A stretch of DNA of 64,000 bases from IMG/VR virus record IMGVR_UViG_3300012009_000259; one strand, 5' to 3'. How positions within the stretch are numbered: position 1 is the first letter of the stretch; every line of letters begins with the position of its first letter. The notes below the pieces were generated by a model. That model searched no databases. It was not told where the DNA came from and saw only the letters and a program-made list of their open reading frames with translations. Both the position numbers and the translations under genes were made by a program. The DNA is from an uncultured virus (IMG/VR IMGVR_UViG_3300012009_000259) (taxonomy: Duplodnaviria > Heunggongvirae > Uroviricota > Caudoviricetes). Shown piece by piece: positions 1 through 64,000 of this stretch.

Positions 1-19
1 ATGATAGACGATATTAAAA

Positions 20-511
20 TCATGCAGGCGACCATCTCGCCCCCCGATAGAGGGCGATAGGCTCTCTTGCTGCTTTTCTTTCCCTATCTCTCGGTGAAGC
101 AAGAAACTTGTCTGCCTTTGTTATGCCCACGATATATCGTAAAAGCCCCCCCGTTACGACTTGTACCCTGAAGGGGACAGAACAAAGGTGCGCCAGTCCC
201 TTTCTGTATCCTACTTTAATGGCCTTCTCCATACATGCCCCCACCAAGAGCAAGGGGGTGTCTGATGCCGACCTTATCTTGTCAAAGGTACGGGGCATTC
301 CGTCCGAGACTTTTTGCGCAGTCTCCATCGCCTTGCCAGATAACATTCTATTCTTATGCGCACTTAAGGCACTTCTTTTGACTATGGATGTCCTGTTGGT
401 TATGTACTCTTTGTTGGCGAAAACATTGGCTCCGAATACATGCTCAACAGACATCGGAACATTAGTGATCTCTATAAGGTCTTCAATGCCTATTTTCTTT
501 GGGTGCCACAT
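20..511 (-). CDS. hypothetical protein
   Basis: 163-aa ORF with an AAGGAG RBS; last gene of a leftward run of five. Confidence 0.6.
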   Translation of the reverse strand: MWHPKKIGIEDLIEITNVPMSVEHVFGANVFANKEYITNRTSIVKRSALSAHKNRMLSGKAMETAQKVSDGMPRTFDKIRSASDTPLLLVGACMEKAIKVGYRKGLAHLCSVPFRVQVVTGGLLRYIVGITKADKFLASPRDRERKAAREPIALYRGARWSPA

Positions 512-536
512 CTAGTCTCCTTTGAGTGTATTTTAA

Positions 537-869
537 CTACTTGCCACTTTCACACATCTGCAACCTGCGTTTTAATTCTTGCAACTCTCTTTCCTTTTGT
601 TGTAGTTGCTTTTGACTTGCCTGCCGATAGGCAAGATAGACCAAGCATTCCGCCTGATGCAAGATGTTGTAATCCTCGTCAGCCTTCACAAAGTCCCCCT
701 CAGTCATGGTGCCATATCCCCATGCCGCCCATACCCTATTGCAATAGAGCAGGTCTTCTAAAACCCCAAGCGCAATGGCTCTAAAAACCTTCTTCATCGC
801 CAGGGTAAGAGAAGAGAAATCCTCTTGCAGGGCCTTCCATTCCGCAGAAGTCTTTGGCAATTTACTCAT
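537..869 (-). CDS. hypothetical protein with C-terminal coiled coil
   Basis: ATG at 869 follows AAAGGAG; ends QKQLQQKERELQELKRRLQ. Confidence 0.6.
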   Translation of the reverse strand: MSKLPKTSAEWKALQEDFSSLTLAMKKVFRAIALGVLEDLLYCNRVWAAWGYGTMTEGDFVKADEDYNILHQAECLVYLAYRQASQKQLQQKERELQELKRRLQMCESGK

Positions 870-903
870 GGTATTTCTCCTTTGTAGATATTTCGATAAC
901 TGT

Positions 904-1350
904 TTAAGGAACCACAGACAAAAGACGCACAATTAGCACATTTAGTCTAAGATTTGCCTTGGTGCGATCAGGGTTAATAACGATTGAGAGATCAAGGTCA
1001 GCCCCCCGCATCTCGTTATCGGTTGGCAGCTTATACGAGTCTGAGGGGTTGTATCTGCGGGCAAGGCTGATCGCAGTTTTAGCAACTTCGCATGGGTTAC
1101 GTTCTTCAATGTCTTTATATGGCACGTTTACAGAGAAGATGCTTCTAAATGGTATGGCAAAGGTGGGAGAGTTAATAGCATACGAATCCTCTAGAGCAAT
1201 GACTAGCTGTAGTATATCAAGGCCTTGTAGTCTTCTTTTCGCCACCCCCTCATCTACTTCCCTTAGAAAAGGTCTTCCTGATTTAGAGTGGTAGACAATG
1301 CGCTGCCATTTGTCTTTTTCTGCGGAGTCCATGATCTGCCTTATCAACAT
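904..1350 (-). CDS. hypothetical protein, paralog of 1633..2109
   Basis: IPFRSIFSVNVPY..ISLAR..PTDNEMRGADLDLSIVINP aligns with VPFCSIFSITVPY..VSLAR..PTETEVKGVDFSMSLVVPP. Confidence 0.75.
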   Translation of the reverse strand: MLIRQIMDSAEKDKWQRIVYHSKSGRPFLREVDEGVAKRRLQGLDILQLVIALEDSYAINSPTFAIPFRSIFSVNVPYKDIEERNPCEVAKTAISLARRYNPSDSYKLPTDNEMRGADLDLSIVINPDRTKANLRLNVLIVRLLSVVP

Positions 1351-1640
1351 AAGCGCCCCCTGTTATTCCCACTATCAACTAGAATATATCGGCTCTGTCG
1401 TACTGCTCTTAGGATATGATGCACTTTCTCCATCGGTGCGTATAACTCTTCTGCTGTAGGTTCAGCAACAATACCATAAGGGCGGTGGCCTCTTTGTGAG
1501 AGCATCTTGACCTCTTTAGGGGGGATCGAGAGATTGCAATGGGCCAACACGGCCATGAACCCTTTGGTGTAGCGGTTGATGTAGGGGCCATCTGATGTCT
1601 CCATCGCCCTGCTACATATATCAGTAGGTCGTTTAAGCAT
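1344..1640 (-). CDS. hypothetical protein
   Basis: 98-aa ORF overlapping both neighbours; GGAGG RBS. Confidence 0.6.
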   Translation of the reverse strand: MLKRPTDICSRAMETSDGPYINRYTKGFMAVLAHCNLSIPPKEVKMLSQRGHRPYGIVAEPTAEELYAPMEKVHHILRAVRQSRYILVDSGNNRGRLC

Positions 1641-2109
1641 GTTTCCTCCTTGGGGATATAGACAATACTCGCTCGAACGTTATGCTCAGGTGTACGCCTA
1701 CCTCTTTTCGATGAGGCGGCACAACAAGGGACATGCTAAAGTCTACCCCTTTCACCTCTGTCTCGGTGGGGAACCTCACCTTCTCTTCCCTATTTTTACA
1801 GCCATCTCTTGCGAGACTAACGCAGTATTCTAGAACACCACGCACATCTTTTTCTATTATGAGTCTATACGGCACTGTGATAGAAAAGATACTACAAAAG
1901 GGAACTTTTATATAGGCTGTATAGATGGCGTATTCTGCCCCCTGCTTCACTATCAGTCTTGACCAGTTAGCCCCAGGATGTTCTTCTAGATCCTCGCCAC
2001 CACTGGCGGTATCCACAGATAACTTATTCGTGTTGCTTTGATAATTAACATGCACCCACTTATCTCCTTGGGTGCCATATCTGCTTACAAGTCTACCTAT
2101 CGTTTCCAT
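1633..2109 (-). CDS. hypothetical protein, paralog of 904..1350
   Basis: Shared C-terminal domain; GGGAGG RBS and upstream TATAAT. Confidence 0.75.
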   Translation of the reverse strand: METIGRLVSRYGTQGDKWVHVNYQSNTNKLSVDTASGGEDLEEHPGANWSRLIVKQGAEYAIYTAYIKVPFCSIFSITVPYRLIIEKDVRGVLEYCVSLARDGCKNREEKVRFPTETEVKGVDFSMSLVVPPHRKEVGVHLSITFERVLSISPRRKHA

Positions 2110-2253
2110 CTCTCCTCCCTATCTGTCTCTATTCACTACATTATACTTATAGGCTTTCCTTAGCCGTCATTATACGCAGATATACCAATAGGCGTTTCAT
2201 TAACACCCAAAGTACCCCCTGCGCAGTATAATGGGATAAAAAGGAGAAGAGAT

Positions 2254-2625
2254 ATGAGGAGAGTAATAGGTTCCCTATTTATTTATACGGGCCATGTACC
2301 AGGCGAAATGGCTATATGTGCTAAGTGTGGAACCGTAAAAGAATCGCCACACCGATCAGTGAACATGGCAGGATGGTATGCCCATAAGGACGGAGAAAGA
2401 GTTACAGATCGCCTCTGTCCAGATTGCGGCAAGCGATTAGCCGAGCAATTGCGAGCAGAGCAAGTTAAGCAGATGAGAGGGGTCAAAAATGACACCCTCC
2501 TGGAAAGGTATTTAACTGAGGTCTCCATGATTCAGGGGGGGTACGGGGATCATGCTTCCGTGGGAGAAGTAGACGTATTGCGACAGGTGATTCTCCACAG
2601 GATGAGACACGGAACCAAGCAGTAA
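2254..2625 (+). CDS. Zn-finger-containing hypothetical protein
   Basis: CAKC...CPDC; AAGGAG RBS; ACACCC-N18-TATAAT at 2203-2232. Confidence 0.7.
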   Translation: MRRVIGSLFIYTGHVPGEMAICAKCGTVKESPHRSVNMAGWYAHKDGERVTDRLCPDCGKRLAEQLRAEQVKQMRGVKNDTLLERYLTEVSMIQGGYGDHASVGEVDVLRQVILHRMRHGTKQ

Positions 2626-2640
2626 TTAGACAGTGGCCTA

Positions 2641-2669
2641 ACACCCACCACTGCCTCTTGCGGTATAAT
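2641..2669 (+). promoter_or_regulatory. element-type promoter ACACCC-N17-TATAAT
   Basis: Exact motif upstream of the RBS and GTG of 2689. Confidence 0.75.
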
Positions 2670-2688
2670 ACAAAAAAGGAGGAAGGCT

Positions 2689-2952
2689 GTGGGATTCTGG
2701 AATTCTGTAAACTGGGATTGGGAAACAGGTGTCTGCACCAAACACAAATTGCCGCAAGTTCCTTGCCCCGCCTGCCTGTCAGAGATCGCAACCGACCCTG
2801 ACGCATTCTATGTGGTTAGCGAGATGGAGGCAGAGGCTGCCGCGATGACCCCACGTGATAGGGGTGTGACGGTTCCCAAAGAGTATAACCCTGACACGCA
2901 TGGCCCTGTTCGCATCGGGAGACGTATTATGGAACATACGCACCTGGTTTAG
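2689..2952 (+). CDS. small Cys/His-rich hypothetical protein
   Basis: CTKH..PCPAC; AGGAGG RBS. Confidence 0.65.
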   Translation: MGFWNSVNWDWETGVCTKHKLPQVPCPACLSEIATDPDAFYVVSEMEAEAAAMTPRDRGVTVPKEYNPDTHGPVRIGRRIMEHTHLV

Positions 2953-3039
2953 TGGGCCGGCTAGATCTACATGACTACATTAAGAAAAGAGTACAGTTCC
3001 AAGGACGGAGCCCAGGTAATTGAGATCGTTGACACTTAG

Positions 3040-3387
3040 ATGGGCTTTAAGTTCGTCTACTACAATCTGTGTATCAAACCTGCGTATGCCACCCTTATCA
3101 TGGAAGTGGCAGAATATACAGACACCGTGAAGGATTGTGTAGACACTATGGCTCTTTTATCAGAGGCACGTAGATCACAAGGAGCCGTAATCAGTGACGC
3201 TTTTGGACAAGGGCAACTCTTGTTTTCCCAAAAAGACTTTGATAGACTGTTGGGCTTCTTCCGCAAGGAGCGCCCCTTCCTGTATCTGTCAGAAAAGAAC
3301 CTGTCGGATAATTTGAGTAGAACAACCAACGACAAAAGCCCTCCGCGTTGGGACTACCCTGCTCCTATAAAAAACACATCTACATAA
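3040..3387 (+). CDS. hypothetical protein
   Basis: 115-aa ORF; weak RBS. Confidence 0.5.
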   Translation: MGFKFVYYNLCIKPAYATLIMEVAEYTDTVKDCVDTMALLSEARRSQGAVISDAFGQGQLLFSQKDFDRLLGFFRKERPFLYLSEKNLSDNLSRTTNDKSPPRWDYPAPIKNTST

Positions 3388-4019
3388 CTAGCGTCTTTGT
3401 TTTTAGTACATAAAACGGGTAGTCCTCCCAGGGTATTCTCTTCGACGTACCTCATCGCTCCCATAATAGCCCCTTGTACAGATTCCCCGCTTAGCGCATC
3501 AGAAGACTCCAGGTATGTAGCAGCCCTTATCGCCAAAAGGTAGCACGACTTGCTGACATACAGGTCGTACTCTCTTGCTCCAAAGGTGTTGCACATCCAG
3601 CGTTGGTGTTGATAGTCACCAGTTGTAAACATAAAGGATAGTCGCCGTTTGCCTGTCTCGATGGCGTGAGTCCAGGAAGACGCCCCCCATTTGTCAGCAA
3701 CTCTCATAGCCTCTTTTTTGGCTCTCTCAACAATAAGTGGAGTCCCCTTTGGGGCTACTACTTCCACTATGACCTCGTTCCATTTGTCGAGCACCACTTG
3801 CTTGCATCCTCGCTTTAGAAAGATTTCGCAATTCGCTCCGCATCCTCCTGATATGCCAATTTTATCACAACTGCCACATACAGGGGCCTGCTCTTCGTAT
3901 TTTACTAATGCAGTCTTTATCAGATTAGGGGGAAGGATTCGTAGCCCATCGTGTTGTGATCTACCATCACTCCCCCATAACGTCTTGATAAAGTACTGCG
4001 AAGTTGCCGATCTCCCCAT
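3354..4019 (-). CDS. hypothetical protein with Cys cluster
   Basis: Likely start MGRSAT after GAGGG; CGSC..CGANC..C. Confidence 0.6.
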   Translation of the reverse strand: MGRSATSQYFIKTLWGSDGRSQHDGLRILPPNLIKTALVKYEEQAPVCGSCDKIGISGGCGANCEIFLKRGCKQVVLDKWNEVIVEVVAPKGTPLIVERAKKEAMRVADKWGASSWTHAIETGKRRLSFMFTTGDYQHQRWMCNTFGAREYDLYVSKSCYLLAIRAATYLESSDALSGESVQGAIMGAMRYVEENTLGGLPVLCTKNKDASYVDVFFIGAG

Positions 4020-4127
4020 GTCTACCCTCCCTCGCATATTAGCGATAAACACATTTACTGATGTATTGTACCTTGCGCCTTTAACCTCCCTGTATAATAA
4101 AAAAACAAAGAGAGGGGAGGTAGAGAG

Positions 4128-4934
4128 ATGAGTATAGTAGAGCAGTATGTCCGTAGATACGTTAATGCACAAAAGGCGTGGGGTTCTCCAGGGATTAGCA
4201 CTAAGAGGTACGAAGAGGGTCTCCTTTTGAGGTATAGCACAGAAGCAAGGGGTGGTGCAGAAGTAACATGGCGGGTCGTTAAGGATGCGACAGAGCCTTG
4301 GCTAAAGAGCGCGGCAATAAGAGACTTCTGCACAATTGCGAACCACAAGCGAGAGGTGAAGTTCTTTGTGGAGGGGTATGAGTGTGTTACCAGGATGTCT
4401 CTTTGCAATTCTTCGCCTATTTTTCTCGTATATAGCAAGCACTATGTAGATGGGCAATCAACAAAAGCGGGGAACCGATTTAGAGACAAGATCGAAGGAA
4501 AAGAAACCTTGTCAGTCAGAGACGTTTTAGGGGCTATGCCTTTTCCAGGTCAATCAGAGCGCGGCATGGTGATTAGCGCACACCTGTCCCACGACAAGGT
4601 TAAGTCCTCTAATGCCCTCTCCAATAGTCTGCTTAGAAAAGAGGGAAAAAAGGTAAGGGTATATCCCTTTTTCTCTTTTAGCAAAATCCTCGAAAGGGTA
4701 AAGTTCTGGCAAGTACAGAGTGACCCCCGACAACTATTCCACTTCAACGGGGCCGAAAGAGTTGCGCTTTTTCTCGCAGACGACAAGGAATTGGAGCGCA
4801 GTCGCTTAGCTGGAGAGTATGGGAATATCGCTGTCTGCGGTGATAAAATCAACCCTCTCACCGAATGGGTTGAGGCAGAACCTTATCCCGTATCTAACAT
4901 GGAAAGCCTAGAGAGGTTAATAGCGGCCATTTAG
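4128..4934 (+). CDS. hypothetical protein
   Basis: 268-aa ORF; GGAGG RBS; TATAAT at 4094. Confidence 0.7.
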   Translation: MSIVEQYVRRYVNAQKAWGSPGISTKRYEEGLLLRYSTEARGGAEVTWRVVKDATEPWLKSAAIRDFCTIANHKREVKFFVEGYECVTRMSLCNSSPIFLVYSKHYVDGQSTKAGNRFRDKIEGKETLSVRDVLGAMPFPGQSERGMVISAHLSHDKVKSSNALSNSLLRKEGKKVRVYPFFSFSKILERVKFWQVQSDPRQLFHFNGAERVALFLADDKELERSRLAGEYGNIAVCGDKINPLTEWVEAEPYPVSNMESLERLIAAI

Positions 4935-4948
4935 GGAAGAGGGATGTC

Positions 4949-5143
4949 TCAGGCATATTCCTGATCCGCGACAGTGGCCGTTATTGCTCCTGGGGTGAGC
5001 CCACGCAGGTAGAGTTTCGCAATTCCTTTCTTCGCATCTCCCTCTTGTCGCGGTAAGTCTATGTCCAGATTACCAGATACATTGTCGCTGTTGTCCTTCG
5101 GGTACAGCCTAAAGGTTATGCCTTCCCCCACAAAGGGTTTCAC
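4949..5143 (-). CDS. hypothetical protein
   Basis: 64-aa ORF overlapping the upstream lipoprotein gene. Confidence 0.4.
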   Translation of the reverse strand: MKPFVGEGITFRLYPKDNSDNVSGNLDIDLPRQEGDAKKGIAKLYLRGLTPGAITATVADQEYA

Positions 5144-5354
5144 GGCATGCAGCCTTCATTTCACATTGTAGAATTTCACCTCCACCATTATCCTCACAGA
5201 TGGTCACCCTATAGCAAGTATCTAGGGTTATATCATATTCCCCCACCTTTTTTGTGTTGGGGTCAGACTGTGAGGGGAGTCTTTCGTAATCTCTTTCATC
5301 ACATGCCGACAAAAGCAGAGTCATTGCCAATAAAACGACTAATAGCTTATACAT
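5109..5354 (-). CDS. small lipoprotein
   Basis: Signal peptide with lipobox LSA-C. Confidence 0.65.
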   Translation of the reverse strand: MYKLLVVLLAMTLLLSACDERDYERLPSQSDPNTKKVGEYDITLDTCYRVTICEDNGGGEILQCEMKAACRETLCGGRHNL

Positions 5355-5584
5355 TACGCATCTCCATTTCCGCGACTATCAATCCATGCTTGCGCATCCT
5401 CTCTTGTAATGATGTACGAGCCTGATGTCTTGGTGGATTTAATAACTCCCTTCTGGCACAACTCGCAAACCCAGGCAGCGGTAAGTTTTTTTACAGCTCT
5501 TGCTAGCCCCGAAGCCGAGTAGTATGGTTGGTCAAGAGCCACCTCCCCCAAGTTATGTTTGCGCTTGTCCCTCATTCTTCGCAC
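5354..5584 (-). CDS. excisionase/MerR-like HTH (HTH_17-type) DNA-binding protein
   Basis: YYSASGLARAV..WVCELCQKGVIKSTKTSGSYIITREDAQAWI pattern. Confidence 0.65.
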   Translation of the reverse strand: MRRMRDKRKHNLGEVALDQPYYSASGLARAVKKLTAAWVCELCQKGVIKSTKTSGSYIITREDAQAWIDSRGNGDA

Positions 5585-5646
5585 CCCTCTATCCTCAGTG
5601 GGTAAACATAATCAGAGCATTATACAAGGTGCGAGTGTGATAAGTG

Positions 5647-6399
5647 TTATGCTTTAGCGTACTCTTCTTTTGCTACTTCATGCAACACACTATTGGCGCT
5701 CTCTAGGGGGGTTGAGCATGTACCTCTTTCTATTTCTTCCTGTGCAGCCTCAAGAGAGCCAGTGATTATACAATCCCCTACCCTACTATGCGAGAAACCA
5801 GGAATATACACCACAGATATTTTGCTCATTGTAAACAACTCTCCGGTGACATAGCCAGGCCTGCTACAGTTAATCCATCTGGAGAAGGCAAAAGGTAGAA
5901 GAAATAGCGTTACCCTGCCCCCAAGAATCCCCGCTTGCAATTTGCTTCTCGCAATCCTCTTGTCCCAATTTGCGACAAGTCTTGTGTGGACTATACCCCC
6001 TAGGTCATTCTCAGCCCAACGAAGAATATCGCTTGTTCGTGCTATATCGCCGCCAAACCTTTCTCTGTATTGTTTGCCGCAGTTATGAAGCCCAAGTGTG
6101 GTGTCTAATTTGTGGAAACAGCCTGTATCGCCCCTAAACAGAGAAGTCTTAAACTCTCCTTTATCGGTTGCGATAAAGACCTGGATTTGCCAACCCAAAT
6201 CCCCAACATATAGGCCAACTGCGTTATCTACCAATACCCCCTTCGTAAGCCAATTGCGTATAGGGGTTGTGTTAAAAGATAAGTTGTTCGTCCTTTCTTC
6301 GCCATAAAAGGCAAAGGGTTTAATGCCAGGAATGAGTCTTGGTTTGCTAGTAAGACCATGCCTTGCAGCCTGTAACTTCTTCTCGATCTCTGCCTTCAC
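5647..6399 (-). CDS. hypothetical protein
   Basis: GTG start after AGGAGG; ~250 aa. Confidence 0.65.
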   Translation of the reverse strand: MKAEIEKKLQAARHGLTSKPRLIPGIKPFAFYGEERTNNLSFNTTPIRNWLTKGVLVDNAVGLYVGDLGWQIQVFIATDKGEFKTSLFRGDTGCFHKLDTTLGLHNCGKQYRERFGGDIARTSDILRWAENDLGGIVHTRLVANWDKRIARSKLQAGILGGRVTLFLLPFAFSRWINCSRPGYVTGELFTMSKISVVYIPGFSHSRVGDCIITGSLEAAQEEIERGTCSTPLESANSVLHEVAKEEYAKA

Positions 6400-6402
6400 T
6401 AC

Positions 6403-6431
6403 GCACCTCCTAAGCCTTGTTTTTGTATAAT
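6403..6431 (+). promoter_or_regulatory. element-type promoter GCACCT-N17-TATAAT
   Basis: Exact motif upstream of 6476. Confidence 0.7.
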
Positions 6432-6475
6432 ATAATACGCAAGGTACAAAACTATAATCAGTTATTAAGGGGGGC

Positions 6476-6967
6476 ATGATGGGAGCACCTATTAAGATCA
6501 AGGCTCAAAGCGTAGATGTGTATATGGAAGTATGCGACCCAGATACTCACAATCTTTTTGAGGAGCGTGCAAGAGTTACCCTACACTCTCAAGGTAATGA
6601 GAGGATATACTTCTCTTTTGCTGGCGAGAAAGGCGTTTTTGCGGGGGTTCAGTTCCGCCTGGAGGAAGAGGATATGTTGCGTGGGGTCTTATCTCCACCA
6701 ATGGCAGACAACATGGGTATATCTTTCAACAAAGACGAGATGAAGGTTATGTGGGGAAGAAGAGCTGCCACAAAGACCCAAAGGGTAGAGACAAATACCC
6801 CAGTAATCGTAAGTGATGAAGATGGGTATGAAGACAGGGCTGTCCCTTCATTGAGAAACGTCGATGAGAAGGAGAAAGTATACTGGATAGCAGCAGCATC
6901 TTACGCACTTCTCTGTGTAGAGCAGATGGTCAGGGATGACATTGATGTCCCTGGCTTGAATGTATAG
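6476..6967 (+). CDS. hypothetical protein
   Basis: 163-aa ORF with promoter and RBS. Confidence 0.7.
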   Translation: MMGAPIKIKAQSVDVYMEVCDPDTHNLFEERARVTLHSQGNERIYFSFAGEKGVFAGVQFRLEEEDMLRGVLSPPMADNMGISFNKDEMKVMWGRRAATKTQRVETNTPVIVSDEDGYEDRAVPSLRNVDEKEKVYWIAAASYALLCVEQMVRDDIDVPGLNV

Positions 6968-6984
6968 ACAGCAGGGGGGATGAC

Positions 6985-7395
6985 ATGGGCAGAACCGTAA
7001 AGAAATATGGAGACACAAGAGTTGGTTATTTCCCGCACCTCCGCAAATACATACCCAAGGCACTATCACCTGCGGGTAAAACCGAGGTGGCGAAAAGGGA
7101 GCATTATAGAGTATAGCACAACGTCACTGTGGGGCTTAGTGAACCACTAAAAGAACTACCGCGAAATAGTGTTAATGGTTTGTATGTCAACGCCTCGACT
7201 AACTATATCATTACGCAGGGAATTAGGGTGTCGTTCAGGAAGACGCCCAAAGTAGGGGATAGAGTGTTGCATTTAACAATTAACCTGGTAATGAATGAGA
7301 GAGGCATTTCATTCGAGAAGCACACCGACTCTTTTCTTAAGGAGTCTCTAGACAATTTAGGGTACCGACTCGCCCAGGGCGTGTGTTTAATATAA
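6985..7395 (+). pseudogene. probable gene interrupted by an in-frame TAG at 7114-7116
   Basis: ATG at 6985 after a GGGGGA RBS is in frame with ORF 7129..7395, with a single internal stop. Confidence 0.5.
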
Positions 7396-7400
7396 TAAGG

Positions 7401-7465
7401 TTAATGGGGGGCATTTTTGAAAAATTGTTTCAACCATAACCTTTATTCCTGAAATGCTCCCACCG
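7401..7465. repeat. degenerate copy 1 of the dispersed G-rich palindrome
   Basis: ATGGGGGGCATTTTTGAAAA...TTCCTGAAATGCTCCCAC resembles the inner arms of the other copies. Confidence 0.5.
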
Positions 7466-7511
7466 AAGATAATGCTATCTAAGCATTAGGGTATATATCT
7501 TAAAAGGAAGA

Positions 7512-7904
7512 ATGAGAATGATGAAAATATCTAAGTTTGGTGACTTCTTTGATTTTGAGGCCCCAGACCCTATAAACTTTTACCCTTTTGAGGCTCGCTG
7601 TGTTGCGGCGAAATTTTATCCAGAAAGGTTCCCCTATTTTCTAAATCTGGGGCATAATGTGGTCAGTTACTTATTCTCTCGACCAGTGGGGTCGTCTATC
7701 CCCAGACAGATTAGGGCAGGGGCTCTTGATCTGTATATGCCTGAGAGGTGGTTAGCCATCAAGGAAAGAAGAGAACTCATGAGTAGGATTACACGTCTCC
7801 ACAACGACAATCACCCATTACAGCGTGTTAATGTCCTTACGACAGATGCTGTAATCGTTAGTGACTTCCTTCGGGATATGGTTTCCATTGTAGACATAGA
7901 CTAG
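7512..7904 (+). CDS. hypothetical protein, possible degenerate ABC/OLD-type ATPase C-terminal fragment
   Basis: LYMPERWL..ERRELM..VNVLTTDAVIVSD resembles the EEPExxLHP...IITTHSP region; no Walker A. Confidence 0.45.
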   Translation: MRMMKISKFGDFFDFEAPDPINFYPFEARCVAAKFYPERFPYFLNLGHNVVSYLFSRPVGSSIPRQIRAGALDLYMPERWLAIKERRELMSRITRLHNDNHPLQRVNVLTTDAVIVSDFLRDMVSIVDID

Positions 7905-7987
7905 TAGCATCTTGCTATACCGGTTAGCCACCAAACAGTCTCCTGCTGCCAGTGTGGGGGAGGAGACTAGAACAAAAGGAGACAGTG

Positions 7988-8164
7988 ATGAGAGAAGTAA
8001 AGAAGGACTTTGCTGAAGAATCAGTTCTATGTCCACATTGCGGAAGCGACCTTACTATAGTTGGTGAAGTTCTTGACCAGCAGCCGATGACCAGTCGATT
8101 GGGGCGCGTCCGAAGGATATGGCGCTGCGGGAGATGTAAAAAACGCAGCGAAGAAGGGTTATAG
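7988..8164 (+). CDS. zinc-ribbon protein
   Basis: CPHCG...WRCGRC; AAGGAG RBS. Confidence 0.6.
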   Translation: MREVKKDFAEESVLCPHCGSDLTIVGEVLDQQPMTSRLGRVRRIWRCGRCKKRSEEGL

Positions 8165-8191
8165 CATAACGCCCGCTACTAACAGAACTTA

Positions 8192-8791
8192 GTGGGGGTT
8201 TGGAAAAGTATTTCAGCGCAGATAGGCGCAGATACCGAAGCGCATCAGGGGCTATTAACGGTCAATTCGATGATGAGGCGTATCGGTTGGTCAAGTAGTA
8301 CCAAGAGAGATAGTCGCAACGATGGATTCACTGGAAATGAGGAGGCAGTCATGGGAAGCGGAATACAAACAGTAAAAAAGTTGGAGATCAAAACACCGAA
8401 AGGGGCACGGACGGTTTATATAGGATACTCATGGAGCAGTGCGGGGAGGATGCCCCACAATCGCAAACTTTTCCCCTACATCATCTATATGTTTCATGAC
8501 GAGATGACCGATGCAATAGCTCGTTTGATAGATGACGAAATTGACTACCTATCTGAGGAAACAGGAATGCCCGTGCTCAGATATACTAAAGACAGTATCA
8601 GAGAGAAACCGCTGGCAAATATAGATGAGGTTGTCTCACTCGTTATGCGGGCAGACCCAGACATATATGAGACCATTGAAATCGCAGCGTTTGGTTATAC
8701 TGGACACCGATCAATGGCACAACGAGTGGTAAGGAGAGTTTTACAACAATCTCCCAAATATAGCCAAAGACTCCAAAGATCACAACCATAG
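8192..8791 (+). CDS. hypothetical protein
   Basis: ORF; true start probably ATG 8351 after GAGGAGG. Confidence 0.6.
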   Translation: MGVWKSISAQIGADTEAHQGLLTVNSMMRRIGWSSSTKRDSRNDGFTGNEEAVMGSGIQTVKKLEIKTPKGARTVYIGYSWSSAGRMPHNRKLFPYIIYMFHDEMTDAIARLIDDEIDYLSEETGMPVLRYTKDSIREKPLANIDEVVSLVMRADPDIYETIEIAAFGYTGHRSMAQRVVRRVLQQSPKYSQRLQRSQP

Positions 8792-8834
8792 AGTCAATCT
8801 AAGGCGGCTTAGTGCATAGGTTGTGCCCTTGCCT

Positions 8835-9494
8835 CTATGCGCTAAGCCTAACGGTTTGGTTTTCCGAGTCTACACAGACACGAATCTCATTCGCAACCCA
8901 CATCTTGTGGAATTCGCTGCGAGTGAGTCGTTGTACTATCTTCATTCGTGCTGACGGTGTTAGCATAACTCTACCAGTTGCAGTATTGAAGAGCCAGCCC
9001 TTGCCTTCCCCTTTGTATGTTACCAGTAGGTCATATAGGGTGGGAGAACCTCTTGTGCGGGCTAAATCTTCTATTATGTCCAATTGATCTCGATAGGTCT
9101 TTACACTGCCTAATACACGAAAGAGGGCGCTTGCTGAGGGTGTCTCGTTGGTGGGGACAAACGGGACTGTTATGCCTCTTAGTGTGTCACGGTTGGCGTC
9201 ACGGTAGGCTCGCTTGAGAACCCATGCACTCTGATCATCCCAACGACATAAATAGAGAAAACGTTCTACCAAGGCAGTAGCCTCTTGAGTCAGAGGCTTA
9301 ATGTATCTGTAGGACTCTCCCAGAAGAAGCCCCCATGATCTAGCGTGCGAGAACAACAGTTTGGCTTCATCATGTTTCCTGTCATAGATGGGGGGGCAAT
9401 CTATATTCATCCATTTTGGAGCCTTACGCTTCAGTGTTAAGTCCTGCTCTTGCCCCCTGTTGTCTTCATAAAAGAAACGAGTGCTTGACATCAT
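8835..9494 (-). CDS. hypothetical protein
   Basis: 219 aa; AAGGAGG RBS; TATAAT upstream. Confidence 0.7.
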   Translation of the reverse strand: MMSSTRFFYEDNRGQEQDLTLKRKAPKWMNIDCPPIYDRKHDEAKLLFSHARSWGLLLGESYRYIKPLTQEATALVERFLYLCRWDDQSAWVLKRAYRDANRDTLRGITVPFVPTNETPSASALFRVLGSVKTYRDQLDIIEDLARTRGSPTLYDLLVTYKGEGKGWLFNTATGRVMLTPSARMKIVQRLTRSEFHKMWVANEIRVCVDSENQTVRLSA

Positions 9495-9587
9495 ACCTCC
9501 TTTTTGTCTGTATGATATTATACGAAGATAGGGGGTGTTTCCCTTTTTGCGTATAATAGAATGTGTTCTTTAGAAAAGGAGGCGCGC

Positions 9588-10067
9588 ATGTCGGAGGTTG
9601 AATGGATAGCTTTGTGTGTAAGAAATGTAAGACATCAAGCGTTTAATGCCCCTATTACCGCAATCGGGAGTACGGTAGTAGGGCGGGGTGGTCAGAGCGT
9701 GGGGCATCCCTGCTCTATAGACTACTTTGATGTTTTGAGCGTTCTTGACTCGGAGTGGCAATGCCATATCTGCCATAGCAATGTCATACCTGCAAGTAGG
9801 GTGGAGGAAGGTGTATTCTTGGTGGGGAGAATCCTTGACTGCAAGATTCCAGAGAACAGGTTAGCGCACCACGCAGTAGTAACCGTACAGCCCAACCTTA
9901 GGGGTGCTAAACCTGTTGAGATAAAAGTTCACAACTATAGCCCCCCCGCTCCACCACCAGTAGACACATTACGCAAGATGGAGGGGGCAATAAAGAACGG
10001 AGGGGTGAATGCAAGACTGCTATTCCACGAGGGTTACGGAGGGTATAAAGTCTTATGTGAGGCGTGA
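9588..10067 (+). CDS. hypothetical protein
   Basis: ATG after AAGGAGG; CHIC motif. Confidence 0.65.
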   Translation: MSEVEWIALCVRNVRHQAFNAPITAIGSTVVGRGGQSVGHPCSIDYFDVLSVLDSEWQCHICHSNVIPASRVEEGVFLVGRILDCKIPENRLAHHAVVTVQPNLRGAKPVEIKVHNYSPPAPPPVDTLRKMEGAIKNGGVNARLLFHEGYGGYKVLCEA

Positions 10068-10134
10068 GGGTGTTGGGTGTATAGAGCAATAATCGGGCTA
10101 TACACCCATAGGGGCAGGGGAACCTATAGGTGGG

Positions 10135-10314
10135 TTAGTTAGAGAAAATTACCTCCCAAAAGAAACGCACGCAACATAGCACTTCTTGTCTTAATTGGCT
10201 ATTAAGGCTGTAGGTGTTAAAAAGTGCGACACCGAGGCAAGTTGCCCCTACAGCTCCTATGACGACCAGAATGCAGAAAAGCTTAAGACACTCGATAAAA
10301 ACACGCCTGTACAT
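10135..10314 (-). CDS. small membrane protein
   Basis: MYRRVF.. hydrophobic helix; lies downstream of the promoter at 10340-10368. Confidence 0.55.
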   Translation of the reverse strand: MYRRVFIECLKLFCILVVIGAVGATCLGVALFNTYSLNSQLRQEVLCCVRFFWEVIFSN

Positions 10315-10339
10315 CCTGCCCCCCTTTTGGATGTAAAGC

Positions 10340-10368
10340 ATTATACGCTGCATATTTCCCATAGGTGT
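10340..10368 (-). promoter_or_regulatory. element-type promoter ACACCT-N17-TATAAT
   Basis: Exact motif on the minus strand, abutting palindrome copy 2. Confidence 0.7.
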
Positions 10369-10370
10369 AG

Positions 10371-10459
10371 GTTGGGGGGATGGGGGGGTATTTCGGAAAG
10401 TAAAAAAGTTCGGAGTAAAAACTTTTCGACTTTCTGGAAATGCCCCCCATCCCCCCAAC
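10371..10459. repeat. dispersed G-rich palindrome, copy 2
   Basis: GTTGGGGGGATGGGGGGGTATTTCGGAAAGT...ACTTTCTGGAAATGCCCCCCATCCCCCCAAC. Confidence 0.95.
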
Positions 10460-10522
10460 TAAAAGTAGAGGATTCAGTAATGTATAATATGTAAACAACA
10501 AGCAAAGATATAGGGAGGAGAG

Positions 10523-10963
10523 ATGTTAGAAGGCAAGATAGCTGCTCTAATTAGGAATGCTAAAGAACAGGGGCGAGAAGCGTGTATCGAAATTACCATA
10601 GGTGGTAATCTCTCAGATTTCTCTAAGGCATATAGGTTCTCGGATTATTCTGAAGAGTGTGCCCAGGTGCGTGAAGCAGTGTCTTCCCCCTCTCTCTACA
10701 TGGTATCTACCAGGAACGGCAGAGGGCACGTTAAAGGGGAGCCGGTGGATAGGGCTAGGATTCTCGCCAGAGGTAGTGTGCAACATATACAAGAGTTGCG
10801 CATAAACGATCTGTGCGACTGGGTTATAGAGATACACAAAAGACTCACCAAGACTGTTGTCGAAGAGGCCGGTGATGTAAGGCAGGTCTACCTTGAAGGG
10901 TTTATTCCGTACCCGTATGAAGTCTTCGAGATCACATTAGACATCAAGAAATCAATTAAGTAG
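10523..10963 (+). CDS. hypothetical protein
   Basis: 146 aa; GGGAGG RBS. Confidence 0.65.
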   Translation: MLEGKIAALIRNAKEQGREACIEITIGGNLSDFSKAYRFSDYSEECAQVREAVSSPSLYMVSTRNGRGHVKGEPVDRARILARGSVQHIQELRINDLCDWVIEIHKRLTKTVVEEAGDVRQVYLEGFIPYPYEVFEITLDIKKSIK

Positions 10964-11114
10964 CTGTAAACACAAGGTGGGCCAATCCGAAAGGTATTTT
11001 TCGGGGTCTATTGGGACACAAATAGGATGTAGCCCACATCCCCAGATGGGTTTGGTGGAATAGCCGTGATAGACAGTACTATCTAGGCCACGAAGACCGA
11101 CCAGCCGTGGGTTA

Positions 11115-11143
11115 GCACCCCCGCCCCTTATAGGTAGTATAAT
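11115..11143 (+). promoter_or_regulatory. element-type promoter GCACCC-N17-TATAAT
   Basis: Exact motif upstream of 11160. Confidence 0.7.
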
Positions 11144-11159
11144 AAACTAAAAGCGAGGT

Positions 11160-11873
11160 ATGATGACGGCGCAAGAGATTATAAAGGGTTACAAGAGTAG
11201 GGTGCGCAGTGAGAGCAAGAAGATTGCCGCGAGGATGGATAAGTACACCAGAATAGTAACGGCTCTACTTTACGCCGAGGGTATTGAGGGCGTCGAGTGT
11301 GTCTACCACGGACAGGACACATGGGGTAATAATCTTGTCTGGATTTACTACGACTTAAGCGACTACCTTGAGGCGGTATTCGACGCAGATGAAAAGAGAG
11401 TCTGGAATTTGGTATGTGAGCCGATAGCGGGGATTAGGGAATATCAAACGATCAGGGTAGCAAGCGATATTTCCGACAGAGCCATTGTCGCCCTTTGGAA
11501 TTGGCCTTATGAGATTGGAGCAGATGAGAAAATCGCTCGTTTTAAGAAGAGAAGGCTTCTTGTTTTTATAGTAGTAGCGATACTCCAGCTCCTGAACATG
11601 TTCTCTCTGGTGTTCATGGGGGAATACCTATCGCACCGGTTCGGAGCATCTACTGCCCTCGCGTTAATCATCACAGAGATAGCAGTAGTGTCCTTAGCAC
11701 TTGTCTTGGTATTTATCAGCACAGCCAAGAGAGTAAGCGAGCAAATTAGGGCAGTTAATCGAGAACTACGGCGGCGTTACGAGGTGCGCCACGAGATTCT
11801 GCGGCTTGGAAAGTCTTGTATCATCTTGGAAGAAAGTGGCTCGGAGAAGCAAAAAAGTCAAACATCAGGGTAG
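11160..11873 (+). CDS. membrane protein (2 TM helices)
   Basis: Two hydrophobic segments in the C-terminal half. Confidence 0.7.
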   Translation: MMTAQEIIKGYKSRVRSESKKIAARMDKYTRIVTALLYAEGIEGVECVYHGQDTWGNNLVWIYYDLSDYLEAVFDADEKRVWNLVCEPIAGIREYQTIRVASDISDRAIVALWNWPYEIGADEKIARFKKRRLLVFIVVAILQLLNMFSLVFMGEYLSHRFGASTALALIITEIAVVSLALVLVFISTAKRVSEQIRAVNRELRRRYEVRHEILRLGKSCIILEESGSEKQKSQTSG

Positions 11874-11934
11874 AGTAAACAAAAGGGTTATTAGCGATCT
11901 ATAGCATTATCCATGACCAGGGAGGCATTAGTAT

Positions 11935-12171
11935 ATGATTCACCTTAAGAATAGCGAATGTGTTGTCTTCGGAATGATCGCCCTTTGTCTTGGGATTCTG
12001 GGGGGCGACCTATTGCAGCGTTTTTCATACACAGACATTATGATGACAGGGGTAGCAATAGCGGGGACTCTTCTTATCGTTTTCCTGGTGCTGTTAGGTA
12101 TGCAGAAGACTAACTCAGGTCGAAGACGTTTTCAGTACTGGTTTGAGGCATTCTTTTTGGGTAAGGGATAA
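11935..12171 (+). CDS. small membrane protein (2 TM)
   Basis: Hydrophobic segments; GGGAGG RBS. Confidence 0.6.
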   Translation: MIHLKNSECVVFGMIALCLGILGGDLLQRFSYTDIMMTGVAIAGTLLIVFLVLLGMQKTNSGRRRFQYWFEAFFLGKG

Positions 12172-12317
12172 AGAAGGTTGCGACTGGATAGGTCAAGTCT
12201 CTTGATACACCTCAGTAAAGTTGTTGTGGAGAGGGAGTTCTAGTTCTCCTATAGGCTGCCAAGGCCGATTAGCACAATGACCCCGTTTTAATATAAAGGA
12301 TGGGGCTATAAAGATTT

Positions 12318-12728
12318 ATGAAGACAAGTGATCGCATAGCGGCACTTATGGCTACACACCTAAGGTCATCCTACGAGTCCAAGAAAAGGTATTGCAACAA
12401 ACCAGGGTGGAGCCGTATCGAAAAGGATTTGGAATTACTATTTGATCTACTTTTAGCCTTATCCAAAATAAAGGGAGGGATTAACGTTAGCGGCCTTTGT
12501 TGGTGTCATGCTAGAGAGCGGAAAGACTCATTTGTGCTGAATGTGTACTACTATGATAAGGAACTGGACTGCCTTATGAGCCTCTATCGAAAGATGGAGG
12601 AATGTAGAGACGACAGGGTTCTGTCTGGCAAGATAGATGGATGGCAAAAAGAGGTTGGCGCCGCGCTTACTTTACGTTTCGCTCATATTGCTAAGGAAAT
12701 AGTAGACAAGATACAAGAGGAGGCTTAA
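12318..12728 (+). CDS. hypothetical protein
   Basis: 136 aa; stop abuts the next start. Confidence 0.6.
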   Translation: MKTSDRIAALMATHLRSSYESKKRYCNKPGWSRIEKDLELLFDLLLALSKIKGGINVSGLCWCHARERKDSFVLNVYYYDKELDCLMSLYRKMEECRDDRVLSGKIDGWQKEVGAALTLRFAHIAKEIVDKIQEEA

Positions 12729-13343
12729 ATGCCCAATGGGACTAATGCTCTATGCCCACCTTTTACCCCCATGCGTGACGTATACCGCAACCGGATAGAG
12801 GGGGAGGGTCACATTATAGAGCCCTTTCAAGTAGGGGAGAAGGAGGCGGCATTCGCAAGAATGCGCGGACAACACATGCTCAAAGCAGGGGAGTATGTAG
12901 CCCTGAAAAGAAAGACTGGGTTTAGAAAGGTAATTATGAGCGATACCCCTTTCGAGCGCAAGACCAATATCGCCTTTGTGCAGAAAGCCGGAGGGGATGT
13001 CTTAATTGCTGGTCTTGGGATAGGAATGACACTTCTCCCTGTAATGTCCAAGGCGTCCGTTAAGAGTGTAACGGTAGTGGAGAATAGCATAGATGTCATT
13101 AAGATGGCGTGGCCTGTGCTTAGAGAATATCCAGGCGCGGAAAAGGTAGGGGTATTGCATAGCGACATCTTCAATTGGTCTACCCAGACCATGTTCCATA
13201 CGATCTGGTTTGATGTGTGGGGAAGCATTTGCGCAGATAACCTTGCCCAAATCCACCTTCTGCATAAGACGTGGAGAGATAACCTCCATAGTGACGGATG
13301 GATGGCGTCTTGGGCGCAGAGATTGTGTAGACGTAGCAGATAA
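12729..13343 (+). CDS. class I SAM-dependent methyltransferase (spermidine-synthase-like fold)
   Basis: Motif I VLIAGLGIG, VTVVE, HSDIF, FHTIWFDVW. Confidence 0.8.
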   Translation: MPNGTNALCPPFTPMRDVYRNRIEGEGHIIEPFQVGEKEAAFARMRGQHMLKAGEYVALKRKTGFRKVIMSDTPFERKTNIAFVQKAGGDVLIAGLGIGMTLLPVMSKASVKSVTVVENSIDVIKMAWPVLREYPGAEKVGVLHSDIFNWSTQTMFHTIWFDVWGSICADNLAQIHLLHKTWRDNLHSDGWMASWAQRLCRRSR

Positions 13344-13352
13344 GGAGACAAT

Positions 13353-13763
13353 ATGTCAGGTAAAGTTTTTCTTGGAAAAGGAATAGTAGTTTCCACCCCA
13401 CATGAAGGTTTTACTATACACGCCAATTTATCCTCTGCGTCTGGGAAGACAACCTATTCCTCGGCACAGACGACTGTCATCGAAAAGCCCCCCCTTGCGA
13501 GGGCGTGTATGCACTACTTGGCGTGTGTTATTAAGAAGGGGTTTGTAGGAGCAATTCCTAGAGAAACCCCTGCTTACAAAGAGATGAAGGCAGAGATACA
13601 GAGGCTTTATCAAGTCGAGATGAGCATGGTGGAGAGCTGTCTTTACCCGCTAATCGGAAGCAAGCAGGATACCATCCCCACTAACGTATCACTGTTCTAT
13701 CAGGATGCGAATGGGGTTAGGTACAGAATGTTGGTGTATATTGGAGATAAACAAGTTTTCTAA
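13353..13763 (+). CDS. hypothetical protein
   Basis: 136 aa; AAGGAG RBS. Confidence 0.6.
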   Translation: MSGKVFLGKGIVVSTPHEGFTIHANLSSASGKTTYSSAQTTVIEKPPLARACMHYLACVIKKGFVGAIPRETPAYKEMKAEIQRLYQVEMSMVESCLYPLIGSKQDTIPTNVSLFYQDANGVRYRMLVYIGDKQVF

Positions 13764-14009
13764 GTGAGAGAGGCCTGCATGACAAGCATGACTTACATGA
13801 TAAAGACAGCGCCGATTTATGTGTCAGAACAGGAGCGTTTGGCAAGTGCGGATAGGGGTTCTCTTGTAAATATGGGGTGCGAAGATATTCGAAAGGTTCA
13901 GGTTAAGCACCCTATACCAATAAGCCGAGAGAGGTACGAAGAGTGGGTAAGATATGCCTTAAGGTTCACTAATGTCTCTTTGCTGTTTAGAGACACCAAC
14001 CTAGAGTAA
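13764..14009 (+). CDS. hypothetical protein
   Basis: 81-aa ORF in the same operon. Confidence 0.5.
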   Translation: MREACMTSMTYMIKTAPIYVSEQERLASADRGSLVNMGCEDIRKVQVKHPIPISRERYEEWVRYALRFTNVSLLFRDTNLE

Positions 14010-14034
14010 AGAGTATAATTAAAAAAGGAGCACG

Positions 14035-14601
14035 ATGCGGGGTATGAAGGGCAGAGGGTTCGGCTTTGAAGTCTTAAGGTATAGGAAGGGCCTGTATTGT
14101 TGCTTTTGGCATACTCCTATTGCGGACAGAGCCACCACTCTATCAATATCTTCTAGAATGGGTTCTGTCCTCTTGAGTTCAATAGGAACGAATGAGGTTT
14201 CTACACTTCTATCAACGTTGCGCAGGCTGTCCTCCAAACACATAAGGGGCGATGGATACAGACTCATTGATGGAGTTGTAAGACTTCCTTCTCACAGCAC
14301 TCTGGTTAGGGCTGAGACTGGCCCCCACATCGTAATACACGAAGAGATAGAAGAAGGGGTCGTGCATATCTTCTCAACCGAACCGTCAGAACTGAAGAAG
14401 TCTTATGTATTATGGACACCTCCTCTACTATCGCAGATGTCAGACGTTGAGAGTTTTGTCCGACAAAACGAAGTGGAGGGATACCTCGTAGGCTACGTTA
14501 AGAAGTTTGATTCGGTTATCGTAGCAAACGAAGAGAGCACTCTCCTCGTGCCCCGAACGCTGTGGGGGGGACTAAGAAGGGTGCTCAGTATGTCTTCCTA
14601 G
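14035..14601 (+). CDS. hypothetical protein
   Basis: 188 aa; TATAAT and AAGGAG upstream. Confidence 0.65.
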   Translation: MRGMKGRGFGFEVLRYRKGLYCCFWHTPIADRATTLSISSRMGSVLLSSIGTNEVSTLLSTLRRLSSKHIRGDGYRLIDGVVRLPSHSTLVRAETGPHIVIHEEIEEGVVHIFSTEPSELKKSYVLWTPPLLSQMSDVESFVRQNEVEGYLVGYVKKFDSVIVANEESTLLVPRTLWGGLRRVLSMSS

Positions 14602-14795
14602 TTCAGGGTAATCCCTATCTGCCTAAACACAGCCCCTTCTGTCACCACTGACAAGAAGGATAGTAGCAAGACTGCGAGTACGATGTACTTGAGTATCCTC
14701 ATTAGTAGGGACAGCTTGTTGTTCGGGGTTAGTAATAGGGATATGGCCCCAATTATGGCTGCCATCAAGATAATAGCATCCCATGAAATAAGCAT
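14598..14795 (-). CDS. small 2-TM membrane protein, end of the leftward Tad-associated operon
   Basis: Hydrophobic; start abuts the upstream stop. Confidence 0.6.
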   Translation of the reverse strand: MLISWDAIILMAAIIGAISLLLTPNNKLSLLMRILKYIVLAVLLLSFLSVVTEGAVFRQIGITLN

Positions 14796-16223
14796 CTATC
14801 TCCCCTTCATCTGTAACTTATCAGCAAGTTGCCTGATCTTATTTTCTTCTGGAAGCTTATTTGCGACCGTAAAGAAGACCAAGATTGCTATTGCGACCAC
14901 GATAAATATGATAGTACCTGGGCCTATTGATATTTCACCAATCTGTTCTTCTGGTGGCGCCTCCTTTTGCTTTTCGGCCTCTTCCTCTTCCTGGTGCTGT
15001 TGCAGGACGGCCAAAGCAGGTAGTCCGATGTCCTGACTAATGCTGATGGTTTCGTTAGGTCGCACAACTACCTGGTTTACGCCAGGAAAAACTCTCTCGT
15101 TGTTGATCTCACCGTAGTTAATTTGCATCTCATGGTAGAGGATTTTATCTGATGCTGCGTAGACTACCCTACCATCCGCTTCAAGTACTTCAGCCAGACC
15201 AGGGCGCGGTGTAGGTGTAGGCGTAGGAGTGTTCTCTGGAGCAGGTGTGGGTGTAGGTGTAGATGTAGGCGCAGGAGTTGAGGTTCCGCTTTCCCCAGAG
15301 CCCAATCCGAAGGTTGTAGTAATAACCACTGTGGAAAGGGGGCTCTCTGTCTCTGTGACCACGTTGTATGTTCCTGTAATCTCTTCAAGTGCTCCAATAT
15401 CCGCTTCCTCGACACCTTCGTAATCCGCACTCCAATCCCCGCCCCCTGCTTCCTCATAAAGCAGCATAGCCCGATCTATGTAGAAGTCAGCAGTCTTCAC
15501 TGCGTACCTATTGTAGACTAAGAAGGCCAGCGATAATGTCCCTGCTTCCTCAACCTCAAGAGGGGCAGTACATATCTGCGAATAGAAGTCGGGAGATTCC
15601 CTGCACACTTTTTTCTCGATAGGCTGCTCTCCAGAATCGGGGGCGAATCTGAGGATAGTGCATCCCACAACACCCCACCCGCAGTTGTGCATGTTGTCTG
15701 CGGTGCAACCCTCAGACAAAGGATGTTCGTCGTTATACATGTAAGGATTATCTTCCTCGTCCTCTCCCACGTCTCTCAGCCAGGAGTGGAAGTCAACGCA
15801 GGCCTGAGCCTTTCCATAATTAGGTTCTACATGTACATCTTGCTTGAGCACAATGCGGTAATAGCGCCAAGGGCAGAACCCCATAAATGCTAGCGAGCCA
15901 TCACTCACGCGGTAATCGTATGGACTACCTGTTTGGCGTGCTTCTGGCTGCCCCCCGCTGGCTAGGTACCAAAACTCCCAACCAACAGGGTAAGAGATTT
16001 CTGGAACCACACGCCCTTCATCGGCACACTTATACCACCCTTGTACTTTTTGTGCGTTACATCGCGTAAATCCTTCCTCGAACGAGGGATTTTGTAGTAG
16101 GTTTACTACCCCATCTTCCTCATCACTAATCTCCTGAGCAACCCCCCTTGTAGGGATTACTAGGAGGAAGAAACAAAGAACCAAGGCAGATATTACCTTA
16201 CCTTTAGAGCGTTGTTTATCCAT
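14796..16223 (-). CDS. secreted, C-terminally anchored protein with a CBM-like jelly-roll domain and PT linker
   Basis: Signal peptide, NLLQNPSFEEG...DFYIDRA, TPTPTP linker, C-terminal TM; related to 30303..31478. Confidence 0.75.
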   Translation of the reverse strand: MDKQRSKGKVISALVLCFFLLVIPTRGVAQEISDEEDGVVNLLQNPSFEEGFTRCNAQKVQGWYKCADEGRVVPEISYPVGWEFWYLASGGQPEARQTGSPYDYRVSDGSLAFMGFCPWRYYRIVLKQDVHVEPNYGKAQACVDFHSWLRDVGEDEEDNPYMYNDEHPLSEGCTADNMHNCGWGVVGCTILRFAPDSGEQPIEKKVCRESPDFYSQICTAPLEVEEAGTLSLAFLVYNRYAVKTADFYIDRAMLLYEEAGGGDWSADYEGVEEADIGALEEITGTYNVVTETESPLSTVVITTTFGLGSGESGTSTPAPTSTPTPTPAPENTPTPTPTPRPGLAEVLEADGRVVYAASDKILYHEMQINYGEINNERVFPGVNQVVVRPNETISISQDIGLPALAVLQQHQEEEEAEKQKEAPPEEQIGEISIGPGTIIFIVVAIAILVFFTVANKLPEENKIRQLADKLQMKGR

Positions 16224-17051
16224 TCATCCTCCCTGCTCTCTCCATTCAATAATAGACAACAAACTACATCTTGGAACCCCCAAAATACAATAAGGCTCCT
16301 CGAATTCGTCGTCTCTTTGCGCAGTAAAAGCATAGTCCCCAGGCAGGTAGTCGTGTCCCAGGGATTCTCTGCTACGTGCCCCGTAACAGATCATATTAGG
16401 AACAAGGAGGCTCTGTGGGGCATCAACCTCGATAGCCCCCGACACACGAAACTTATCAATATCTGTGATATAAATATGGGAAGGAAGATCAATTTGATAT
16501 TTTTCGCCTTCAACCTCAATGGAAAGATTAGTGGAGGTGTACTGGCATGATGATACACTATCCCCACCTATCTCGTATGTCTCCCCATCTATTACCAGAA
16601 CCTGTTTCGTTATTCCCGTAGATATATGTGGGGTGATCTCCCTATTGTCCACATATAACGCACATTCTGAAACAGGGGAGATGCTTGACTCGAAGAACCA
16701 GCGGTCGTTCTGCGCGTTTGGAAAAATGCTCGTATTCCCACACTGAAGATACGTGGCGTCTGGGATAAGGGCGTTTTCTTCGAACCTAATCTCTGTCTGT
16801 ATTTGCAGCAATGGCGAACCGCCAGGGATTGAGTAAGGTGTTACTTCAACCCTCCCGTTAGTCTGATTAAAGGTTCTATTTCCCTCAATCTCCACACGGA
16901 TACTTTTTATTTCGTTGTCCCCTAACGAGAAAGTCAATGCCTCCGCGTCAATCTCACCACCGCCTCCGCCGCAACCCGCTAGCAATAATAACAGTATAAT
17001 AGAACATACCTTATAAAGCGTAAAGGAGTTTTTTATGTTACACTTCATCAC
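16224..17051 (-). CDS. lipoprotein
   Basis: Lipobox LLAG-C followed by a Gly run. Confidence 0.75.
   Translation of the reverse strand: MMKCNIKNSFTLYKVCSIILLLLLAGCGGGGGEIDAEALTFSLGDNEIKSIRVEIEGNRTFNQTNGRVEVTPYSIPGGSPLLQIQTEIRFEENALIPDATYLQCGNTSIFPNAQNDRWFFESSISPVSECALYVDNREITPHISTGITKQVLVIDGETYEIGGDSVSSCQYTSTNLSIEVEGEKYQIDLPSHIYITDIDKFRVSGAIEVDAPQSLLVPNMICYGARSRESLGHDYLPGDYAFTAQRDDEFEEPYCILGVPRCSLLSIIEWREQGG
16972..17000 (+). promoter_or_regulatory. element-type promoter CAACCC-N17-TATAAT (antisense inside the lipoprotein gene)
   Basis: Motif precedes the AAAGGAG RBS and ATG of 17035. Confidence 0.55.
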
Positions 17052-17361
17052 CTACCCCCTTTTTTTATATGTCATCTACATTCCTGAGCCAGTCCCCCAG
17101 GAAGAGATACTTTTCTTAAAACGTTATATTTACGATTTAACCTCAGGCAGCTCTGATTTTTCACTAGGGGATGTGGTCGTTTTTATCAACGAGACCCCAG
17201 AAGTGAACAACCCCCGCCTGGGGCGCATCTCCGTTCACGTCTTTAAGGACTTCTCCGGCGTCTTTTCAGTTGATACCGGATATGACGATTTCTTAAAGAA
17301 GGTTGAGAAACGTGAGGAAGATACGCCCCTACCTGGAATTATCCAGCACCTAATGGGCTGA
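17035..17361 (+). CDS. hypothetical protein inserted in the Tad locus
   Basis: Has its own promoter and RBS; opposite strand to the operon. Confidence 0.55.
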   Translation: MLHFITYPLFLYVIYIPEPVPQEEILFLKRYIYDLTSGSSDFSLGDVVVFINETPEVNNPRLGRISVHVFKDFSGVFSVDTGYDDFLKKVEKREEDTPLPGIIQHLMG

Positions 17362-17775
17362 TCAAGAAGGTTTTACTACTTGAACTTCCTGATTGACGAA
17401 CCACCTAGGCCGATTAGGCTTTTTGCCCAAGTGAAAATTGGCGTTCCAGTGACAACTGTATGAAGCCTGCGGCGACTTACCGCTCCATTCGGCAAGTGCT
17501 TTTTGTTTCAAAACGGGGTCAATCACGGCGTATTTGAACCTCATCTCCGAACGGCGCAGCGCATACGTCCTAAACCCGCGCACGTTCTCATACATCACCC
17601 CCACATCCTCACCTGGTTGCATTTCCCCCTTGGCCTCGCCAGCGGGGTTGAAGGTACCCAATGCCAAAACGAAATACACCCTTTCCGCTCCTGCCCTTCC
17701 CGACGTAGATCGAGGATATGTCGAATACAGCGCCATACCTCGCTCCATCGCCTCTCCTACTGTGATTGTCGCCAT
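17362..17775 (-). CDS. hypothetical cytoplasmic protein inserted in the Tad locus
   Basis: AAGGAGG RBS; ACACCT-N17-TATAAT at 17823-17851. Confidence 0.7.
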   Translation of the reverse strand: MATITVGEAMERGMALYSTYPRSTSGRAGAERVYFVLALGTFNPAGEAKGEMQPGEDVGVMYENVRGFRTYALRRSEMRFKYAVIDPVLKQKALAEWSGKSPQASYSCHWNANFHLGKKPNRPRWFVNQEVQVVKPS

Positions 17776-17813
17776 AATACCTCCTTGTCTATATGCTTAT
17801 ACAATCGCATCCA

Positions 17814-17978
17814 CTACAGACCATTATACGCCTGCGCCCAGGGTAAGGTGTGGATGTTCATTTGCTCCATAAGGCTCGACGTGTCATATACCCGCGAGCC
17901 AATAACTACCGCCAGGGCCGCTATCACTACACCTACAAAAACTACTACGATTAGAAATTTGATGCTGTCTAATTCCAT
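17814..17978 (-). CDS. small pilin-like protein
   Basis: 54 aa with an N-terminal hydrophobic helix; AAGGAGG RBS; Tad context. Confidence 0.6.
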   Translation of the reverse strand: MELDSIKFLIVVVFVGVVIAALAVVIGSRVYDTSSLMEQMNIHTLPWAQAYNGL

Positions 17979-17988
17979 GTCTCCCTCC

Positions 17989-18138
17989 TTAGAAAGAGTA
18001 ACTACCAGCACTACCGGATAGGCTGTTTACGAATGTCCTTATTCCATCGACCCCTGTGCCAACAAGCACGAGTAGGCCAGCGAGAGCAACGCCCAACAGT
18101 GCGACTACTACGATCTTCTCTGCGGATTTGTTAATCAT
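17989..18138 (-). CDS. Flp-like pilin
   Basis: AEKIVVVALLGVALAGLLVLVGTGVDG resembles TERLVIAVMILVVIAALALLIGTGLDG of 31499..31780. Confidence 0.65.
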   Translation of the reverse strand: MINKSAEKIVVVALLGVALAGLLVLVGTGVDGIRTFVNSLSGSAGSYSF

Positions 18139-18653
18139 ACTAAACCTCCTATTATGGCAGACACTAGGCATGATATACTTATTATCATAGAAACCGGAAG
18201 GGGCTCCCCTTCCCTAAAAACGTGTCTGGCGACGACGATTGTTATGGCACCGCCTATTGCAGATACAGGCATAAAGTACGTAAGTGCTCCACCCACGAAG
18301 CCATCTCCGTACCCAACGGTGAAAAAGGTTAGTGCCACCACAGCACTACTAATAGACACCACCCAAAAAAGCGGTGGAGCATAAAGCATATTCATTACGC
18401 TTAATATCGCTATTATTATAACTAGTCCAATTCCAGCCCAGGGAACGATATGATATTTTACCTCACCCCGAACAATGACAATGTTTGCGAGCAATAATAG
18501 CACAATTGCGGCTACTATAGAGCGGGTTGTCCAAAACTGGAGCGGATTGAACACAAAGAGGGAAAGACCCTCGACAACCCCCAACACTATCGCGTATATA
18601 AAGTGTACCAATCTTAGTTTCCCTACCTCTCTGTCTAAAACCTTTTTCATCAA
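18135..18653 (-). CDS. A24-family (TadV/CpaA-like) prepilin peptidase, first catalytic Asp apparently replaced by Glu
   Basis: Polytopic; GYGD (GxGD) motif; RGEVKYHIVP at the position of DxxxxxIP; C-terminal PLP. Confidence 0.6.
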   Translation of the reverse strand: MMKKVLDREVGKLRLVHFIYAIVLGVVEGLSLFVFNPLQFWTTRSIVAAIVLLLLANIVIVRGEVKYHIVPWAGIGLVIIIAILSVMNMLYAPPLFWVVSISSAVVALTFFTVGYGDGFVGGALTYFMPVSAIGGAITIVVARHVFREGEPLPVSMIISISCLVSAIIGGLV

Positions 18654-18673
18654 TCCCCCCTTCTTATAATAGA

Positions 18674-18709
18674 ATACCTCATCGGAGTAGCAGTACTCCG
18701 ATGAGGTAT
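18674..18709. terminator. perfect 16-bp hairpin after the 1128-aa gene
   Basis: ATACCTCATCGGAGTA-GCAG-TACTCCGATGAGGTAT. Confidence 0.7.
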
Positions 18710-18740
18710 CAAATGTGAAACAATCTACTTAATGTTTAAC

Positions 18741-21700
18741 CTAGTCCTCTTCTAGAGGCGCGGCATGCGAGGTTACTGCCCAGGTAACGTAGTCAGTGTA
18801 AATGTCAGGCAGCCATGAGTCATCATACCATAGCCTCCATCGTGCTCTTGCCGTGTACATTGAATTGGGCACGCGAGAGAATATGTTGTACGCCCAGTCT
18901 TTGGGCCACGTATCCTGGGCATCCATGAGCCCCGTTCCGAGTGTTATATCTGTGTTGAGCATGGTGCTTTCATAGATACAAGTATGCGTAGATGGCACCA
19001 CTAAATCGGCGGGGCAGTCTGGAGTGACAATCGCGTGCGAGAAGTTGTCTGGGTCTCCACCTACAGGCCATAGCCCGCCAATCTCAAGGTCACATGTGTT
19101 GTGCCCATCGACGCATAGGCTATCATTGATGTTATACTGATTATCAGGGGAACCTGGGTCTATTGTTACCTCTAGGACTACTTCTGAATTGTTGGGGTAT
19201 AGTTCCCAACCCAGGTCTGGGTCGTAGTATCGGACAGTCGTAGTAACTGCCTGCCTGCGCACAAAATCTAGATTTGTGTCTAAAACAACAGATTCTACCT
19301 CGTCAGGATTGGGGGGTACTACGGGCCACCTCCTAAATATCGTTGCCATTACCGCCCCGTAGAAGACATCGTTGTCTAGCCACTCACCATAGTCACCAGA
19401 AAATAGGTATATGTATGAACCTGGAGCATCGTCCCCCGAAGTCTGGTTTCCCGCAGGATTGCCTAGTTCGTGATAGAAATAATTCATCAGAACACTATCC
19501 TCTGTCAGGGCGTCAGGGTAATATAGCTGTATATGGCGCATGTAGTTGGTATATCCAGCATCCCAATCAGCCAAGTCAAAGAAAAACTCTCCTGCTGAGT
19601 CAGTTGTAGTCGTGTCGCTATATATATCAGAGCAGTTTGTTGAGCCATCGCTCACGGTACAATACCGCCCTACAATTTCCACAGTATGACCATCATCTAG
19701 AGGTGCATTGTTAAACACCTCATAGTATCCCCCATCCACAACTGTACCAGCATACCCAAAGTCATTCCGTTCAAAGTCTCCGTGAATATGAGTCTCTCCA
19801 GGAGTATGAGTGTAATGGTATTCATACCCTTGGTATCCAGGATTGGCAATCGCATCAGGTTCCACTATATTCATGGAATAAGGAACCCGACTTGATGTTC
19901 TACTTTCTCCTGGTGTCACTTCATACAGACTAAGATTATTGGTAGAGTCGGGAGCTGTGATGGCGACACTAAACGTATTACCGTTGGGAATCATCGACCT
20001 TGTGCTTCCTAGGTCAAACTCAAAGAAACCCTGCGAGTCAGTGTTTGTGCTCATATACACAGTGTCTAACACATTTCCCGACGAGTCTTTGTGGACTCCA
20101 TTCAATTCAACGGGGACGTTGGGAATTGGTGTGCTAGGCGCACTATCAACTGAAGTACCTCTCGGCATCTCATAGATGTGGCCTTGATAGCGGAGGGTAG
20201 GAATGATCTCTAGTTCATAGTCTTCTATCTCTCCTGTTTCGGGACTCTTACCTATCACCATCGGCTCTGCGATAGGAGCAACAGTAGGGAGCCCCTCATA
20301 GCCTGCAACCGCACCTGTATAGAGATAGTAGTTTGATTGTGTAGGCCACTCGCTCACTGCTCCAGAGGCCGCAGTGCCTCTAGACGCCCTAAAGATGACC
20401 CTTAGGGCTATATGTGGTGGCTCTCCAGGTCGCGTGTAGTTCTCACTGGGGATGGTGTAATTAAAGGTATACTCTTGAAAGTTGTTTTCCCATTCCTGAG
20501 TATCTATGTTACTTTGGGAGTATATCAAATCGAAACTATCACGCTCAGGGGCAAGTGATGTGGCAGACCACACCTCTAATGAGCCCCTTAGCATGGAGGG
20601 GTCACCGCTGTGTTGGTGCGCCCCCGTGTACAGTTGTATACGGAACGTGTAATCATCACCAGGGACGTATTCAATGGCTTCTGGATATACCCAAGTGCTC
20701 GTGTCAGGGTCAAGCACAGACAGACCATCATCGCCAGTGTCAGACCCTCGGCCACGAATTGCTCTTACGTCCAGCGGAATGACACCTGCGGCATCATTCG
20801 AGCCGCCCCAGGCAGACGCCTTTTGTGCTGTGGGGTTCGCATCCACAGACCAATTCCATTCGTTATGGTTATCTGTGTCATAACCAAACTCTCCACCTGT
20901 TTGTTCGCCGCCTACCACTTGCGAAAATTCTGTGCCGTGCCAGGGTGTCATCCATACAGAATGATCTTCACCTAAACCACTTGGCATAGGCCAATGTGGG
21001 GTGAGCACAGGAACCGTCGTGCTCACGGATGGTGCGTGCTGTGTGGGGAACACGGGGTTGCCATTTCGTGTTACCCCTGGCACTATCTTACGTATGTACA
21101 TGTCTACTGAGACACTGCGCCCCAAAACCCCCATCCAAGAATACTCTGGGCTCATGTCTGGATTTATCTCAGACAGAGGGATGAAGAACATCTGAGTTGC
21201 ATCGTCGTACCGCGCTATCTTTTCGTCATTTTCGTCCCTGGGAACTCCCATCCTGATAGCGAAGGCGTGCCGATAATCTTGCGCATGGGCTGCAATGCAA
21301 GAGCGCGGGAACGGACTATTCTCATCCCCACAGTCGGGGTGAATAGCCAAACCTCCGGCGTGCCTTATCCAGACGTTATACCCGCTATGGGAAGCGGATA
21401 CAATAGGGAGCATTGGGGGGGCTGCCCCCCTGTTCTTTGTTATGAACTTTGCAAGGTCATAACTGCCGCAGTCTAGGCCAATTGCTATATTCCAGGATTT
21501 TGCTAACGCATTGTGGCGATCTCCAAATTCTTGGATTGACCCCTCGGACATGTTACTGCCCATCCATTCCTTTTTGTTATCGGTGTGCCAGTCACCATCG
21601 TCATGCGCAATGCCGCTCGTTGAGAACGGGGGGAGGTCACTGGTGTTATTGGCAATCTCACCGTGGAAAGCACCGCGTACCCGAATAAAGTGCTCTGGGC

Positions 21701-22127
21701 CATGCCCAGGAAGCAATCCGTGATTTGACTGGGTAGCACTACGTGCCGTTGCAATCATAGCGGCGTACCTTCTCGCCCGCTCTTTTCTGCTGTAAGTAAC
21801 CCAATCACCTCCTGTCGCGTAGCCCAGGTATCCCCCTCCATCTTCTGACCAGCGAATAGTATAGCCCAGACCTTCCCCATCATGCCAATCTCCAAAGTTA
21901 AACTTTGCATAATAGCCCGCCCACGTATATGCGTATTGAGCCCCCCAATGCGGGGTGTTCTTCATTCCCCCATCCGCCTGGTCATAGAAGTAGTTTCCAT
22001 CTCCTACGTACTCCCAGGTGATAATGTCGTCGGGGTGATTGGGTGGGAAGCTCTGCGCCTCTACCTGTTGTGCGAACACTAGCACAAATACACAAAGCAA
22101 TACGGATACCAATAGTTTCGACTTCAT
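18741..22127 (-). CDS. large secreted protein (putative adhesin/pilus-associated) with repeated Ig/Cna-B-like modules
   Basis: Signal peptide VEA-Q; repeats VELNG..TNTDSQGFFEFDL and VEIVG..TTTDSAGEFFFDL. Confidence 0.75.
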   Translation of the reverse strand: MKSKLLVSVLLCVFVLVFAQQVEAQSFPPNHPDDIITWEYVGDGNYFYDQADGGMKNTPHWGAQYAYTWAGYYAKFNFGDWHDGEGLGYTIRWSEDGGGYLGYATGGDWVTYSRKERARRYAAMIATARSATQSNHGLLPGHGPEHFIRVRGAFHGEIANNTSDLPPFSTSGIAHDDGDWHTDNKKEWMGSNMSEGSIQEFGDRHNALAKSWNIAIGLDCGSYDLAKFITKNRGAAPPMLPIVSASHSGYNVWIRHAGGLAIHPDCGDENSPFPRSCIAAHAQDYRHAFAIRMGVPRDENDEKIARYDDATQMFFIPLSEINPDMSPEYSWMGVLGRSVSVDMYIRKIVPGVTRNGNPVFPTQHAPSVSTTVPVLTPHWPMPSGLGEDHSVWMTPWHGTEFSQVVGGEQTGGEFGYDTDNHNEWNWSVDANPTAQKASAWGGSNDAAGVIPLDVRAIRGRGSDTGDDGLSVLDPDTSTWVYPEAIEYVPGDDYTFRIQLYTGAHQHSGDPSMLRGSLEVWSATSLAPERDSFDLIYSQSNIDTQEWENNFQEYTFNYTIPSENYTRPGEPPHIALRVIFRASRGTAASGAVSEWPTQSNYYLYTGAVAGYEGLPTVAPIAEPMVIGKSPETGEIEDYELEIIPTLRYQGHIYEMPRGTSVDSAPSTPIPNVPVELNGVHKDSSGNVLDTVYMSTNTDSQGFFEFDLGSTRSMIPNGNTFSVAITAPDSTNNLSLYEVTPGESRTSSRVPYSMNIVEPDAIANPGYQGYEYHYTHTPGETHIHGDFERNDFGYAGTVVDGGYYEVFNNAPLDDGHTVEIVGRYCTVSDGSTNCSDIYSDTTTTDSAGEFFFDLADWDAGYTNYMRHIQLYYPDALTEDSVLMNYFYHELGNPAGNQTSGDDAPGSYIYLFSGDYGEWLDNDVFYGAVMATIFRRWPVVPPNPDEVESVVLDTNLDFVRRQAVTTTVRYYDPDLGWELYPNNSEVVLEVTIDPGSPDNQYNINDSLCVDGHNTCDLEIGGLWPVGGDPDNFSHAIVTPDCPADLVVPSTHTCIYESTMLNTDITLGTGLMDAQDTWPKDWAYNIFSRVPNSMYTARARWRLWYDDSWLPDIYTDYVTWAVTSHAAPLEED

Positions 22128-22128
22128 G

Positions 22129-23175
22129 CTACCTCCTAATATCTACCGATGTGTCATTGATGATTTTTACGTTTATCACTTCACTAGACTCAACTCTATA
22201 TTCCCCTTCTGACGCAAGTTTCTCCACCATCGCATGTGTGGCTGTAAACCTGAGACTAAACGTCTCTATTACTCCGCCTTCAATGGTAAATACCCCTGCC
22301 TTGTCGCTGCTGCTGAAGTACCAGCAGTATTGATCGACACAAACGAATCTTAGTGTAACTGCGGAACCTTTTACGCTAAAGAGTCTTGCCCTATTACCCG
22401 ATGTATTCCTTACGTATACATAGGGGTCTGCCTGCCCAACGGGTTCACGGTAATAGACGACTTCACCCTTATCTGTTATGCCTGCGTCCCTTATCCACTC
22501 CTCTCCATCAGTAACACGCTCCCATCCCTCATTTGAAGGGCATTCCCCATGTGGAAAAAAGGCTCTTTCGAGATGCCCAAGTATTGTTGAGCCATTGTGC
22601 TCGTATGTCGTTCGGACATACCGCACAAGCCAGACACCATCTTCACCCACATTAAAGTCGTGAATTGGGGCGAAATTGTCACCACTGCGGGCTTCTTTAA
22701 TTGGGCAGCCCTCTAATTTGTAGTAGCCCCAAGTATGATATAGCGTAACTCCATTTATGGTCTGCCCAGACATTTCATCTTCGCAGATATACTCGCCACA
22801 GGTCATTTTCTCTGGTGGGATAGGGGCGCCTATCGGAACAGGTGTGGGGGTTGGTTGAGGTTCCGTGATTACAATAGGGGTTGCTATGACCACACCTGTC
22901 AAAATAGGGGTAGGCTCGAATGATACCTCATTAGGAGGTACATAATCCGTATCTGTAACTATGACAGGCGCTCTAGGCGTTAGACCCTCTTCTTCAGGGG
23001 ATGGCGTCATTTTCTCAATCAAGACCTCAACACCTTCCTCCGTATCTGGGGGCGTAGTATTTGGTGTAGGTGGTGCCTCTCGTGGTAATAGTGCGAGTGT
23101 TGATAACAGAAGCAGCACAAGCACAAGTGCGCTACATATAGCGATTTTATATTTGCTCCATACAGCCATACGCAT
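22129..23175 (-). CDS. N-terminally anchored extracytoplasmic protein with PT linker
   Basis: TM/signal segment followed by a Pro/Thr/Glu-rich linker. Confidence 0.7.
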   Translation of the reverse strand: MRMAVWSKYKIAICSALVLVLLLLSTLALLPREAPPTPNTTPPDTEEGVEVLIEKMTPSPEEEGLTPRAPVIVTDTDYVPPNEVSFEPTPILTGVVIATPIVITEPQPTPTPVPIGAPIPPEKMTCGEYICEDEMSGQTINGVTLYHTWGYYKLEGCPIKEARSGDNFAPIHDFNVGEDGVWLVRYVRTTYEHNGSTILGHLERAFFPHGECPSNEGWERVTDGEEWIRDAGITDKGEVVYYREPVGQADPYVYVRNTSGNRARLFSVKGSAVTLRFVCVDQYCWYFSSSDKAGVFTIEGGVIETFSLRFTATHAMVEKLASEGEYRVESSEVINVKIINDTSVDIRR

Positions 23176-23196
23176 CCTCCCTTTCTCTGTTTGATA

Positions 23197-23249
23197 TTAT
23201 ACAGGCCCTGGTTACAACTTGTCTTAATTGCTTTCATGCTTTGTATAAT
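23197..23249. promoter_or_regulatory. divergent TATAAT promoters of the Tad locus
   Basis: ATTATAC at 23197 (minus strand) and GTATAAT at 23243 (plus strand); neither has the ACCY -35 box. Confidence 0.5.
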
Positions 23250-23291
23250 ACACCGACTTAAGAGAGCATAGATTATGGATAGGAGGTAACA

Positions 23292-23459
23292 ATGAAAGAG
23301 AGCACCCTACGGCTGCTTTTGATAACTGTTTTGTTAATTGTAGCTGTGGCTGCCGTCTCCTTAAACGTCGGGAATAACTATTACGACACTATAAGGTCTG
23401 ACGGCAACATCCACAGAATCACATCAGATTACAGCGTCACCTTGCCCGATGTTCCCTAA
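23292..23459 (+). CDS. small pilin-like protein (55 aa, not in the ORF track)
   Basis: AGGAGG RBS; MKESTLRLLLITVLLIVAVAAVSL... Confidence 0.7.
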   Translation: MKESTLRLLLITVLLIVAVAAVSLNVGNNYYDTIRSDGNIHRITSDYSVTLPDVP

Positions 23460-23470
23460 AGGAGGGGCAC

Positions 23471-23620
23471 ATGGATAGAGAAATCAACTTTGTTGCTGTA
23501 ATTGCATTGCTATTGGTGGCGATACTATCAGTCGCCACTTACATAGCAATCAGTCTTAATGATGCTGTCTTGGCAGGCAGCGCGGAGACGGTTGACCTAT
23601 TTAACTATTTTATCCCATAG
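23471..23620 (+). CDS. small pilin-like protein (49 aa, not in the ORF track)
   Basis: AAGGAGG RBS; MDREINFVAVIALLLVAILSVATYIAI... Confidence 0.7.
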   Translation: MDREINFVAVIALLLVAILSVATYIAISLNDAVLAGSAETVDLFNYFIP

Positions 23621-23632
23621 AAGGGGGTTGCA

Positions 23633-23794
23633 ATGAAAGAGGAAGCTGTACATGAGTTGGCAACATATCTCTTAGTATTGCCTGTGATGATATTAGCTTT
23701 GGCCGCAGTAGCAGTTATCGGAGACCGCTTTATCACCGCGCTTGGGGGGACAGGCCCAAATGTGTCTGCTTTGGCGACTTTACTTGGCCTATAG
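23633..23794 (+). CDS. TadE-like minor pilin (53 aa, not in the ORF track)
   Basis: MKEEAVHELATYLLVLPVMIL resembles the TadE AxVEFALVLP motif. Confidence 0.65.
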   Translation: MKEEAVHELATYLLVLPVMILALAAVAVIGDRFITALGGTGPNVSALATLLGL

Positions 23795-23804
23795 GGGGTG
23801 AGGT

Positions 23805-24131
23805 ATGACTATATCAGAGGTCATGTCTGGTTTGTTTTTGCTAATTTGTTTCATGCTTGTGGTATGGGCTTTTAGTATCTCACAAACGGCTCTACGGCTG
23901 CCAGGGGCCTTGGTTATCGGCGAGCGTGAATCCTATGATACATACGCTTCTGACCCCACATCCTCAAGGTATGGGACTTGGTTTGGTGCGGGGCCTTTCT
24001 TGGGGTTATCAAGCCTCACGGGGCAAGATGTTTCAGATGCCACTGACAACTATAGCATGGGCGTATTCGCCTTACCAAGCATTCCCCTTGTCGAGAGATC
24101 AGGGTTGCAGACAATAATTAACGGGGAGTAG
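23805..24131 (+). CDS. pilin-like protein
   Basis: MTISEV + hydrophobic helix (Glu at position 5, as in mature type IV pilins). Confidence 0.65.
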   Translation: MTISEVMSGLFLLICFMLVVWAFSISQTALRLPGALVIGERESYDTYASDPTSSRYGTWFGAGPFLGLSSLTGQDVSDATDNYSMGVFALPSIPLVERSGLQTIINGE

Positions 24132-24135
24132 GGAG

Positions 24136-24879
24136 ATGAAGAGAGCGTATTTGTATTCGATGTTCATTACCGCCATGATGCTGATAGCCAGCATCGTGGT
24201 CGGGGGCATGATTATCTCTAACAGGCTAAGTGTTATCTTGCACTCAGCGGCAGCCCAGGCGTCATACTACATGTTTGACTGGGAGGAGTGGCAAGAGAAC
24301 TACACTTCACCAACATCTGACCCTGTATTGCGTTTCTTAGATTGCCCCCGTGCCTGCTACCCCCCAGTATCTCCTTATTGTAATCCGTACACAGAATGTT
24401 CAAGGGTAGGTTGGTATACCCTTGTAATTAGAAGTACAGCAGACATGGCAATGCAGCAGGCAGGCATCGACCACTTTGTTGAAAACCAGTCTTGGTCGTA
24501 TGGCGGGGGCAGCGTTCTTGACTTTGAGCACATGCGGATTTGGCTGGTGGATGATGAAAAGATAACCTTGTTAAAGGCAGAAGCCCCAACAGGAACCTAC
24601 GTTTCTGTATACGAGGGAAGTTCCCCAGGCTTTACACCAGTGCCACCTCTTTACCAAGACCGCTTTAATGGTAGAAATTGGGTACTAAAACCCTATGACA
24701 GAGTGTGGGGCGTACAGGAGGACGATACATCTTCACATGATGAAGTAGAGCCTCCTTACGTGGTTGCCGAGACCGACTTTGATATTTCAGGTCTGGGGCT
24801 AGGAAACCTATACTCAGGCGGGCGCGCGTCTGCAATAATAGCCATCCGTCCTGGGATATTGGAAAGGAGTGCCCCATGA
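24136..24879 (+). CDS. TadE/TadG-like minor pilin
   Basis: N-terminal TM, LHSAAAQA motif, operon position. Confidence 0.55.
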   Translation: MKRAYLYSMFITAMMLIASIVVGGMIISNRLSVILHSAAAQASYYMFDWEEWQENYTSPTSDPVLRFLDCPRACYPPVSPYCNPYTECSRVGWYTLVIRSTADMAMQQAGIDHFVENQSWSYGGGSVLDFEHMRIWLVDDEKITLLKAEAPTGTYVSVYEGSSPGFTPVPPLYQDRFNGRNWVLKPYDRVWGVQEDDTSSHDEVEPPYVVAETDFDISGLGLGNLYSGGRASAIIAIRPGILERSAP

Positions 24880-25199
24880 CACGCGGGTATGCAGTTCTAA
24901 ACTTAATCGGTTTCTTGATGATGATTGTGGCGTTCGTGGCGCTTGCGGGAGCCTTAATTGTCTTGGAATACGAGACTTACGGCTCTCCCTGGAGTTCCAC
25001 AAACATCTATCAAGCGCACCGGAACATTGAAGCGGTGCGCTTGGGGGATGACCCGATAGGCACTATGGATAGTGTAGATTTCGTGGTCTATGACCACCCC
25101 GTAATTTTCTATACTGGCCCAGAGTTGCAGAGCCCTCCCACAATGACCATAGTAGATGTGCCGTCTGTAAACATGAGAGTAAGGCAACAACAGAGGTAA
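24876..25199 (+). CDS. pilin-like protein
   Basis: MTRG|YAVL class III-like signal and hydrophobic helix. Confidence 0.6.
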   Translation: MTRGYAVLNLIGFLMMIVAFVALAGALIVLEYETYGSPWSSTNIYQAHRNIEAVRLGDDPIGTMDSVDFVVYDHPVIFYTGPELQSPPTMTIVDVPSVNMRVRQQQR

Positions 25200-25251
25200 T
25201 GTTCCAGTCTGGTACACTATGCTAACGCTTAATACATAAGGAGGAGGAAGC

Positions 25252-25872
25252 ATGACGGTGAATTTTAGCATGTCAAGGCAGAGAGCCGCTCAGCTGGGAC
25301 TAACATCGACACAGGCCATAATAGCTGTGGAGACTGTAACCCCCAACGAGACGGCAATGAGTCTGATGAAGAAATACTACGGCTGCGTTTTGGTATTCGA
25401 TCACGGATACCTAAGTACTGATGCAGGGGTTATTCTCTCCACTGAGATGCCGGAGATTAGACTCAGAGATAAGATGGTGGTGACTAGCCCCAGGGTAAAG
25501 GCCGCCAAGAGAGCAGGGCTTGTGTCCCGCATGATTAGGGACATCAAATATATCAACAGGGAAAGGATGCAAGAGGATAACACTACTCCCCTCCCGCTGC
25601 TTATTGTAGGCGAACCCACTGTCTTGTGGGGGGCCATACAAGAATCTGGTGTGGATAACATAGACGCAGTTCTGTCCCTCCACGAAGAGGAGGACTATGG
25701 GGATGCTCTGTGGTCTCAGGTACGCCCCTCGGAAGAAGAGTGGCCTAATATACTGTACTTCGATGATGCGCAGATGCTCACGGAGCGCCCATTTATAGAC
25801 CGTCTTAAAATGATGATCTGGGATGCGCCCGTTAGTGTAGCCGAGTTACAAGAGATGGAGGAGGAAGCATGA
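25252..25872 (+). CDS. cytoplasmic protein of the Tad locus
   Basis: Strong RBS; directly upstream of cpaB; no Walker motif. Confidence 0.6.
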   Translation: MTVNFSMSRQRAAQLGLTSTQAIIAVETVTPNETAMSLMKKYYGCVLVFDHGYLSTDAGVILSTEMPEIRLRDKMVVTSPRVKAAKRAGLVSRMIRDIKYINRERMQEDNTTPLPLLIVGEPTVLWGAIQESGVDNIDAVLSLHEEEDYGDALWSQVRPSEEEWPNILYFDDAQMLTERPFIDRLKMMIWDAPVSVAELQEMEEEA

Positions 25873-27293
25873 AGAAGAAGGGAACAGGGAAACTCGTACT
25901 AGTGCTGTCTTTGGTTCTAGCGTTGGGCTTCGTAGGGTATGTTGCCTATACCCTCTTCGGAGTTGACCAAGTTGTTTATTCTGTAGCAGTAGCAGACAGA
26001 GACATCTTGCCACAGATGCCCGTTTCGATGATTGTACAGCGCAAGATGATAAAGGTTCCGTTTTGGCAGACAATACCTAAGCCCCCCGACTTGCTAACCA
26101 GTCGGGGGCAGTTATGTGCTAACAGGCACATCCCAAAAGGGACGGTCATGCAGGATTCTTATGTTGGAGAGTGCCAGGGTTTTGTCTCTATATCAGTGGC
26201 GCTTCCACCAGAGACTAACAGCCCAACGCTGGCAAAAGGGGATGGGGCCATGATCTGCATGGTTGCCGAAGGTGCGGTAGCAAGAGACTTCTGCTCCAGC
26301 GACTCATGCGTGCCCCAGACGGAGTTTCACAAAGACAATCCGATGGAGATTTGGGAACTAAGCTCTGAGATTGAGCCTCTGGAGTTCAACGTCCCCGAAG
26401 GGATGATTTGTGTTACGGGCATCCTCGGTGATGCACTGAACGCCAATGGACAACCTGTTGAAGTCTGCAATGATTCCTCAGAAGACTCTAGGGTAACAAT
26501 CGGTAGTGGAGATATAACCACTGCTAGCCCTGCCGTTCAAACCGAAGGTGGAACTCTTGGTGGTGACGAAAATGAATGTAATGAGGAACCGCCAGTCTCC
26601 AGAATGGTGATTGTGCCTCCCGCTTCTATTCCCTTTTTTGGAAGACTTGAACATTATACAGAGGTCAGCGAACGAATGCTATTTGCAGGAGACGTAAGCC
26701 TTGTAAATGGAACGATCTTATTCAAGGTCGTTGACGGTGAGGGACGCTGGTTCTTATTACCTGATAATGGCCCTTGGGTTTACGAAGGCGAAGAAGAGGT
26801 TCAGACAGGTGAGGGTGGAAACATCGAGGAACAGAGCACCCCCACACCTGAGGTGGAAGTCACCGAAGTTGTTACTCAAGAGTCCGACATTGGGCCTGTT
26901 GTAACGCCTACGATTACGGCTGAATCTACTATCACAACCACAACCCCCATTACTCCCACAACCCCTATCACACGTAGCATCTCTATTAGTGAGTCATTGA
27001 TTGTCACAGATACTACAGGCATCACTGTGACAGTGAAGGTTGACAACCTAGCACTACGTTCTTCCCCCGATGGCGAACAGATAGGAACAGTAGGGTTGAA
27101 CTCAGTAATCACGATGACAACTTTTAACGGGCTTTTGGATAACCCCTGGATTGGCGTTATTGCCGAGGATGGGGAATATGGTTGGGTCTCCGGTGAAGAC
27201 CAGTACATAGACTATGGAGATTTCACCCTTGAAGAGTTCCTTCCCGAAGAACTACGGGAACCACAAGAGGTAGGCACCCCAGAAGGCGAGTGA
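25869..27293 (+). CDS. cpaB: CpaB/RcpC-like SAF-domain protein fused to a PT linker and a bacterial SH3 domain
   Basis: TM, VAVADRDI...ANRHIPKGTVM (SAF); C-terminal NLALRSSP..IGTV..WIGV..GEYGWVS (SH3b). Confidence 0.7.
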   Translation: MKKKGTGKLVLVLSLVLALGFVGYVAYTLFGVDQVVYSVAVADRDILPQMPVSMIVQRKMIKVPFWQTIPKPPDLLTSRGQLCANRHIPKGTVMQDSYVGECQGFVSISVALPPETNSPTLAKGDGAMICMVAEGAVARDFCSSDSCVPQTEFHKDNPMEIWELSSEIEPLEFNVPEGMICVTGILGDALNANGQPVEVCNDSSEDSRVTIGSGDITTASPAVQTEGGTLGGDENECNEEPPVSRMVIVPPASIPFFGRLEHYTEVSERMLFAGDVSLVNGTILFKVVDGEGRWFLLPDNGPWVYEGEEEVQTGEGGNIEEQSTPTPEVEVTEVVTQESDIGPVVTPTITAESTITTTTPITPTTPITRSISISESLIVTDTTGITVTVKVDNLALRSSPDGEQIGTVGLNSVITMTTFNGLLDNPWIGVIAEDGEYGWVSGEDQYIDYGDFTLEEFLPEELREPQEVGTPEGE

Positions 27294-27314
27294 TCTGGTC
27301 TCGTAGCATATAAC

Positions 27315-27341
27315 ACCTTGGGGGGACTATCCCCCCAAGGT
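27315..27341. terminator. perfect 12-bp GC-rich hairpin between cpaB and the ATPase gene
   Basis: ACCTTGGGGGGA-CTA-TCCCCCCAAGGT; no U tract. Confidence 0.5.
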
Positions 27342-27362
27342 CTAGAGAAGGAGGATATTAAA

Positions 27363-28742
27363 GTGGCTATATTGACAAAAGAAGTCTTATGTAGCATTTC
27401 GGGAGTAGGGCCAGCCACGGCCCAAAAGGTCATGGAGAAGTCCAACTCGAAGCCTTTGACAGAAGAAGTTCTGACAGAGATTCGCGGCGTCGGTTCTTCT
27501 TTGGCAAGAGCGATTATGGAAAAAGAGCAAGAGTTGAGTGCGCAGGATTCCTATGACTCTTTGCGACCCGACAAGGACAAGATTGAGAGGTTCAAAGAGG
27601 TTATCTCTGCTTACCTGAACATCCTCACCGACTACTGGATGAGTAACGGGAAAACGGTAGGGATTAGAAACCTTATTTTGAGGCAGGGGATGGGGGAGTA
27701 TTTTGATGATTCGGACATTACCGCCCATGATCGAAGAACCCCCCTAACCGCTATCGCAAAGGTGGCGCATATAGCAAGAGGTATGGGGCTGTACCTTATG
27801 CAGATGGACATAACCTCAATTGTCGCAGGGGGATTTATCGCGGTAGGCGAGAAATCGGTACAAGTAGTGATAACACGGGATGCAGACGTGAGTAACGAGC
27901 TAAGAGATGCCCTATTAGGGTATTCTCAGGCGAAAGCGCCGCAAGGCGCAGAAAACCCCATCGTTGTTGTGGCAGGAATGCCTGCTCCATCAAATAAAGA
28001 AATACCTGTCCCAATGCGAGTATCTATCGGCAGGGGGCACATGATAGAGCGCGGAGAAGTGATGGCGCACGGGCAACGGACTGGAAGCAAGCCTCGGCCA
28101 GTTATCGGTATTCGATTTAACTACGTAGTATCCCCTGATTATGTATTCAGGGGGGTGCCCAAGAACATCGTTGATAAACTGGTAGAAGCCTCAATGAATA
28201 GCCGAAGAATCCTTTTTGTGGGGCCAAGTGGCTCTGGAAAAACGACTGTCATGCAGGCCGTGCTCAAGCTCGCTTCCCTCAAAAACGAGTTGGCGAAGTT
28301 CTTCATTGTGGGAAGGTTTATCGAGGCGCTGGCCCTTGAGAAGTCCTGGAAGATGATTGGGCTTCCCGAAGACGGTACGGTGGCTACCTTGCCGTTGTCA
28401 GTGCAAATGACGCAGCGGCAGTTCGGAGGAGGCTTGGACAGTATGCGGGTGTTAACTGCACAGGGGCCAACTCGCCTTAATCCAGATGGAATCATTATCG
28501 ACGAGATTCTGGAGGAGGGCGACCTCAACATCCTGGCCCTGGCGGTTACATCAGGTGTAGGAACAATGGCAACAATCCACGGGCGAGGAACCGACCCGAA
28601 GGCGTATGTTAACCGACTGAGGGCTATTTCGCCAGACCTGCCAGTCCCTCACGAGACATTTGCCGACATAGTAGTTGGTGTAGATAAACGACTCATTTCA
28701 CATATCAGTGGTGAAATCGAGTGGAGAAGAGGGGGGGCCTGA
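27363..28742 (+). CDS. tadA: TadA/CpaF (VirB11-family) secretion ATPase with tandem N-terminal helix-hairpin-helix motifs
   Basis: GTG after AAGGAGG; LCSISGVGPATAQKV and LTEIRGVGSSLARAI; Walker A GPSGSGKTT; PDGIIIDE; His box ATIHG. Confidence 0.8.
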   Translation: MAILTKEVLCSISGVGPATAQKVMEKSNSKPLTEEVLTEIRGVGSSLARAIMEKEQELSAQDSYDSLRPDKDKIERFKEVISAYLNILTDYWMSNGKTVGIRNLILRQGMGEYFDDSDITAHDRRTPLTAIAKVAHIARGMGLYLMQMDITSIVAGGFIAVGEKSVQVVITRDADVSNELRDALLGYSQAKAPQGAENPIVVVAGMPAPSNKEIPVPMRVSIGRGHMIERGEVMAHGQRTGSKPRPVIGIRFNYVVSPDYVFRGVPKNIVDKLVEASMNSRRILFVGPSGSGKTTVMQAVLKLASLKNELAKFFIVGRFIEALALEKSWKMIGLPEDGTVATLPLSVQMTQRQFGGGLDSMRVLTAQGPTRLNPDGIIIDEILEEGDLNILALAVTSGVGTMATIHGRGTDPKAYVNRLRAISPDLPVPHETFADIVVGVDKRLISHISGEIEWRRGGA

Positions 28743-29488
28743 TGGGGACTATTGCTTTAGCACTCGTTTTTGTAGTCTTCACAACAGCAGTCCTCATAGC
28801 CTTCCAACGTTGGAGGGAGAAGGCCAGGGCCAGGAAAAAGATTAAAGAGGCCCGCGATGGAAAAGAGGAAAGGGAGTATGACGAGGGTGAATCTTGGACG
28901 GCTGGCGCATGGTCGATCTTAAGCGTAGCCATATTTGTCGTAAGTGCCCTCGTAGGGTTCCTGTCGGGGCGTATTTGGTTTTTGGTAGCATCGCTTCTTC
29001 TGGCTCTCACCAGACTGCGTGCTGGAAAAGCACAAACTAGACTTAACATTCTGCTCGCCGCAAAGAAAGCCCAAAGCAGAGTTAATGCAACCAGGGCTGC
29101 TTTGGCTGCTTCCACGAATGACCCAAGAAGGATGTTGGACTCCTTAGACCGCCTCGAAGAGGGGGTTGAAGAAGAGGGGGTTAAGAACCTGTGCAAGGCC
29201 TTCAAAGAATCCTTCCCTGATTCTGTCAGTAAGGATTGGGTCGATGCCGTCCAAAATGCTCTGAGGGCAAAGTATAAAATGCTTCAGGGTAGGGGGTTAA
29301 TTGGAGACATCGTTAAGGCTCGGTGGGGCGAAGCCTTATTTGTGTCCGCGATAGGGTTCGTCGCCATTTGGGTGCTTGTCTTGGCTGCGGGTAAATACAT
29401 TACCCCAGGGGCAGAGGGTATGTATATAGTATTGCAAGCATTCGTCGCGGTTATCTATACTCTGCTCGACGAGATGAGCAACGTATAG
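28742..29488 (+). CDS. TadB-like inner-membrane platform protein
   Basis: Multi-TM topology; directly after the ATPase. Confidence 0.55.
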   Translation: MGTIALALVFVVFTTAVLIAFQRWREKARARKKIKEARDGKEEREYDEGESWTAGAWSILSVAIFVVSALVGFLSGRIWFLVASLLLALTRLRAGKAQTRLNILLAAKKAQSRVNATRAALAASTNDPRRMLDSLDRLEEGVEEEGVKNLCKAFKESFPDSVSKDWVDAVQNALRAKYKMLQGRGLIGDIVKARWGEALFVSAIGFVAIWVLVLAAGKYITPGAEGMYIVLQAFVAVIYTLLDEMSNV

Positions 29489-29500
29489 GGGGGGGAGAAA

Positions 29501-30295
29501 ATGGTAACTATTTTTGTCTTAGTATTGTTGGTTTCGGCGCTAGTTGTTCTAATGGTGCGAAAGCGGCATAAAAGGAAACAACGTGAGCAGGTAATTGCTA
29601 AACTCAAAGAGGAGTCTCAGCAAGTATACCTGATTAGGGCCAAAGACATCATCCCCTCGTTACCCTCTCGACTAATAGACCACCCAGAGAATACTAACCT
29701 AATCTTTGCCGTACTTGGGGTGTTGTTTTTCTACATCTATTTCGTCATCTTGATCGGCTTCCCGCCGATCACCGCAGTTGTTGGCCTAGTTGGCGCTCTC
29801 ATTCCTTCGTACCTCAGGAGCGTGTGGATTAAGATATTGGACATCAAGGCGCACTACGAGTCGTTGGAAATGCTCAATGACATGTCTGGGCTTTTGAACA
29901 GCCCAAACGTTACCCAGGAATGGCTTATGGAGAGGGCGCAGGAATTGGCACAGAGCGAGTGGGTAGCTGAGTGTTTCGAGAGATCAGCTAAGGGGCAAGA
30001 GATTAGATTCCCCAATCTCGAACGGGTGACAGGTGTATGGGCCAGTATCGCCCACGCAATGAGGGCAGGTGGTGAGAGATACGTTCAGACAGGGCGCGGA
30101 ATCTCGTCTGCATTAGTCATCCAGGTCTCAGACGTAACTTCTCAGGTTAAGGAGATTGAGGAAGTTACAAGCGTCTTGGTAGCACTGTCCAACGCTGTGT
30201 TGCCAGGGGCCATCGGCATCGGAATGATAACCATTCTGATGAGCCTACTCAGGGGCACGGGCAAGGCTGGCCCACTGATAAACAACGTAAGGTAG
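29501..30295 (+). CDS. TadC-like inner-membrane platform protein
   Basis: TM, GALIPSYL motif, C-terminal TM with VLP. Confidence 0.6.
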   Translation: MVTIFVLVLLVSALVVLMVRKRHKRKQREQVIAKLKEESQQVYLIRAKDIIPSLPSRLIDHPENTNLIFAVLGVLFFYIYFVILIGFPPITAVVGLVGALIPSYLRSVWIKILDIKAHYESLEMLNDMSGLLNSPNVTQEWLMERAQELAQSEWVAECFERSAKGQEIRFPNLERVTGVWASIAHAMRAGGERYVQTGRGISSALVIQVSDVTSQVKEIEEVTSVLVALSNAVLPGAIGIGMITILMSLLRGTGKAGPLINNVR

Positions 30296-30302
30296 TTTAC
30301 AA

Positions 30303-31478
30303 ATGAGACAGACGATACGCATAGCGGCGTTGTTATCCATACTTGCATCAATGTTCGTAGGGGGCGACGCCCTAGCTCAGGAGGGTAGTATTCAAAACCC
30401 AGGTTTCGAGCACCCCTACCATCAAGTTGCCATGTCGCGCCTTGACCCTGGCGGGTGGATTGTAAGGCAACTGCCAGGGCAGCACGGCATGGAGACACGG
30501 CCTGCTATGTCGATATACGATAACAGAATTAGGTCGGGGGAGACTGCGCTACAGCTTTTTAACGTACATGCCCCGCTAAACGCTGTTGTATATCAACCCC
30601 TAACAGTATCAGGGGGGTTGTCCAAGAAGGTGACCTTCTCTATCCACTTTCATGGGTGGTGGTGGGGAGGCGGCGACCCCGAATGGTCAGGGGGGTATCC
30701 AATCTCAGAAGATGAGGTTTCACGCGGTAAAGTACTCATACTAGACCGTGAGCCTAGCCCTGCTGTGGACTGTCCACAAGGGAGTGGTGTCCCACAGCAG
30801 GACACTTGGAGAAAGATTGAGAGCACGCGCACATTCCCCCCAGGTACTCGTATTTGGGTAGGCGTTTGCCTCAACTCTCCAATGGGGCAAACCAACGACT
30901 TCTACGTGGACGATGCCGCCATTAACATCGTCGCTGACTTCTCTCCTACACCGATTCCTGAAGTCACCGTTCCATACGACCTCGTTCCTACTGCAACTCT
31001 TACTCCTACTCCTACACCTGAGACACCAACTCCTACCACTACGCCCTCCCCAACTGAAGCCTACCCTATCGGTGATGTGCCCACAACTCCTACACCTTCT
31101 TCTACTACTCTCCCTCCTGGCACACCTACTATTGACGACCTCTCCGACAACTACCAGGAAGACGACAACGAGGACACCACGCCTCAACCACTACCAACTC
31201 ACATCGGCAACTCTCCTTCTTCTACTACTGCCACCTCTTCCAGCATCGTCGGGCCTTATAACCCCAATGTCTCGGTTCCAGGAGGCAGGGTGTGCGGTGA
31301 AAGTTTTAGTTGTAATGGCGCACCGTATAATGATCTGGAACAGCAAAGAGAAATGGGCAGACTCTTTGTTTACGAACAGGCCGAGACCCACCGCAGGGGG
31401 GTAGCCAAAGTAGTATTGCCTATCTTATTGACCTTGCTGCTGGTAGGCTTTGTATATATCCAACAGCGCAAATACTAA
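30303..31478 (+). CDS. secreted, C-terminally anchored CBM-like protein with a long PT linker
   Basis: Signal ALA-Q, IQNPGFE...DFYVDDA, C-terminal TM with basic tail. Confidence 0.75.
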   Translation: MRQTIRIAALLSILASMFVGGDALAQEGSIQNPGFEHPYHQVAMSRLDPGGWIVRQLPGQHGMETRPAMSIYDNRIRSGETALQLFNVHAPLNAVVYQPLTVSGGLSKKVTFSIHFHGWWWGGGDPEWSGGYPISEDEVSRGKVLILDREPSPAVDCPQGSGVPQQDTWRKIESTRTFPPGTRIWVGVCLNSPMGQTNDFYVDDAAINIVADFSPTPIPEVTVPYDLVPTATLTPTPTPETPTPTTTPSPTEAYPIGDVPTTPTPSSTTLPPGTPTIDDLSDNYQEDDNEDTTPQPLPTHIGNSPSSTTATSSSIVGPYNPNVSVPGGRVCGESFSCNGAPYNDLEQQREMGRLFVYEQAETHRRGVAKVVLPILLTLLLVGFVYIQQRKY

Positions 31479-31498
31479 CCTTTTAAGGAGGTAGTAGA

Positions 31499-31780
31499 AT
31501 GTTCGATTTTCTTTTTAATCGTGGGTTGAAGGGCGCAGATGTCGTCTCGGAAAACACCGAGCGCCTCGTTATCGCCGTCATGATTTTGGTCGTGATCGCG
31601 GCCCTGGCGCTCCTGATCGGCACTGGCTTGGACGGATCGGCGTCGTTCTTGGGCACGACTGAGAATGGCATTACCGACGTAGCCATCGGAGGCAACTCCA
31701 TCGGTGGGTTCACCAACCCGTTCAACACCGGTGACAACGTACTGGCAAACGCTTACGGGGCCATCTTCCCACAACCATAA
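31499..31780 (+). CDS. putative major Flp pilin
   Basis: TAAGGAGG RBS; NRGLKG leader and hydrophobic helix; C-ending codon bias; followed by a terminator. Confidence 0.65.
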   Translation: MFDFLFNRGLKGADVVSENTERLVIAVMILVVIAALALLIGTGLDGSASFLGTTENGITDVAIGGNSIGGFTNPFNTGDNVLANAYGAIFPQP

Positions 31781-31798
31781 TAAGCAACATAGCAACAC

Positions 31799-31829
31799 AG
31801 AGGCGAGGAAAACCCTCGCCTCTTTTTTT
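31799..31829 (+). terminator. rho-independent terminator
   Basis: AGAGGCGAGG-AAAAC-CCTCGCCTCT followed by a T run. Confidence 0.85.
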
Positions 31830-31938
31830 GTCTTGGTAAGCGAGAAAAAAGCATTTTTCCAGCAAGCGTATAATAAGACTACAAGGGTAGGGGGGCAGCC
31901 CACAGAGCAAAAACCACCACACCCCTTCTGCCATTTTA

Positions 31939-31967
31939 ACACCCACGAATACAAGCACACGTATAAT
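31939..31967 (+). promoter_or_regulatory. element-type promoter ACACCC-N17-TATAAT
   Basis: Exact motif upstream of the helicase gene. Confidence 0.75.
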
Positions 31968-32027
31968 AATATCACGAGGGATGACTGGCTCTCGCTAAAA
32001 AATTATTTATCTAATTATGAGGGAGGC

Positions 32028-33608
32028 ATGGTGCTCAGGATAGGGGATTCAACCACATCGTTTATGTATGCCATTAAAGAGGGAGAGATATATCCAGAGA
32101 GGGGGACAAAAAAGTGGGACGGAATACTTGAGGAAATCGTAGCAGGAAGCACAGTTCAAGAGCGAATTGATTTATTTCGAGAGTTCAATATCATAGAGTC
32201 GGCAAAAGAGCAGGTCTTACGTTCCTTCAAGGGCGAAACTAGAGTAATCCCCCGCGCAATGAAACTACAGCTCAATCAATGTCCCCTATCCGACGCTGGG
32301 AATGCAGAGGCATTCATACGCCTATACGGGGATAGAGTGAGATATGATCATCGTGAAGGTATATGGATGATCTACAAAGGGGGGACTTGGCGCGAAGATA
32401 AGAGCGGTGAAATAAGGCGACTGGGTTTGAAGGCCATAAGATTTAGGCAACAAGCAGCATCTGAAGCACCAACCCAGGAAGAGCAACAGCGGATATATAA
32501 GTACACCATTCGCAGCGAGAACTCTGCCAATACAAACAACATGCTGCGGATGTTGAAGAACATGGCCCCCATCGCAGAGGTGGGGGATTCCTGGAACAGA
32601 CATAAGCATCTGTTGGGTACTCCAAACGGTGTGCTTAACCTGGGGACTGGTGAGGTCAGCAAAGAGGGCATGGCTCCCTACGGGGTCACGTTGCAAACAG
32701 CAGTTACTTACGATAGAGAGGCTGACCGTTCCAACTGGATGCGATTCTTAAACGAGGTCTTTAATGGAGACCAAGAACTCATTGAGTATCTACAACTCGC
32801 TTTAGGCTACTCTCTCACGGGAGAAACAGGCGAGCAAGTGCTATTCGCTGCCGTTGGCGGGGGAGCTAACGGAAAATCTACACTTATGAATGCGGTATCC
32901 AGAGTACTTCAAGACTACTCTGCTTGGACTGATATGAACACTTTCTATCAAGGTAGGCAGGGGCCTCGTCACGATCTAGCGAGGTTAGAGCATAAACGTC
33001 TTGTAGCCTCATCAGAGCATACGGCTTCGAATGTCCTCGATGAAGGCAATCTCAAGCGCCTTGTAGGGCAAGACCGCATTGCGTGTCGTCATCTGTATCA
33101 AGAGATTTTTGAGTATATGCCACAATTTGCTATCTGGCTGCTCTTGAATGTTCTCCCCAAGACGCGGGATGTGAGTCATGCGTTCTGGCGGAGGATTCAG
33201 GTCATCCCTTTTTCACGTACTTTCAGGGGAGATGAGATTGACCCACGTATTGCGAACACATTTGAGCCCAACGGCATCCTGGCTTGGATAGTCGAGGGGG
33301 CTATTCGTTATTACAACGGAGAACGTCTACAAGAGACAGGGAAGATGAAAGAGGCCAAGGAAGTCTGGAAGAAGGCCAGCGACCACTTCAACACATTCAT
33401 CGACGAGATGGTCGTTAAAGACGCAAAGAGCTCGATTAGGGCATTAGACCTTCGCAGGGCCTACTATGATTGGTGTGGGGCGAGTGTTACAAGCCCCCTA
33501 TCCCCCAACGTCATCGGGAAGCGAATGAAGCAATCTATGGGGATAGAGATTGCCCACAACTCAGATGGGGCAGCCATCTATAAAGGCGTTCGCCTCATCG
33601 ACTACTAG
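32028..33608 (+). CDS. phage/plasmid P4/D5-family SF3 helicase (D5_N + ATPase), no obvious primase domain
   Basis: SDAGNAEAF, LLGTPNGVLNL, Walker A GGGANGKST, AFWRRIQVIPF; ATG after GGGAGG. Confidence 0.9.
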   Translation: MVLRIGDSTTSFMYAIKEGEIYPERGTKKWDGILEEIVAGSTVQERIDLFREFNIIESAKEQVLRSFKGETRVIPRAMKLQLNQCPLSDAGNAEAFIRLYGDRVRYDHREGIWMIYKGGTWREDKSGEIRRLGLKAIRFRQQAASEAPTQEEQQRIYKYTIRSENSANTNNMLRMLKNMAPIAEVGDSWNRHKHLLGTPNGVLNLGTGEVSKEGMAPYGVTLQTAVTYDREADRSNWMRFLNEVFNGDQELIEYLQLALGYSLTGETGEQVLFAAVGGGANGKSTLMNAVSRVLQDYSAWTDMNTFYQGRQGPRHDLARLEHKRLVASSEHTASNVLDEGNLKRLVGQDRIACRHLYQEIFEYMPQFAIWLLLNVLPKTRDVSHAFWRRIQVIPFSRTFRGDEIDPRIANTFEPNGILAWIVEGAIRYYNGERLQETGKMKEAKEVWKKASDHFNTFIDEMVVKDAKSSIRALDLRRAYYDWCGASVTSPLSPNVIGKRMKQSMGIEIAHNSDGAAIYKGVRLIDY

Positions 33609-33619
33609 TCACCATGAGG

Positions 33620-33644
33620 AGGGGTAGCCCAGTCAGCTACCCCT
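33620..33644 (+). terminator. hairpin terminator
   Basis: AGGGGTAGC-CCAGTCA-GCTACCCCT followed by TTCC. Confidence 0.6.
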
Positions 33645-33665
33645 TTCCTCCTTTACTATTTAGGG

Positions 33666-34121
33666 GTGAGTATGATCTTCTATCAGGATGCAGTATACGA
33701 ATACTTCCTAGACGAAAAGATGGCAGAGGTCATGCTTGACTCTCTGAGGTCTGAAGACAGGACGTGCGTCAGGGGGGAGAAAAAAATCCATATCCCCTAT
33801 ATGCCAGAAGCAGAAGTGGTAGATAAGAAGGTGCGCCTGAGAGGGGGGCACCTAGTAGTCTCCTTATCTGTTGTAAACGATGGAGATGGGAAAAGCACCT
33901 TTTCAACCGAGATCAAGATACCTCCCAAGGTGCGGCCTCTTTTCTTTGATGCCTTCCCTATTTTTGCGAAGGGGCTAAAAACACTATCCTTGGGATACCC
34001 TCTTCTTGAGAAGATGTCAAAAAAACAGATAGAAATGGAGATAAACAGTTTCCTAGTCGCTTATTACAGAAGCCTCTCAAGAGGTATCCTAAAGAGGGTT
34101 CTTAGAGAAACTACTCCGTAG
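33666..34121 (+). CDS. hypothetical protein
   Basis: 151-aa ORF. Confidence 0.6.
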   Translation: MSMIFYQDAVYEYFLDEKMAEVMLDSLRSEDRTCVRGEKKIHIPYMPEAEVVDKKVRLRGGHLVVSLSVVNDGDGKSTFSTEIKIPPKVRPLFFDAFPIFAKGLKTLSLGYPLLEKMSKKQIEMEINSFLVAYYRSLSRGILKRVLRETTP

Positions 34122-35067
34122 GTAGAGCAACGCTAAAAGCGTCAATCTCAAGTAGGCCACTCTGATTGACGCCATCAGAGAACACAGCCAAGGCGAAACC
34201 GTCCGATGTGGTAATGTTACCCAATAGAGCCACCTCTACTTGATTCACAAAGATCGCAACAGAATCCCCTTTTTGAAGCACCTCTATTCTTTGCCAACTC
34301 TTAGGGCTATCTGACAGGTGACGCCAACCCCAGACAGGATATACCTTATCCTCCCTTATGTCGTACAGGTTGTACATAAGGTGATCACCTATCTGCGTAA
34401 AGGCGATGAAATACATCCTTGCGCCATAATAGTCCGCAGTTACCCTAGGCATAGGAGTTGTACCTTCTTTGGGCGTAGGGGTCTCTGTTGGCGTAGGTAC
34501 TGGGTCATCATCTTCATTGGGATCGTACTCGAAGGCAAGCCCCCAGGAGAGAAGTGGTGTATGGTCTACTAGACGCCCAACAATGCTAATACGCTTGTTC
34601 ATCATCTCCCTTTCATGGGGAGAAATCCAGTGATAGAACAAGCGAGGTGACTTACTGAATATATCCCAACGGTACACCCCTTCGCTTAGCCCTAGTTGCA
34701 TAAGCATGGTCTCAGATTCGTAACTTCCCCAAGGGAAGAGGTCTCGTTGCTGAATGAATCTTTCATCTATTAGATTGGGGCAGTTCTCTGGGGCATATCG
34801 GAGGTCGCACTGATAGAACTCTGGCTTTGGCGTCGGTGACGGTGTTTGGGTTGGGGTAGGCGTTAGGGTGGGTAAGGTGTGTGGCGTAGGGGTGTGATAA
34901 TCCTCATGCAGCGAGAGGGATACTTGGTCGCTAATAGGGGTAGTGGTTGGAGAAAGCACCTCGTGAGGAAGAACGCTATGCAGGTCTGACCTGTCTGCGT
35001 GCAGGGCGTCTAAAGCGACAGCGAGGAAAAGGGCCAATATCAGTACATATATGCGGTTATGCTTCAT
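34111..35067 (-). CDS. secreted PT-linker protein with a ConA/LamG-like beta-sandwich
   Basis: Signal peptide, TPTP linkers, WQRIEVLQKGDSVAIFVNQVEV. Confidence 0.65.
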   Translation of the reverse strand: MKHNRIYVLILALFLAVALDALHADRSDLHSVLPHEVLSPTTTPISDQVSLSLHEDYHTPTPHTLPTLTPTPTQTPSPTPKPEFYQCDLRYAPENCPNLIDERFIQQRDLFPWGSYESETMLMQLGLSEGVYRWDIFSKSPRLFYHWISPHEREMMNKRISIVGRLVDHTPLLSWGLAFEYDPNEDDDPVPTPTETPTPKEGTTPMPRVTADYYGARMYFIAFTQIGDHLMYNLYDIREDKVYPVWGWRHLSDSPKSWQRIEVLQKGDSVAIFVNQVEVALLGNITTSDGFALAVFSDGVNQSGLLEIDAFSVALPTE

Positions 35068-35501
35068 AGCCCCCCAAACATATCCGTCAGCTCCTCAGAG
35101 GTTACGGAGCCACCTTCATCGCCTTTCGTGTTCTCGCTGCCGCTCTCCAAAGGTATAGATTCCCCTGGAGAGACTATCCAATGTGCTCTATTGTTACCGT
35201 ATGGGGTCGCCTGGTTAAATACTCCAGGTGCGTAACATCTACCAGAGAGTAGCAGTTCTGTCTGCACCTCTACAAAATCCTGGCTTCCTCCCCCTATCAT
35301 CTTCAGGTCGTGGTCGTGAACAGCACCTTCAGGTAGGATAAGCAGTTGCACTTGAGAAAGCTCTACCCTTCCTCGAACAATGTCGTCGATACAGGCATAC
35401 ACTGGTGGTATACCGATTAGTACATCATCCGGTGAAGCATTATGGAAGGGAACCGAGTTGTTGACTTTCTCCATAAAATCTTCTAGAATCTTATCAACCA
35501 T
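35064..35501 (-). CDS. hypothetical protein
   Basis: 145 aa, operonic. Confidence 0.6.
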   Translation of the reverse strand: MVDKILEDFMEKVNNSVPFHNASPDDVLIGIPPVYACIDDIVRGRVELSQVQLLILPEGAVHDHDLKMIGGGSQDFVEVQTELLLSGRCYAPGVFNQATPYGNNRAHWIVSPGESIPLESGSENTKGDEGGSVTSEELTDMFGGL

Positions 35502-35503
35502 AT

Positions 35504-35920
35504 CTATTGCCTTTCCTGCATAAGGGCCACTAACGCAACCCCCATAAGTGAGTAGTTGAATTCCTCATAACCGTTATGCTCCTCTACGCTTGCAATCACT
35601 TCACCTTCGCCGAAGATACTACCCTGGCGCATAGTGTATAGGGTCTTACCACCGATCTCTTCAACGCGGGATCGGGGAGCCCCCTTTGATACCCAAACCC
35701 TAATCTGTGGCAGGCCACCCTCAGAAGGCCAAACATTAAACCCCCACTCATCTCCAAAAGAGAAAAGGGCCGCCTTTTTTGAGGTGAATGTCATCCCCAC
35801 CTCTTCTCCCTCTTTATCCTTTAGGACGCACTTCTCGCCTACTACTTCAATATAACCTAATGTATCCCCGCCTGAGAAAACTGCTATCCCATCGGGTGTG
35901 TCAAACAGGCTATACTGCAT
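35504..35920 (-). CDS. hypothetical protein
   Basis: 138 aa; CAACCC-N17-TATAAT at 35959-35987 (minus strand). Confidence 0.65.
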   Translation of the reverse strand: MQYSLFDTPDGIAVFSGGDTLGYIEVVGEKCVLKDKEGEEVGMTFTSKKAALFSFGDEWGFNVWPSEGGLPQIRVWVSKGAPRSRVEEIGGKTLYTMRQGSIFGEGEVIASVEEHNGYEEFNYSLMGVALVALMQERQ

Positions 35921-36033
35921 AATGCCCCCTCGCTTGTGCTATACTATGTGTATGACCTATTATACTACGTGTACATACCGTGGGTTGCGTCTTGGTGCTG
36001 CATAATGCTCTATAGCGAGAAAGGGGGGAGACT

Positions 36034-36681
36034 GTGATTATCTTTGATACGAAAGCATGGCTATCGAAACATGTGCAACCAAACTCCCACATCGGAATTT
36101 TAACGGCCTTTTTTACCGCTAAGGGTTGGGCCTCCGTACTTGATGTTTTAGAGGTGTTATCTTCTGAGAGTGGAGGGTCTTGCTGCATAGTCGTAGGTAT
36201 GCAAATTGGTGCTTCGGGAAATCTAGCTAGCGTTGCCAAATCTATAAGCGAAGAGGATGCCGAAGGCGTTAAACGCACGATAGTAAAGAGCCTGATGCAG
36301 CATCGTACATCCAAGGCCAATAAGAAACGAATGTTAGAGATGGTCGGGGAGACTGTTGCTATACGAGTAGCAGAAAGAAGTAGCCATGCGAAGGTCTTCT
36401 TTGTGGAAAATGGCAGAAAGAGACACGCTCTGATAGGTAGTAGCAACTTTACTGCTACCGGCCTTTCTCCATCTGGGCAAGCAGAAGTATGCGTGGAACT
36501 AAACCCGCTTGACGCACATCGGGCCACTATGATTTTTGAGAGAGAGTGGGGGAAAGCGTTGCCGGTAACAAATAACGTAAGGCAATTCTTAGGAGGGCAA
36601 GGAGGAGCACGGTCGTTGTATACTAAGAGTAGATGGTTTACAGGTGTTGACAACGTGCTTGAGAGGGTGCTGAATGAGTAA
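36034..36681 (+). CDS. phospholipase D-superfamily nuclease (single HxK motif, restriction-endonuclease PLD type)
   Basis: HAKVFFVE...ALIGSSNFTATGL...E. Confidence 0.8.
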   Translation: MIIFDTKAWLSKHVQPNSHIGILTAFFTAKGWASVLDVLEVLSSESGGSCCIVVGMQIGASGNLASVAKSISEEDAEGVKRTIVKSLMQHRTSKANKKRMLEMVGETVAIRVAERSSHAKVFFVENGRKRHALIGSSNFTATGLSPSGQAEVCVELNPLDAHRATMIFEREWGKALPVTNNVRQFLGGQGGARSLYTKSRWFTGVDNVLERVLNE

Positions 36682-37393
36682 TCTATACTTCGAGGATTTA
36701 CAGGCCAAGCTAAAGGCCATATACAGGTCACGTGCCCTACTGCATGATCTTGGTTTTAAGGTGCCACCCCATGATGTCTACCGAGAGATAGCATCTAAGC
36801 CGACCTTTTTCTTCGACACTGAAACGACAGGGGTCAGGGATGATGACGAGGTTGTGGAGATCGCCATTATCGACGTGCATGGCAATGTTAAAATAGATAC
36901 TTTAGTTAGGCCCTGGAAACACATACCAGACGAGGCGACTGGTGTGCATGGCATTGGCGATGCTGATGTGGCAGATTCCCCGCGATGGTACGAGGTGCGC
37001 AGCAAGATTGCCCCCTTCCTGTCCCAAGGGGCAAACCTCGTTGGGTATAACGTGGACTTCGACACTAGAATGATGCTTAACAGCAGAAGAATACACAACA
37101 CCAAAGTAAAGGCAAAAGAGACCGAGGCCCCTCTAATTGTACCAAAGGGTTCCTGTGTACCACGGTGTGCTATGATGATCTACACTAATTATCGTGGCAG
37201 CAGAAAAGCCACTAGGAGCGGAAAGTACAAGTGGTACAGGCTAGAAGATGCTGCCCGAAATATGGGAATCCCTGTTCGGGGAACCCATAGAGCCTTAGCG
37301 GACACAAAGATGACACTAGAACTCCTCAGGCGAGTTGCAAAGACTGACGATAGCAACCTTCTTGCTAAATGGAGACGACTCAAGAAGAGGTAA
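36674..37393 (+). CDS. DEDDh 3'-5' exonuclease (DnaQ-like)
   Basis: FFDTETTG, GYNVDFD, HRALAD. Confidence 0.92.
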   Translation: MSNLYFEDLQAKLKAIYRSRALLHDLGFKVPPHDVYREIASKPTFFFDTETTGVRDDDEVVEIAIIDVHGNVKIDTLVRPWKHIPDEATGVHGIGDADVADSPRWYEVRSKIAPFLSQGANLVGYNVDFDTRMMLNSRRIHNTKVKAKETEAPLIVPKGSCVPRCAMMIYTNYRGSRKATRSGKYKWYRLEDAARNMGIPVRGTHRALADTKMTLELLRRVAKTDDSNLLAKWRRLKKR

Positions 37394-37937
37394 TAGCCCC
37401 TATTGCATCCCTGTCGCCTTGTTCGATGGCAACAAGAAACAGCATTACCATCCGCGAAAAAACGCTACCCCAATTATCATCTGTGTTTACAACAAATAGC
37501 GGGTAGTCGCTCATCACCCGCATGGTACTACACTCTTCGGCAGGCATAACCTCAAACAAGGTCGGCTTGTCGTTGTAGAACACAGCCATCTTCTCTGGGT
37601 AAAGATAAGTCCAAATGTTCTCTGATTTTCCCACAAACACCACTTCGAGGCAAGCATTATTTCTTCTTATGTAGATTCTTGCCCCAGAAGTGAGAAGTAA
37701 GGACAGGCATAAATCCCTGTACCTCACATCCCCCTTCCTGACTCTGATCTTGTCAAGCAAGGTCTGTAGGGTCAGTCGAATAGAAGATGCTGTCCTAATT
37801 CTCGTCTTGCTATCTTTAACGAATACTACCCCCTTCATATCTTCTGCAATGTGAAGTAGAGGGTAGTCTTCGCCGTAAATCTTATAAGTCTGCAAACCAT
37901 CCTCTGTGACAACCTTAACAAGCATACGCCCTCTCAC
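37380..37937 (-). CDS. hypothetical protein
   Basis: 185 aa, coupled to thyX. Confidence 0.6.
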   Translation of the reverse strand: MRGRMLVKVVTEDGLQTYKIYGEDYPLLHIAEDMKGVVFVKDSKTRIRTASSIRLTLQTLLDKIRVRKGDVRYRDLCLSLLLTSGARIYIRRNNACLEVVFVGKSENIWTYLYPEKMAVFYNDKPTLFEVMPAEECSTMRVMSDYPLFVVNTDDNWGSVFSRMVMLFLVAIEQGDRDAIGAITSS

Positions 37938-39463
37938 GACCTATCTGTAAATTGTTCTTTATCATCAACACGTACTTCAGGAATGGAGCCGAGTAAAGGC
38001 CCCCAGGCGGGGTGATTTTCGGCAGCCACCTTAACAATGTCATGCACCAAAGTCCGATACGCGATATGCCCTCCTGGTCGGGTTCTAAGACTAGCGATGT
38101 ATTGGAAGTCGTCTAAAGACAACCCCATGCGCATGTGTGTGGTGTGCGCATAGGGGAGAAGGATCTTTGCGTATTGGAGGTTGCCAGCGCACTGTACTTT
38201 TCCCATCCACTCCTGAACTCTCTTTTGGTGCTCGACTACGCGCTGCGCGTACATCCTCTTCAATGCTTTAACGTGCTTATCACCAATGTCCAGATAGGGG
38301 CATAGTGAGTATTCGCTGGAGATCACTTCTTTTTCCATATTGATGTGGGGGGTTAAAAAGGGCGTCCATCGCTCTGCTGATCGGTGTCTACCTAAGTCCT
38401 TAACGACTCCCATGTCGGCCATGATTTCGACATTTATTGCTCCAGATTGCCCCACGTTACCGATCTGGTTATAGTGGTCATGGCTTTCAAATAGAGTTTT
38501 AGCCACCAGTTGCACCGCCATAGGTTCGATGCTCTCTATTGTGCTGCGAGGGTAAGGCAGCCTTGCAAGAGAATCAATCAGCGTGTCGAATGGGTGTGAT
38601 GTAGAAACCCTCGGCTCCCCAGTATCGCGGTAGCGCCGCTTAACCGCATTCTCTACCAAGAACGCTGCTTCGGCAATAGCATTTTTTCGTGGCTCTGTAT
38701 ACCTAATCAAATCCCCTGCTTCCCTTCGGTATCCGGTAGACTCATCTCCTTCCCCCAGGAGGCCAAATAGGAGATCACCAATCTCTCGATCTATGATGTC
38801 GGGGCTACCACGCAGCTCGGATATAAGCCATGCCCAATGGCGAGCATTCATCACAAGCCCCAGACTTGTGTTGTGGCCAAGAGGAAGCATATATCTGGCC
38901 GTGTCGAAAGAGCGCCTTTTTACTTGTGGGTGATCCTGGGGCAAATCGAAGTAGCAGCCTAGGATTGCCTGAGTAAGTATAAGCAGTTCCCGATAGTTCT
39001 GGTATGCCCATGCCATGATCTCGTCATACAGCTGCTGCAACTCTTTCTCTCTCGTCTCCCCCAAGTCGGGTAAGGGGAAATAGTCAGGCTTGGAGAAGTC
39101 TTGGAAGCGAGTGCTTCTCTCTTGCCCCCCTACAACGTATAACAGTTGGAATAGTCGCATAGAGTATGCGACTGGGATGTCGTGAATAAATACTGACAGG
39201 TTTGCCATATCTGCTACGGATGTGTGCCCATAACCGTGAAAAATCTTATTCAGTCGCTCAAGGGGGTCAACCTCATCCCCCATCACACCCTCCAGAATAT
39301 CCTCCATTACGTTATCTGATCGTGACAGTCTGGCAAACGCATACGCAGTTATACCAGGCATTCTTCTGTGTTTGTCTTGCACAAGAGTGCTAACATAACA
39401 GGGGAAAGGGCTATCGTCTTTTTCGTATTTCGCTAGCCCTATCTTCTTATTATAGGTAAGCAT
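37934..39463 (-). CDS. thyX: FAD-dependent thymidylate synthase, long two-domain form
   Basis: YGHTSVAD, ERSTRFQDF, DTARYMLP, DLGRHR, LRTRPGGHIAYR. Confidence 0.88.
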   Translation of the reverse strand: MLTYNKKIGLAKYEKDDSPFPCYVSTLVQDKHRRMPGITAYAFARLSRSDNVMEDILEGVMGDEVDPLERLNKIFHGYGHTSVADMANLSVFIHDIPVAYSMRLFQLLYVVGGQERSTRFQDFSKPDYFPLPDLGETREKELQQLYDEIMAWAYQNYRELLILTQAILGCYFDLPQDHPQVKRRSFDTARYMLPLGHNTSLGLVMNARHWAWLISELRGSPDIIDREIGDLLFGLLGEGDESTGYRREAGDLIRYTEPRKNAIAEAAFLVENAVKRRYRDTGEPRVSTSHPFDTLIDSLARLPYPRSTIESIEPMAVQLVAKTLFESHDHYNQIGNVGQSGAINVEIMADMGVVKDLGRHRSAERWTPFLTPHINMEKEVISSEYSLCPYLDIGDKHVKALKRMYAQRVVEHQKRVQEWMGKVQCAGNLQYAKILLPYAHTTHMRMGLSLDDFQYIASLRTRPGGHIAYRTLVHDIVKVAAENHPAWGPLLGSIPEVRVDDKEQFTDRS

Positions 39464-39542
39464 GTTTCTCCTTGTTGTCTTGTATGATGGTTAGGGGGAG
39501 ACACAACACGGCAAGGGTTGTGTCATGCCTCCCCTGTGAGAT

Positions 39543-39571
39543 ATTGTACATTACCGTTTTGTTGGGGGTGT
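39543..39571 (-). promoter_or_regulatory. element-type promoter ACACCC-N17-TACAAT for thyX
   Basis: Motif on the minus strand; a hairpin at ~39493-39535 lies in the leader. Confidence 0.65.
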
Positions 39572-39638
39572 CATGCAACCTCATCGCTTATTTAGGAGGT
39601 TGTGTATAATATGACACAAGACAATAAGGAGGGGGAGC

Positions 39639-40220
39639 GTGGGAGTCAAAAAGTATGTGCAAGAGGTGGGGTTAGTATTCAGGATTGCGCCAGGCGACCA
39701 TACACTTTATAACTTCTTTTACTTCAGCTGGGGGGCCTATGCCGTCGATCTAGACAACCTTCCTGGCCCTTATTATGGCACTCCAATGGGCAAAAAATGC
39801 CCACGGGTGGGGCGCTTTGAGCCCACAACGAAGCAGCTACTGCAAAGCGTTGTAAGTGTCTCTCCCCCCAGGCCGAGTATGGATATAGGTGATATTAAGA
39901 TCGCAATACAGGAGGGAGCAATTGGGTACTGTGAGCAGAGGGGCGATGATTGTACGAAGAGAGGCTTGTTCCAGACCCCCACTGTTACCTTGAAGGCTAT
40001 ATCTTCGACAAACGGATGCTGGTATGAACCCCCCTCTGGAGGGAGACACATAATGTATGTTGGCTTTATTCAAGGAGGGGTTATCTCCTTTCCCATAATT
40101 GGGGACGATGACGACTCATTAGCATATTCTATTAGTCATGTTGTAGGAGGACGTGCCTATGGGGTAGAATTGCTGAGAAAGAACCTCGCCAGGAGTGGGG
40201 CTCCGATTCCGGTGTCGTGA
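39639..40220 (+). CDS. hypothetical protein
   Basis: 193 aa; TATAAT and AAGGAGG upstream. Confidence 0.65.
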   Translation: MGVKKYVQEVGLVFRIAPGDHTLYNFFYFSWGAYAVDLDNLPGPYYGTPMGKKCPRVGRFEPTTKQLLQSVVSVSPPRPSMDIGDIKIAIQEGAIGYCEQRGDDCTKRGLFQTPTVTLKAISSTNGCWYEPPSGGRHIMYVGFIQGGVISFPIIGDDDDSLAYSISHVVGGRAYGVELLRKNLARSGAPIPVS

Positions 40221-40253
40221 TATAGGATAAGGGGGAATCCCCCCCAGGACAAG

Positions 40254-40282
40254 AAGGGCTACCGCTTTGGGTGGTAGCCCTT
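40254..40282. terminator. bidirectional terminator between convergent genes
   Basis: AAGGGCTACCGC-TTTGG-GTGGTAGCCCTT. Confidence 0.7.
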
Positions 40283-40303
40283 TATTTGCAGGAAGGTGAC
40301 GAG

Positions 40304-41197
40304 TTATGTTCTTCGCTGAAGCCTATCCCCGCTTACTCTGATTTGACTGATGATAAAACTATCATCTTTGGGCTTCATCAAAAAGGCATACCCGCAGTAA
40401 TGAACCCCCACAGGCATAGACCTTCCTCTATCAATCTGATGCAATGTATCAACCGTCACAGGGCGATGACAATGTGGACATAGAAGTGTTGATCGAGGAA
40501 TCTCACACCTATCACTCTGCGGACACCTGTTGCATTCTGCTCCTTCGAGAGGTGGGGCAGGGGTATGAGGGGCAAGTCTAGCATATTCCTTAATTATTCT
40601 TGTGGCGGCTTTTACTCTATCCTGGGCTACATGTAGACTCACCTCTAGTATTTCAGCGGAGGCTCCACTGTCACCATACCTCATAACCACCAAGAATACT
40701 GGTTTTTTGACTAACATTGCGTATATGCTAGCTTGTAGTATTTCGTAAGCCTTTATCGACTGGTTATTGTTAGGGGTGCGATTTTTCAACTCGATTACTG
40801 CATCTGAGGTAATTCCGTCTACACGACCCCTAACCCCTATAGATGGCACAGACGGAAAGGAGTTCGATACAAACTCTTCTAACTTCATCCTTACGCCATG
40901 CTTCTCGGCCACTTTAGCAACTCTGGGCATAAGGCTGTTATGCGCACGAATACCAAAGGACATGCTCTTGTTGGGGGAAAAAGGGAACTTCGAGCCTACA
41001 CCCAAAGAACAGACCTTCGTAGATAATTTGCTTGAACTTGCTGTTATCCAGGCTATAGACGAAACTGAAAGGTGCTCCCCCCAGAACCTCCCTACCCGAT
41101 GCTTTTTTCCGCTTTTTCCTAGGGGCTTCAGACATGCCTTCCAATTCCACCCCTCAATTGCTTCCTCAAAAATGGTGGACAACTCTTTAGAGTCCAT
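40304..41197 (-). CDS. Cas4/RecB-like PD-(D/E)xK nuclease with a Cys cluster and an extra zinc ribbon
   Basis: FGIRAH, GRVDG..VIELK, QASIY, CNRCPQSDRC, CPHC..HYCG. Confidence 0.8.
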   Translation of the reverse strand: MDSKELSTIFEEAIEGWNWKACLKPLGKSGKKHRVGRFWGEHLSVSSIAWITASSSKLSTKVCSLGVGSKFPFSPNKSMSFGIRAHNSLMPRVAKVAEKHGVRMKLEEFVSNSFPSVPSIGVRGRVDGITSDAVIELKNRTPNNNQSIKAYEILQASIYAMLVKKPVFLVVMRYGDSGASAEILEVSLHVAQDRVKAATRIIKEYARLAPHTPAPPLEGAECNRCPQSDRCEIPRSTLLCPHCHRPVTVDTLHQIDRGRSMPVGVHYCGYAFLMKPKDDSFIISQIRVSGDRLQRRT

Positions 41198-41255
41198 TAC
41201 AACTCCTTCTCTTTAGTGGATATGCCCTATTATGCGTATACATCACCTGTGCTTT

Positions 41256-41350
41256 TTAGTGGGGGGGATGGGGGGGTATTTTGGAAAGTATTTTAGTTGG
41301 GAGTAAAAACTTTTTTACTTTCTGGAAATGCCCCCCATCCCCCCCACTAA
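41256..41350. repeat. dispersed G-rich palindrome, copy 3
   Basis: TTAGTGGGGGGGATGGGGGGGTATTTTGGAAAGT...ACTTTCTGGAAATGCCCCCCATCCCCCCCACTAA. Confidence 0.95.
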
Positions 41351-41388
41351 CTACTATCGCTCTATAATGTTGTCTACCTTCTTTTGCT

Positions 41389-41961
41389 CTATTGCCTACC
41401 TTTGACAGGCTTGTTTTTGGCATATAGAACATCTCCCCATGCCTCTATCTCAGCACCACCAACTTCCATAATTCCACCCCGCTGTCTTTCAAGTTGCTGT
41501 GTCATTTCGAATGGAGTACCGTTAAATTCAATCTCAAAACGCTGAAAGACCAACATAGCCCTAAGCCTGACTTCCTTGTGTGTAGAAGCGAGAACAAGCA
41601 TATCCCCCTCGTCGAACACCACGCCAACATTCCTACCGGCGTTTCCGAGAAGAATCTCACGGTTAGCATAACGGCATTTAATTGTGCGGCTCTTTGATGT
41701 GATTGTGAAATACCACATTGTAGGATATAGTTCGATTATGTGCTGCCCCACTTTGAAGGGTTGCCCCCCTAAGTCCTTGATTCCTATACCCCAGGGGTTT
41801 TCTGGCACCTTCTTGGTGATAATAGATGACAGAATAAGGGATATTCCAGGACGTGCTTCCACGACCTCTGGGGGCTTGAGTCCGTGTGCCATTATCATCT
41901 CTTGTCCTTTTAGGAGTATATAGCCCCTGCGTTCGCTTTTGTGTTGAAATACTATGTTCAT
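41389..41961 (-). CDS. hypothetical protein, paralog of 47586..48167
   Basis: Shared MNIVFQH..RRGYILLKGQEMI and QQLERQRGG.MEVGGA.IEAW.DVLYA. Confidence 0.85.
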   Translation of the reverse strand: MNIVFQHKSERRGYILLKGQEMIMAHGLKPPEVVEARPGISLILSSIITKKVPENPWGIGIKDLGGQPFKVGQHIIELYPTMWYFTITSKSRTIKCRYANREILLGNAGRNVGVVFDEGDMLVLASTHKEVRLRAMLVFQRFEIEFNGTPFEMTQQLERQRGGIMEVGGAEIEAWGDVLYAKNKPVKGRQ

Positions 41962-42035
41962 CTTTTACCTCCTTGGATAATAAGACCGATGTGTCTACGA
42001 CGTATTATACTGTCGTATAAAAGACCTGGCATGAC

Positions 42036-42130
42036 TTAGTGGGGGGGATGGGGGGGTATTTCAGAAAGTAAAAAAGTTTTTAGTCTGGACGAAAATACTT
42101 TCCAGAATACCCCCCCATCCCCCCAACTGA
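42036..42130. repeat. dispersed G-rich palindrome, copy 4 (inverted relative to copy 3)
   Basis: Reverse complement of its centre (ATTTTCGTCCAGACTAAAAACTTTTTT) matches the copy 3 centre (ATTTTAGTTGGGAGTAAAAACTTTTTT). Confidence 0.95.
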
Positions 42131-42403
42131 TATATAGCCTATTACTATCATTTGTGGGGAAACCTCCCTTGCGGGGATGAAGAAAAGAGGGGGCGGTTAT
42201 GGTAACCAGTTTCTATGCTTGTCCGGCCATCCAGCCTCGGCAATGGCCTCATTAACACCCTCGCCCAATCCGTGCTCACTAGTTTCTTCAGCAAGAGGTT
42301 GCTTCTCTGCACAGTAAGGATATGCGAGTAAACCCCCGCATATACTGGGGTATGGGTATGGTATCATATATATAGACGTGTATGTTAGAAATAGGAGGCA
42401 GAA

Positions 42404-42736
42404 ATGAACGATAAAGAGAAGGGCCTGTGGAGAGCGTTGGAGTCATTCCTTTCTGGCGGGGATTTTGCACAAAGTGTAGCAAGCAGTGTCAGAGCAGGAT
42501 GGGGGGGAGGGGCGTATTTTGTCGAATTATTCCCCGATGGGCATTACCGTGTCTTGTGGCAGATTGGGAACAAGTACGTAAGCCCAGGCGTTATTCTGTC
42601 GATACCCACACTTGCCTCTGAATCTGCTGAGGTACACGAAGATTTTTCACTTGAAGAAGTCGTTAACTTTTATTCGGGTGACATAAAGAAGGAGATGAGG
42701 CAGAAACTATCTTACGCCCTGGACAGGGTTTACTAG
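42404..42736 (+). CDS. hypothetical protein
   Basis: 110 aa; AGGAGG RBS. Confidence 0.65.
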   Translation: MNDKEKGLWRALESFLSGGDFAQSVASSVRAGWGGGAYFVELFPDGHYRVLWQIGNKYVSPGVILSIPTLASESAEVHEDFSLEEVVNFYSGDIKKEMRQKLSYALDRVY

Positions 42737-42846
42737 GGGTCTTGGTACAACCTGCGCAAGGCGTTGCCACAGATGATGTAACATGCCTCCGCCTGTCAAG
42801 TATAATACGTCGTGCAAGATTGAATTCAGCAAGAAGGGGGACTGAC

Positions 42847-43230
42847 ATGAGTATTACAAGGTTTAAGGCGATATTTGCTCTTTCAGAAGGGGAAAGGGAA
42901 GAGTATTTCTCCAAATTAGGCCACTTACACAAAGAACGTCAAAAGGCAGGTAGGGATGGGGTCGTAATGAGCCCAAGAATGGCCTATGAAATCTTCACTC
43001 TGCTAATACTAAAGGTTGGCTGCTTTGATGACTTCCTTATGTTCTACAATAGTCAAGCTGTTGGCTCACGAGAGACGAAGATTATCATGGGCAGCGGGGT
43101 AAAGTTTATTAGGGAAGAGGAAGGGTGGAGGGTAATGTGCTACCCTGAAGAGGAAAAACAAATGGGAGAAAGGATTAGAAGCGTAAACCCTATTCTCGCC
43201 AAGATGTTTCAAGCAGCCAAGCAGAGATAA
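42847..43230 (+). CDS. hypothetical protein
   Basis: ATG after AAGGGGG; TATAAT at 42801. Confidence 0.6.
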   Translation: MSITRFKAIFALSEGEREEYFSKLGHLHKERQKAGRDGVVMSPRMAYEIFTLLILKVGCFDDFLMFYNSQAVGSRETKIIMGSGVKFIREEEGWRVMCYPEEEKQMGERIRSVNPILAKMFQAAKQR

Positions 43231-43352
43231 AGAGCAGGGTTCTGTGAGTGATTACGAGGATCAGTACAGAGAGCGCAATAAGATGTTTGTGATTAAGTTC
43301 AAGGGAGGGGAAGGGGGCTTTCCCCTCCTAATCTTGTAACGAGAATATCTTC

Positions 43353-44438
43353 CTATCGTCGATTAGGGGTTCTCACTCGACTAAGGTCTATGTCAGGCTT
43401 AATCTCCCTAATCTCTGAAAAGAAAATGCCGATAATATCCTGGGGCATCGTAAGCCCCAGTGGGGTATTCATAATGTAGAGAAGACCCCCCTCCCATTTA
43501 AGGTAAGATAGGATTGTTTGCTTGCCCAGGCAAGACGGCAGTGTAATATCTACCCTGTGCCTCAGGGGGTGTTCAATCATGGGAAGTACTTCTTCCCATC
43601 TCCCACGCCTTGTCCCCATAACCCTAGGCACTTTTGTCTTACCAGTAATCCATCCTCCTGGAGCACCGCAATGGAAGTCTATATTGTCGATGATCTGCTC
43701 AGTGCCCATCCCCCACGCATCTAATAAAGCACAAGGGGAGCGTACACGCGAAGCGTTTAATTCTCCCCCCGCAGATATTATAATAATCGTTGCGCCCCTC
43801 TTTTGGCATATCTTTTCTACCGCTGCATACATCTCTTCGCCATGATATACCTTCTCTACCCTGTCTCCGCTTGTGTAATAAGATATTCTCATAACAGGGT
43901 TATGGGTCATGTGTCTTATCTTTTGGGGGAGATTCTTTTCCTTGACACCATTTACAAAGTCCTTTTCTGGGTGATTAGGGTCGGAGAAATGAGCAACCCA
44001 TGACGCAATAATGCCTTGATACTTCATCAAGTAAGTACCCAAAATCTTTCTGTAGGCCACCTCTATCTGTGACGCGCTCTGCCCATATCGTCCGAGACCA
44101 GACTGATGGCAACGCTTACAGAAGTACCGCCGCCTCCAACGCTGCCTATCCCCCCACAATACTTCGCTTATAAAAATATCATGGCCCTCTTTACCACAAA
44201 TAGCCTCTGGAGAATCCTGCGGAACATACCGCCAGAATTTGTCAGTGTTGGAGGCCACATGACTGACACCCTGAACAGGAGGGAGATAGGCGTTTACATA
44301 GCCCCTTTCTTTTTGCTCCCTGCAAGTCTTTTCGTGCTTTTCTAGGGCTCTTTTAGCAAGATAGTCGTTTCTTACTTTGATATGCTTCCCACATATACTG
44401 CACTGATACATATTCCCCTCCCCAATCTTGACGCGCAT
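43353..44438 (-). CDS. hypothetical protein with N-terminal zinc fingers
   Basis: YQCSICG..LEKHEKTC; C..GH..CKRC. Confidence 0.65.
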   Translation of the reverse strand: MRVKIGEGNMYQCSICGKHIKVRNDYLAKRALEKHEKTCREQKERGYVNAYLPPVQGVSHVASNTDKFWRYVPQDSPEAICGKEGHDIFISEVLWGDRQRWRRRYFCKRCHQSGLGRYGQSASQIEVAYRKILGTYLMKYQGIIASWVAHFSDPNHPEKDFVNGVKEKNLPQKIRHMTHNPVMRISYYTSGDRVEKVYHGEEMYAAVEKICQKRGATIIIISAGGELNASRVRSPCALLDAWGMGTEQIIDNIDFHCGAPGGWITGKTKVPRVMGTRRGRWEEVLPMIEHPLRHRVDITLPSCLGKQTILSYLKWEGGLLYIMNTPLGLTMPQDIIGIFFSEIREIKPDIDLSRVRTPNRR

Positions 44439-44450
44439 GATTATCTCTTA

Positions 44451-44945
44451 CTACGGCATGTGCTCTTCAAACAGTCTATCAAGCAAGAGTGAAAACCGCC
44501 GCTTAATACTAGATTTTACTTTATCTACTTCTTCTATAGCAAATGCCCAGTTATGGCCGTCTTGTTTGTTCCAAGAACCTGACAATCCGTAGTGCAGGGT
44601 TTGCGTAAGGAATCTGTCTGTGGGGATATTCACCTGTAAGGAGAGCCCGTAGTCCTTCCCCCTAATGATCTCACCTTGAGGGGATACCACACTAAGCAGG
44701 CGAGGCACATATAGCCACCTAGTTGCGCCGATTGTCCAGGCTTGCACCCCCTTAAATGTAGCCTCCTTCCAAGTGCTGTTGTAGACTGTTCCTCGGCTAT
44801 AATCACTTACGAAGCCCCTGGGGAGTGGAATATGCCATTTGTTTTTTTTGTCTCCAAAGGGGGCTTTTTCCTCTGGGGGTTTTTCCCATTGGAAGCACAT
44901 CCAATCCTCAAACAAGCCACTCCAGTCGTACTTCCTATCTCCCAT
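44451..44945 (-). CDS. hypothetical protein
   Basis: 164 aa; AAGGGGG RBS. Confidence 0.6.
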   Translation of the reverse strand: MGDRKYDWSGLFEDWMCFQWEKPPEEKAPFGDKKNKWHIPLPRGFVSDYSRGTVYNSTWKEATFKGVQAWTIGATRWLYVPRLLSVVSPQGEIIRGKDYGLSLQVNIPTDRFLTQTLHYGLSGSWNKQDGHNWAFAIEEVDKVKSSIKRRFSLLLDRLFEEHMP

Positions 44946-45008
44946 ACTGCCCCCCTTTATTTGGTAAGTATCTACTATAGTATACGCGAACTATCAGCGA
45001 CCTATTCG

Positions 45009-45037
45009 GCACCTATAAATCTGCCTCCATGTATAAT
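45009..45037 (+). promoter_or_regulatory. element-type promoter GCACCT-N17-TATAAT
   Basis: Exact motif upstream of 45093. Confidence 0.7.
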
Positions 45038-45092
45038 ATCACGATTGCCCTATCTGGTTTTTGACACATGCAACCCCCAAAGGGAGTTTACA

Positions 45093-45584
45093 ATGGGTGT
45101 TATGATAACTATAGTCTTTTTGTTGAGCATGGTTCTGTATCTTCGCAGGGCCTTTTTCTTGCTATGCTGCATAGTGCAGAACATGGTATATTACATCCAA
45201 GAGCGTAAGAGCAGATACAGTACAGGTATAATTGTTTCAGGTGTATTTTTGATGATAATTAGCATACTCTTTGTACCTGCCTGGGTCTCTTTATTCAGGA
45301 AGTGTGGGGAAGAGATTCTTTGCTACAAGTATGATGATATTGCCCAAGTGCGGCAAGTCTTGGATACAGAACCAACTAGGATATTGACTGATGACTACGC
45401 CATATACACGATCAAGGAAGAGTGGGGTATCAACCCAGAGAAATACGACACCATCCGCATTGATAGTATAGTATGTGGTGGGGAGGGGTTCTACAGCAAG
45501 CAACTGATATACCTAGTGTATTCGTTTTTGGGTGACATTAAAAGGGGAGAACGTGTTGAAGGAATCTTCTTAATAGGAGGGTAA
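45093..45584 (+). CDS. membrane protein
   Basis: ATG after GGGAG; two TM segments. Confidence 0.6.
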   Translation: MGVMITIVFLLSMVLYLRRAFFLLCCIVQNMVYYIQERKSRYSTGIIVSGVFLMIISILFVPAWVSLFRKCGEEILCYKYDDIAQVRQVLDTEPTRILTDDYAIYTIKEEWGINPEKYDTIRIDSIVCGGEGFYSKQLIYLVYSFLGDIKRGERVEGIFLIGG

Positions 45585-45805
45585 AATGCTGTTGCAAAGA
45601 AAGACGGAGGCCTACCCATTCTTCTGTGTTGCATTATACGTAGAGGCAGCGAAGCAAGCGGCAAAAATGCGCGTATAATAAAAGAGGAAAACAGGCGGCA
45701 AAAACGGTAAATAGAACAAGAGGTGCGTTAATCATGGGGAAACGCAGCAGACGTAAAGAGGCAATTCGGAAAGTTGTTGCAACTTGTTTATGTTATTCTG
45801 AACGG

Positions 45806-46186
45806 TTACTCAATCTTGGTGAATGAGTATCCCTTCATTACGTGTAATGCCCTTGGCCCCAGATGCACTATATCGCCCCCATCGTCCATGCGAATAGAAA
45901 TAGATACGTCCACATATTCGTAGCAACCTCTAGAGTACTCTATGCTTGTAACTACCCCAGATTGCTTCCCCCTTCGATTCTTAGGGGTTCTCATAAAGGC
46001 GACATAGAACTCTACATGGTCGCCAACTCCTACCCCTGCAAAAATGGGGTTCTTGTTTGCTCTATCTACTTGGGCATCGCGCTTCTTGACCCTCTCCACA
46101 ACCTTGTCTCTTGGCTCATTCACAAGCCAAAATGGGGATAGCTCTTCGTCAGTGTACTTCTTCTGTTTTTTGCTCTGTGAAGTCAT
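45806..46186 (-). CDS. hypothetical protein (SH3/Tudor-like beta barrel possible)
   Basis: VGVGDHVEF..GVVTSIE pattern. Confidence 0.55.
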   Translation of the reverse strand: MTSQSKKQKKYTDEELSPFWLVNEPRDKVVERVKKRDAQVDRANKNPIFAGVGVGDHVEFYVAFMRTPKNRRGKQSGVVTSIEYSRGCYEYVDVSISIRMDDGGDIVHLGPRALHVMKGYSFTKIE

Positions 46187-46255
46187 ATATTCTCCCGCTT
46201 CCGATATTGGTAAATCTGTCCTGTTCTACGCAGTTAGAGCATTGGCGAATAGAAG

Positions 46256-46340
46256 TTAGTTGGGGGATATTCTGGAAAAGTCGTTTAGGTCAGGCTTTAA
46301 ACTTTTCGACTTTCCACAAATACCCCCAATACCCCCAACT
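46256..46340. repeat. dispersed G-rich palindrome, copy 5 (left arm shortened)
   Basis: TTAGTTGGGGGATATTCTGGAAAAGT...ACTTTCCACAAATACCCCCAATACCCCCAACT. Confidence 0.9.
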
Positions 46341-46496
46341 CAAACGTCTATATGTTTTTCACCCCATCTTGTTCTCGCACTCACCAATCGCTACTGTTGG
46401 CCTGACAGCACTTCGCCCCACTACCTGCTAATATCACACACCTATTCGGTATGTGTCAGCCTCCTTCGGTCAAAGCCGAAGGTAGTTAATAGCGCG

Positions 46497-47084
46497 CTAA
46501 ATATCAACCCCCCTCCACCTCAACACTGCTCGTGACGTTGTGTAGAGGTAACGCCCGTGTCCAACTTCTACCGCTTCCCCGCCGAATTTACGGTGCAGGT
46601 ATTCATACCACTTCATCAAGGACAAGAGCCCCCTAGATGTGGCTTTTATCCGACTCAACTTCTCGTAGGCAAGTTCTTGGTCATGTGGGGTGCGACGCTC
46701 GACGACGTACTCAAGGTGGCTGTGAAACTCCTTATGCCACGCATCAAGTACTCTGGATGATTTGGCGTGTGTATCAAACGAAAAGCACCGCCCCCCGCAG
46801 CACTCTTCCATACAAGAGTCTACATCGTACTTGGTGGGCAATCTGTACCCGCAGGGACAATAATACACTTCGGCTCTATTGTCCTGGATGACATACCCCT
46901 TGTAGACTCGGACTTTGTTTCGGTATGACGCAGATTCGGGCTTCGAGATAAGCCCTTCGTCTATGTCATAAAAGTAATCACCGTATTCGCTTACGAAGTG
47001 TTCCCATCCATTAAAGTCTTTGGGGTATTGGTCCCACGGGGTTCTAGGCCCCGCTCCGAAACCGCCCCAATTTACATAACCCAT
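46497..47084 (-). CDS. Cys-containing hypothetical protein
   Basis: YCPCG..CMEECCG; GGGAGG RBS. Confidence 0.65.
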   Translation of the reverse strand: MGYVNWGGFGAGPRTPWDQYPKDFNGWEHFVSEYGDYFYDIDEGLISKPESASYRNKVRVYKGYVIQDNRAEVYYCPCGYRLPTKYDVDSCMEECCGGRCFSFDTHAKSSRVLDAWHKEFHSHLEYVVERRTPHDQELAYEKLSRIKATSRGLLSLMKWYEYLHRKFGGEAVEVGHGRYLYTTSRAVLRWRGVDI

Positions 47085-47101
47085 ACTGCCTCCCTTTTTT
47101 A

Positions 47102-47144
47102 AAGTGTAACGTCTATTTATGGTTTGTGAATAATCTAAGGCACA
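47102..47144 (+). repeat. 43-bp direct repeat, copy A
   Basis: AAGTGTAACGTCTATTTATGGTTTGTGAATAATCTAAGGCACA; 2 mismatches to 47553-47595. Confidence 0.9.
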
Positions 47145-47533
47145 AGATCGTTTGTGCCTATAACATATTGTGCTATTACTTCAAGATTTGTATGCAGCAG
47201 AAGAGTGGCATAAAAAAGTCAGAGACAATAGATTATATCGTCCCACACCCAGTGGGGAAGCACGCGATGCTCTGTCCACATCCTCTCTTCTTTATCTGTC
47301 ATATCGAGCGTGGCGACATACCATCCGTCGATGGATGGGCCGGTATCAAGAATAACTCCCCTGTCTATCTCGGCTATGAGTCGAGCGATGTGTTTTGCTT
47401 CCTGTTCTGTGGCAGCCTTGGCCAGTATATCACCATCCTGCCCAAGGGAGTAGAGATATTCTTCTTTCCAGATCATCCTGTGCCCCCAATTCCTCTTGAG
47501 GGCTTGCACTAATTTTTTATTTATGTTGGGCAT
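47135..47533 (-). pseudogene. gene with a premature TGA at 47219-47221
   Basis: Frame continues 27 codons past the TGA to ..GTNDLVP-TAG inside the direct repeat. Confidence 0.5.
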
Positions 47534-47552
47534 TGCTTCCCCCTTTTTGTGT

Positions 47553-47595
47553 AAGTGTAATGTCTATTTATAGTTTGTGAATAATCTAAGGCACA
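47553..47595 (+). repeat. 43-bp direct repeat, copy B
   Basis: AAGTGTAATGTCTATTTATAGTTTGTGAATAATCTAAGGCACA. Confidence 0.9.
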
Positions 47596-48167
47596 GGCCT
47601 GTTTGTGGCATATAGGACATCCTCCCATGCTTCTATCTTGGCCCCGCCGACTTCCATAACTCCACCCCGTTGTCTCTCAAGTTGTTGACGGAGTTGAAAC
47701 GGAGCCCCATCAAATTCAATATCAAAACGCTGGTAAACCAGTAGAGTTCTTAACTGAACTCTTTTGTGCGCATTGACAAAAACAAGCCCTCTTTTCTCAT
47801 TAAATACCTCACCGTTAGGCTCCCCTCCTGTCCGCAAAAGTTTCCCACGGTTGAAATAGTGGCACTGAGTCGTGCGATGTTTAGAGGAAATCATAAAACT
47901 TCTTCCCCTATCGTCTCCGTTTATCTTGACCCTTTTTTCTCTCACACGATACCAATGCCCTATTAAGTCCTTAAACCCTAATCCACAGGAGTTCTCTGGG
48001 ACTTTTCTGTCGAGGATACATGATAGCAAAAGAGAGTGTCCAGGGTTTGCTGTTATAACCTCTGAGGGCTTAAATCCGTGTGCTATTATCATCTCTTGCC
48101 CTTTTAATAGTATGTAACCTCTGCGTTTGCTTGCGTGCTGGAATACTATGTTCATATCTCTTCCCAT
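47586..48167 (-). CDS. hypothetical protein, paralog of 41389..41961
   Basis: Clear end-to-end similarity; upstream TGTGTCTACG..TATTATACTGT is also shared. Confidence 0.85.
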   Translation of the reverse strand: MGRDMNIVFQHASKRRGYILLKGQEMIIAHGFKPSEVITANPGHSLLLSCILDRKVPENSCGLGFKDLIGHWYRVREKRVKINGDDRGRSFMISSKHRTTQCHYFNRGKLLRTGGEPNGEVFNEKRGLVFVNAHKRVQLRTLLVYQRFDIEFDGAPFQLRQQLERQRGGVMEVGGAKIEAWEDVLYATNRPVP

Positions 48168-48364
48168 TTGTTGTGTCTACGCCATATTATACTGTTACAT
48201 AAATAGCCGTATACAGCAGGAGAGGGGGATAATAGTTGGGGCCGCCCCTCTCTATGTTTCCTGTGTGTCCCATGCGTTGTGCCCGATTCCACCCGCAACA
48301 CACCTGCTCATGTATAATATATCAACACCAACAGAAATAATCAGTTACAATAAAAAGGGGGCAG

Positions 48365-48728
48365 ATGATAAGAAAGGATAAGCCAACACTCTACACGCGA
48401 ATGTGCAAAGCGGTACTGACAATGACGGGGCGACAAAGATTCCCCTATCATAAAGACCTCTGGACACACGGAAGGGGCGGTCACGGCACTTGCCCGCTGG
48501 CACAAAAGTGTGCCATCGCATTACGTAGATGAGCCAACTACCATAAGGCACGCCAGCGGACATAGCGGCATTTTTGCTGAGTTGGATGGTGAAGAATGGT
48601 TGTTCATTGAAGATGGTCGATGCTGGATGAACGGCCAAGAGTGTCTTGACGAGGCACGAGCAAGAAGGTTTGTTAATGCCTTTATTGAGTATGCTGATAA
48701 ATACATTCGGGAGAGAACCTTCAAATAA
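48365..48728 (+). pseudogene. probable frameshifted gene (extra G in the run at 48427-48430)
   Basis: RBS and ATG at 48365; the second frame is open from 48426 to 48728 and joins if one G is removed. Confidence 0.4.
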
Positions 48729-48807
48729 AAAGTGGTGACAAAACAAACCTTTTGATGCGGCGTATTGATAGAGAATGGTGTGGGTTTTACAACAAAGGAG
48801 AGAATCA

Positions 48808-49044
48808 ATGTCATTGAGCCTAAATATGCGCGAGTCTATAGAGCAAGTATTGAAAGAAGAAGTGCGAGCAGGCAATGTCAAGGCGAGTGCGGTGCCTATC
48901 ATCCGCGATAAGATTCAATATGTGGTTGCAAGAGGGTTGGACGCCGAAGGCGTTTATGCTATGGGCGCGTACAGCGTAATCAAAAGACTAAAAGAGGCAG
49001 GGGTGCGCAAAGTAGCACGCTGGGATGTCGAGCGAGATTATTAA
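48808..49044 (+). CDS. hypothetical protein
   Basis: ATG after AAGGAG. Confidence 0.55.
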   Translation: MSLSLNMRESIEQVLKEEVRAGNVKASAVPIIRDKIQYVVARGLDAEGVYAMGAYSVIKRLKEAGVRKVARWDVERDY

Positions 49045-49158
49045 CAAACGAGTATTCCCCCCTTATGTTCTCTCGACGCACAAAGGGGCGCTCTATAAGT
49101 ATAAAGTAGTGCCTCTCTGCTTTGTGATGAGGTAGAGAGAAAAAAACAAGAGGAGTCT

Positions 49159-49197
49159 GTTTCAATCCCCTAATGAGGGGGGTATTGGGGACTGAAC
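49159..49197 (-). other. solitary CRISPR-repeat-like sequence
   Basis: Minus strand GTTCAGTCCCCAATACCCCCCTCATTAGGGGATTGAAAC: 5' GTT, CCCC/GGGG stem, 3' ATTGAAAC; single copy. Confidence 0.4.
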
Positions 49198-49208
49198 GGC
49201 ATTAGCCC

Positions 49209-49823
49209 TTAGAGATCGTATCGTGTTTTTTCGACTATCAAGCGGTGATCTTCGCTTTCCCTGTTTAGAAACAATTCCCAAAGACCATTCCTGACAACCC
49301 ACATCTGACCTATGTTGTCAATCGTAACCAGGGTAACTCTATGACGTAGAGACTTGGGGATATGCTTGTATTCGAGGAACTTGCAGATTTTGTACTGCCC
49401 CCTAATAGATCGGGAGACCACCTCAGGGCCTTGTTCCATAGGGAGTGAATAAACGGGGTGAGGCCTCTTTTGGTTATTGGCACGCATCAGTTCCCAACAT
49501 GCCCAACCTATACCTTGGCGTGCGACTCCTTTCAGATTCCCGTGGATGGCACAGATACGACCATCGGTAAAAAACACCTTTAACGGGGAACTCTCAGGCT
49601 CTTGTGTTTGGAAGGAGATACTTTGCCCTCGTGGGGTAAATGTCCACTTCTCTTTATCCTCCGACAGATCGAAGCAATAATCGTACCATTCCCTCCTGGT
49701 ATGTAGGGTACGCCCCTCTTCACCCAGACTTAGGGTGAAATACTTCCCCTCAGATACATAAGCCTCACCAATAGGCATATAGTGCGTTATGGGGCGGCTC
49801 TCTTTCTTATATACTTTCATCAC
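49209..49823 (-). CDS. hypothetical protein
   Basis: 204 aa, operonic. Confidence 0.6.
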   Translation of the reverse strand: MMKVYKKESRPITHYMPIGEAYVSEGKYFTLSLGEEGRTLHTRREWYDYCFDLSEDKEKWTFTPRGQSISFQTQEPESSPLKVFFTDGRICAIHGNLKGVARQGIGWACWELMRANNQKRPHPVYSLPMEQGPEVVSRSIRGQYKICKFLEYKHIPKSLRHRVTLVTIDNIGQMWVVRNGLWELFLNRESEDHRLIVEKTRYDL

Positions 49824-49828
49824 ACCCC

Positions 49829-50320
49829 CTATGCTCTATTTATCATGGCGGCTGCGTGTACTTGCGCCATAAGAGCCTCGGCAGTTCTGCTTAGGTCTTC
49901 GAGCGCGGAACGCATATCTGACACAGATTCATCTATAGTCTTCCCAAGGGCTTGTATGTGTATATCCACGTACCAGTCGTCATCCTGGGGCATTGACAAT
50001 TTCCATCCCCGCCCTACAACATCCATTCCAACAGTAGTGAGATAGCCCCTCCCCTTCCTTCGGGGCGTTAATTCTTTCTCTCTCATTATGTTAGATGCGA
50101 CATGTGCTACCTCTCTCAGAAGTCTAACCATCTGCATCATCACATCATCCTTCGTAGCTCCATAAGTCTGCAAACAAAGGCTATATTTCCTGTTGCTGTC
50201 AGTTTTTCTTAGGGCGATGTTTAGGTACGCGCTCCAATCATCAATATCATCTACTTGTTCAAAGCGGAGCTCGTGATTGCGATAGTTTAATCTCTGTGAA
50301 CTACGATTTATTTTTACCAT
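49829..50320 (-). CDS. hypothetical protein with two internal repeats
   Basis: DDWSAYLNI..LQTYGATKDDVM versus DDWYVDIHIQALGKTIDESV. Confidence 0.6.
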   Translation of the reverse strand: MVKINRSSQRLNYRNHELRFEQVDDIDDWSAYLNIALRKTDSNRKYSLCLQTYGATKDDVMMQMVRLLREVAHVASNIMREKELTPRRKGRGYLTTVGMDVVGRGWKLSMPQDDDWYVDIHIQALGKTIDESVSDMRSALEDLSRTAEALMAQVHAAAMINRA

Positions 50321-50361
50321 TTAGATTCTCCTCCGTGTGTTATGTGATGAACAGATTGTTC

Positions 50362-50919
50362 TTATTCCTTACCAGTCCACCTTAGAGACTGCTTGTAGGG
50401 TACTGCTCTAAGACCGTGCTTGCGGAGCACACCTTGCCAATGTTTGCGTGTCCTGTTTCCGGCGGGGTCATTGTACATGTCTTGATTATATCCCCTAACC
50501 AAGCTCTTAAACCAAGGCTGCTCTATCAGCCGCCTGTACTGCATTAGCGTTTCTCTTGCTTGGGGGGAATCTGCGTGGAGTATTCTCTCATCGTTGGGCA
50601 CTAACATAAAGCCCCGAAACTCCTCTCCCTCTCTTTGTACAAAATCTTCAGGGCGCACCCATTGCAGGACGACGGTTCCTCTGCTTATACCATCCTCTGC
50701 CTCAAAAGCAAATCTTCCCTCTGGGGTGTTGGCATACCCGCAGACAGTCTTGTCTATGGCGTTGTGTCTTTCTACCGATGTGATCCCTACTCGCTCTGTG
50801 TTTCTAGCGCATGAGATAGACTCCAGGATTTCTTCAGCCATACTAGGGTGTCGATTGTTGAATTCTTCAAAAGACTCTTGACCCATCTCAATCCTTCCTC
50901 TGTTTGATATTGGCTCCAC
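50362..50919 (-). CDS. hypothetical protein
   Basis: GAACCT-N17-TATAAT at 50934-50962 (minus strand). Confidence 0.65.
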   Translation of the reverse strand: MEPISNRGRIEMGQESFEEFNNRHPSMAEEILESISCARNTERVGITSVERHNAIDKTVCGYANTPEGRFAFEAEDGISRGTVVLQWVRPEDFVQREGEEFRGFMLVPNDERILHADSPQARETLMQYRRLIEQPWFKSLVRGYNQDMYNDPAGNRTRKHWQGVLRKHGLRAVPYKQSLRWTGKE

Positions 50920-51078
50920 AGCCCCTTTTATCTATTATACTGCACATTAGGTGAAGAGGTTCTGTACCCCGTATAATAAGGAGACACCCATGTGCAAACA
51001 CAAAGAACCCCGATTAGGGGATTGAGACGATATGTAAGTACGCAACTGAATCAGCAAGCAAGGAGAAGGAAGATAGAC

Positions 51079-51891
51079 ATGTATAAGATGGATTTAGGCA
51101 GAGAGTTAAGAGTTGTTGCTCGGATACTCGACAAGATCGGGGTCGAGTCTGGGCCAAGCCTTACTGATGTCTTTGGAACATGGCGAAAGGAAGAGACAGT
51201 TAGGAAACTATGGAGCATCTCCTCTATTAGTCTACGACATCAAGTTGGGGAACACTACTACATGATAGAGCCTGAGTGCCCCTGGAGATACATACTGTGG
51301 GACGAGGAATATGAGGGGAGGAATGCCTTGCGGAAGATGCCACGCCAACAATGGGAGCAGTACCACGAAAGCATGTTTGTAGGGGCATTCATGCAGGCTG
51401 TGAGGGTGTTAGAATTTCCTCCCGAATGGGCACTCTCGTATCGAAAGGCTATTGACAATAATTTGTCTAATAAGTCAAAAGAACAGTGGCGACAGGTTGT
51501 AAGGTCTCTGTACGCTGCTACGTATCATTTTTCGGGAATAGATGCGTATACTGATAAGCAGATAGAGGCACTTGAGAAACTGATTGTGGTTTATTCCCCA
51601 TTTGATCACATCGTGCCAACCTACAACGACATCTTTATGTGGTACATTCTCCATACCCAGGATGATAGGCTGTTTCGTAGACTTGCGAAATATGTCCCAC
51701 CTAGAGTTCTTAATAAGGATTTTAAGCACCTACGAGAAAAAAGAAAAGAATGGTTCTGCGAATACATAGTAGAAGGTGGTCGCAAAGAATATGTATTCGC
51801 ACACCAAACAACGAGAGAGATGGTTAGGGCGTGGATACAGGAAAACGAGGCAAACTGCCCCCAAGAGATTAAACCTTGGATTGACACGTAA
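51079..51891 (+). CDS. hypothetical helical protein
   Basis: ATG after AGGAGAAGGA; long ORF. Confidence 0.65.
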   Translation: MYKMDLGRELRVVARILDKIGVESGPSLTDVFGTWRKEETVRKLWSISSISLRHQVGEHYYMIEPECPWRYILWDEEYEGRNALRKMPRQQWEQYHESMFVGAFMQAVRVLEFPPEWALSYRKAIDNNLSNKSKEQWRQVVRSLYAATYHFSGIDAYTDKQIEALEKLIVVYSPFDHIVPTYNDIFMWYILHTQDDRLFRRLAKYVPPRVLNKDFKHLREKRKEWFCEYIVEGGRKEYVFAHQTTREMVRAWIQENEANCPQEIKPWIDT

Positions 51892-51896
51892 GCATC

Positions 51897-51992
51897 TTAG
51901 TTGGGGGGATGGGGGGGTATTTTAGAAAAGTCCTTCGACCTACATCCAAAACTTTTTTACTTTCCAAAATACCCCCCCATCCCCCCAACTAA
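51897..51992. repeat. dispersed G-rich palindrome, copy 6
   Basis: TTAGTTGGGGGGATGGGGGGGTATTTTAGAAAAGT...ACTTTCCAAAATACCCCCCCATCCCCCCAACTAA. Confidence 0.95.
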
Positions 51993-52055
51993 ACTTCTTC
52001 AGAAAAGAGTAAGTATGATTAAACAGCCAATACAAAAAGGAGTAGGAGGGTTAGG

Positions 52056-52568
52056 ATGAATAGAGCTCCAATTCATATTACAGAACAGGGCACTAACAGG
52101 CTGATTGCTAACATGCAGGTGATGAGATTAACAAGGCGAAGCAAGCCGTTCAAAGGGACATTGGGTTTAGCGCAATACCTAAGGGGGCACGAAGACCCAC
52201 GAGAGTATTTCCTCGCGTTCGCATATCTTGTACTAAACACTGAGCAATGGCAATTCCAGATATACACCCCCAGGGCAGTGCGCTATAGGATTATACCTTC
52301 TTCACCTAAGATGATCGACCGAATGACTAAGTTCATCAATACTCAAATCAACGCCTGGAAAAATGAACATAACACGGTACTCGTGGAGGCGTTGACTACT
52401 GGTGGCATAATCCTTATGCAACAGGTGGGTGGGGCTTCTGCGAATAAGGATAGAACCTGGGATGCTAAAGACATGCAAATCACCACTATTGAGAGTCCCA
52501 GTGGAAAAACTATCGCCAGGCTTGGGCACTATGAAATACAGTTGAGCCTGCCTATTCCTCCAAAGTGA
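52056..52568 (+). CDS. hypothetical protein flanked by palindromes 6 and 7
   Basis: 170 aa; AGGAGG RBS. Confidence 0.7.
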   Translation: MNRAPIHITEQGTNRLIANMQVMRLTRRSKPFKGTLGLAQYLRGHEDPREYFLAFAYLVLNTEQWQFQIYTPRAVRYRIIPSSPKMIDRMTKFINTQINAWKNEHNTVLVEALTTGGIILMQQVGGASANKDRTWDAKDMQITTIESPSGKTIARLGHYEIQLSLPIPPK

Positions 52569-52573
52569 TAACC

Positions 52574-52674
52574 TTTTTAGTTGGGGGTATGGGGGGGTAT
52601 TTTGGAAAAGTCCTCCAGCAAAACTTTTTCCCAAAGTACTTTTCTGAAAATACCCCCAACCCCCCCACTAAAAG
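52574..52674. repeat. dispersed G-rich palindrome, copy 7
   Basis: TTTTAGTTGGGGGTATGGGGGGGTATTTTGGAAAAGT...ACTTTTCTGAAAATACCCCCAACCCCCCCACTAAAA. Confidence 0.95.
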
Positions 52675-52814
52675 AAATATAAACCATGCCTTTTTACAAC
52701 TGGATACGCTATGCTCAGCATAACCCCTGTGTTTACCAAGCAGTATAATGCAGTGATAAGATAGGCGCAGAGACCCACAATCATGATGCTTGTTGTAGAG
52801 AGGAGAGGAGGAGT

Positions 52815-53972
52815 ATGTCCAAAGAGGTGTTCAAGAAGATACCTACAGTTGTTTTGATTTTATTGGGCGTCTTTGGTGTCTTGGGTTATTGTTCGGCTGT
52901 CTTCTTAACCAACCACATAGCAGATAGCAACACAGGAAACACGGCAACCCCTACCCGTACAGAGGCGGTAAGTTCATTGGGTATAGTAACAGATGCAAGT
53001 GCCACTCCAGTCATCTTTACGCCTACCTCTTCGCCCAACGCCTTGAAAACAAGTACCCCATTTGTCACTAGGACGCCATCAGCCACCGCAACTCAGACCC
53101 CTTACCCTACTGCAAGCCCTACCCCAACACCCACAGAAGCACATAAAGGAGAGCCTGCTGTAGTTATAGATGTTGTAGACGGTGATACAATTAAAGTCAT
53201 CATAGATAATCAGCAGTATACAGTCCGTTACATCGGGATAGATACTCCAGAAACCGTTCACCCCTCAAAGCCGGTAGAATGGATGGGGGCAGAAGCCTCG
53301 GCGCGTAACAAAGAACTGGTCAGCGGAAAGACTGTATATCTGGAAAGCGATGTCTCAAACACAGACAGATATGGGCGCTTATTGCGGTACATATTTCTGG
53401 CAGATGGGACATTTGTAAATAAGGTGCTGGTAGAAGAAGGCTACGCACACGCCTCGGAGTATCCTCCTGACACCAAGTACCAAGACGTATTGGAGCAATC
53501 TCAACGTGAAGCGATGGAGCAAGAGACAGGGCTTTGGTCTGAGAAGCCAGATCCAACCGCAACCGCAACTCATATTCCTACTGCAACCCCCACTGTTGTT
53601 CAGCCTACCGCAGAAACACCACCTTCAACTACTGCCCCTGTAACACCTGGAGAAGTCCAGATAACATATATCCTTGCCGATGGGGTTGTGTCTCGCGTAG
53701 AGAGCGATGAGTACGCTGTAGTAGAAAACATCGGCGGCGCTGAGGTGAGCATAGGAGGATTTAGGCTGAACGCGGGAGACCCAGGACAAGATTTCGTCTT
53801 CCCCGACTATGTGCTTCAGCCAGGACAGTCTTGTCGAGTCTACACTAACGAAATGCACCTCGAAACCTGTGGTTTTAGCTTTGGTATAGGTAAAGCAATT
53901 TGGAATAATTCAGGAGACTGTGGTTTCCTCTATAATCAACAAGGGGAGAAGGTATCAGAGTATTGCTATTAA
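52815..53972 (+). CDS. membrane-anchored thermonuclease (SNase) with a C-terminal lamin-tail domain
   Basis: TM, PT linker, VVDGDTI, VRYIGIDTPE, DRYGRLLRY; LTD: EYAVVENIG..FVFPDYVLQPG..IWNNSGD. Confidence 0.9.
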   Translation: MSKEVFKKIPTVVLILLGVFGVLGYCSAVFLTNHIADSNTGNTATPTRTEAVSSLGIVTDASATPVIFTPTSSPNALKTSTPFVTRTPSATATQTPYPTASPTPTPTEAHKGEPAVVIDVVDGDTIKVIIDNQQYTVRYIGIDTPETVHPSKPVEWMGAEASARNKELVSGKTVYLESDVSNTDRYGRLLRYIFLADGTFVNKVLVEEGYAHASEYPPDTKYQDVLEQSQREAMEQETGLWSEKPDPTATATHIPTATPTVVQPTAETPPSTTAPVTPGEVQITYILADGVVSRVESDEYAVVENIGGAEVSIGGFRLNAGDPGQDFVFPDYVLQPGQSCRVYTNEMHLETCGFSFGIGKAIWNNSGDCGFLYNQQGEKVSEYCY

Positions 53973-53984
53973 AGGAGGGTTTAC

Positions 53985-55079
53985 ATGTTTAGGAAAACGA
54001 TGCTGTCGCTCTTTCTCGTGTGTCTTTTGATAATCCCCAATGGAGTACTGGCAGAAACTGGGCCTGTTGAACTTGATTATTTTAATTGCGAAGACCCCTT
54101 CCCAAGCAGCAGTGCCCATGCTCTTGCTACCATAACTTCTTTCTCCTGTTGGGCAGATGACGCCTCCAAGGGGGCCATAGAATCTAGCCAGTTTGCTATC
54201 GCCCCCATAGACAGATCATTGGCATATATTGCGCGTGTACACAAAAACCCTGATGATGGTTACTGGCATATTGCTAGTGGCGAAAGCGACTCAGTTGTCT
54301 TTCATAGCCTTTGGGAGTCGAACATAGACTATGGGGAGGAGCTGTATATCCGAGTGCTTTCTGACCAGGAATTTACTGCATACTTTCTCCCACCTATTGC
54401 AGAGCATGAAGAAGGCAAGAAAGTCCCTTGTGAATATAAGTTGGGGGCTTATGACTACATATACAGGCTAGAGAAGTTGCAGCGACAACCCTCTGGCGTG
54501 TCAACTGTATACACTGTCGAATCTGATGGGTATTCTGACGCCAAGTACATGTATTGCGATTACAACGATACAGAGATTCATCTTGATAACACAGATGTGC
54601 CTGACACGATAGACTTATCAGACAAGGAAGAACTTGGCGAATTCCAAGGTTACGTAGCAATAGGGGCAGATACGCCCATTACTCCGACAATCATATCAGG
54701 CGAAGGGGAAATCCCTTCTTTTGTCTATCTACCATTGACACTGAAGCCCGCCCCACCCCTGCCCGACATACAGCTAACGTGCGGTGTTTCTAATGAGTCT
54801 CCCTATCAGCACCAAACGGTGTCCGTATGGAGTGATTTGAAGAATCACGACAATGGTATTTTTGGCGTCACAATGAATACCACTTGGAACTACAGAACAG
54901 TTACAAGTTATTGTAGCGGGGTCACCAATTCAAGTGGCAGGGCCACATGCTCGCGTAATATATCCGACGCAACCATAGGCTATGAAGTGTTGATAGATGT
55001 AGAAATGACTCTTGATGATACTGACTACTTATGTGTTACCTCTTTCACCCCAGAGAGTCGAGCGGTTTTACACAGGTGA
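53985..55079 (+). CDS. secreted protein with a Chloroflexota-type YLPL motif and an Ig-like C-terminus
   Basis: Signal VLA-E; FVYLPLTLK; GVTNSSGRAT. Confidence 0.7.
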   Translation: MFRKTMLSLFLVCLLIIPNGVLAETGPVELDYFNCEDPFPSSSAHALATITSFSCWADDASKGAIESSQFAIAPIDRSLAYIARVHKNPDDGYWHIASGESDSVVFHSLWESNIDYGEELYIRVLSDQEFTAYFLPPIAEHEEGKKVPCEYKLGAYDYIYRLEKLQRQPSGVSTVYTVESDGYSDAKYMYCDYNDTEIHLDNTDVPDTIDLSDKEELGEFQGYVAIGADTPITPTIISGEGEIPSFVYLPLTLKPAPPLPDIQLTCGVSNESPYQHQTVSVWSDLKNHDNGIFGVTMNTTWNYRTVTSYCSGVTNSSGRATCSRNISDATIGYEVLIDVEMTLDDTDYLCVTSFTPESRAVLHR

Positions 55080-55082
55080 GCC

Positions 55083-55499
55083 ATGACCCATAGAAAAGGT
55101 CTCAATTCTCGGTCAATCCTTAAGCCGGATGAGGTAAATCTATTAAGATGCAGGATTGCGAGATGCGCCCAAGACATATATGCGTATTACGAAAAGCACC
55201 CACCTGAAAACGGTGGGGGGATATGTGATGAGATAGCGAGCGGAATAGTAGATATTGTGTACAACTCTTTTGATGATGCTGATGCCCAAGTTGGGGGTTG
55301 GCCTGGGGATGACCATGCCCCCGTAATTGCTGTTATTAGGGGAGTTCCGTATCACATAGATATTCCCCCAGATGTGTACGAGGTAGGCGGCGGATACAAC
55401 TGGCGCGTTCTAGAGGGTGTGATTATAAGCCCCTCTTATGTTGTTATTCGTAGGCTACCACTTGAAACACTCAAACATATAACAATAGGAGGTTATTGA
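55083..55499 (+). CDS. hypothetical protein (possible Cys-His-Asp transglutaminase-like triad)
   Basis: GGICDEIA, DDHA, YHIDIP. Confidence 0.55.
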   Translation: MTHRKGLNSRSILKPDEVNLLRCRIARCAQDIYAYYEKHPPENGGGICDEIASGIVDIVYNSFDDADAQVGGWPGDDHAPVIAVIRGVPYHIDIPPDVYEVGGGYNWRVLEGVIISPSYVVIRRLPLETLKHITIGGY

Positions 55500-55999
55500 T
55501 GCAAGTTAAAGAACTATCAGTCTTTAGGTCTATCGCTGATCTGCCTCGTGCTGGCGTGGCAGCATACGGTACTATACGTTTGCGTCTAGGAGAGCCTGAG
55601 CCTGCAACCATTTTCGTCGGCAATGAAGAGGTTGGCATCATCCTGAAGGATTCCTCTGATAGCGAACAAAATGCCCATATTAGGGTTAAGGTGCTGGCTG
55701 CGGGAGGTGATGTTATCCAGATGGCTTATGCGGCTCGCGGCAAAGCGTGTCTGCTTGGGGGCACCAAGTACAAAATGATCACAAAGAGAAGGGGCTCTCA
55801 TACTGTCATTATTCGTTTTATAGACCTACAGGATGAGGGAGAGTTCGCTGATGTCAGAGTATCGAGCACGATTTTTGACACCCCTGGAACCCCAAGACTC
55901 TTAATGGGGAGTGTAGTGTACTTGAGGATGCTTGAAAAAAAGGAGAAGATAAGGCTCGTAGGGCGCGAAGGGGAATACCCTAGGTATGTCTTACACTGA
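55496..55999 (+). CDS. hypothetical protein
   Basis: 167 aa; AGGAGG RBS. Confidence 0.6.
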   Translation: MMQVKELSVFRSIADLPRAGVAAYGTIRLRLGEPEPATIFVGNEEVGIILKDSSDSEQNAHIRVKVLAAGGDVIQMAYAARGKACLLGGTKYKMITKRRGSHTVIIRFIDLQDEGEFADVRVSSTIFDTPGTPRLLMGSVVYLRMLEKKEKIRLVGREGEYPRYVLH

Positions 56000-58600
56000 T
56001 TCACTATTAACGACTTCAATCCCCACATCGGGGGAGTAGCGTATAGAATACTTACCCCCCTCTTCAATCTCGCACACACCATGTTCAAAGATGAGGGGCT
56101 TAAAATAGCGCAAGGTGGGGTGGCGCTCCCATTTCTTTGGTGTGGAAACATTCTCCATCAGGCTTACAACCTCATTATGCCTGATGGAGACTTCGTTTCT
56201 CAGAAGACTTAGCACTTTTCTTTCTGAAAGAGGGGCTTCTGCGTTATATGGGTGATCCCCTTTTTGGTCTAGGTATATCTTCCCTCCTATCCTATGCAGA
56301 CAAATGGCCCGAACAGACTTTATAGCGTAGCGTGTGCTAAACCTTTGCTGCTTGTCCTCTGGACTTCGATACGGAAAAGACGATTCGTGGGGCAGAGCAA
56401 TGAGCGTCTCCGCAGCTTTCGCCCTTAATTGCCTTCTCCTGCTTCGCATTTTATTATAGCTGCTTACCCAGTACGCCCTCAGATTATCGTTAATGGATAA
56501 GTCCTTTGGTGGGGTAGGCATCTCATCGTATACATACTTCATAAGCCCTGGGGTGTCATCTGGTATAATTATCGACCTCCTTGATCTCATAATCAAGTAG
56601 GTTTTTAACAGCAGATGAGCATTGTATACGTGTACGTCCTGCCCGAAGGATATACCCCCGCTCTGAAAAGATTCTGGGTGTACGATATGAATTGTGGGGG
56701 TAGCAAATACTGAGGGTCGATCATTGGCGTGTCGATGGAGTCTCCCCATTCGCTGTATTAAGGTATCAATCGGGGGTACCTGAGTTATCATCGTATCTAC
56801 CGAGAAGTCTAAACTTTGTTCTGCTACTTGCGTTGCTATGAGGATAGCTCTCTTGGGCCTATTTGATGTGTCGTTCCCAAGAAGTCTTAGCACTCTCTTC
56901 TCCTTCTTCTGTCTTTTTCCTGACGGTAGTTTGGCGTGAAGCAGGATAATTTCGGGTATTTTGTCTCCATACATAGAAACTACTTTGCGGTAAGTGCTTT
57001 GTGCTGCCCTAACCGTATTACATATAACTGCTGCACACCCCCCATACTTAACTATGTCTCCGCATACATCGTATACACATTTGCTACTATCCTCCCACTC
57101 AATCTTTATGGTCTGCTTGCTCTCAACAGGTAAGGGGATAGAAACCATCTCTGTACTATTAGCGTAGGTAATCGCGGGATAGGATAACATCTCCCTTTCG
57201 GAGAGGTCAACTTTTCTACCTGTATATGAGTAGAGAATATGTCTCTTGATTGAAGGGGGTAGCGTTGCAGTCAAGATCACTACGGAAGACTCCATAGCCC
57301 TTAGCCAGCGCAATAGCCGGTAAAAGAGTGAATCCATATAGATGTCGTAAGCATGGACTTCATCACAGATCAATGTCTTTCGGAAAATGCCCCACATCCT
57401 AAGAAAGAAGTCAGCGCCTCGCATTGCGCCCTTCAACACTTGGTCGATTGTCCCTACCCCAATGGGGGAGAGTAGATTCTTTGCCCTCTTCTGGAACCAA
57501 TCATCCCCATCTTCGGGGCCTAAGTAGATTCTAGCCCGACTATGTGATAAGGTGCATGGGGTATCAGAACCTTTGTCAGACAATATCCTTTTCACTCTCT
57601 CAAACATCGCGTTAGCAGTGGACATGGTAGGCATAGCAATAAACCAACCCTGTTGCTGCTCTGTATATGCCCAATAGTTCGACAGGAAAATGCCCGCTTC
57701 TGTTTTGCCGCCTCCTGTGCGCTCCTCTATTATGACTATAGAAGGCTGTTCTATCTGCTTGATGTCGTTCTGCGCAACCCTCTGAGTAGGTCGTAGCGTT
57801 TCAAACTCAAATAACTCCCTAAACTCTATAGGCAGATCAGAAGATGACCACTTATCCCAACCCAATTTTTTCAAACTAGTCTTGGCCTGTTGACTCGCCT
57901 GGATGTAGTATTGTTCATAATTGGTGATCCTGCCTGTGTAGGGAAAGAAGTCTTCCTGGGAACCCACGACATCTGAAACAGCAACAAAACCTGCTATCAG
58001 AGCCAATGCTGAATTATGACGCTCTTCGAGCCACTCTGTCGGGTAATGCTCTGGCGGAAGAAATATGTTACGAAGTATAACCCCGATCTCACATCTCACA
58101 TCCCACCATTCTTGACTGCCTATTTGGTTTTCGGGTATCTCGTTAGCCTGTCTCTCTGTAGCCCAGACACCATGATGTGCTCCTACCGCATAAGACACAT
58201 CAAAGGACAGTTCCAAGGGGATGTTGCCAGTTGTTTCGGCAAGTAGCAGGGGGGCTACTCTCGCGGTGGCAACCCCGTGACGATAAGACTCTTCTGAATC
58301 TACGTCCAAGAAGGGAAGCCCCTGTTTTCTAATCTTTGGGGCCATAAAGGGAAGACGAACCTGGAACGCGGGGGTTGCTTTACCTATGTCGTGAATTGAG
58401 GCCCAAAAGGAGAGAGCGCGTCGGGCCTCTTGGGGGGCCATACTCAAACTATCCGCAAGGTACTTCCTGGTACTCTGCGTAAGAGCTATATCCCAGAGTT
58501 GTTCTGCAACAGCTCCTACGTCTATTAAGTGTGCCACAAGCGGGTGGAAGGTCTTTGTAGATGTCTCCCCCTTCCCCCACAGATCATATATCGCATTCAT
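55991..58600 (-). CDS. cas3: CRISPR-associated helicase/HD nuclease Cas3 (type I-E-like), orphan
   Basis: WGK..HPLVAHLID, HDIGKATPAFQ, AHHG, TGGGKTE, GTIDQ, DEVHAYD, TATLP, TQVAEQSLD, QRMGRLHRH. Confidence 0.95.
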   Translation of the reverse strand: MNAIYDLWGKGETSTKTFHPLVAHLIDVGAVAEQLWDIALTQSTRKYLADSLSMAPQEARRALSFWASIHDIGKATPAFQVRLPFMAPKIRKQGLPFLDVDSEESYRHGVATARVAPLLLAETTGNIPLELSFDVSYAVGAHHGVWATERQANEIPENQIGSQEWWDVRCEIGVILRNIFLPPEHYPTEWLEERHNSALALIAGFVAVSDVVGSQEDFFPYTGRITNYEQYYIQASQQAKTSLKKLGWDKWSSSDLPIEFRELFEFETLRPTQRVAQNDIKQIEQPSIVIIEERTGGGKTEAGIFLSNYWAYTEQQQGWFIAMPTMSTANAMFERVKRILSDKGSDTPCTLSHSRARIYLGPEDGDDWFQKRAKNLLSPIGVGTIDQVLKGAMRGADFFLRMWGIFRKTLICDEVHAYDIYMDSLFYRLLRWLRAMESSVVILTATLPPSIKRHILYSYTGRKVDLSEREMLSYPAITYANSTEMVSIPLPVESKQTIKIEWEDSSKCVYDVCGDIVKYGGCAAVICNTVRAAQSTYRKVVSMYGDKIPEIILLHAKLPSGKRQKKEKRVLRLLGNDTSNRPKRAILIATQVAEQSLDFSVDTMITQVPPIDTLIQRMGRLHRHANDRPSVFATPTIHIVHPESFQSGGISFGQDVHVYNAHLLLKTYLIMRSRRSIIIPDDTPGLMKYVYDEMPTPPKDLSINDNLRAYWVSSYNKMRSRRRQLRAKAAETLIALPHESSFPYRSPEDKQQRFSTRYAIKSVRAICLHRIGGKIYLDQKGDHPYNAEAPLSERKVLSLLRNEVSIRHNEVVSLMENVSTPKKWERHPTLRYFKPLIFEHGVCEIEEGGKYSIRYSPDVGIEVVNSESV

Positions 58601-58623
58601 GTTTTCCCTTTTGAGTCCTTCAG

Positions 58624-58687
58624 ACGGGTGGTAAGTAATGCAACCTTACCACCCGTTGTGAAGGAGGATGCCAGTCATAGACTGGCA
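58624..58687. promoter_or_regulatory. two perfect hairpins upstream of cas3
   Basis: ACGGGTGGTAAG/CTTACCACCCGT (12 bp) and TGCCAGTC/GACTGGCA (8 bp). Confidence 0.6.
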
Positions 58688-58718
58688 CCACTTTTCGTTG
58701 TGCTTTTGCACAACTAAC

Positions 58719-59606
58719 TCAAACGGCGACACCTCCCCCCTCTGCAAACTCCTGAACATAGGAGTATAATTCAGGTGTCTTGGTGAGGTCGCCATTACGC
58801 AGGCTATCCCACGCCACACGCCCCCTTTTTTTCGTTATGGGGTCAGGTTGCGAGATACTCACGCTCATTACGCGGGACGTTATCACAATCGCAACCTTGT
58901 CTTTTGTGGGGGGGGGAACTTGGCGCCATGACTGGTTTGTAAACGTAAAAAGAACTAAATCCCTAGCTATGGTCATCTCTCCATATTGCTGTCTCCCATC
59001 CCCCCACATCACTCTATTATCGCTTTGTCGCTTTAAGGTTCTAGAGTTCCTTACCACCTGGGCAAAAAGCTCTGGGTCGATGCGGTTTATTACTTGTCGT
59101 AGACCCTTAACCTGTGTGATATACCTTACGTTTTTTGCGGGTTGAATAGGCTCATCCACAGAGACAGGAGGGGGCCTCTCGTCTTTTCGGGGTGGCGGCG
59201 GTTCAGGCATTGGAACACTCCTCTTCTTGGCTTTATCTGTTGGTTGTAGCAAGGCAAAGATTGCCCCTTGCCTATCCCCGTTTGCAAGGTTTTTACGTGC
59301 ATCGGAAAAACGGTTAAATAGGGCCTTTATGCCCCCCTCATCACGCAAAATACCAGAAGACAAAGCCAGGCCTGCACTCGCCCCTAATAGTCCCACACTT
59401 GACACACTAGTAAGTGTTGATGCGACACTAGGGGATTTTACGAGAAGAGATGCCGCCCTGCCAGAGACGAAGGCAAGCCCCCCCAAACCAGTAGCCAGCA
59501 TACCCGCTGCTATACCAAGCATGTTTAGCCCCACCCCTGCTTTTACCCAGGACAGCAACATCTGGACATCTTTACGCTTCTTGTTGTCTTGCGGTTCCAT
59601 CCTCAT
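58719..59606 (-). CDS. membrane-associated hypothetical protein
   Basis: Gly/Ala-rich hydrophobic N-terminus, Pro-rich linker. Confidence 0.65.
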   Translation of the reverse strand: MRMEPQDNKKRKDVQMLLSWVKAGVGLNMLGIAAGMLATGLGGLAFVSGRAASLLVKSPSVASTLTSVSSVGLLGASAGLALSSGILRDEGGIKALFNRFSDARKNLANGDRQGAIFALLQPTDKAKKRSVPMPEPPPPRKDERPPPVSVDEPIQPAKNVRYITQVKGLRQVINRIDPELFAQVVRNSRTLKRQSDNRVMWGDGRQQYGEMTIARDLVLFTFTNQSWRQVPPPTKDKVAIVITSRVMSVSISQPDPITKKRGRVAWDSLRNGDLTKTPELYSYVQEFAEGGGVAV

Positions 59607-59871
59607 GTCTGATAGCCTTCTTATATGCTTGAGCCTGTATTTCGTTATGGCGCAGGTTGAAATATGAGAAAGAAAAGATTGCTAATAAGACAGATGGTAG
59701 AAATACTATGCCATAGCACCTGTCTACAGATACGGTCAACCAAAGCGAAACTAGTATCAACACAAGACTAATAGCAACAAGCGCCATTAGCATCATTGTC
59801 TCTCTGATAATACTATCTGAAGATTTAGCACTCTCTTCTGCCACCAAATTCAGTAGTTCCTTTTTATCCAC
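59572..59871 (-). CDS. 2-TM membrane protein
   Basis: Two hydrophobic helices. Confidence 0.6.
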   Translation of the reverse strand: MDKKELLNLVAEESAKSSDSIIRETMMLMALVAISLVLILVSLWLTVSVDRCYGIVFLPSVLLAIFSFSYFNLRHNEIQAQAYKKAIRHEDGTARQQEA

Positions 59872-59888
59872 ATCTTCTCCCCTATATT

Positions 59889-60140
59889 CTATACTTTAGG
59901 CCGTATTCTTCCGGCCTTTACTGCGGCAATCACGTCATTTATGCTAAACAGGTAGAAACCTTTCCCATTGCCCACTTTTATACTTGACAGCCTTCCGTCT
60001 GCTGCTGCTAAGCATATACAGGAGCGGGTTAATTTCAAGGCCTTCACAAGGTCGGATGTTGTCATGCGCTGCGGGTCTTCAGCGACCTGGTTTAGAGAAC
60101 TCTCCACACGATCTACTATGCCTTCTTTCGCTATGTCCAT
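59889..60140 (-). CDS. excisionase/MerR-like HTH DNA-binding protein
   Basis: MTTSDLVKALKLTRSCI..AADGRLSSIKVG..YLFSINDV. Confidence 0.7.
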   Translation of the reverse strand: MDIAKEGIVDRVESSLNQVAEDPQRMTTSDLVKALKLTRSCICLAAADGRLSSIKVGNGKGFYLFSINDVIAAVKAGRIRPKV

Positions 60141-60190
60141 AATAAAGTCTGCCCCCTTAATTGAGTGTACGAAACCACGACACAAGGCAA

Positions 60191-60219
60191 ACACCCATCG
60201 GCAGACATGGCAGTATAAT
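60191..60219 (+). promoter_or_regulatory. element-type promoter ACACCC-N17-TATAAT
   Basis: Exact motif upstream of the resolvase-like/primase pair. Confidence 0.75.
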
Positions 60220-60251
60220 AAGGCGTACTCATTCATAGATAAGGAGACGAC

Positions 60252-60722
60252 ATGAAAATCACACCCACACAAGCGGAGGAAATAGTAGCGACACTTTTTC
60301 AAGAGATTCCAGGCTTCGGGGAAACAGCCCTCACCTTCGGGTCTGGCTCTTTCGCGGGGGACGGAGATATGGTAAACGACCAACACACCCCTGTTTCAGT
60401 AAAGAAGACCACAACAGATCGTATCACTGTGAAAGCGTCATCCGAGATTCGGATGGCAGAGAAGGCGGGGCGTGAATGGTTGTTTGTGGGAGTTTTTACC
60501 GATGTCCTTGATTCTGATGACGCTATCGCTGTTATCTACATGATGACAATGGATGGCGCTGATGAAGAGGGTAAACAAACCTACTCCCTTCCCTATCCAC
60601 CCCCTAATACGATTGAAGAGGTGGCAGGAGGGGCAAAAATCCAGGGGGGACTAATTGGCGTTTACTTAATCCACTCCATGACAGAATTTGAGCCCCTGGG
60701 GGAGGGGACAGACTGGCCGTGA
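60252..60722 (+). CDS. possible Hjc-like PD-(D/E)xK-fold protein
   Basis: AEE..GSG..GDGD..VSVKKTT..ITV; the ExK Glu is replaced by Ser. Confidence 0.4.
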   Translation: MKITPTQAEEIVATLFQEIPGFGETALTFGSGSFAGDGDMVNDQHTPVSVKKTTTDRITVKASSEIRMAEKAGREWLFVGVFTDVLDSDDAIAVIYMMTMDGADEEGKQTYSLPYPPPNTIEEVAGGAKIQGGLIGVYLIHSMTEFEPLGEGTDWP

Positions 60723-61675
60723 GCGGTATCGACTGGACGAAACTGAGGGACTATCCTCATCTTGACCCGAAGGTCACCTCGAAAGGGAACCTTAAGGTGC
60801 GCTGTCCTTTCCATTCTGACAGAACCCCCTCGGCGGTCATTTTTCCAACAGGCTACTTTTATTGCTTCGGCTGCGAGACAGAGGGTTTCATACCGAAGCA
60901 AATAGCCGAAAAGATACTAGGGGGAGAGATTGCTTCTACAGGCACCTATGTTAAGGAGCAATTCCCTAGCGTAGATGTCGTAGAAGAACAGTCATTAGTA
61001 GTGCAAAAGGCTATACGATCTCATACTGGCGAAAGCCTGCTGGTAAGGTCTTTTGCCACAAAGAAGCACTTACCAGTGGATGTCGTTCGTACCTCTACGT
61101 TCCCAACACGGCAAGGGTTACTCATGCCTGCGTTCTGTTGGGCATGGGGGGACGAGCGATTCGACCCAGAAATACCTCCATACGCTGAGCATGATTATCC
61201 ATACCCCTTATATGTATGTGGAGCGCAGTATAGAATTAAAGACGCCCTAGCCGAAGACCCCGAATTGAAAGCCATAACACACGGCTTTAGGGGGTTTGGT
61301 ATGCCTGGGTTGCAATATAGACCCCGTTGGGCATGGGATGGCAAAGTGGCTGCCAAAAGTCGCTACATTATTGTAACAGAGGGGCCACAGCACGCCTATA
61401 AGTTCGCTGTGGCTTTAGAGGGCAAAGCACTTGCTCTATGTACCTTTGGAGGCAGCATATCGGGGTGGCAAGAGAAGGCAATCGAGTCTTTATCCCCAGA
61501 CTGCCTTCTTGTCGTTCAAGACTCTGACAAGTGGAGAGACTCTGACAAGCCAGAAAACAAGGCTATTATGAGAGAAGACCACGGATTAGAGGTAAATCTG
61601 TATCTTGACGCAGACCTGATTTCTCCCTTGGGCCTGCGGCGAGTTTTACAAAGTCTTGAGATTCCAACTCCTTAA
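60719..61675 (+). CDS. CHC2 zinc finger + TOPRIM DnaG-like primase
   Basis: CPFHSDRTPS..FYCFGC; IIVTEG; VVQDSD. Confidence 0.8.
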   Translation: MSGIDWTKLRDYPHLDPKVTSKGNLKVRCPFHSDRTPSAVIFPTGYFYCFGCETEGFIPKQIAEKILGGEIASTGTYVKEQFPSVDVVEEQSLVVQKAIRSHTGESLLVRSFATKKHLPVDVVRTSTFPTRQGLLMPAFCWAWGDERFDPEIPPYAEHDYPYPLYVCGAQYRIKDALAEDPELKAITHGFRGFGMPGLQYRPRWAWDGKVAAKSRYIIVTEGPQHAYKFAVALEGKALALCTFGGSISGWQEKAIESLSPDCLLVVQDSDKWRDSDKPENKAIMREDHGLEVNLYLDADLISPLGLRRVLQSLEIPTP

Positions 61676-62069
61676 CCCACCCCCGATAACAGGCGGCTGC
61701 CTTATCAAAGGTCTCTTTATCCTCAGACTTGGGGCTTTGTATCTTTAACACACCTGGTGGGGGGAGAGTTGTGCGCGGGAGGTTTTCGTACTGCCACGCA
61801 ATCAGCCACGGGCCATGAAGAACAAACCTCATGTCCCCCTTCAGGTTCAGCACATAACGTAGCCACTGAACCAGGGCTTCTATTTCCATGTAGAAGGGGG
61901 ACTTCTCTGCCATTTCTCCATCGCCCTTAGTTCTCTCAAAGGTGAAAAGAGTGGTGCTATCAATGGGATTCCTTTTTCCCCTTTGATAAGCTGGCACAAC
62001 CGCTGTTAAGTCTATATTCTTCCTACCGTTTTCAACATACGCAATTCCCTGCAATTCGATCACTTGCAT
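61566..62069 (-). CDS. hypothetical protein
   Basis: AAGGAG RBS; convergent overlap with the primase gene. Confidence 0.55.
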   Translation of the reverse strand: MQVIELQGIAYVENGRKNIDLTAVVPAYQRGKRNPIDSTTLFTFERTKGDGEMAEKSPFYMEIEALVQWLRYVLNLKGDMRFVLHGPWLIAWQYENLPRTTLPPPGVLKIQSPKSEDKETFDKAAACYRGWVKELESQDFVKLAAGPREKSGLRQDTDLPLIRGLLS

Positions 62070-62082
62070 CTTGATCTCCTTA

Positions 62083-63555
62083 TTATGGCAAATAGCAATC
62101 TTCTGGCATGGCCCTTTCGTGACTACTGCACAACGCCGATGGGTAGATAGAGTTTACCTCCCATGCGTCGGCACAAATCTCAAGTCCTGGTGGGCACTCC
62201 GAAGGGTAGATAGGGTCGTCTGACACAATGCTTCCCATTGTGGCCGAGAAGAAGTTGTAAGGTATACACCCACCACCGTCCCCGCTAGTGTAGTCCTCAC
62301 AATAGAGGTCATATAAGTCCATCCACGCAATCATCATGTCCCTATATGTCTTGGCCCCTTCAGGGTCAGAATACCCACCCCCACAGGCGCTTGCGAACAC
62401 GTCAGGAGATGGCCCTGTCTCAGTCATCACAAAAAACCTCATATCATACCCGATGCTTCTCCCATTCTCGTCTTGCGCACCCTGAAATGCGTCTTGGATA
62501 TGTGCCCTGAGTTGCGTGCTTTTGGCAACCACATCCTCCACATTCTGCATTAGTGGCCCTGTTTGGGGGCCATCGCATAGTGCGTCAATACCTTCCGCGC
62601 TATACATGTGGATGGTAACGATGGGTGTCAGAATAGGAGGGAGTACTTCCAAATCACCTGGCCCACCAACTGCCTCATCCCAGGCATTAAGGCGGTTCTC
62701 CATGAAGTATCTGACGAATCCGTCATAGTACTCAATCTCCTCATCCATGCTTGGCCCAAATGATATAATCGGGGGGACTACTAGCTTATAGTCTGGGGTT
62801 TTATATGTATCGTTGCTGGCGTCTATCTCGTAGATTGTGTTTAGCAGGTTAAGCAGCTCACTTGCTGCATATCTGCCCATGTGGTGATGGCCTGTCATCC
62901 CATCCCCCCACCCTGGAAAAATCTCCTCTATAATGCCGCTTGGGGGGGTTATGAGAGCAGTACTACCGCCTAGGCAGGCATCTCTATTTGACGATGTAAT
63001 GAATTCTATCTCAGAAGGGACTACGGTTGACATGTCCCAGTCCTGACAAGCATTCACCTCGTTAAGGGGCTGGAATATCTCAACCCCGTAATTTTTGTAA
63101 AGATAGTCCATAGCGTTTGCTACAGGCTCCCAACCTCCACCACTCAAGTTCTGGTGAAAATGCACATTAAACCTGACAATGACCTCCATCCCCAACCCAG
63201 TAGACAGGCTGATTATCTGTCCGAGAAGTGGATGATCATAGTCATTCGGCTCTATAAATATCAAAAGTGACTCGTAACCATGTGACGCCAGATCGCTAAC
63301 AATTTGAAGGCTACGCTCTTCGTGCCACCCGCTTACCCCAGGGTGGATATTAAAGTGAGCACCCTTCAGGTCGCTTCTGCGGCTTGAGCCGGTATCCATA
63401 ACATAAACTGGTGGCCCACCCTCTAGGTGAATAGTGCCAATATCAGTCTCACTTGCTTCAATATGTGCGTCTGTAGTAGACGCAAAGATATACACTGCTA
63501 TCAAAAATAGCAGCGATAAGGTTAATGTCTCTTTCCTGTTTTTCTTCTTGAACAT
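62083..63555 (-). CDS. secreted clan GH-A-like glycoside hydrolase
   Basis: Signal peptide; VIVRF, PLNEVN (acid/base), TIHMY, VMTETG (nucleophile). Confidence 0.6.
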   Translation of the reverse strand: MFKKKNRKETLTLSLLFLIAVYIFASTTDAHIEASETDIGTIHLEGGPPVYVMDTGSSRRSDLKGAHFNIHPGVSGWHEERSLQIVSDLASHGYESLLIFIEPNDYDHPLLGQIISLSTGLGMEVIVRFNVHFHQNLSGGGWEPVANAMDYLYKNYGVEIFQPLNEVNACQDWDMSTVVPSEIEFITSSNRDACLGGSTALITPPSGIIEEIFPGWGDGMTGHHHMGRYAASELLNLLNTIYEIDASNDTYKTPDYKLVVPPIISFGPSMDEEIEYYDGFVRYFMENRLNAWDEAVGGPGDLEVLPPILTPIVTIHMYSAEGIDALCDGPQTGPLMQNVEDVVAKSTQLRAHIQDAFQGAQDENGRSIGYDMRFFVMTETGPSPDVFASACGGGYSDPEGAKTYRDMMIAWMDLYDLYCEDYTSGDGGGCIPYNFFSATMGSIVSDDPIYPSECPPGLEICADAWEVNSIYPSALCSSHERAMPEDCYLP

Positions 63556-63571
63556 ATTTCCTCCCTGTGTC

Positions 63572-63600
63572 ATTATAGGGCGTAAGCTATTATAAGGTGT
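63572..63600 (-). promoter_or_regulatory. element-type promoter ACACCT-N17-TATAAT
   Basis: Exact motif on the minus strand. Confidence 0.7.
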
Positions 63601-63679
63601 CGGAATATCAGCAATTTGCGCATGTTCGCGTTTAGTAGACTATGGTGAAGGAGTAATCTATCAGTGAGGAGGATTTCGG

Positions 63680-64000
63680 ATGTGGCAAGGAAACAAAGTT
63701 ATACTAGTGGGGTCAGGTGAAAGGGATAGCCTGGAAGCAGTAGTTGACCAAAAGGTAAAGGTACTATCTTTCATACGCGCACTAAACAATAAAGGCGTCG
63801 ATGAAGATGCTATCTACTTCATCGGTGGGAACATAGCAGAGAAGCAGGCGATCTCCAGGGCTGCCGCTGAATCGTCCCACTTCCCAGTCTCGATTTGGGT
63901 CTGCCTAAACGACGAGGATAGACAGGTTAGGGGTCTCATGGAGGAGGGTAAGGTATTGCCGCTTGGGATTATACAGGTGCCACCTATTAACCTGAGACGG
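63680..64000 (+). CDS. partial hypothetical protein (runs off the window)
   Basis: GAGGAGG RBS; open frame MWQGNKVILVG... to the window end. Confidence 0.6.
   Translation, partial: MWQGNKVILVGSGERDSLEAVVDQKVKVLSFIRALNNKGVDEDAIYFIGGNIAEKQAISRAAAESSHFPVSIWVCLNDEDRQVRGLMEEGKVLPLGIIQVPPINLRR

Follow-up and report, generated by a model that had tools for sequence, protein, structure and literature searches.

The 64,000-nucleotide stretch of DNA analysed here (the window) encodes a genuine full-length type I-E Cas3 protein, termed P0001, with a complete catalytic set. Within the window the gene stands alone, and the channel leading DNA to the nuclease is, as judged from alignments, unlike that of every relative compared.

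Architecture and fold of the Cas3 protein

The open reading frame call gives exactly 55991..58600 on the minus strand, a protein of 869 amino acids. The gene and its domains are as follows.

55991..58600, minus strand: cas3, full-length type I-E-like Cas3, protein P0001 (open reading frame, Pfam, NCBIfam, PADLOC, AlphaFold2 model)
57944..58579, minus strand: HD nuclease domain, amino acids 8-219 (Pfam PF18019, Cas3_HD, 1.9e-38)
56600..57799, minus strand: SF2 helicase core, amino acids 268-667 (TIGR01587 cas3_core, 1.6e-60; alignment to 4q2c)
56018..56326, minus strand: Cas3 C-terminal domain, amino acids 759-861 (PF18395, 27.2 bits, cut-off 27)

The HD domain, the helicase core and the C-terminal domain and fold that characterize the Cas3e family are all present, the PF18395 (Cas3_C) match being barely at its cut-off. 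Further Pfam matches are to Cas3-like_C_2 (3.8e-34), DEAD and Helicase_C. The PADLOC Cas3e model PDLC01767 matches with an E value of 2.7e-165 (549.6 bits), and the Cas3b, c, g and f models score far lower. NCBIfam models for the core (TIGR01587, 205 bits, cut-off 102.45) and the HD domain (TIGR01596 cas3_HD, 75 bits, cut-off 43.45) are well exceeded; the I-E equivalog PRK09694 is matched at 323.5 bits, under its cut-off of 569. An AlphaFold2 model (pLDDT 89.8, pTM 0.91) superposes over its full length, C-terminal domain included, on the Cas3 of T. terrenum (4q2c/4q2d, TM 0.88-0.89), and on T. fusca Cas3 chains with TM 0.82-0.86. An earlier reading made from the sequence alone had described an intact, 869-amino acid I-E-like Cas3 with all HD-nuclease and SF2-helicase motifs. 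Coordinates, profile matches, motifs and the full-length fold match bear out this description, and every catalytic residue was found in alignments.

None of the HD metal-binding residues is missing (H24, D27, H70, D71, H108, H142, H143 and D210). All eight are invariant in the alignments of relatives, and in a tabulation of 374 relatives none differs at H70, D71 or D210. The helicase motifs are GxGKT at 296-300, DEVH at 413-416, TAT at 444-446 and QRMGRLHR (QRxGRxxR) at 616-623. G296-T300 is Walker A. Residues K299, D413, E414, H416, R620 and R623 are also identical in all 374 relatives. Motif III is TAT in P0001 and SAT in most relatives, with T in 19/374.

Agreement of P0001 with the family is graded. 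P0001 has the family consensus at 117/135 columns of at least 90% conservation, 56/102 columns of 70-90%, 67/146 of 50-70% and 87/465 of less than 50%; measured against 141 relatives, 131 of the 153 columns with at least 80% conservation are kept. Uniform decay would be expected to leave the opposite pattern. A proxy check for relaxed selection, which would have told against the sequence-only reading, found none, the catalytic residues also being kept. There are, on the other side of the same count, 18 changed columns among the 135 of at least 90% conservation.

Replacements between helicase and nuclease

Several changed positions lie in the path of single-stranded DNA from the helicase to the HD domain.

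57968..57970, minus strand: codon V211, aligned with E. coli Cas3 Trp-230, W in 373/374 relatives
57410..57484, minus strand: stretch with three changed gate/channel residues, A373, A396 and D397 (alignment, codon coordinates)

The sole relative among the 374 without tryptophan at the Trp-230 position is a sister protein, P0003, which has leucine. A373 aligns with E. coli K412 in helicase motif Ic, a position with K or R in 374/374 relatives. A396 aligns with E. coli K435 (R or K in 346/374) and D397 with E. coli H436, which is H in 363/374 relatives and D in none. P0001 therefore does not have the helicase-to-HD channel residues conserved in Cas3e (E. coli Trp-230, Lys-412, Lys/Arg-435 and His-436). 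A further replacement, D600S, is also at an invariant or nearly invariant position among the 374 relatives. The replacements W211V, K373A, D397 for H, and D600S, at invariant or near-invariant positions, suggest a shift in function or regulation.

He et al. (2021, PMC8001533) report Trp-230 of E. coli Cas3 as the partner of Trp-406 in a "gate" that lies between the helicase and the nuclease. This Trp-230/Trp-406 gate is described as setting nuclease activity and access, and pocket residues are listed in the legend to Figure 3 of that paper (PMC8001533). According to the same source, the single gate change W406A yields a hyperactive, Cascade-independent nuclease, and W230A leads to less nuclease activity and DNA binding, with no hyperactivity (PMC8001533). 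The gate tryptophan W406 is preserved in P0001 as W368.

Relatives and descent

The closest relative is the sister protein P0003, 37-38% identical to P0001 and encoded on a 91,593-bp contig. P0003 is intact and conserves the HD metal ligands. In a tree of 142 Cas3e sequences, P0001 has the longest terminal branch (1.52, median 0.53) and nests in a clade of 27 rows. Fourteen of these have a named phylum, 13 being Chloroflexota and one Bacillota. Descent from Chloroflexota I-E systems is the best explanation that the sequence comparisons offer.

The nearest metagenomic loci (L001-L006, L008, L040 and L069) encode proteins of the Cas3e family that are 35-39% identical to P0001 over aligned columns. 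Conservation of the neighbourhood was checked in these homologs. In all nine, cas3 is closely followed by type I-E Cascade genes, and the window gene has none. In eight, cas8e directly follows cas3; in L040 only Cas11e was detected. All nine also encode a WYL domain, either as a fusion with Cas3 or in a gene immediately upstream, and arrays with a 28-29-nt repeat were found in 46 of 161 loci examined. Compared with the Chloroflexota WYL-Cas3 loci, the window cas3 is without the WYL domain, the adjoining Cascade genes and the array.

Phage and plasmid collections hold nothing closer to P0001 than 27-31% identity. The best full-length non-chromosomal "phage" match, MT835722.1 (L161), was rejected as an orphan cas3, because its cas3 is followed by seven open reading frames of I-E operon sizes and an 18-repeat array.

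The locus and its carrier

The genes next to cas3 are mostly without family matches.

55496..55999, plus strand: convergent 167-amino acid ORFan, 9-nt overlap with the cas3 stop (open reading frame list; no family)
58601..58718, minus strand: strongly structured 118-nt spacer upstream of cas3, three hairpins (RNA fold)
58719..59606, minus strand: upstream 295-amino acid ORFan, one hydrophobic segment and a Pro-rich linker (hydrophobic 19-mers)
59572..59871, minus strand: upstream 99-amino acid protein, two hydrophobic segments (hydrophobic 19-mers)
59889..60386, minus strand: upstream open reading frame, 165 amino acids as listed (no family match)

The spacer region (58595-58730, minus strand) folds with a minimum free energy of -66.5 kcal/mol (z -9.4), and none of 200 shuffles is as stable. 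The spacer matches no Rfam family. Candidate readings of its hairpins are terminators of the upstream genes or a leader, and the 295-amino acid ORFan gene may be co-transcribed with cas3. The description of two membrane proteins as neighbours is supported by the one and two hydrophobic 19-mers of the 295- and 99-amino acid proteins, respectively. The "HTH protein" of the sequence-only reading (59889..60386) has no family match and owes its label to inspection of the sequence; its true start is likely near 60140, which would leave 83 amino acids. An atlas search with the 295-amino acid protein gave no usable match, the predicted fold of the convergent ORFan is unusable (pLDDT 30.9), and a 1128-amino acid protein gave only a weak adhesin-like lead (0.87). 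In a relaxed Pfam scan of 11 neighbours of cas3, the only match was a CHC2 zinc finger. This primase-like protein is encoded 2 kb upstream of cas3, and an SNase-type nuclease 2 kb downstream.

The absence of Cascade, Cas1/2 and an array near cas3, as first read from the letters, held within the 64-kb window under profile searches and array scans. The window is about one-third of the carrier contig (up to 189,846 bp), and the term "orphan" thus covers 56 kb on one side of the gene and 5.4 kb on the other. Besides Cas3, none of the 97 open reading frames in the window matches Cascade or Cas1/2 models at E<=0.01, and lineage-specific HMMs for Cas8e, Cas11e, Cas7e, Cas5e, Cas6e, Cas1e and WYL gave nothing better than E 0.2 in 1166 six-frame segments. 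One weak Cas4-like PD-(D/E)XK nuclease is encoded 15 kb from cas3. No array was found in the window by TRF or k-mer chains, a degenerate repeat-pair scan gave no matches (none in each of three shuffles), and Rfam found no family in the window, CRISPR repeat families included. A I-E locus with cas8e-cas11-cas7-cas5-cas6, cas1-cas2 and an array beside cas3 is therefore not found within these 64 kb.

The gene is joined to both of its flanks. One 24,324-nt Logan contig spans 51957-64000 with no differences and was seen in three runs. The three runs are not independent, since all are of one sample, which may be the source sample; the lack of differences among them describes variation within that sample. 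No RNA run is listed among those that contain the sequence.

The window is ORFan-rich, only about 9 of its 97 open reading frames having a family match. Those matched include ThyX, a D5-type primase-helicase, a DEDDh exonuclease and the Cas4-like PD-(D/E)XK nuclease. No tRNA or housekeeping gene was found in the 64-kb window. There is also no match in it for capsid, portal or terminase proteins; the replication genes alone are phage-type. No recognizable known anti-defence gene lies near cas3. For the D5 primase-helicase, the best foreign match has 51% identity and lies on a contig of 2.6 kb, and none of the matches lies on a contig of 91,593 bp, the length of that encoding P0003. IMG/VR viral contigs yielded no relative of P0001, P0003 or the D5 protein, and metagenome contigs no match for P0001. 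The carrier is probably a large mobile element or virus of a microbial mat, with a probable host among the Chloroflexota.

Composition points to a long stay on this carrier. GC and GC3 of cas3 are 0.470 and 0.487, and those of window genes 0.474 +/- 0.022 and 0.488 +/- 0.041; nine related cas3 genes that were checked have GC values of 0.50-0.65. The codon-usage distance of cas3 is 0.104, and all seven other long genes have higher values. As composition and codon usage match the carrier, long residence with the frame kept open is indicated.

Comparison with known Cas3 proteins and solitary cas genes

As in the Cas3 proteins of T. terrenum (4Q2C/4Q2D) and T. fusca (4QQW; with Cascade, 6C66), the order of parts in P0001 is HD, RecA1, RecA2, linker and C-terminal domain, and every catalytic motif is present. 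A phmmer comparison with 4q2c gives E 3.8e-124. P0001 differs from these proteins in its 24-31% identity, in being about 80 amino acids shorter, in having no adjoining Cascade operon and in lacking the conserved Trp together with the basic and His residues along the channel from helicase to nuclease. It is homologous over its full length to E. coli K-12 Cas3 (b2761), with 29% identity, and shares the Trp-406 equivalent, but has V, A, A and D in place of Trp-230, Lys-412, Lys-435 and His-436. The E. coli cas3 gene adjoins casABCDE, whereas the window cas3 does not.

Solitary viral cas genes have already been described (Katz et al., bioRxiv 10.1101/2023.06.24.545427). That work reports inhibition of CRISPR immunity by two Cas3 homologs, AcrVIA2 and AcrVIA2.1, and the formation of defective Cascades by homologs of Cas5 and Cas8b (Katz et al., 10.1101/2023.06.24.545427). 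Like those orphans, the window gene is a cas3 homolog that has neither an array nor a cas operon close by and lies over 1 kb from the ends of the window. Its carrier may be mobile or viral. AcrVIA2 and AcrVIA2.1 are described as having no HD domain and about 24% identity to the I-B Cas3 helicase core (10.1101/2023.06.24.545427). P0001, unlike them, has all the domains of a I-E Cas3, its HD site is intact and no anti-defence neighbours were recognized, and so it does not have the AcrVIA2-type architecture of a helicase core only. Full-length I-E Cas3 orphans may already be among the 358 orphans of Katz et al. (10.1101/2023.06.24.545427).

Huge phages with partial CRISPR systems are reported as possibly borrowing host Cas proteins (Al-Shayeb et al. 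2020, PMC7162821). The window likewise comes from a large element with an incomplete CRISPR-Cas gene set. The huge phages, as that paper (PMC7162821) describes them, have arrays and effectors without Cas1/2/4, or a helicase that replaces Cas3; the window is the reverse, with Cas3 only. A Mycobacterium "orphan Cas3" (PMC10333696) was considered as a parallel and set aside as a false-positive annotation of no relevance.

Possible functions

The sequence-only reading had proposed that an intact orphan Cas3 on an element might hijack or compete for host Cascade, act with guides encoded elsewhere, or be exapted for processing of element DNA or for competition between elements. The intact gene, the element-like carrier stretch and the solitary position within the window are supported; the proposed roles stand as candidates.

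Action together with a Cascade supplied in trans is preferred, tentatively, over Cascade-independent or anti-CRISPR action. On this proposal, cas3 has long resided as a solitary gene on a large mobile element or virus rich in ORFans, its nuclease and motor sites having been held by selection and the single-stranded DNA channel between motor and nuclease rebuilt. P0001 would be the trans-acting shredder of I-E interference, with Cascade and guides encoded elsewhere, and would be recruited in trans to the Cascade R-loop through Cas8e. The Cascade partner might be encoded in the unseen two-thirds of the contig, or might be the host's own I-E Cascade, and the element would turn P0001 on competing elements or on the host. 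Both the Cascade dependence of P0001 and its target are inferred. Cas3 is described in a review as no stable subunit of Cascade, being recruited in trans (PMC7074321), and earlier work cited in PMC11417383 attributes an increase in affinity for Cascade to the I-E C-terminal domain.

Observations that favour a Cascade in trans are the complete Cas3e architecture, the full-length fold match and the family pattern of constraint, together with long residence on the carrier, descent from canonical I-E systems, the contiguity of cas3 with its flanks and the possible borrowing of host Cas proteins by partial-CRISPR huge phages (PMC7162821). Those that count against it are the lack of Cascade, Cas1, WYL and array within 56 kb and 5.4 kb of the gene, the Cascade genes directly after cas3 in 9/9 nearest relatives, the longest branch, the replaced invariant or near-invariant residues and a closest relative that is only 37-38% identical.

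Somewhat unlikely is a Cascade-independent exaptation, whereby Cas3 would be kept as a guide-free single-stranded DNA nuclease-translocase. One use might be to degrade host DNA that is nicked or R-looped and so recycle its nucleotides, another to process R-loops or forks as the element replicates. The nuclease would be released from Cascade control by the rebuilt gate. The solitude of cas3 in 64 kb fits this possibility, as do the neighbours related to DNA metabolism (CHC2 primase-like, SNase, D5, DEDDh, ThyX and PD-(D/E)XK) and the catalytic sites that are kept, yet with the E. coli W230, K412, K435 and H436 equivalents changed. There are E. coli precedents in the Cascade-independent, hyperactive nuclease of the W406A gate mutant (PMC8001533) and in the ColE1 replication that Cas3 is reported to drive without Cascade (PMC7074321). 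However, the W406 equivalent (W368) is unchanged in P0001 and the lost residue is that of W230, whose replacement by alanine is reported to lower activity and not to produce hyperactivity (PMC8001533). In addition, P0001 retains its C-terminal domain and most of the conserved positions that are not catalytic, and a free-running Cas3 would have to spare the element's own DNA, for which no means were seen. A more specific version, and an unlikely one, is that replacement of the Trp-230 partner and of three basic or His gate residues has "ungated" the enzyme in the lineage of P0001 and P0003. Freed from Cascade control, it would serve as a guide-free weapon or tool that, for example, shreds host DNA or processes R-loops.

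A Cas-derived anti-CRISPR, by which P0001 would rival host Cas3 for Cascade (Cas8e) or otherwise disturb host CRISPR immunity, is argued by analogy and appears quite improbable. The Cas3, Cas5 and Cas8b homologs of Katz et al. provide the precedent (10.1101/2023.06.24.545427), I-E systems are common in likely hosts, and loss of the W230 equivalent would suit a blocking decoy, given that E. coli W230A is reported to weaken nuclease and DNA binding (PMC8001533). The HD metal ligands conserved in both P0001 and P0003 would nevertheless be needless for a passive decoy, and AcrVIA2 and AcrVIA2.1 are without HD. If an active Cas3 docked on a Cascade directed against the element, the element itself would be destroyed, and no recognizable anti-defence gene is nearby. 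A functionless cas3, left behind when the rest of a CRISPR-Cas locus was lost, is very improbable: the gene is alone, on the longest branch in the family and changed at 18 of the 135 most conserved columns, but the 869-codon frame is intact with every catalytic residue kept, column retention is graded, composition matches the carrier and the sister P0003 is intact too.

Significance

The solitary viral cas genes that have been tested act as anti-CRISPRs, and the nuclease domain is gone from the Cas3-like ones among them. In the window, a complete and seemingly competent Cas3 appears, from its sequence, to have been kept alone for long on a large element, with gate residues altered. If P0001 uses a host or distant Cascade, the element would be one that supplies only the nuclease of the interference pathway. 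If it acts independently of Cascade, it would be a natural model of Cas3 licensing and might provide deregulated Cas3 variants for tools that make long-range deletions in genomes.

Identity and fold of the Cas3 protein

The cas3 open reading frame (55991..58600, minus strand) encodes 869 amino acids. Pfam detects Cas3_HD at residues 8-219 (1.9e-38), together with Cas3-like_C_2, DEAD and Helicase_C, and a Cas3_C match that barely reaches the cut-off. Both cas3_core and cas3_HD of NCBIfam exceed their cut-offs, and the I-E equivalog PRK09694 scores 323.5 bits, below its cut-off of 569. In PADLOC, the Cas3e model is matched at 2.7e-165, with all other Cas3 subtypes far behind. Among solved structures T. 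terrenum Cas3 is closest (4q2c, E 3.8e-124), and in alignment to it the HD ligands, Walker A, DEVH, motif III and QRxGRxHR are all present. An AlphaFold2 model from an input of 52 sequences (pLDDT 89.8, pTM 0.91) superposes over the whole chain on 4q2c/4q2d with TM 0.88-0.89 and on T. fusca Cas3 with TM 0.82-0.86. Families, alignment and model thus bear out the sequence-only reading of a type I-E-like Cas3 with all HD and helicase motifs, and they identify a complete Cas3 of the I-E type.

Solitude of cas3 and nature of the carrier

That reading had also claimed that no Cascade, Cas1/2 or array lies near the gene, and this holds across the 64-kb window. A PADLOC scan of 97 window ORFs (E<=0.01) gives no match to Cascade, Cas1 or Cas2 models; apart from Cas3, the cas-like matches are only a weak Cas4-like PD-(D/E)XK nuclease and a generic DEDDh exonuclease. 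To catch diverged or broken genes, HMMs for Cas8e, Cas11e, Cas7e, Cas5e, Cas6e, Cas1e and WYL were built from the closest metagenomic loci and run with all filters off on 1166 six-frame window segments, where no match falls under E 0.2. Tandem Repeats Finder, k-mer chains, a general repeat search and Rfam reveal no CRISPR array in the window, and degenerate repeat pairs at 52-75 nt spacing number zero, as in each of three shuffles. The contig that carries the protein measures up to 189,846 bp, of which the window covers 64 kb; solitude is therefore established for 56 kb downstream and 5.4 kb upstream of the gene, and no further.

Family matches are found in only about 9 of the 97 ORFs, including a methyltransferase, an HHH + P-loop ATPase and a D5-type primase-helicase (phrog_6088, 2e-98); the others are the DEDDh exonuclease and, tabulated below, the ThyX-like, PD-(D/E)XK, SNase + lamin-tail, Cas3 and CHC2 proteins.

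Selected features of the window
18741-22127, minus: 1128-aa ORFan; no phage match; a language model gives its one lead, a weak resemblance (0.87) to adhesin repeat proteins of the GEVED/SdrD type
37934-39463, minus: double-length ThyX-like protein, 509 aa, two matched stretches (PF02511 4e-24, phrog_36506 1.9e-40)
40304..41197: PD-(D/E)XK nuclease, weakly Cas4-like (PADLOC)
41389-41961 and 47586-48167, both minus: paralogous ORFans, ~190 aa each, 73-75% nucleotide identity
52815-53972, plus: SNase + lamin-tail-domain nuclease, secreted or membrane-anchored (PADLOC PDLC01096 'C3a212' (SNc+LTD), 4.1e-51)
55991..58600, minus: cas3 (Pfam, NCBIfam, PADLOC)
60719-61675, plus: CHC2 zinc-finger protein, 318 aa, DnaG-type CHC2 only (PF01807 1.9e-07)
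10371-10462, 41259-41350, 42039-42130, 46251-46342, 51901-51992, 52580-52671: ~92-nt palindromic elements

The ThyX-like protein is about twice the usual size, and a nucleotide-modifying role in element DNA is conceivable. The C-terminal half of the CHC2 protein appears Toprim-like by eye only. The SNase + lamin-tail gene lies 2 kb from cas3, and PDLC01096 is a candidate CRISPR-linked gene model; the match may reflect domain architecture alone. Around the ORFan pair are repeated upstream segments (41990-42021 / 48172-48203 and 47095-47156 / 47546-47607), which belong to repeat families D2, D3, D4 and D9.

GC content is even (0.445-0.52), and neither tRNA nor housekeeping genes are found in the window. 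The carrier is read as a large mobile element or a virus; genes for capsid, portal, terminase or conjugation, which would favour one or the other, are not recognised in the window. In each of three runs of one microbial-mat sample, a single 24,324-nt Logan contig spans 51957-64000 with zero differences, so cas3 is joined to both flanks in that assembly too; the sample may itself be the source of the window, and this contiguity is not independent support.

Non-coding elements

The six palindromic copies are intergenic, each with G-rich arms of ~35 nt on either side of a 20-25 nt centre that varies. Their inverted arms and scattered positions set them apart from CRISPR repeats; they may act as bidirectional terminators or be REP-like repeats specific to the element. 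One copy interrupts the Logan assembly graph, and several equal-depth contigs end or begin at 51948-51994, so that there are further copies beyond the window. Immediately upstream of cas3, a 118-nt spacer (58601-58718, minus) folds into three strong hairpins (MFE -66.5 kcal/mol, z -9.4, 0/200 shuffles equally stable). It has no Rfam family and no second copy within the window.

Relatives and their loci

Neither a word-indexed search nor an HMMER search through all 1.84 billion representatives (10,880 matches at E<=0.001) yields a relative above 36-39% identity. The best match is P0003, a singleton protein of 841 aa whose contig measures up to 91,593 bp; top matches from named genomes are Chloroflexota (Anaerolineales, Caldilineales, Chloroflexia). 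In a FastTree phylogeny of 142 Cas3e sequences, from which three rows were left out as their longest ORF was other than Cas3, no terminal branch is longer than that of the window protein (1.52 vs a median of 0.53). The protein falls within a starred set of 49 rows, whose named phyla are Chloroflexota (17), Planctomycetota (1) and Bacillota (1). IQ-TREE with a mixture model on 43 rows makes it sister to P0003 (SH-aLRT 99; stem 0.86, tips 1.43 and 1.63), inside a starred 27-row clade in which 14 rows have a named phylum, 13 Chloroflexota and 1 Bacillota. Both are long branches, and attraction is therefore a risk for this grouping. The two share the rare states L390K, S444T, V588I and D600S, and they alone among 375 sequences are without Trp at position 211.

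The neighbourhood of the closest relatives differs from that of the window gene. Type I-E Cascade genes follow cas3 in all nine closest metagenomic loci (L001-L006, L008, L040 and L069), with Cas8e directly after it in eight; in L040 only Cas11e is detected. All nine of these Chloroflexota-type loci also have a WYL domain, either as an N-terminal fusion to Cas3 or encoded directly upstream, and fused WYL-Cas3 forms of ~1220 aa are common among the search matches. The window cas3, in contrast, has neither downstream Cascade genes nor WYL.

A 20.7-kb record in a phage collection (L161, GenBank MT835722.1, 'UNVERIFIED: Bacteriophage sp.') has cas3 followed by seven ORFs, which by their sizes fit a type I-E operon, and an 18-repeat array. 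The record resembles a piece of bacterial DNA or of a prophage flank.

Selection and residence

The window protein has the family-consensus residue at 117/135 columns conserved >=90%, 56/102 at 70-90%, 67/146 at 50-70% and 87/465 below 50%. Of 153 columns in which 141 relatives show >=80% conservation, it retains 131; other sequences retain a median of 144 and the lowest full-length ones 125-133. Decay would not yield such a gradient, which argues for purifying selection on a working Cas3. Relaxed selection, named beforehand as evidence to the contrary, is not found with consensus agreement as proxy. The GC (0.470) and GC3 (0.487) of cas3 match the carrier, and its codon-usage distance to the carrier (0.104) is the lowest among long genes; nine related cas3 genes have GC of 0.50-0.65. 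By composition, the gene is an old resident and not a recent capture.

Changes at the nuclease gate

At several positions that the family keeps invariant or almost so, the window protein has another residue. In E. coli Cas3, Trp-230 partners Trp-406 next to the ssDNA tunnel, where HD meets RecA1, and Trp-406 gates the nuclease site (He et al., PMC8001533). W406A gives a hyperactive, Cascade-independent nuclease, and W230A lower activity and poorer fork DNA binding; the closed-state Trp-406 pocket lining includes Lys-412, Lys-435 and His-436 (He et al., PMC8001533).

Gate residues mapped onto E. coli K-12 Cas3, with states in 374 relatives
V211, Trp-230: W in 373, L in P0003
W368, Trp-406: W in 374, kept in the window protein
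A373, Lys-412 (motif Ic): K in 363, R in 11
A396, Lys-435: R in 220, K in 126
D397, His-436: H in 363, D in none

Thus, four gate-region residues (W, K, K/R, H) are changed to V, A, A and D, and the flanking catalytic centres are unaltered. P0003 has L at the Trp-230 and P at the 435 position; like the window protein it is without Trp-230 and a basic 435, but unlike the window protein it keeps Lys-412 and His-436. The changes could weaken ssDNA hand-over to the nuclease or remove a control step.

Possible function

The one relevant body of work on orphan cas3 in the literature searched is that of Katz et al. (bioRxiv 10.1101/2023.06.24.545427), with 358 orphan viral cas genes. Huge phages with partial CRISPR systems are described, in the portion of the source drawn on here, as always having arrays or effectors, without Cas3 or adaptation genes (Al-Shayeb et al., PMC7162821). 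Solitary viral cas genes are already known. The literature searched yields no account of an element of this sort with a complete but solitary I-E Cas3, nor of natural loss of a Trp-230 equivalent; the 358-gene list may include similar cases.

Placed first, tentatively, is action in trans with a type I-E Cascade and guides encoded elsewhere. A guide-free nuclease-translocase, with intact catalytic centres and an altered gate that still has its Trp-406 equivalent, is somewhat more doubtful. An anti-CRISPR derived from a Cas protein, of the kind that Katz et al. describe, is unlikely: their Cas3-like anti-CRISPRs are described as without an HD domain, whereas the window protein conserves the HD site. 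A dead remnant is highly improbable given the conservation gradient. Action in trans with Cascade fits the retention of the full architecture with its C-terminal domain, the pattern of constraint seen across the family, and the natural recruitment of Cas3 to Cascade in trans (PMC7074321); Cascade and guides would then be supplied by the rest of the contig or by the host.
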